15,931 nucleotides of DNA from an uncultured bacterium (GCA_964619725.1 CAZUFC010000169.1:1-15931); one strand, 5' to 3'. Positions 1-15,931 are shown, counted from the first letter of the stretch. The notes: generated by a model from the sequence alone, not told the origin. Numbers and translations: made by a program.

Positions 1-1
1 A

Positions 2-103
2 TTTGTATTAGTCTATCAACTCAAGATTGCTCGCTTGGGATCCGGGATTAATGAAGCGCTGCCGATACTCCTGAATAGATATGAAAAAGCGCTTGTTCGT
101 TAA
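2..103 (+). CDS. Possible 3' end of a convergent gene entering from the left (partial)
   Basis: Frame 2 is open from the window edge (FVLVYQLKIARLGSGINEALPILLNRYEKALVR) to TAA at 101-103. An AT-rich 32 bp gap follows before the stop of the minus-strand gene at 136. Too short to assign. Confidence 0.4.
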   Translation, partial: FVLVYQLKIARLGSGINEALPILLNRYEKALVR

Positions 104-135
104 ATAACATTTTTAAAAATGAATAAATATAAAAA

Positions 136-2511
136 TTAACACAACTTTCTTTTCCATAAGTTCGATTGGTCGAAAACTTGAAACCTGAAATTCCTGAATG
201 AATCATATCCGCCGGGATATCCTGTTATTAAAATCTCCGCCGCCTTTTCGATTAACTCAAAAACAGTCAATCCTCTATTCTCCGCTGACTTAATCAAACC
301 GATCAACACATCAATAAATTTGAGCGCCTCTTCAAAACTTATCTTAAAAGAAGGAACCGCGACGCCGGCTGCTCCATAATCCTCAACGGCCATCCTTGCA
401 AATCGATGAGTACACGCATCTCCGCAGGTTATCAGCAATAAGGTTTTCCCTTTTAAGCTTCCTTTACCGCCTGCTTCCTCAATGCTATTTTGAAGTTCAG
501 CCTCGCTGTGAGCCGTTACTATTACTATATTGTCGTCTTTTCTGATTGAATTCATTGAGGAGTTGATCTTGTAATAGGGCAATTCTTCGATTCTATTGAA
601 GGAATTTTTTAATGTCTCTGTTTTCGCTTCGCCGTTGTTCAGTTTGCTTAGGCTTTTTTCATCAATGATAACCTGAAAATTCGGTTTATTATCCTTAAAC
701 ATCGGCATTTGAGCTTTTAAATTAGAGTCCGCAATTGACGGATTGAACGTATTGAAAATATTTATGTTCATATTTTTTCTTTCGGCTTCTTTTCTCAGCA
801 AACCTAACAAATGAGATTGATTAACATCGAAAGGATTGCCGAATTTCGAATCCCCTGCGTTTAATCCGCCGGCATTATTGCAAATTATTAAGTTACCGCC
901 CTGGCCGTTGCCGGGACATGCCTGAAAAATTTTTTCCGCAAGCTCTCCAATAATCTTTCCTGCTTTTCCGCTGCCGCTCTCTGCATCAATCAAATACTCA
1001 TAGACTTTCATAAGGTTTTCACTTAGAATAAAATACTTGTGATCAATCGTTATTCTGGTTTTATCGTTCGCTTCCCCGATAAATAAATATGTGTTCCTAT
1101 CGTTACTGTACCTGGCGATATCCCGGATCATCGCGTCATTCTGCAATTCGTCTGACTTCTTTTCTGAAACTAAAATGTATTGCTCGTCGTCGATTTTTAT
1201 TGAATCGATGATATCCTCATCTTCGAGTTGATAATTGGATGATGAATCGCAAACAAAAACGCCTCTTACTCTATCTTTAATTTTAAACAGCAATAACTTT
1301 CCTCGACTGAAATTCCTCTGTGCAAGCAATTTCAGGTAACTTTGCAGCCTTTTCAATTGATTGGCTAGTGAGTTTCGATTGCTTCCTGATTGCTTATTGA
1401 TCAAAGCCGCTTGATAAAACATCGCTATTCGCATTTTCATTTCTTCTTGATTCAATTGTATGGTCGGCTTTAATCGCCGGTTTTTTTCATTCACATTCAA
1501 TCCGATTTCACTCTCGCCTGATTCGATTCCTTTTGGTTTAACGACCGAAAAAGAGACATTCCGGTTTTTGAAAATTTTTGTAATATGTCTCGTATGAGCA
1601 GCGCCGATATTCATTACAGCACATTTATCTGCTGAAGAATTCATAACATGTAAAACATTTTCCACCATTTTCTCATCACGTTTTATTTTCACGGAATCGA
1701 TCAGGTTTATCATTTTCTCTTTTTCATGGTTAAAAGCATCAACTTCCTTGCTCAAAGCTCTCCATCTATTGTAATTCTCCTTGAATGACCTGTTAAGGCA
1801 TGACGTATTAACCGCTAATTCATAAATCAAAGACAACAAAGCATCAGCATTGTTTCTGCATTCATTGAAAACTTCAATTAATTGGTTCAATCCGCTTACG
1901 TCTTCACCCGATATGTCATCCTCTTGCATTCGTAAAGCTTTCAATTGCTCCCTGACATCATTGTTTAATTTATCTTGAACTATCATTATTTCTTTTTGCA
2001 AATCATTAAATTGTCCTTTTAAATTTTCCAGACCGTTGGAAATACTTGGACTCTCAAGAATGCTTTTCTGCTCATTCCTGAGAGCGATATCATCTATCCC
2101 GCTGATACTGATTCGGGGAAAAGTCGCCGCAACGTATTCCATGCCTGATATCCTTGAATCGGCCAGTCTGCAAAACATAATTTTTTCTAATAATTCCCTG
2201 TTCTGAAAATTCTCATGATAAAAAGAAAAATCAAAAACACCCTCCGGATTTTCAATGCAAACGTTACGAATGTCATATTTTTCATACAACAGGCTGACGA
2301 TCGCCATAATATTTTTTTGTACTTCAACATTGTCGTGTTCCTCTTCGATTATCACTATCTTTCTAGTACCATTCCCCGAAAAGGTTCGTTTAATGACGCC
2401 TAATCTTTCGGGAATGCTCAAATGTCCCAAATCAAGCGTAGTCGAACAGCTCGACGTCAGCACGACCGATAAAACCAACATTTCTTGAAAAAGCTTTTTT
2501 ATTTTATTCAT
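136..2511 (-). CDS. Putative exported/lipoprotein: N-terminal EreA/ChaN/TIKI-like metallohydrolase domain with helical insertion, C-terminal CHAT/caspase-like domain
   Basis: Long ORF (track start 2529). ATG at 2511 is preferred: GGAG lies upstream and it overlaps the stop of the upstream gene. The N-terminus is basic, then hydrophobic, then LTSSC (weak lipobox). Motifs: IVIIEEEHD, VCIENPEG, ISGIDD, KRDEKMVENV, AVMNIGAAH. C-terminal motifs: IVIVTAH ... LLLITCG ... GAAGVAVPSFKISFEEALKF. Confidence 0.65.
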   Translation of the reverse strand: MNKIKKLFQEMLVLSVVLTSSCSTTLDLGHLSIPERLGVIKRTFSGNGTRKIVIIEEEHDNVEVQKNIMAIVSLLYEKYDIRNVCIENPEGVFDFSFYHENFQNRELLEKIMFCRLADSRISGMEYVAATFPRISISGIDDIALRNEQKSILESPSISNGLENLKGQFNDLQKEIMIVQDKLNNDVREQLKALRMQEDDISGEDVSGLNQLIEVFNECRNNADALLSLIYELAVNTSCLNRSFKENYNRWRALSKEVDAFNHEKEKMINLIDSVKIKRDEKMVENVLHVMNSSADKCAVMNIGAAHTRHITKIFKNRNVSFSVVKPKGIESGESEIGLNVNEKNRRLKPTIQLNQEEMKMRIAMFYQAALINKQSGSNRNSLANQLKRLQSYLKLLAQRNFSRGKLLLFKIKDRVRGVFVCDSSSNYQLEDEDIIDSIKIDDEQYILVSEKKSDELQNDAMIRDIARYSNDRNTYLFIGEANDKTRITIDHKYFILSENLMKVYEYLIDAESGSGKAGKIIGELAEKIFQACPGNGQGGNLIICNNAGGLNAGDSKFGNPFDVNQSHLLGLLRKEAERKNMNINIFNTFNPSIADSNLKAQMPMFKDNKPNFQVIIDEKSLSKLNNGEAKTETLKNSFNRIEELPYYKINSSMNSIRKDDNIVIVTAHSEAELQNSIEEAGGKGSLKGKTLLLITCGDACTHRFARMAVEDYGAAGVAVPSFKISFEEALKFIDVLIGLIKSAENRGLTVFELIEKAAEILITGYPGGYDSFRNFRFQVFDQSNLWKRKLC

Positions 2512-4048
2512 CGATCTCTCCAAATTCATCTATCAAATGTTTCTTGATGCTGTTCTTCAAATCAATTATTTTATCTCTTCGATCATATTGTTTCAAATTT
2601 ACAACCCCGGCCTCCATCAGATTTAAACTCTGGACCATTCCGTGTACAGCCATAAAGGCGTCTTCTTTGTTTTTTGCCTTCTGATACCGTTCTTTAAAAA
2701 AAGCATATGCATCGTAATAAAGTCCGTGAGTTATAATCAAGAAACCCAAAGCGAGCAACGACTTTACATCTTTTTTACGCCGCCGTTTTTTAATCAATTT
2801 AGAAAGTCTAGCGTCTTTTACCAGCCAAAATGTTCCTCCGTCAAAAAAGGCTTCATGATCATCGCAATTGTAAACATTCCACCGGTAAATCACATCAGCA
2901 TCAAGCGAAGGAGCCCTTTTCGGGTATAACGAATGATTTTTGCCGCTTGTTTCCCATTCATGTATCATTCTGCCTGTCTCGTCTTTAATTGTTATTCTGA
3001 ATTTTCTATTCCTGTATCCACAAGCCCATCGAAAGACAGGTTTTTCCAAAATTCCGCTATAGAAGGGAAAAGCCGGCTTGTCTTCTTCATCTGTCTCTCC
3101 CAGATACTGTCCGACAGAATAATACTCTTTTACGAAAGATTTCATGTATTTGAAAACGCTGTCCGGCATCCGCCTTATTCCGTGTCTGAGACTAACATCT
3201 GATATTACGGTGGTTTTCATATTATATTTCTCCCACAAAAGTCTTAAAAGTTTTCGATTGTTTTTCCAAATGGGAAATGTGCCGAACAATTTTATCGGAA
3301 TTTCATATGACCTGTCAGGTATCCCGTAATCAACCATAATTAATCCGTTTCTCATTTCAATTTTTTCAATATAGTAATGGCAATACCAATGAACCGCACT
3401 TTCAACCGGAATGTCTGAGTTTTCCAATACGTCTAAATCAATTCTTCTTTTGTCTGCATCCAATCCGTCAGCAACCCTTAATAAAGCCGTCAACAAGTCG
3501 ACGCGAATCTTTTCCTTAGTATTAGTACACTCAATCCGCAATTCCATCTCTTCAGGAATGTCCGATAAATCATCAACACCGTGTCCCCGGACTATTTCCG
3601 CGATAATCCTTGCATAATGTATATCTTTTTCGTGCAGACCCATAGAAGGATATCGATCGGGATGCAAGATGCTGCCGATTATCATTTCTTTTGAAAGTTC
3701 ATGATGAAAACGCCTGATGATGCTTAAACGAAAATCATCGTTTTCTCTCATTCCATTTAATTGGCTCTGTTCCAACATTTTATTGAGATATTCGGAATCT
3801 ACTGCATCCTTAAATTGCATCCCTACATCATGCAAATACACGGCAGCGGTCAATATCTTTCTTTCTTCTCTCGATAACGCTTTGATCGGTCTTTTGATCA
3901 GTTTGATCAAGTCTGCGGCGATGCATTTCACTCTTTCAGAGTGCTCAATAGAGTGATCAGTATAGTGACGATGCTGCGGTTGTTCCAGAATGACGGCCGC
4001 TTTTTCTTTTATCAGTTTTAAATCCAAAACCGTTTGTTTGGAATGCAT
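2504..4048 (-). CDS. HD-domain (HD-CE-like) phosphohydrolase with C-terminal DUF928-like beta-sandwich/helical region
   Basis: Motifs HYTDHSIEHSERV, AAVYLHDVGM (HD at 3827-3832), RRFHHELS, IVRGHG, LLRVADGLD, SAVHWYCH. ATG at 4048 has GAGG 7 nt upstream (track start 4111 has no such site). C-terminal motifs: PVFRW ... YPKRAPSLDADVIYRWNV ... HGLYYDA. Confidence 0.8.
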   Translation of the reverse strand: MHSKQTVLDLKLIKEKAAVILEQPQHRHYTDHSIEHSERVKCIAADLIKLIKRPIKALSREERKILTAAVYLHDVGMQFKDAVDSEYLNKMLEQSQLNGMRENDDFRLSIIRRFHHELSKEMIIGSILHPDRYPSMGLHEKDIHYARIIAEIVRGHGVDDLSDIPEEMELRIECTNTKEKIRVDLLTALLRVADGLDADKRRIDLDVLENSDIPVESAVHWYCHYYIEKIEMRNGLIMVDYGIPDRSYEIPIKLFGTFPIWKNNRKLLRLLWEKYNMKTTVISDVSLRHGIRRMPDSVFKYMKSFVKEYYSVGQYLGETDEEDKPAFPFYSGILEKPVFRWACGYRNRKFRITIKDETGRMIHEWETSGKNHSLYPKRAPSLDADVIYRWNVYNCDDHEAFFDGGTFWLVKDARLSKLIKKRRRKKDVKSLLALGFLIITHGLYYDAYAFFKERYQKAKNKEDAFMAVHGMVQSLNLMEAGVVNLKQYDRRDKIIDLKNSIKKHLIDEFGEIDE

Positions 4049-4575
4049 GAACGTACCTCTTCTCAGGCCTTTTAATTTTGAAATAAATTTTTGCTTTTCG
4101 CAGAATCTCATTCTTCAGGAATGATCAAACAGGCGTTATAATTTTTTCGAAGCCATTCGTCTTTTATACATGGTGATCCGTTGTCGCCGCAGGCTTTCCA
4201 ATTGCATCCAAAAACCTGGATATCTCGATAATCCTTCATTGTTAAATATCACCTTTGCAAATCAAATTCGTGATCTGACCTTGAGTCATCAAATTTAATT
4301 TAACATTTTGACGAATTGGAATCAATCATTTCAGTCTTGAAAATCATCATGGCTATTCCTCTTGCAGTCTAGCAGGCTCAGCAAGGTTTTAATATTTCAT
4401 GAAATTTTAGGTTCTGTTTCAATGGGGATTAAAATTTTTGTGAATCGCTTTTTCATTTGTCCCCAGCAATCAGCAACATTTGCGTTTGCGGAATATTTGC
4501 AATCTTTTCCAAAAACCAGGGCATTTTGATCATCACCGTTTTTTTATTCATTGATGGCAAGCAGAGCTTTCAATA

Positions 4576-4605
4576 ATCGGGATAGGTATCGATATCGCAA
4601 TCGGA
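4576..4605. repeat. Five degenerate tandem hexamers (ATCGGG ATAGGT ATCGAT ATCGCA ATCGGA)
   Basis: 6-bp periodicity read directly from the sequence. CTATACCGA at 4622-4630 is an 8/9 reverse complement of TCGGGATAG at 4577-4585. Confidence 0.55.
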
Positions 4606-4691
4606 GAGTCGACACAGAAAACTATACCGACCGAATGCTAACATCAGGTGTGCACAAAAGTGAGCTTGGAAACGGGGGACGGGATACGCTT

Positions 4692-4725
4692 ATGCTGAGA
4701 CAGGCCGGACTCTAAGTCTCAGCAT
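4692..4725. repeat. Perfect 10-bp inverted repeat (stem-loop or operator)
   Basis: ATGCTGAGAC (4692-4701), a 14-nt spacer, then GTCTCAGCAT (4716-4725). No poly-T tail on either side. Confidence 0.7.
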
Positions 4726-4746
4726 TAACGGTTCGGAGGAGTTATC

Positions 4747-4815
4747 ATGAGGTGCAGCCAAAAAATTAATTTTCTCAGGTCCAATACGATGGACGGGAAT
4801 TCTTTAGAATTGTAA
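4747..4815 (+). CDS. Possible 22-aa small ORF / leader peptide or gene remnant (MRCSQKINFLRSNTMDGNSLEL)
   Basis: Strong SD GGAGGAG (4735-4741) 5 nt before the ATG at 4747. TAA at 4813-4815. Sits just downstream of the 10-bp hairpin. Confidence 0.3.
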   Translation: MRCSQKINFLRSNTMDGNSLEL

Positions 4816-4863
4816 CCCGGAAACACGCATATTTGATCAATGTCGAAAATATCATCAATTGCA

Positions 4864-4892
4864 TTGACATTAAAAGTAACACATTATATGTT
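4864..4892 (+). promoter_or_regulatory. Putative sigma70-type promoter for the 4953 gene
   Basis: TTGACA (4864-4869), 17-bp spacer, TATGTT (4887-4892). Confidence 0.55.
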
Positions 4893-4897
4893 GGCTA

Positions 4898-4912
4898 TGC
4901 GTCACAGACGCA
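4898..4912. promoter_or_regulatory. Palindrome overlapping the predicted transcription start (possible operator)
   Basis: TGCGTC-aca-GACGCA, starting 5 nt after the predicted -10 element. Confidence 0.35.
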
Positions 4913-4952
4913 GGATTTTGATTGATTTTGAGTTTGCAATCTGTATGGTTGA

Positions 4953-5315
4953 ATGATGGAAAGCGAATTTTTATTTATTTTATCCCTTAGTTTTTTGGTC
5001 GTAGGCATCGTGATTCTTATATGGACATTGACCGTTAAGAAATATTCCATCCCGGATGAACAGAAGAAGGAATTTGATCCAGCCGATTCACTCGGCAGTG
5101 AACTGTTTCGGGGTGATAATAAGTTTGAAGAATTCTCTTACGATTTTGATGACAAAAGCGGTAATAATTCGAATTCATCTTCCGAACAAGGCGAGTCCGA
5201 AGCGAATAATGAAAATCCTCAAAGAGGAAAAAACCTTACTTTCTTATTTCCTCTCTTATTCCTCGGTTTTCTGATCAGTCTGATAATTATCTTCTCTATA
5301 GTAATAATGGATTAA
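4953..5315 (+). CDS. Small hypothetical membrane protein: two TM helices flanking an acidic/Ser-Asn-rich loop
   Basis: 120 aa. Hydrophobic segments FLFILSLSFLVVGIVILIW and FLFPLLFLGFLISLIIIFSIVI. Central low-complexity acidic linker. Good promoter upstream, weak RBS. Confidence 0.7.
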   Translation: MMESEFLFILSLSFLVVGIVILIWTLTVKKYSIPDEQKKEFDPADSLGSELFRGDNKFEEFSYDFDDKSGNNSNSSSEQGESEANNENPQRGKNLTFLFPLLFLGFLISLIIIFSIVIMD

Positions 5316-5645
5316 ACAGCGCATTCCAAAAATTCGATTCCCGTTTCAAATTTCGTTGCCGGACAGACGCTGCAGTCTCTGACCAAAATTCGCTATTTTG
5401 GGAACTGATCAAAAGGGGATTACAATTTTTTCGCATCGCTTCTTCTATTATCCTGGATGATCCGTGCTATCCGCAGTTGCGGATGACCCTCCGGCGTTTT
5501 TGTATTGAAATGGTTCTGAGTATTTTAAATAATTTCGAAAGAAATTCAAACTGTCGAAAGGGTCTGCAGCGAAAAACCGACAATCGAAGTGCGATCATCC
5601 CGGAGCATTATTTAATAAGAATCCATGTAAAAACGTTTTTTTTTC

Positions 5646-5674
5646 TTGACAACGAAAATTTCTCCCTTTAGGAT
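5646..5674 (+). promoter_or_regulatory. Putative sigma70-type promoter of the tubulin/vWA/Hsp70 operon
   Basis: TTGACA (5646-5651), 17-bp spacer, TAGGAT (5669-5674), with AT-rich tracts upstream. SD GGAGG at 5694-5698. Confidence 0.6.
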
Positions 5675-5701
5675 AGCGATTAGTTAATTTTCTGGAGGTC
5701 A

Positions 5702-7072
5702 ATGATGTTGCGTTGTCCTTATCCCGATTGCGGCATAATGGAAATTGAAGAATTTAAAAAAAAACCTGACAAGATTATAGGTTTCTGTCCCAGTTGTGAA
5801 GAAGGCGTCATCAGGTGTCCTCATTCAGGATGCGGCGCTTTAAATAGAATTTTGGCACATTTTTGCAAAAAATGCGGTCGTGAAATCAACTGGTTCCATA
5901 TTCACGGCAGATTCAAGAAAAAATTCAGAATAAAAACCGTTTTCCAACCTTTAAACGAACACATTTTCCGTGCCGACGTCAGCAACTGCTTGCTTCATCT
6001 CGGAGAAACGCGCAGCATCCCGGTGCAATTCGAACAGATTCACGGCTTTTTTATCCTTCAAGTGAACAACGGGCATTACTTCATAATCAAACCATTCAAA
6101 GGATCATCTGATGAAGCGCTTGCGCACCAGGGTTCAGTCGCTCCGGTTGAAGTAGGACAGGAAGAGCATTTCATTCACAAGCCTTTATACTATAAGCACA
6201 ATGTGTACATGACATCAGAAAGGCAAATATACGGGCTCAGTATGCTGAATACGTCTGAAAAGAGACCTCCCGTTTATAAAACTGAATCCTGTGATGAAAA
6301 AATTTTTCAGAATCCGCTGATTATTCAAGACAAAATGTTTTTTGCTGAGGGCAATGAAGAAGAAATTCGACTAAAGTTTTTAAATATGGAAGCTCCAGGC
6401 GAAATTACGGTCCACGATGATTGCTTTCAGGATTTCGTATCGCAAATAATTCCAGCCTGGAAGAACGAATTGTTCTTTTTCGATTCTAAAAACATTTTCC
6501 GTTACGCTTTAAACGGCAATCAATTGAAAAAAAAGGTATCCGTTCCCAATCCCTGTTTATCGAACCGCAAACCGAGATTCAGAATCCCCGCATTTCCCCA
6601 GGCGGACGACAATTACGTTTATTTATGCGGTTATAACGACAATGAAAACCGGACGCTTTATGCTATCGACAGGCGATTGAATATACGAGAGATTCCGAAT
6701 ACGTCCAGCGGAAAGATTCAATTTACTCTCGTGACTAAACCGACAAGATTATATGTGGCGAATGATGACGGAATTTTTTGTTTGAACAATTCGGGAAGGA
6801 TTCTTTTCCAGGAGCGAGCCGGTTTTTGCGCTGAATTCGCTCCACTGATATACGGCCATTACATTATATTCAACCAACTGGTATCACAGACACAACATTC
6901 TGAAAAATTAATGATTTACGATAGAAATTTGAATCCCGTCATGCAGAAACAGGTAGAGGATCTGATAGCAAAACCGATAATATTTACTGATCGTTTGGCT
7001 CTCATGAAAAAAGAAAAAATAAAACAGAACGAAAAATGTTTTCTCTACATGCACAAATTTGAAGTAATATGA
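5702..7072 (+). CDS. Double zinc ribbon + PQQ-like beta-propeller protein
   Basis: Four Cys pairs: CPYPDC, CPSC, CPHSGC, FCKKCG. Repeated blade-like motifs KPLYYKHNVYM, NPLIIQDKMFF, FPQADDNYVYL, APLIYGHYIIF, KPIIFTDRLAL. No signal peptide. SD spacing favours the second ATG (5705). Confidence 0.7.
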   Translation: MMLRCPYPDCGIMEIEEFKKKPDKIIGFCPSCEEGVIRCPHSGCGALNRILAHFCKKCGREINWFHIHGRFKKKFRIKTVFQPLNEHIFRADVSNCLLHLGETRSIPVQFEQIHGFFILQVNNGHYFIIKPFKGSSDEALAHQGSVAPVEVGQEEHFIHKPLYYKHNVYMTSERQIYGLSMLNTSEKRPPVYKTESCDEKIFQNPLIIQDKMFFAEGNEEEIRLKFLNMEAPGEITVHDDCFQDFVSQIIPAWKNELFFFDSKNIFRYALNGNQLKKKVSVPNPCLSNRKPRFRIPAFPQADDNYVYLCGYNDNENRTLYAIDRRLNIREIPNTSSGKIQFTLVTKPTRLYVANDDGIFCLNNSGRILFQERAGFCAEFAPLIYGHYIIFNQLVSQTQHSEKLMIYDRNLNPVMQKQVEDLIAKPIIFTDRLALMKKEKIKQNEKCFLYMHKFEVI

Positions 7073-8532
7073 AAATGAAAAAAAAATCGAATCTGATATG
7101 TTTAATTTCTTCTTTGTCATTATTTCATTTATTAATTGCCTGTTTCATCTCAGATGTTAACGCCCAAAATCGTTCCTGCCTGCTGGTAGACAAATCCGGC
7201 AGTATGCTCGGTTTTCTCAAAGCAGAATCGAATGGTTATCCCAGCGTCCTGGATGAATTAATCGATCACATCATCCAATATTCAAACAGCGTAAATTCTG
7301 CACCTTTGGATATTTACGAGTTTTCCTCATGCCGGAAGGAGATTCTGACGAGCATACCGACCGGCATGCCGATTGATCCGGCTTGTTACGGTCAGGAGAC
7401 GAAAATTGATCAAGCGCTTCTCGAAGTTTTCGAAAAAAATTACAGTCTGGTTTTCATACTGACGGACAACGTCCAGGATGAGCATCATTCGTCAATTTCG
7501 GGAACTGAAATGGGTAGAATAACACATCTATACGAGCATTTCAGGAGTCCCCGAGTATCGCAGGTATTGATTATACCGGCCATACTGCCTTTCAATGACT
7601 GGATTTATTTGCCTGCTGAGGACTTTTCCGAAAAAGACCCTGAACTAATAAGGAATCTTGTCGAAAACAATACTCTGTGCAACGATTGCAATATCGGGAA
7701 AATCGCTTTTTATGAACGCTACACCAGGATAAAATGGGAGGGTCCCCGGGGATTGATGATCTATTGCATTACTTTCGACGGCAAGGCGAATGAGGAGGCG
7801 CGAAGCATCTCCGAATCGCTTGCATCCGGATTAAATACAAAAGCCATTCTAACCAAACCGCTTGGAAATTCCGTGATAAATATGGAACCGGCCAATTTAA
7901 GCAACGGAACGGTGAAGTATAAAGAAACCGAGTTCAAAGAACCCACGTTGTTTCTTTATCCTTCTGACGACGGCTATATCGCCTACGGAGAAGCGCGTAA
8001 AAAGACAGGGCTCGGATTAGACTATTACGAGGGGATATTTCATGTAAAATTCACATCGCCCTTCGATTATTTTAAACTCAACACTTCTGCCGATGTCGAA
8101 GGCAGTGAGATCAATTTGAGCGTCCAATCATTCGGCAACTGGGAAGCAATAGGTTTCAGGGAATTTCAGGCGCAACCGCAAATACTCCCGCCGAAGATCA
8201 TCGGACAGGTGATCGAACCTGACGCTTATTCAAGAATTTATCAAATAACGATTAAAATCCCCTGCGATTCTTTGAAATTAAAATATTGGCCGTTGTCGGA
8301 GTTTTTTCACGTTGCCTTTCACGACTGTGGATGGGTTACGGGAAAGCTTAAGCTTGATATGCAAATACCGGCGCACAGCGTACAGTTGTCAAGCCGCATT
8401 TTTGACAGCTATTTCACCAGGGAATTGACGGGTTTTGACAGGATTTTCAGTTCTCATGATCTCGTAAAATTTCTCACCGATCAAAACATCAATCTTTCGA
8501 CTTTAGTCAGCATTGAGAGTCAAGAAAAATGA
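7069..8532 (+). CDS. Secreted von Willebrand factor A (MIDAS) domain protein with beta-rich C-terminal region
   Basis: Sec-type signal (MKMKKK, hydrophobic core, VNA|Q). LLVDKSGSM is a DxSxS motif (7189-7203), followed by ETKIDQAL (Thr) and VFILTDN (Asp). ATGA overlap with the upstream gene. Confidence 0.75.
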   Translation: MKMKKKSNLICLISSLSLFHLLIACFISDVNAQNRSCLLVDKSGSMLGFLKAESNGYPSVLDELIDHIIQYSNSVNSAPLDIYEFSSCRKEILTSIPTGMPIDPACYGQETKIDQALLEVFEKNYSLVFILTDNVQDEHHSSISGTEMGRITHLYEHFRSPRVSQVLIIPAILPFNDWIYLPAEDFSEKDPELIRNLVENNTLCNDCNIGKIAFYERYTRIKWEGPRGLMIYCITFDGKANEEARSISESLASGLNTKAILTKPLGNSVINMEPANLSNGTVKYKETEFKEPTLFLYPSDDGYIAYGEARKKTGLGLDYYEGIFHVKFTSPFDYFKLNTSADVEGSEINLSVQSFGNWEAIGFREFQAQPQILPPKIIGQVIEPDAYSRIYQITIKIPCDSLKLKYWPLSEFFHVAFHDCGWVTGKLKLDMQIPAHSVQLSSRIFDSYFTRELTGFDRIFSSHDLVKFLTDQNINLSTLVSIESQEK

Positions 8533-9047
8533 AAATTTATTTTCCTTCTCATGCCTTTTGGATACTGATGGGCAGTTTTATGCTCACGGTCGTACTTATA
8601 ATCATTATTGTATTTATTGTTACAAGAGGTAAGCGAAATTTCTCAGTCCGTCTTCTCAACGATGATAATCCCTTCATTTTTACTCTTGGAATTTTCAAAA
8701 CAAGCCAAAAGATACCGGAACTGGGGAGAATAAAACGGCACGGCAAAAATCAGATACTGTTCAAACCCGCACAGGGAATAACTCCCCAGAATTTCGACGA
8801 AAAAACGCCTTTGTCGGCAATGGGCAACGGCTGCGTACTGAGAATGGTCAAATCGGACCAGTCATACGAATTGCATATAAAAGAGGCTACTGAGAAAATC
8901 ACTGATACGATAGATCAGGAACCCGACATCGTCATGGTCGGCGATGGGGGATTCAGTTTTACCGATACATTCGACGGTCCGTCAGAGCCGACGAAAACGG
9001 AAAGCTTCGATGAACATTTAGATATGGAAGAAGATTTTTTTTCTTAG
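8529..9047 (+). CDS. Single-pass membrane protein with cytoplasmic beta-rich domain and acidic C-terminal tail
   Basis: TM segment FWILMGSFMLTVVLIIIIVFIV followed by basic TRGKR (positive-inside rule). Tail ends SFDEHLDMEEDFFS. ATGA overlap with the vWA gene. Confidence 0.75.
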   Translation: MKIYFPSHAFWILMGSFMLTVVLIIIIVFIVTRGKRNFSVRLLNDDNPFIFTLGIFKTSQKIPELGRIKRHGKNQILFKPAQGITPQNFDEKTPLSAMGNGCVLRMVKSDQSYELHIKEATEKITDTIDQEPDIVMVGDGGFSFTDTFDGPSEPTKTESFDEHLDMEEDFFS

Positions 9048-9076
9048 ATAACATTTCTCATTACGGAGGACAACAC

Positions 9077-9448
9077 ATGAAACGCATCCGCATGGTGACG
9101 ACTCTGCTACTAGGTTTCTTATATTTTCTGATTTCCGGCAACGCTTTTGCAGCGATGATCTATCATGATCCGATCGTGCCCATCCCTTCGGTCAAGGTCA
9201 AAATTCTGGTCACCGCCGTCGTGATAATCATTTTTTATATCATAATGAGATTTCTCTTTTATGTCATGCTCGTCGATAAATTTGACATGAATCCCAAGAC
9301 GGCTTTGGCTTTTCATTATTCCGTTTTCCTGCTTTTCAGTCTGGGTTTCGGTATTCTGATGTTTTTTGAGTATTGCGCGGATTGGGTCATACTTACAATT
9401 GCGGCTTTATGGTTGATTACGTCAATCCTTACCGCCGTTCTGCTCTGA
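9077..9448 (+). CDS. Small integral membrane protein (signal-like N-terminus plus about 3 TM helices)
   Basis: SD GGAGGA at 9065-9070. Signal-like N-terminus ending AFA|A, then three hydrophobic segments. Confidence 0.8.
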   Translation: MKRIRMVTTLLLGFLYFLISGNAFAAMIYHDPIVPIPSVKVKILVTAVVIIIFYIIMRFLFYVMLVDKFDMNPKTALAFHYSVFLLFSLGFGILMFFEYCADWVILTIAALWLITSILTAVLL

Positions 9449-9462
9449 AAGGAGGCAATCCG

Positions 9463-12400
9463 ATGGTCGAACCAACGGAAATCAGTTTAAAAGATGGGGA
9501 ACACAAGGAACTTTCAGAATTCAAATCCATAGCGCCCACCATTCTGATCGGTCTCGGCGGTACCGGCAAGGAAGTTCTTATGCTGATAAGACGCTTTTTT
9601 TACGAAAGGTATAAGGTTATCGGTTTTCCCATAGTCGGTTATCTGTGGATCGATACCGATCCTAATTACCAGGCGGTACAGGAGCAGCAATCGGACGATT
9701 TTATTACCAGCCAGATTCAGTTCACCGATGAAGAAAAAATTTCCGCTGTCGTTCCTCAGGCTGAGTACATGAGTTATTTCAAAGAACCTCAAGCCAATCA
9801 CAATATTTTCAAATGGCTTTCTTTCAATCTGAGAGCATACGGTAATGCCGGAATAGTCAAAGGCGCTTATCAGGTACGTCCTTTAGGCAAACTCGCCTTC
9901 TATCACTTCCATGACAAAATAAGCAACCGAATTAAAACAATCTGCAATAACTTACGTTTGCTGAACATCCCGGAGATGATGAGGCAGTACGATGTTCAGG
10001 TCGATACGACAAACACGAACATATACATCATTTCATCAATAGCCGGTGGAACGGGATCAGGCATGTTGCTGGATACAGGTTTTCTAGTCAACAACGTCCT
10101 GATGCAGGATCAACCCAAAATAACTTCCTTTATCGCTTTGCCTACTATATTCGGACAACTCGGACAGAGAGATTCCGCCCTTTATTTCGCCAATGCATAC
10201 GCTACTCTGAAGGAATTAAACTATTATTACACTCACAAACCCTCATTCAGCAAGCCCATTGACGGCGAACACAGCGCTGATGTCGATCTGGAAACGCGGA
10301 ACGCGGATTTTCATAATTATACGCCGAACTGGGAAAACTCGGATAATCCTGAACCCGTCATAGGTCCCCCTTTTCATAATTGCTATCTGATCGACAATCA
10401 GAACAAAGCCGGAAGAACCATTAATCCTGATAAAAGATTTGAGATATTCAATATGATATCAGAAAAGATATTCCTGGATTTCGAAAAAGCCCAGTTTTCC
10501 GAAGCCATGAGAAGCGCCAACGTCAACACTCTGACCAGAACCCTCGACGATTACCCTCATACGGTCAAGGACCCTGAAGCGAAAGACATCTCCGGCAAGC
10601 CTCTCATTCTCTACAAGGACGTCTATCCCTGCCGGTACGCCTCTATCGGCTTGTCTAAAATATTCGTCGATCTTGACCGGTTGAAACACGCCGCTTCTTA
10701 TTACCTTGCTGGAAAATTGACCGACCTCTGGATAATGAATCATAAAATACCCGGCAGTTTCGAAGATATCGTAAAATCGAATATCTCAGAATTGGGAGTA
10801 TCGAGGATGCAGATAGAAAAAGCCATCGCAGCCTCAGATGCCCACGGCAATGAACTTTACCAGGTACTGAATAATAAATTCGAACAACATAAGGCCGAAT
10901 TTTTAAACAGAGTTTCAAAACATGAAGATTTCGTCACCGCATTGGATAAATTGAAAGCCACTTATGTTCGGCAATTCCACAAGCCGAGCGATGACCCCAA
11001 TACTTGGGGCACATACATAAAAGTAATCGAAAAAAGCAACAGGTCTGGTACGCTCAGCACATTAACGGCAAACCTGAGCAGTGAACGGAACAAACTGCTG
11101 AACGATGCCTATACCGGCTTTGATCTTACGGAAGAGTATCTGAAAGCATACGCAAAGAATCTTCATCTTTCAGCACGATCGCTAAACGCCAATGCTGAAG
11201 GTATGAAGAATCAGGCTTCAAATGCCAATAAAGAATTTTCAAAATACCGCAACAGGATACTGGAAATTCAAAGAAGCTGGTCCAATAATGTAATCTTTCA
11301 CAGAAACGGCACTTTGAAAATACTGCTGGAAAAAGCGCTGGATTGTTTAAAACGTTATTTCCAGCAATTGGCTTACAGCTTTGTCTTCCATTCTTCGAGT
11401 AAAATTTGTAATGAGCTTGTCAACAGAATTGGCGAAAAAAAATCACTGGAGGATAAAGACGGGAAAACCATCGTAAAAAGGTCGGGCCTGATACAGGAGA
11501 ACTGGAAGCTGCAGGGACTCCTCACGAACCTTAATAAAAGATTAAAGAACAAATTCGAATCGTTCAAGCAGGCTAAAGTCGAAGACCGGAATACCTCCCT
11601 GACCAAGGATTTCGATTTTCAGACGGAGGTCATTGACGCTCAAAGGGGCGAAGAAGAGGAGTTTATTTGGCTGACCAAATTAGCTGATAAATTCTTTGAT
11701 GAGTCTGAAGTCGGAGCGTTATCCGGCACTAAAACGTATTTGAACGACATAGAGCATCTCGAAGAAAACCTTCTCAAATTCTGTTTTAAAAATATCGGCG
11801 ATATCGGTAAGGACCTGGATGCGCTTGAACTGTTTTTCAATAACTTCGCTGAGAGAACCCATCGTGAGAACAAAATTCAGGCGACCATTAACATGAGCGA
11901 TTCCTGGCTTCCGCCGGCATTGAATCAACCGGCCCTGAGAAACACGAAATTCGTCGAACAACGACATTTCGGGCTTAACCGCGTTAACAGCTCGCAATAC
12001 AAAGAATTCGTCAATATCGTTCAAAAAAGAAATTCGGCCATAGCCAGAACAGGCAACTATAAGGAATCGATCATTTTTTACTCGGAAACTGCCGGTTTTC
12101 CTCTGTTTTATATTCGCGATATTGAAAAATGGAGGGCGACGTATTTGAGGGAAATACAAGTAAGGCCGGAAGAGAGACACAATGAACTCGACTGGGAAAA
12201 ATTCAATGATCTGATACCGCCTGATCAGAAAGAAGCCCAACGTCTCATTGAAGCCAATGAAGTATTTCTGCTGGGCGTGATTTTGCGCATTATTCGCGCG
12301 ACGGACAAAGGCAATTTCTTCTATGAACAGGAAGAATACGGCATAACCGATCAGCGGCTGCTCGGCTCTAAAGTAGTCGCTATTCAAACTCTTAAAGCGC

Positions 12401-12765
12401 AGGATCAGCAGCGGGAAATCATCATGGAGAGAATCGAAACTTCCATCCAGCAGGCCAATCCTAATGAACTGCTTGACCTGCTGGGGCTTTTGACCTATTA
12501 CACCAGAAAAATTTTCCCGATTGAATGGGTTTTAATTTCCAGGACGACGGAGGATAGAAGGTCGCCTGAATACACCTGCCTGGAAAAAAGACGCGTTGAA
12601 ATTTACAATAATTTGCGCAATCCCTACCCGAAAGAAAAACTCGAAAATAAAATTAGAGCGATAGTCAAAAATGTCGATGATGTGGCTCAAAAAATTAAAG
12701 GCACTGAACTCTACGCATTGAAACGTGAAATCGGTAAACTGGAAGAAACGGAAGCGGTTGAATGA
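9463..12765 (+). CDS. Large FtsZ/tubulin-like GTPase (Tubulin_2 / FtsZl1-type) with long helical C-terminal region
   Basis: PTILIGLGGTGKEVL (GLGGTG at 9550-9567), YLWIDTD, GAYQVRPLGKLAF, IISSIAGGTGSGMLLD (tubulin signature at 10042-10062), ANAYATLKEL. ATG at 9463 has SD AAAGGAGG. The track's start at 9373 would overlap the upstream gene. Confidence 0.9.
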   Translation: MVEPTEISLKDGEHKELSEFKSIAPTILIGLGGTGKEVLMLIRRFFYERYKVIGFPIVGYLWIDTDPNYQAVQEQQSDDFITSQIQFTDEEKISAVVPQAEYMSYFKEPQANHNIFKWLSFNLRAYGNAGIVKGAYQVRPLGKLAFYHFHDKISNRIKTICNNLRLLNIPEMMRQYDVQVDTTNTNIYIISSIAGGTGSGMLLDTGFLVNNVLMQDQPKITSFIALPTIFGQLGQRDSALYFANAYATLKELNYYYTHKPSFSKPIDGEHSADVDLETRNADFHNYTPNWENSDNPEPVIGPPFHNCYLIDNQNKAGRTINPDKRFEIFNMISEKIFLDFEKAQFSEAMRSANVNTLTRTLDDYPHTVKDPEAKDISGKPLILYKDVYPCRYASIGLSKIFVDLDRLKHAASYYLAGKLTDLWIMNHKIPGSFEDIVKSNISELGVSRMQIEKAIAASDAHGNELYQVLNNKFEQHKAEFLNRVSKHEDFVTALDKLKATYVRQFHKPSDDPNTWGTYIKVIEKSNRSGTLSTLTANLSSERNKLLNDAYTGFDLTEEYLKAYAKNLHLSARSLNANAEGMKNQASNANKEFSKYRNRILEIQRSWSNNVIFHRNGTLKILLEKALDCLKRYFQQLAYSFVFHSSSKICNELVNRIGEKKSLEDKDGKTIVKRSGLIQENWKLQGLLTNLNKRLKNKFESFKQAKVEDRNTSLTKDFDFQTEVIDAQRGEEEEFIWLTKLADKFFDESEVGALSGTKTYLNDIEHLEENLLKFCFKNIGDIGKDLDALELFFNNFAERTHRENKIQATINMSDSWLPPALNQPALRNTKFVEQRHFGLNRVNSSQYKEFVNIVQKRNSAIARTGNYKESIIFYSETAGFPLFYIRDIEKWRATYLREIQVRPEERHNELDWEKFNDLIPPDQKEAQRLIEANEVFLLGVILRIIRATDKGNFFYEQEEYGITDQRLLGSKVVAIQTLKAQDQQREIIMERIETSIQQANPNELLDLLGLLTYYTRKIFPIEWVLISRTTEDRRSPEYTCLEKRRVEIYNNLRNPYPKEKLENKIRAIVKNVDDVAQKIKGTELYALKREIGKLEETEAVE

Positions 12766-12795
12766 TAATCCCGGCGGCAAAAGAGGAAAACAAAC

Positions 12796-15627
12796 ATGAA
12801 ATGTCTTTCATGCAAAGAATGGGAAATAACGAATGACGATGTTTTCTGCTCAAAATGCGGCAGACGGCTAAGAGAGATCGAAGTATATCCGAATCCCGAA
12901 GACGGCTTGATCGTCTATCTTCCAGGAAATAATACCCAAAAAAAGACGGAATATTTCGACATACGGCTGACCAATACAGGATCGTTGCCTTACGATTTTC
13001 AGTGGGAAATCGTTAATGACAGAAAAAACGCCTGTCGGCTCCAACTGAAGGGCAAGGACAGGGACAGCATGTCCCGGGAAAATCTGATCGTTAATCCTGC
13101 TCAATCCCCAATGAATATCCAGTTAGCCGTCGACATGACCAAAATGTCCGATAAAGAATTTTCTAAACTGCTAATTCATTTTACGGAAGAAAACGATCAC
13201 CACCGAACCATTCTTCCGATCTACGTATCACCCGTACCGTCTGAAATCGAAGATATCAATATCGATATCGATGAGGAAATGACTATCATCGCAGGGAACA
13301 ACTCACCGCCCGCTGTCTTCAAAGGAGCTCTCGAACTGAACAAAAGCTTTGTGGTTTTGACGAAAGCAGAATGCAGTCTCTCGAATGTCGAAATCGTACC
13401 ACGGAAGCCCATGCCCGTCCCTATCAACGGCTTCAATAACGGTAGAATGGAATTCGATATTCTTATCGATTACTCGAACTGGGACCAAAAAATTTATGAT
13501 AATGCAAAAAAACAACATGTCGATGCTGAATTGTGTTTCTTCTTTCTGCACATGGAGGATACCCCGTTTACCAAAAAGACTAAGATTCTTCTGCGTGAAC
13601 CTGCCAGTCTCGTAAGTTCAAGACGTCAATACATCATCGATAAACTTTTCATCGGAAAAAAGGAGAAAATGACCTTCTATATTCGTAATGATGGGGGATT
13701 GCCCCTGACCATTCATCACGACAGGATTTTTTCGCATGATCCGTGGATTAAACCGGTGATAACGTATCCTCCTTCTGATGATAGTAATAATGTCAGACTT
13801 GATCCCGGGAAAGCTGCCACAGTTAATGTGGAATTCGCCTGTAGAAATTTAAAATCAGAAGAGGAAGGATATCAATCTTACCTGCATTTTCCCTGGGATC
13901 AAGATAAGGAACTGGTCGTCGGATTGGTTATTACGGAAATATCTAAAATGCACACCATAACCGACTATCTTGCGGTCGATTTCGGAACCACGAATACCTG
14001 CTGCGCATATATCGACGGTTCAGGTACTCCGCACCTCGTGGTTCTTGACCCCGACAAAAAAGCAGAAGTAATTCCTTCAATACTTCTGTTCGACGATGTT
14101 GAAAATCAGGAGAATCCTCAAATTTCAATCGGAAAAGCAGCCGCAGCCACAAGATTTCTGCCGGAAAGAATCGGCGCTTCAGTGGACTCTTTTAAACGCC
14201 ATATCGGAACCGATAAGAAGATAATGATAAGCGACGGCGAAAACAATGTTTTATATACTCCCGATCGGCTGGTTGAATTCTATATAAAAAAAATAATTGA
14301 AAATGCTGAATCTTCTCTTAACATGAAAGTGGACAAAGTTATCGCCACTTTCCCGCCGGCTTTTTCTTTGAAGAAACTAATCGCTCTTAAACAGGTTTAT
14401 CGTCGATTAAACATCCATACATACGAAAAAGAGCTGGATGAGGCTTCTGCTGCCGCCATATACTACATCTTCGCATCAAAAGAATTTGAGAATACGGGTG
14501 AAATACAGCATGTAATGGTTGTCGATTTCGGCGGCGGCACCACAGATTTGGCTATGATACAATGCCGTTTTCAAAAAGATGAAAGGAACGGCAAGCAGAA
14601 AATAAAAGCAAAAATATTGGGAGTTGACGGCGATCCTCATTTCGGCGGTGAAGACGTTACTGAGGCTATTATAGAACTTCTTGCATCGAAATTCATTACG
14701 GCAGTACAAAAAGCGTACCCCAAAGCAACATTACCGACATTCAGTCGACACAGCGAAAAAAATCTGATATTTGAAAAATTCGATCGTTCAAGCCGTAAAA
14801 ATTATTTTTCACTTTATCGAATTGCTGAGGATTTTAAGATTAACTTTGATAAAGAAGATGTCCCTAATCAAGAGGCAAATTTATCGCTTGATCTCATCAT
14901 AGATGACGAAACAGTGTTAGAGACCGCCACTGTTATCGTCAAAAAAGAGGAAATGAATGATGCAATACGTGAAAAAATTGAAAACATTATCGGCTTGATC
15001 AATAAATTGAAAAAGAAGACAAGATATCAAACGAACGGGAGCTTTGACCGGATTGATCATATTTTCCTCGCCGGCAAATCTTCAAGGATAAGACTCTTCA
15101 AGGATAAAATACGCGCCGAATTCAAATCATCGAAAATAATAACGGATTCCGATATTGCTAAAGAATGCGTCGCGTTGGGCGCCGAAGAATTTTATCAGTT
15201 GACACATTCTCCGATGTCGGGCGTGGAAATGGCGATTGACGGGTTCCTTTATAAAGCGCCGAACGATATAGGGATGGAAAGCAGAAATCAAAACAGGGAG
15301 CGCGTCTTCATTCCTCTCGTCAAAGGAGGAGAAAGCCTGCCTGCAGAGGGAAAAGTCAGGATAAGATTTTCCGATTCAGGGAAAGTTGGAATAAGAATTA
15401 TGGAAAGCTTGCGCGGTCAGACGCTTATCGAAAATCACAGAAACGACTTTCACAATCTGGCGAAAATAGACGTCGATCTTAATGATTATGATGTTATTTA
15501 TACTCCAGGCGAGCTGAAAAACGCCGAACTCAAACTCCATATCGATAAATCGAGAAATATGAGTCTCTTTTTCAAAATCGGAGATAACGATATCGGTCCT
15601 ATTAATGTCGTCACCGAAGGTGAATGA
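12796..15627 (+). CDS. Zinc ribbon + Ig-like (ASH/PapD-like) domains + divergent Hsp70/DnaK-like ATPase fusion
   Basis: N-terminal CLSC...FCSKCG. Ig-like motifs IRLTNTG and YIRNDGGLPLTI...PWIK...LDPGKAATVNVEF. Hsp70 motifs LAVDFGTTNT, IPSILLF, SFKRHIG, ATFPPAF, DEASAAAIYY, VVDFGGGTTD, FGGEDVT, IAEDFKI, IFLAGKSSRI, AKECVALGA. SD GAGG upstream. Confidence 0.88.
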   Translation: MKCLSCKEWEITNDDVFCSKCGRRLREIEVYPNPEDGLIVYLPGNNTQKKTEYFDIRLTNTGSLPYDFQWEIVNDRKNACRLQLKGKDRDSMSRENLIVNPAQSPMNIQLAVDMTKMSDKEFSKLLIHFTEENDHHRTILPIYVSPVPSEIEDINIDIDEEMTIIAGNNSPPAVFKGALELNKSFVVLTKAECSLSNVEIVPRKPMPVPINGFNNGRMEFDILIDYSNWDQKIYDNAKKQHVDAELCFFFLHMEDTPFTKKTKILLREPASLVSSRRQYIIDKLFIGKKEKMTFYIRNDGGLPLTIHHDRIFSHDPWIKPVITYPPSDDSNNVRLDPGKAATVNVEFACRNLKSEEEGYQSYLHFPWDQDKELVVGLVITEISKMHTITDYLAVDFGTTNTCCAYIDGSGTPHLVVLDPDKKAEVIPSILLFDDVENQENPQISIGKAAAATRFLPERIGASVDSFKRHIGTDKKIMISDGENNVLYTPDRLVEFYIKKIIENAESSLNMKVDKVIATFPPAFSLKKLIALKQVYRRLNIHTYEKELDEASAAAIYYIFASKEFENTGEIQHVMVVDFGGGTTDLAMIQCRFQKDERNGKQKIKAKILGVDGDPHFGGEDVTEAIIELLASKFITAVQKAYPKATLPTFSRHSEKNLIFEKFDRSSRKNYFSLYRIAEDFKINFDKEDVPNQEANLSLDLIIDDETVLETATVIVKKEEMNDAIREKIENIIGLINKLKKKTRYQTNGSFDRIDHIFLAGKSSRIRLFKDKIRAEFKSSKIITDSDIAKECVALGAEEFYQLTHSPMSGVEMAIDGFLYKAPNDIGMESRNQNRERVFIPLVKGGESLPAEGKVRIRFSDSGKVGIRIMESLRGQTLIENHRNDFHNLAKIDVDLNDYDVIYTPGELKNAELKLHIDKSRNMSLFFKIGDNDIGPINVVTEGE

Positions 15628-15628
15628 A

Positions 15629-15931
15629 GTGAACAGCATTAGAAGAAACAGATCATTACATCTTACTTTGGTTTTGTTATTCGCTGTTTTCATCATATTC
15701 TTTCTTCTGATCTTCCTGGCATCAGGAAAAGGCGTTTCAGAAGAGAGAAAAATAAAAATATCGCAGGATTTGGATAAAAACGGTTCATGGCAAGAAAACG
15801 AAAATAATCCGCCAACTCTCCTGGTTCCGGAAGAAACGAGAGAAATTGAATTTCGCGTAACAGTCCAATACGAACCCACTGAAAAAATTAAAAAGAAATT
15901 GATCCAATTGGGTTCTCTCAATACAGATGCG
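15629..15931 (+). CDS. Membrane-anchored hypothetical protein, 5' part only (continues beyond window)
   Basis: Frame is open from GTG at 15620/15629 to the window end: MNSIRRNRSLHLTLVLLFAVFIIFFLLIFLASGKGVSEERK...EIEFRVTVQY... Basic N-terminus plus one TM helix. It abuts the upstream stop (15627), with AAGGTG as possible SD. Confidence 0.75.
   Translation, partial: MNSIRRNRSLHLTLVLLFAVFIIFFLLIFLASGKGVSEERKIKISQDLDKNGSWQENENNPPTLLVPEETREIEFRVTVQYEPTEKIKKKLIQLGSLNTDA

Follow-up and report, generated by a model that had tools for sequence, protein, structure and literature searches.

Predicted operons that combine FtsZl1 proteins with vWA and membrane proteins were already described in 2010 (Makarova and Koonin, PMC2875224). 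Among the partners of FtsZl1, the main text of that study gives kinases, OmpA and a new GTPase, and the words Hsp70, DnaK and zinc do not occur in it; its supplementary table includes a single FtsZl1 neighbourhood that contains a GrpE-COG gene, and one neighbourhood in which a vWA gene stands beside a DnaK-COG gene. The other published relatives are the conflict systems of Kaur et al. (2020; PMC7159879), where tubulin/vWA and HSP70/GrpE themes are interpreted as belonging to NTP-dependent conflict systems; as the text of that article presents them, these themes are built around a DO-GTPase/GAP1 core, and the tubulin, HSP70 and kinase themes are non-overlapping and found mainly in Firmicutes and Actinobacteria. 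Our literature searches found no experimental study of any Tubulin_2/FtsZl1 protein.

The locus considered here consists of seven genes (g1 to g7) in “the window,” the whole stretch of 15,931 nucleotides from an uncultured bacterium that was analysed, and it appears to encode an assembly of the FtsZl1 (Tubulin_2)-vWA kind that spans the membrane and has two NTPases. With the operons of PMC2875224, as far as that article describes them, it shares a long FtsZ/tubulin-like protein that is extended at its C-terminus, a vWA protein whose MIDAS is intact and which is in many cases exported or bound to the membrane, and several membrane proteins, as well as a sparse distribution and the lack of experimental work; it differs in a conserved core of Zn-ribbon propeller, 3-TM protein preceding the tubulin, and Zn-ribbon-Hsp70, which is absent from the description given there. 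A preliminary description of this DNA had called the system undescribed, and this holds in so far as no characterised match was found, but the combination of FtsZl1, vWA and membrane proteins had been predicted in PMC2875224.

With the conflict systems as set out in PMC7159879 the cassette has in common a tubulin fused at its C-terminus to a helical domain, a vWA protein bound to the membrane with its beta-rich domain extracellular, HSP70 with GrpE, a membrane-proximal role of the system, and a set of accessories: Zn-ribbons, kinase/PP2C/vWA, trypsin, PEGA, SH3 and FGS (FGE-sulfatase). However, the cassette unites tubulin and Hsp70, in Acidobacteriota, Latescibacterota, Pseudomonadota and a rare phylum, where that article has separate themes, and the DO-GTPase that is the defining core of its systems was not found. 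The DO-GTPase families PF19975 and PF19993 gave 0 matches in the 90.9% complete genome (in controls, PF19993 was positive in Corynebacterium and PF19975 nowhere), and there were no DO-GTPase Pfam matches in the scanned window and neighbour proteins. The 27 cassette loci yielded no conserved Walker-A family, and among the scanned proteins no Pfam match bore the name of a GAP1 or FNIII-repeat component, several cassette proteins being without any family. PADLOC-DB 2.0 likewise returned 0 matches, both for g1-g7 and for the core proteins of L006 and L069, the loci of two relatives; a full match to a characterised system was thus not obtained, in line with the preliminary description.

Gene order and contig limits

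The seven genes lie on one strand (Table 1), each within 30 nt of its neighbour or overlapping it (spacings from g1 to g7 of -4, -4, 29, 14, 30 and -23 nt), and all seven reading frames are open, without internal stops; the ORF calls therefore reproduce the at least seven same-strand genes, with overlaps or gaps of at most 30 bp, that had been reported for this DNA. By sequence, g1-g7 is a tightly packed predicted operon for a tubulin relative, an Hsp70 ATPase, an exported vWA protein and membrane anchors. No terminator-like sites were found on the plus strand between 5702 and 15931. A sigma70-like promoter, also reported earlier, can be read just upstream of g1, but promoter-like sites occur at chance frequency (30 seen against 25.5 +/- 5.4 expected from shuffles, no enrichment), so a single promoter is at most compatible with the data.

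Table 1. Features of the window, with positions counted from its first nucleotide
Feature	Coordinates	Strand	Size	Description	Basis
Promoter candidate	5646..5674	+		sigma-70-like, 28 nt 5' of g1	TTGACA-17-TAGGAT, 10/12 matches
g1	5702..7072	+	456 aa	cytoplasmic double Zn-ribbon and PQQ/BamB-type beta-propeller	DZR, family profile
g2	7069..8532	+	487 aa	exported MIDAS-vWA, then adhesin/pilin-like beta-sandwich region	profile, model
g3	8529..9047	+	172 aa	TM helix (residues 12-30) and cytosolic beta-rich tail, acidic C-terminus	hydropathy, alignment
g4	9077..9448	+	123 aa	small membrane protein	hydropathy, iterated HMM
g5	9463..12765	+	1100 aa	long Tubulin_2/FtsZl1 protein	PF13809, AF2 fold
g6	12796..15627	+	943 aa	Zn-ribbon, ~370-aa beta-rich extension, Hsp70 nucleotide-binding domain, 149-aa tail	PF00012
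g7	15605..15931	+	109+ aa	single-pass membrane protein, open at contig end	TM residues 20-38

Because the window spans the whole of one contig (C169), the operon is truncated at 15931. No contig of the same genome extends it past this point, Logan contigs from four runs end at 15906, and another contig of interest, C333, ends at the same place as the window. An Rfam search gave 0 matches.

Proteins of the conserved core

The g5 protein, the product of the sole Tubulin_2 gene in the genome, matches PF13809 over profile positions 1-354 of 356 (E 3.9e-58). It has a tubulin/FtsZ-fold GTPase core followed by a helical bundle of ~250 aa and a C-terminal alpha/beta region, and it may start at ATG 9463 (1100 aa; GGAGG 8 nt upstream) or at TTG 9373 (1130 aa). 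When the AF2 model (pLDDT 86.2, pTM 0.75) was compared with known structures, the top listed Foldseek matches all belonged to the tubulin/FtsZ superfamily (best CetZ, 2.1e-5), and ranks 1-17 of the VIA search were all tubulin, FtsZ, TubZ or PhuZ (Z 25.2-13.4), with CetZ at 25.2 and 24.5, gamma-tubulin at 21.7, TubZ at 21.1 and FtsZ at 20.2, and the next unrelated fold at no more than 9.7. The Tubulin_2 sequence profile, run against the PDB, found coiled-coil proteins only and no tubulin or FtsZ chain, so that no Tubulin_2/FtsZl1 protein came up among solved structures; an Atlas search with the C-terminal part of g5 returned Tubulin_2 clusters only (0.78-0.82). The loops GLGGTG and AGGTGSG, which we take to be the T1 and T4 nucleotide loops, are conserved: G30-L-G-G-T-G35 is nearly invariant, and S192, G195-G196-T197-G198 and G200 are invariant in 31/31 sequences. 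N244 and E251 are also invariant and may lie in the T7 loop, the site of the catalytic acidic residue; the acidic residue of this loop makes GTP hydrolysis depend on polymerisation. Judged by profile and modelled fold, g5 is a member of the tubulin/FtsZ superfamily, of the Tubulin_2 (FtsZl1) family, and a predicted GTPase with intact nucleotide loops, which agrees with the tubulin-like GTPase of about 1100 aa recognised in the preliminary description.

The second NTPase, g6, matches HSP70 (PF00012, E 2.6e-16, residues 394-796), and alignment to DnaK (2v7y) shows that DFGTTN, K467, E549, DFGGGTTD and GDPHFGGED are kept. D395, G397, T398, K467, E549, D577, G579-581 and D584 are invariant in 21/21 members of the family, and these motifs represent the phosphate-1, phosphate-2 and catalytic K/E residues of the actin-fold domain; the Zn-ribbon cysteines C3, C6, C18 and C21 are also invariant in 21/21. 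Pfam and PDB matches end at the ATPase domain, and the C-terminal tail that follows, without a sequence match and of 130-178 aa in complete relatives, is probably too short for a full lid. The protein had been described as an Hsp70-Ig fusion: the Zn-ribbon and the Hsp70 with all its ATPase motifs stand, but an Ig-like match was obtained in one relative only (L037; PF22544, E 1.4e-5).

Comparison with the DnaK-GrpE pair shows likeness in the nucleotide-binding domain, in which all catalytic motifs are present, and in the occurrence of GrpE-domain partners. In relatives (L006, L037, L016 and L031) GrpE-domain genes adjoin the Hsp70 gene or sit one to two genes away, and the window's own genome has six long GrpE-like genes, on contigs C249, C267, C307 and C333, and two of these genes have a g7 paralogue behind them; within the window, which ends inside g7, no GrpE-type gene was found. 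The g6 family differs from DnaK in its N-terminal Zn-ribbon with a beta-rich extension of 370-600 aa and in its unmatched post-ATPase tail, and the GrpE-like proteins here are long coiled-coil proteins. Unlike the canonical set, the cassette proteins scanned include no J-domain protein, no DnaJ family being found by Pfam among 10 window and 112 neighbour proteins.

The vWA domain of g2 was not detected by Pfam. The family profile, however, matches vWA domains in the PDB (6fpy, ITIH1 vWA, E 3.6e-6), and the MIDAS residues D41xS43xS45, T111 and D133 are invariant in 21/21 members. Foldseek with the AF2 model (pLDDT 69.4) found nothing at E <= 1e-3, the fold matches coming from the wide VIA search: residues 34-262 resemble vWA domains (Z 8.0-6.2, about 40 of 50 rows), and residues 265-487 resemble CfaE and CooA (Z 6.5-6.8). 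Together with an N-terminal hydrophobic signal at residues 9-27 (hydropathy scan), these observations uphold the exported vWA protein that had been proposed. A weak PDB match of the vWA domain to ArnB (8s05_A, E 7.5e-4) is a lead only.

The preliminary description had the vWA protein and the first membrane protein as two genes, and in the window they are separate, but in 21/21 relatives a single gene encodes the vWA ectodomain, one TM segment and a tail of 100-170 aa. As the g2 family profile also matches g3, and the tail of g3 aligns with the tails of 21 relatives, g2 probably represents the ectodomain, and g3 the TM segment and tail, of what relatives encode as one single-pass receptor. A profile of the cytosolic tail found only profilin in the PDB, at a non-significant E of 0.2 or worse. 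The junction reads GAAAAATGA, with an ATGA overlap, and the insertion of one A would join the frames. Assembly error at the A5 run was considered as the source of the split and rejected, since contigs from three samples span the junction without an indel; the samples are of one study, and one of them is possibly the source of the window. A split placed just before the TM helix may uncouple sensor from transducer.

On its own, g1 gives a single weak DZR match (Pfam, E 0.0068), and its assignment as a propeller is made at the level of the family, beyond the Pfam matches of the window protein: in the family alignment DZR is found in 9/20 members and PQQ_2 in 8/20, and the family profile matches BamB and PQQ propellers in the PDB (E 1e-13 to 6e-18). 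The protein has no TM segment in the hydropathy scan. Of the cytoplasmic Zn-ribbon/propeller proposed earlier, the location and, by family profile, the propeller are thus retained, but the sequence of g1 itself yields the weak DZR match alone. In relatives, the g1-family gene is directly 5' of the vWA gene. The Zn-ribbon also has weak PDB matches to ArnA (5a8i, E 0.011; 8s05_C, E 0.0066), again as a lead only.

The hydropathy scan places membrane segments in g3, g4 and g7, the three membrane proteins previously reported, and none in g1, g5 or g6; the predicted topology agrees with the earlier proposal of tubulin-fold and Hsp70 NTPases inside the membrane and a MIDAS-vWA outside it. There are four hydrophobic segments in g4, which is 32% identical to the gene 5' of the closest tubulin (L091), and by iterated HMM its residues 28-121 correspond to the C-terminal 3-TM module of 24/58 genes directly 5' of tubulin, suggesting that g4 is a minimal form of the 3-TM protein that precedes tubulin genes. 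An Atlas search with a 797-aa upstream protein gave no match. Three g7 paralogues are present in the window's genome, and those on C333 (85% amino acid identity) and C267 (62%) lie 3' of GrpE-like genes.

Distribution and gene neighbourhoods

Related long Tubulin_2 genes were collected from genome contigs with an alignment query, a single-protein query having found nothing. The 80 loci include 23 with the vWA family, 20 with the Hsp70 family and 17 with the Zn-propeller family; vWA and Hsp70 occur together in 18 and all three partners in 14, and both vWA and Hsp70 are present in 15 of the 42 loci with at least 20 kb of sequence. Carriers belong to Acidobacteriota, Latescibacterota, Pseudomonadota and others, so the gene set is indeed kept together in unrelated genomes, of several phyla, and in L091, the closest relative at 42% identity, the genes still run g4-like, tubulin, Hsp70. 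The vWA-TM family as a whole has 253 close representatives. In one family of 121 genomes the vWA protein is found in 7, and in 7/7 of these a Tubulin_2 gene lies 0.6-1.1 kb from it; in a set of 40 further genomes treated as relatives, Tubulin_2 is present in only 2, in a distant form. The tubulin tree mixes phyla, and the cassette is accessory, patchy and transferable in character. A metagenome scan found 4 loci, none extending beyond Hsp70.

Kinase and phosphatase partners had been noted as absent, which does not hold for the cassette at large: relatives' loci include a PD-T4-6-like Ser/Thr kinase and PP2C, together with a cytosolic VWA_2 and many Zn-ribbon-tagged proteins, among them kinase, TPR and PKD types. 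A TIR domain is fused to tubulin in two sequences, P0054 and P0005; the latter groups with the window in a clade of 5 rows (SH-aLRT 100), on a long branch of what is a quick tree. In L069 a Trypsin_2 domain is fused to a 3-TM protein, with four Latescibacterota homologues in the same family (F9), and L065 carries PEGA, FGE-sulfatase and trypsin. PADLOC matches among relatives were confined to accessory genes: ZorA/B-like proteins, the PD-T4-6-like kinase and the protease part of an RT-protease. The Latescibacterota cassettes are followed by a MotA-like protein, whose tail is a long coiled coil, and by a MotB/OmpA protein, recalling ZorA/ZorB of Zorya; ZorA-like matches were obtained in 3/3 loci tested and ZorB-like in 2/2, at modest E-values (1e-12 to 4e-21). 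The window has no ZorA/ZorB-like pair, no ZorC/D/E-type partner was seen, and the link to Zorya is one of context only.

Possible roles of the cassette

We consider the chances about even that the cassette forms an NTP-driven assembly, anchored in the membrane, for surveillance or defence. In such an assembly the vWA protein would bind a ligand outside the cytoplasmic membrane, be it a protein of an invader, a component of the envelope that has been damaged, or an adjacent cell, and the signal would be relayed to the propeller by way of the TM helix and the tail. The tubulin-like protein, with GTP, would then assemble on the 3-TM anchor, and Zn-ribbon modules could serve as a shared docking tag that brings clients to the tubulin scaffold: Hsp70 in the window, and kinase, TPR, PKD, SH3 and other proteins in relatives. 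An Hsp70/GrpE cycle might set the threshold or take the assembly apart. The output would be the polymer and its membrane partners in the window, with TIR, trypsin, FGE-sulfatase or ZorAB-like modules added in relatives, and the role would most likely be regulated conflict or surveillance, as an anti-phage, anti-invader or envelope-damage response. Read from their sequences, the accessories of the relatives (GrpE-like, Zn-ribbon-tagged, trypsin, FGE-sulfatase, ZorAB-like and TIR) are the grammar of conflict systems. The conserved linkage of the genes, the patchy and transferable character of the cassette and the interpretation given in PMC7159879 also count in favour of this role. Against defence stand the PADLOC result for the core proteins, the window's lack of a visible enzymatic effector, and the failure to find the DO-GTPase of the published conflict systems; the ZorA/ZorB-like matches could stem from generic MotA/MotB and coiled-coil likeness, the TIR-tubulin P0005 has the long branch in a quick tree already mentioned, a patchy spread also suits niche functions besides defence, and the split of the receptor may cost it its coupling.

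A more specific form of the idea, which we hold only tentatively and regard as rather unlikely in full, is a cytoskeleton-based receptor system, in which the vWA receptor and propeller would trigger a GTP-dependent tubulin-fold polymer on the 3-TM anchor, the Zn-ribbon would be a portable address tag, and a lid-less Hsp70/GrpE would reset the assembly. The clients of such a tag would be Hsp70, kinase, TPR, PKD and SH3 proteins, with TIR brought in by fusion, and the GrpE-like factors would be membrane-proximal. If true, this would be a prokaryotic counterpart of the signal-induced supramolecular assemblies of eukaryotic immunity, without the DO-GTPase/GAP1 switch. The analysis defines a core of five families, namely Zn-ribbon propeller, vWA-TM receptor, 3-TM anchor, long tubulin and Zn-ribbon Hsp70 (with GrpE-like proteins), that co-travels across phyla and lacks the GTPase switch regarded as defining for the published systems closest to it. 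The core pairs tubulin-fold and actin-fold NTPases in what would be one membrane machine, and yields a hypothesis on docking that can be tested, in which Zn-ribbons act as address tags.

A cytoskeleton for membrane remodelling or envelope maintenance is the chief alternative, though a rather unlikely one. Here a 3-TM-anchored polymer would shape or repair the cytoplasmic membrane with no invader involved, Hsp70/GrpE would recycle the polymer, as Hsp70 uncoats clathrin, and the vWA protein would connect the whole to the wall or to layers further out. The partners are all membrane-associated, the tubulin fold carries a helical bundle resembling BAR/vinculin (VIA, Z about 8, not specific), and no toxic effector was seen in the window; OmpA and MotA/ExbB neighbours in Latescibacterota, and M23 peptidase, SH3, PEGA and amidohydrolase neighbours in relatives, some of them wall-binding or wall-cleaving types, fit as well. 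The hypothesis had, moreover, been stated before, in the text of Makarova and Koonin (PMC2875224), who proposed a remodelling role for FtsZl1. A very patchy distribution, with 7/121 genomes in one family, and a tubulin tree that mixes phyla speak against it, and TIR-tubulin fusions and variable accessories of conflict type are hard to explain by housekeeping.

It is improbable that the cassette is an apparatus for surface adhesion, cell contact or gliding-type movement in microbial mats, coupling a vWA/pilin-like adhesin to cytoskeletal NTPases. The focal-adhesion complexes of Myxococcus, with a vWA adhesin, a Zn-ribbon protein, a TolQR-type motor and the actin-fold MreB, offer an analogue, not a homologue. 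The ectodomain does combine a vWA with CfaE/CooA-like adhesin/pilin sandwiches, but these fold matches have moderate scores (Z below 7). Relatives also carry PKD, Big_5, cadherin-like and laminin-G proteins, and the window DNA is present in microbial-mat metagenomes, all of a single study. A motor could be seen in the MotA/ExbB and OmpA pair of L069 (Pfam) and in the MotA/ExbB family F10, found in 5/5 Latescibacterota loci; the pair is, however, confined to this one phylum, the core has no conserved outer-membrane or secretion component, and TIR, trypsin and FGE-sulfatase partners are unlike motility.

That the window copy is a decaying or partly inactive remnant, with a split receptor, no GrpE-like protein or effector in view and scattered paralogous fragments, is highly improbable: the g2/g3 break does fall exactly where 21/21 relatives are continuous and recurs in the contigs of three samples, and the genome does hold the six GrpE-like genes on four short contigs and the three g7 paralogues, but all seven frames are open, the Hsp70 catalytic residues and tubulin nucleotide loops are intact, absent partners may simply sit past the contig end, and an ATGA overlap is an ordinary form of coupling, so that the receptor may function as two chains.

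Some carriers of the cassette belong to cultivable genera, as relatives of Niveispirillum and Azospirillum (L028 and L036), and the role of the FtsZl1 protein is therefore directly testable.

Distribution of the cassette

The gene cluster of the window belongs to a genuine, conserved, accessory system, and its gene order, its domains and its recurrence in relatives bear out what the preliminary description had observed. The window is contig C169 (15,931 nt) in full, and seven ORFs run on its + strand from position 5702 to the contig end: a Zn-ribbon/propeller protein (g1), an exported vWA protein (g2), a TM protein with a tail (g3), a small 3-TM protein (g4), a long Tubulin_2 (FtsZl1) protein (g5), a Zn-ribbon Hsp70 (g6) and a truncated membrane protein (g7). 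The successive gaps of -4, -4, 29, 14, 30 and -23 nt agree with the claim of at least seven same-strand genes overlapping or spaced by 30 bp or less. For g5, the ATG at 9463 (GGAGG 8 nt 5', 1100 aa) is the most likely start, not the TTG at 9373. A single sigma70-like promoter had also been proposed, and such a site is present (see table), but promoter-like sites are no commoner in the window (30 found) than in shuffled sequence (25.5 +/- 5.4 expected). No + strand terminator-like site was found within the cluster; a single operon g1-g7 is plausible but not proven.

The check then suggested, a neighbourhood survey of Tubulin_2 homologues, came out in favour of the gene set. Searching 80 genome loci with related tubulins (up to 10 kb of flank) with iterated profiles, we found the vWA family at 23, Hsp70 at 20 and the Zn-propeller at 17; vWA and Hsp70 occur together at 18, any of the three at 25 and all three at 14, across several phyla. 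Where at least 20 kb of sequence was available, 15 of 42 loci had both vWA and Hsp70. Carriers belong to the Acidobacteriota, Candidatus Latescibacterota, Alpha- and "Delta"-proteobacteria, UBP9 and Candidatus Xenobia. Loci L006, L008, L028, L051, L069, L070, L072, L083 and L084 share the window's gene order, Zn-propeller, vWA, 3-TM, tubulin, Hsp70, as does L047 provided that the unclustered 545-aa gene at its start is a propeller homologue; loci of Pyrinomonadaceae, Blastocatellia and Chloracidobacterium (L031, L032, L037, L054, L055, L056) have the Hsp70 upstream on the same strand. The nearest locus, from a metagenome (L091, 42% identity), has its g4-like, tubulin and Hsp70 genes in the window's order.

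In a tubulin tree of 79 rows, two large clades have other neighbours, one of 16 cyanobacterial rows and one of 23 Ignavibacteriota/Bacteroidota rows. The long Tubulin_2 genes of the Ignavibacteriota/Bacteroidota (L013, L015, L018, L021 and about 20 more loci) lie in a very regular, different cassette, with genes of ~165, 187, 164, 445, 185 and 264 aa followed by the tubulin; none of the window's partner genes is present at these loci.

The vWA-TM family is real but rare: at E <= 1e-30 it accounts for 253 of 1.84 billion cluster representatives. Of the 121 genomes in the family to which the L006 genome belongs, 7 encode the vWA-TM protein, in 7/7 on a contig that also bears a Tubulin_2 gene at a distance of 0.6-1.1 kb, and 19 have a Tubulin_2 of any kind. 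The window's lineage is isolated: among 40 other genomes taken as its relatives, 13 of which share the phylum only, two have Tubulin_2, both distant (24-31% identity). Its own genome bin (9.17 Mb, 344 contigs, 90.9% complete) holds one Tubulin_2 gene.

Components of the cassette

The g5 protein matches Pfam Tubulin_2 over the entire model (E 3.9e-58), and its predicted fold is that of tubulin/FtsZ. In a VIA-align search with the AlphaFold model (31 aligned input sequences; pLDDT 86.2, pTM 0.75), ranks 1-17 were all CetZ, tubulins, FtsZ, TubZ or PhuZ (Z 25.2 to 13.4), the top unrelated fold reaching Z 9.7; every listed Foldseek match was in the tubulin/FtsZ superfamily (best 2.1e-5). By sequence only, the g5 profile found no tubulin or FtsZ among solved structures. 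The structural alignment extends to residue 900-920, yet only ~300-350 residues are aligned, and we therefore infer that some of the C-terminal region packs on the core where the last helices of CetZ/tubulin sit, replacing them; the long helical bundle made by residues 430-685 matches no structure specifically. Relatives of similar length number 618 in a collection of 5.8 billion proteins (best 43% identity). Two of these long Tubulin_2 proteins carry a fused TIR domain, C-terminal in P0005 and N-terminal in P0054, and a third (P0109) a C-terminal double Zn-ribbon; P0005 groups with the window tubulin in a five-row clade (SH-aLRT 100, in a quick tree in which its branch is long).

A 3-TM module homologous to g4 ends the gene directly 5' of the tubulin in 24 of 58 such neighbours, the window's included, and every examinable cassette type is represented among the 24; the acidobacterial forms have an extra periplasmic domain of ~140 aa and the latescibacterial forms an extra trypsin domain. 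Judged from these homologies, g4 is a regular part of the cassette and no stray membrane protein.

The reading of g6 as an Hsp70-Ig fusion holds for the Hsp70 part (PF00012, E 2.6e-16, residues 394-796), the Ig label being supported by one relative, L037 (PF22544, E 1.4e-5). Aligned to DnaK (2v7y), g6 has the motifs DFGTTN, K467, E549, DFGGGTTD and GDPHFGGED, and the ATPase motif residues and four N-terminal Zn-ribbon cysteines are invariant in 21/21 family members. The family has 371-604 residues N-terminal to the ATPase domain and, in complete relatives, only 130-178 behind it, so that a tail of this type would be too short to hold a full substrate domain together with a lid.

GrpE-domain genes adjoin the cassette Hsp70, or lie one to two genes off, in L006, L037, L016 and L031. 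Besides two canonical GrpE genes, the window's genome has six that encode long, coiled-coil GrpE-like proteins with a C-terminal GrpE domain, all six on short contigs (C249, C267, C307, C333; L085, L086). Paralogues of g7 terminate two of these, C267 (62% aa identity) and C333 (85%), the breakpoint of C333 being that of the window. Given these genes and contig ends, it is very probable that GrpE-like proteins partner the window Hsp70. On C249 and C267 lie paralogous modules of GrpE-like A, GrpE-like B and a ~315-aa membrane protein; on C307 a GrpE-like gene is paired with a 600-aa exported protein containing DxSG, the beginning of a vWA-like motif.

Although g2 has no Pfam match, profile, motif and modelled fold combined identify it as a vWA protein. 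Its family profile matches solved vWA domains (ITIH1 6fpy, E 3.6e-6; 4rck; Ro60; integrin alpha-X), and the MIDAS pattern D41xS43xS45, T111, D133 is invariant in 21/21 family members. In the model (pLDDT 69.4), residues 34-262 resemble vWA domains (Z 8.0-6.2, about 40 of 50 rows) and residues 265-487 pilin/adhesin sandwiches (CfaE, Z 6.8; CooA, 6.5), all middling values. The vWA protein and the first membrane protein had been counted as two genes of the system; in 21/21 relatives they form one gene (518-633 aa), encoding one TM at residues 380-495 and then a cytosolic tail of 100-170 aa, to which the g3 tail aligns. At the g2/g3 junction (GAAAAATGA) one added A would join both frames, and contigs of three samples from one study span it with no indel; the split is therefore real at the DNA level. 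It yields a predicted soluble exported ectodomain (g2) and a separate TM-plus-tail protein (g3). By hydropathy, the N-terminus of g2 is signal-like, g3 and g7 have one TM each (residues 12-30 in g3), g4 has four hydrophobic segments, and g1, g5 and g6 have no TM segment.

Alone, g1 gives only a weak double-Zn-ribbon match; across its family, DZR is matched in 9/20 members and PQQ_2 in 8/20, and the family profile matches BamB and PQQ propellers (E 1e-13 to 6e-18). The Zn-ribbon profile (A5, window 5702-5900) and the vWA profile (A3, 7069-7850) weakly match the two chains of archaeal ArnA/ArnB (8s05, 5a8i, 5a8j), a complex between a Zn-ribbon and a vWA protein; this is a possible precedent for the pairing here, the matches being too weak to build on.

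Relation to published systems and proposed role

FtsZl1 was defined by Makarova and Koonin, who listed as its neighbours vWA proteins with intact MIDAS, kinases, a GTPase, OmpA and unnamed membrane families (PMC2875224). Hsp70, DnaK and zinc are absent from the main text of that paper; in its supplementary table, a 1083-aa GrpE-COG gene occurs in one FtsZl1 neighbourhood, and in another a vWA gene is followed by a 1626-aa DnaK-COG gene. Tubulin_2 has been equated with these FtsZ-like proteins, and their sparse distribution stressed (PMC9871819). For the GAP1-N2 DO-GTPase systems, Kaur et al. sort the variable genes into three themes, termed "non-overlapping": tubulin+vWA, HSP70+GrpE and kinase+PP2C+vWA (PMC7159879). 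The present cassette, in contrast, combines the content of all three and is without a DO-GTPase: the scanned window and neighbour proteins gave no Pfam match to one, no conserved Walker-A family was found across 27 cassette loci, and neither DO-GTPase1 nor DO-GTPase2 was found in the window's genome. A full-text search, without bioRxiv supplements or subscription journals, found no literature on a tubulin-Hsp70-vWA system beyond these three papers. The claim of an undescribed system is thus narrowed: FtsZl1-vWA operons had already been predicted, and the cassette belongs to that kind, but its DO-GTPase-free core has the Zn-ribbon propeller and the 3-TM protein as constant parts. Defining this core makes FtsZl1 protein function testable.

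Kinase or phosphatase partners had been reported as not visible; both occur in relatives. Acidobacterial cassettes encode Zn-ribbon-tagged TPR, Ser/Thr kinase-TPR, PKD, SH3, YARHG, F5/8-type C domain and TM2 proteins, as well as a cytosolic VWA_2, PP2C, an M23 peptidase and an amidohydrolase, and trypsin, PEGA and FGE-sulfatase are encoded at L065. The tubulin/Hsp70 cassette of Latescibacterota is followed by genes for a MotA/ExbB protein, whose coiled-coil tail is long, and for a MotB/OmpA protein; tested against Zorya models, 3/3 proteins matched ZorA and 2/2 ZorB (E 1e-12 to 4e-21). PADLOC gave no match for any core protein (g1-g7 and the core proteins of relatives tested).

Patchiness, the mixing of phyla, the TIR fusions and this accessory repertoire favour a role in conflict or surveillance, the best-supported function, which we give about an even chance of being right. 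Membrane remodelling, the role proposed for FtsZl1 (PMC2875224), is possible but unlikely; adhesion or contact, with the sandwich-like part of g2 in mind, is improbable, and that the window, with its split receptor gene, holds a decaying copy is more improbable still. The parts and topology of the cassette are established, and for its working we infer a mechanism in which the vWA ectodomain would sense a ligand and its signal would pass to the propeller, the tubulin-like protein would assemble, GTP-driven, on the 3-TM anchor, the Zn-ribbons would dock and Hsp70/GrpE would reset the assembly.

Other features of the window

Features located in the window or, where a locus is named, in relatives
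Feature	Position	Strand	Basis or remark
Promoter-like site TTGACA-17-TAGGAT	5646-5674	+	sequence match
HD-CE protein, 535 aa, and overlapping 797-aa gene	136-4111	minus	ORFs; PF24391 for the first
120-aa ORF	4953-5315		386 nt 5' of g1, not part of the tight cluster
~80-nt intergenic repeat, two copies	4118-4192 and 5401-5476		73% alike
MotA/ExbB and MotB/OmpA pair	L069 17257-19890; L072 17326-19155; L083 17515-19842		ZorA/ZorB model matches

The HD-CE protein (PF24391, E 1.2e-27) weakly resembles Cas3-HD and the C-terminal part of DRT UG24 in PADLOC, and its 797-aa partner matched no family, PADLOC model or Atlas entry; together the two genes may form a nuclease module of their own beside the cassette. 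The 120-aa ORF, with a hydrophobic segment at either end and an acidic Ser/Asn-rich middle, matched no family. One copy of the intergenic repeat lies ~225 nt 5' of g1 and the other just upstream of the HD-CE gene; blastn found ~60 more partial copies in the same genome, 72-90% identical, in both orientations and spread over >25 contigs, and the repeat may be a REP/MITE-like or regulatory element.
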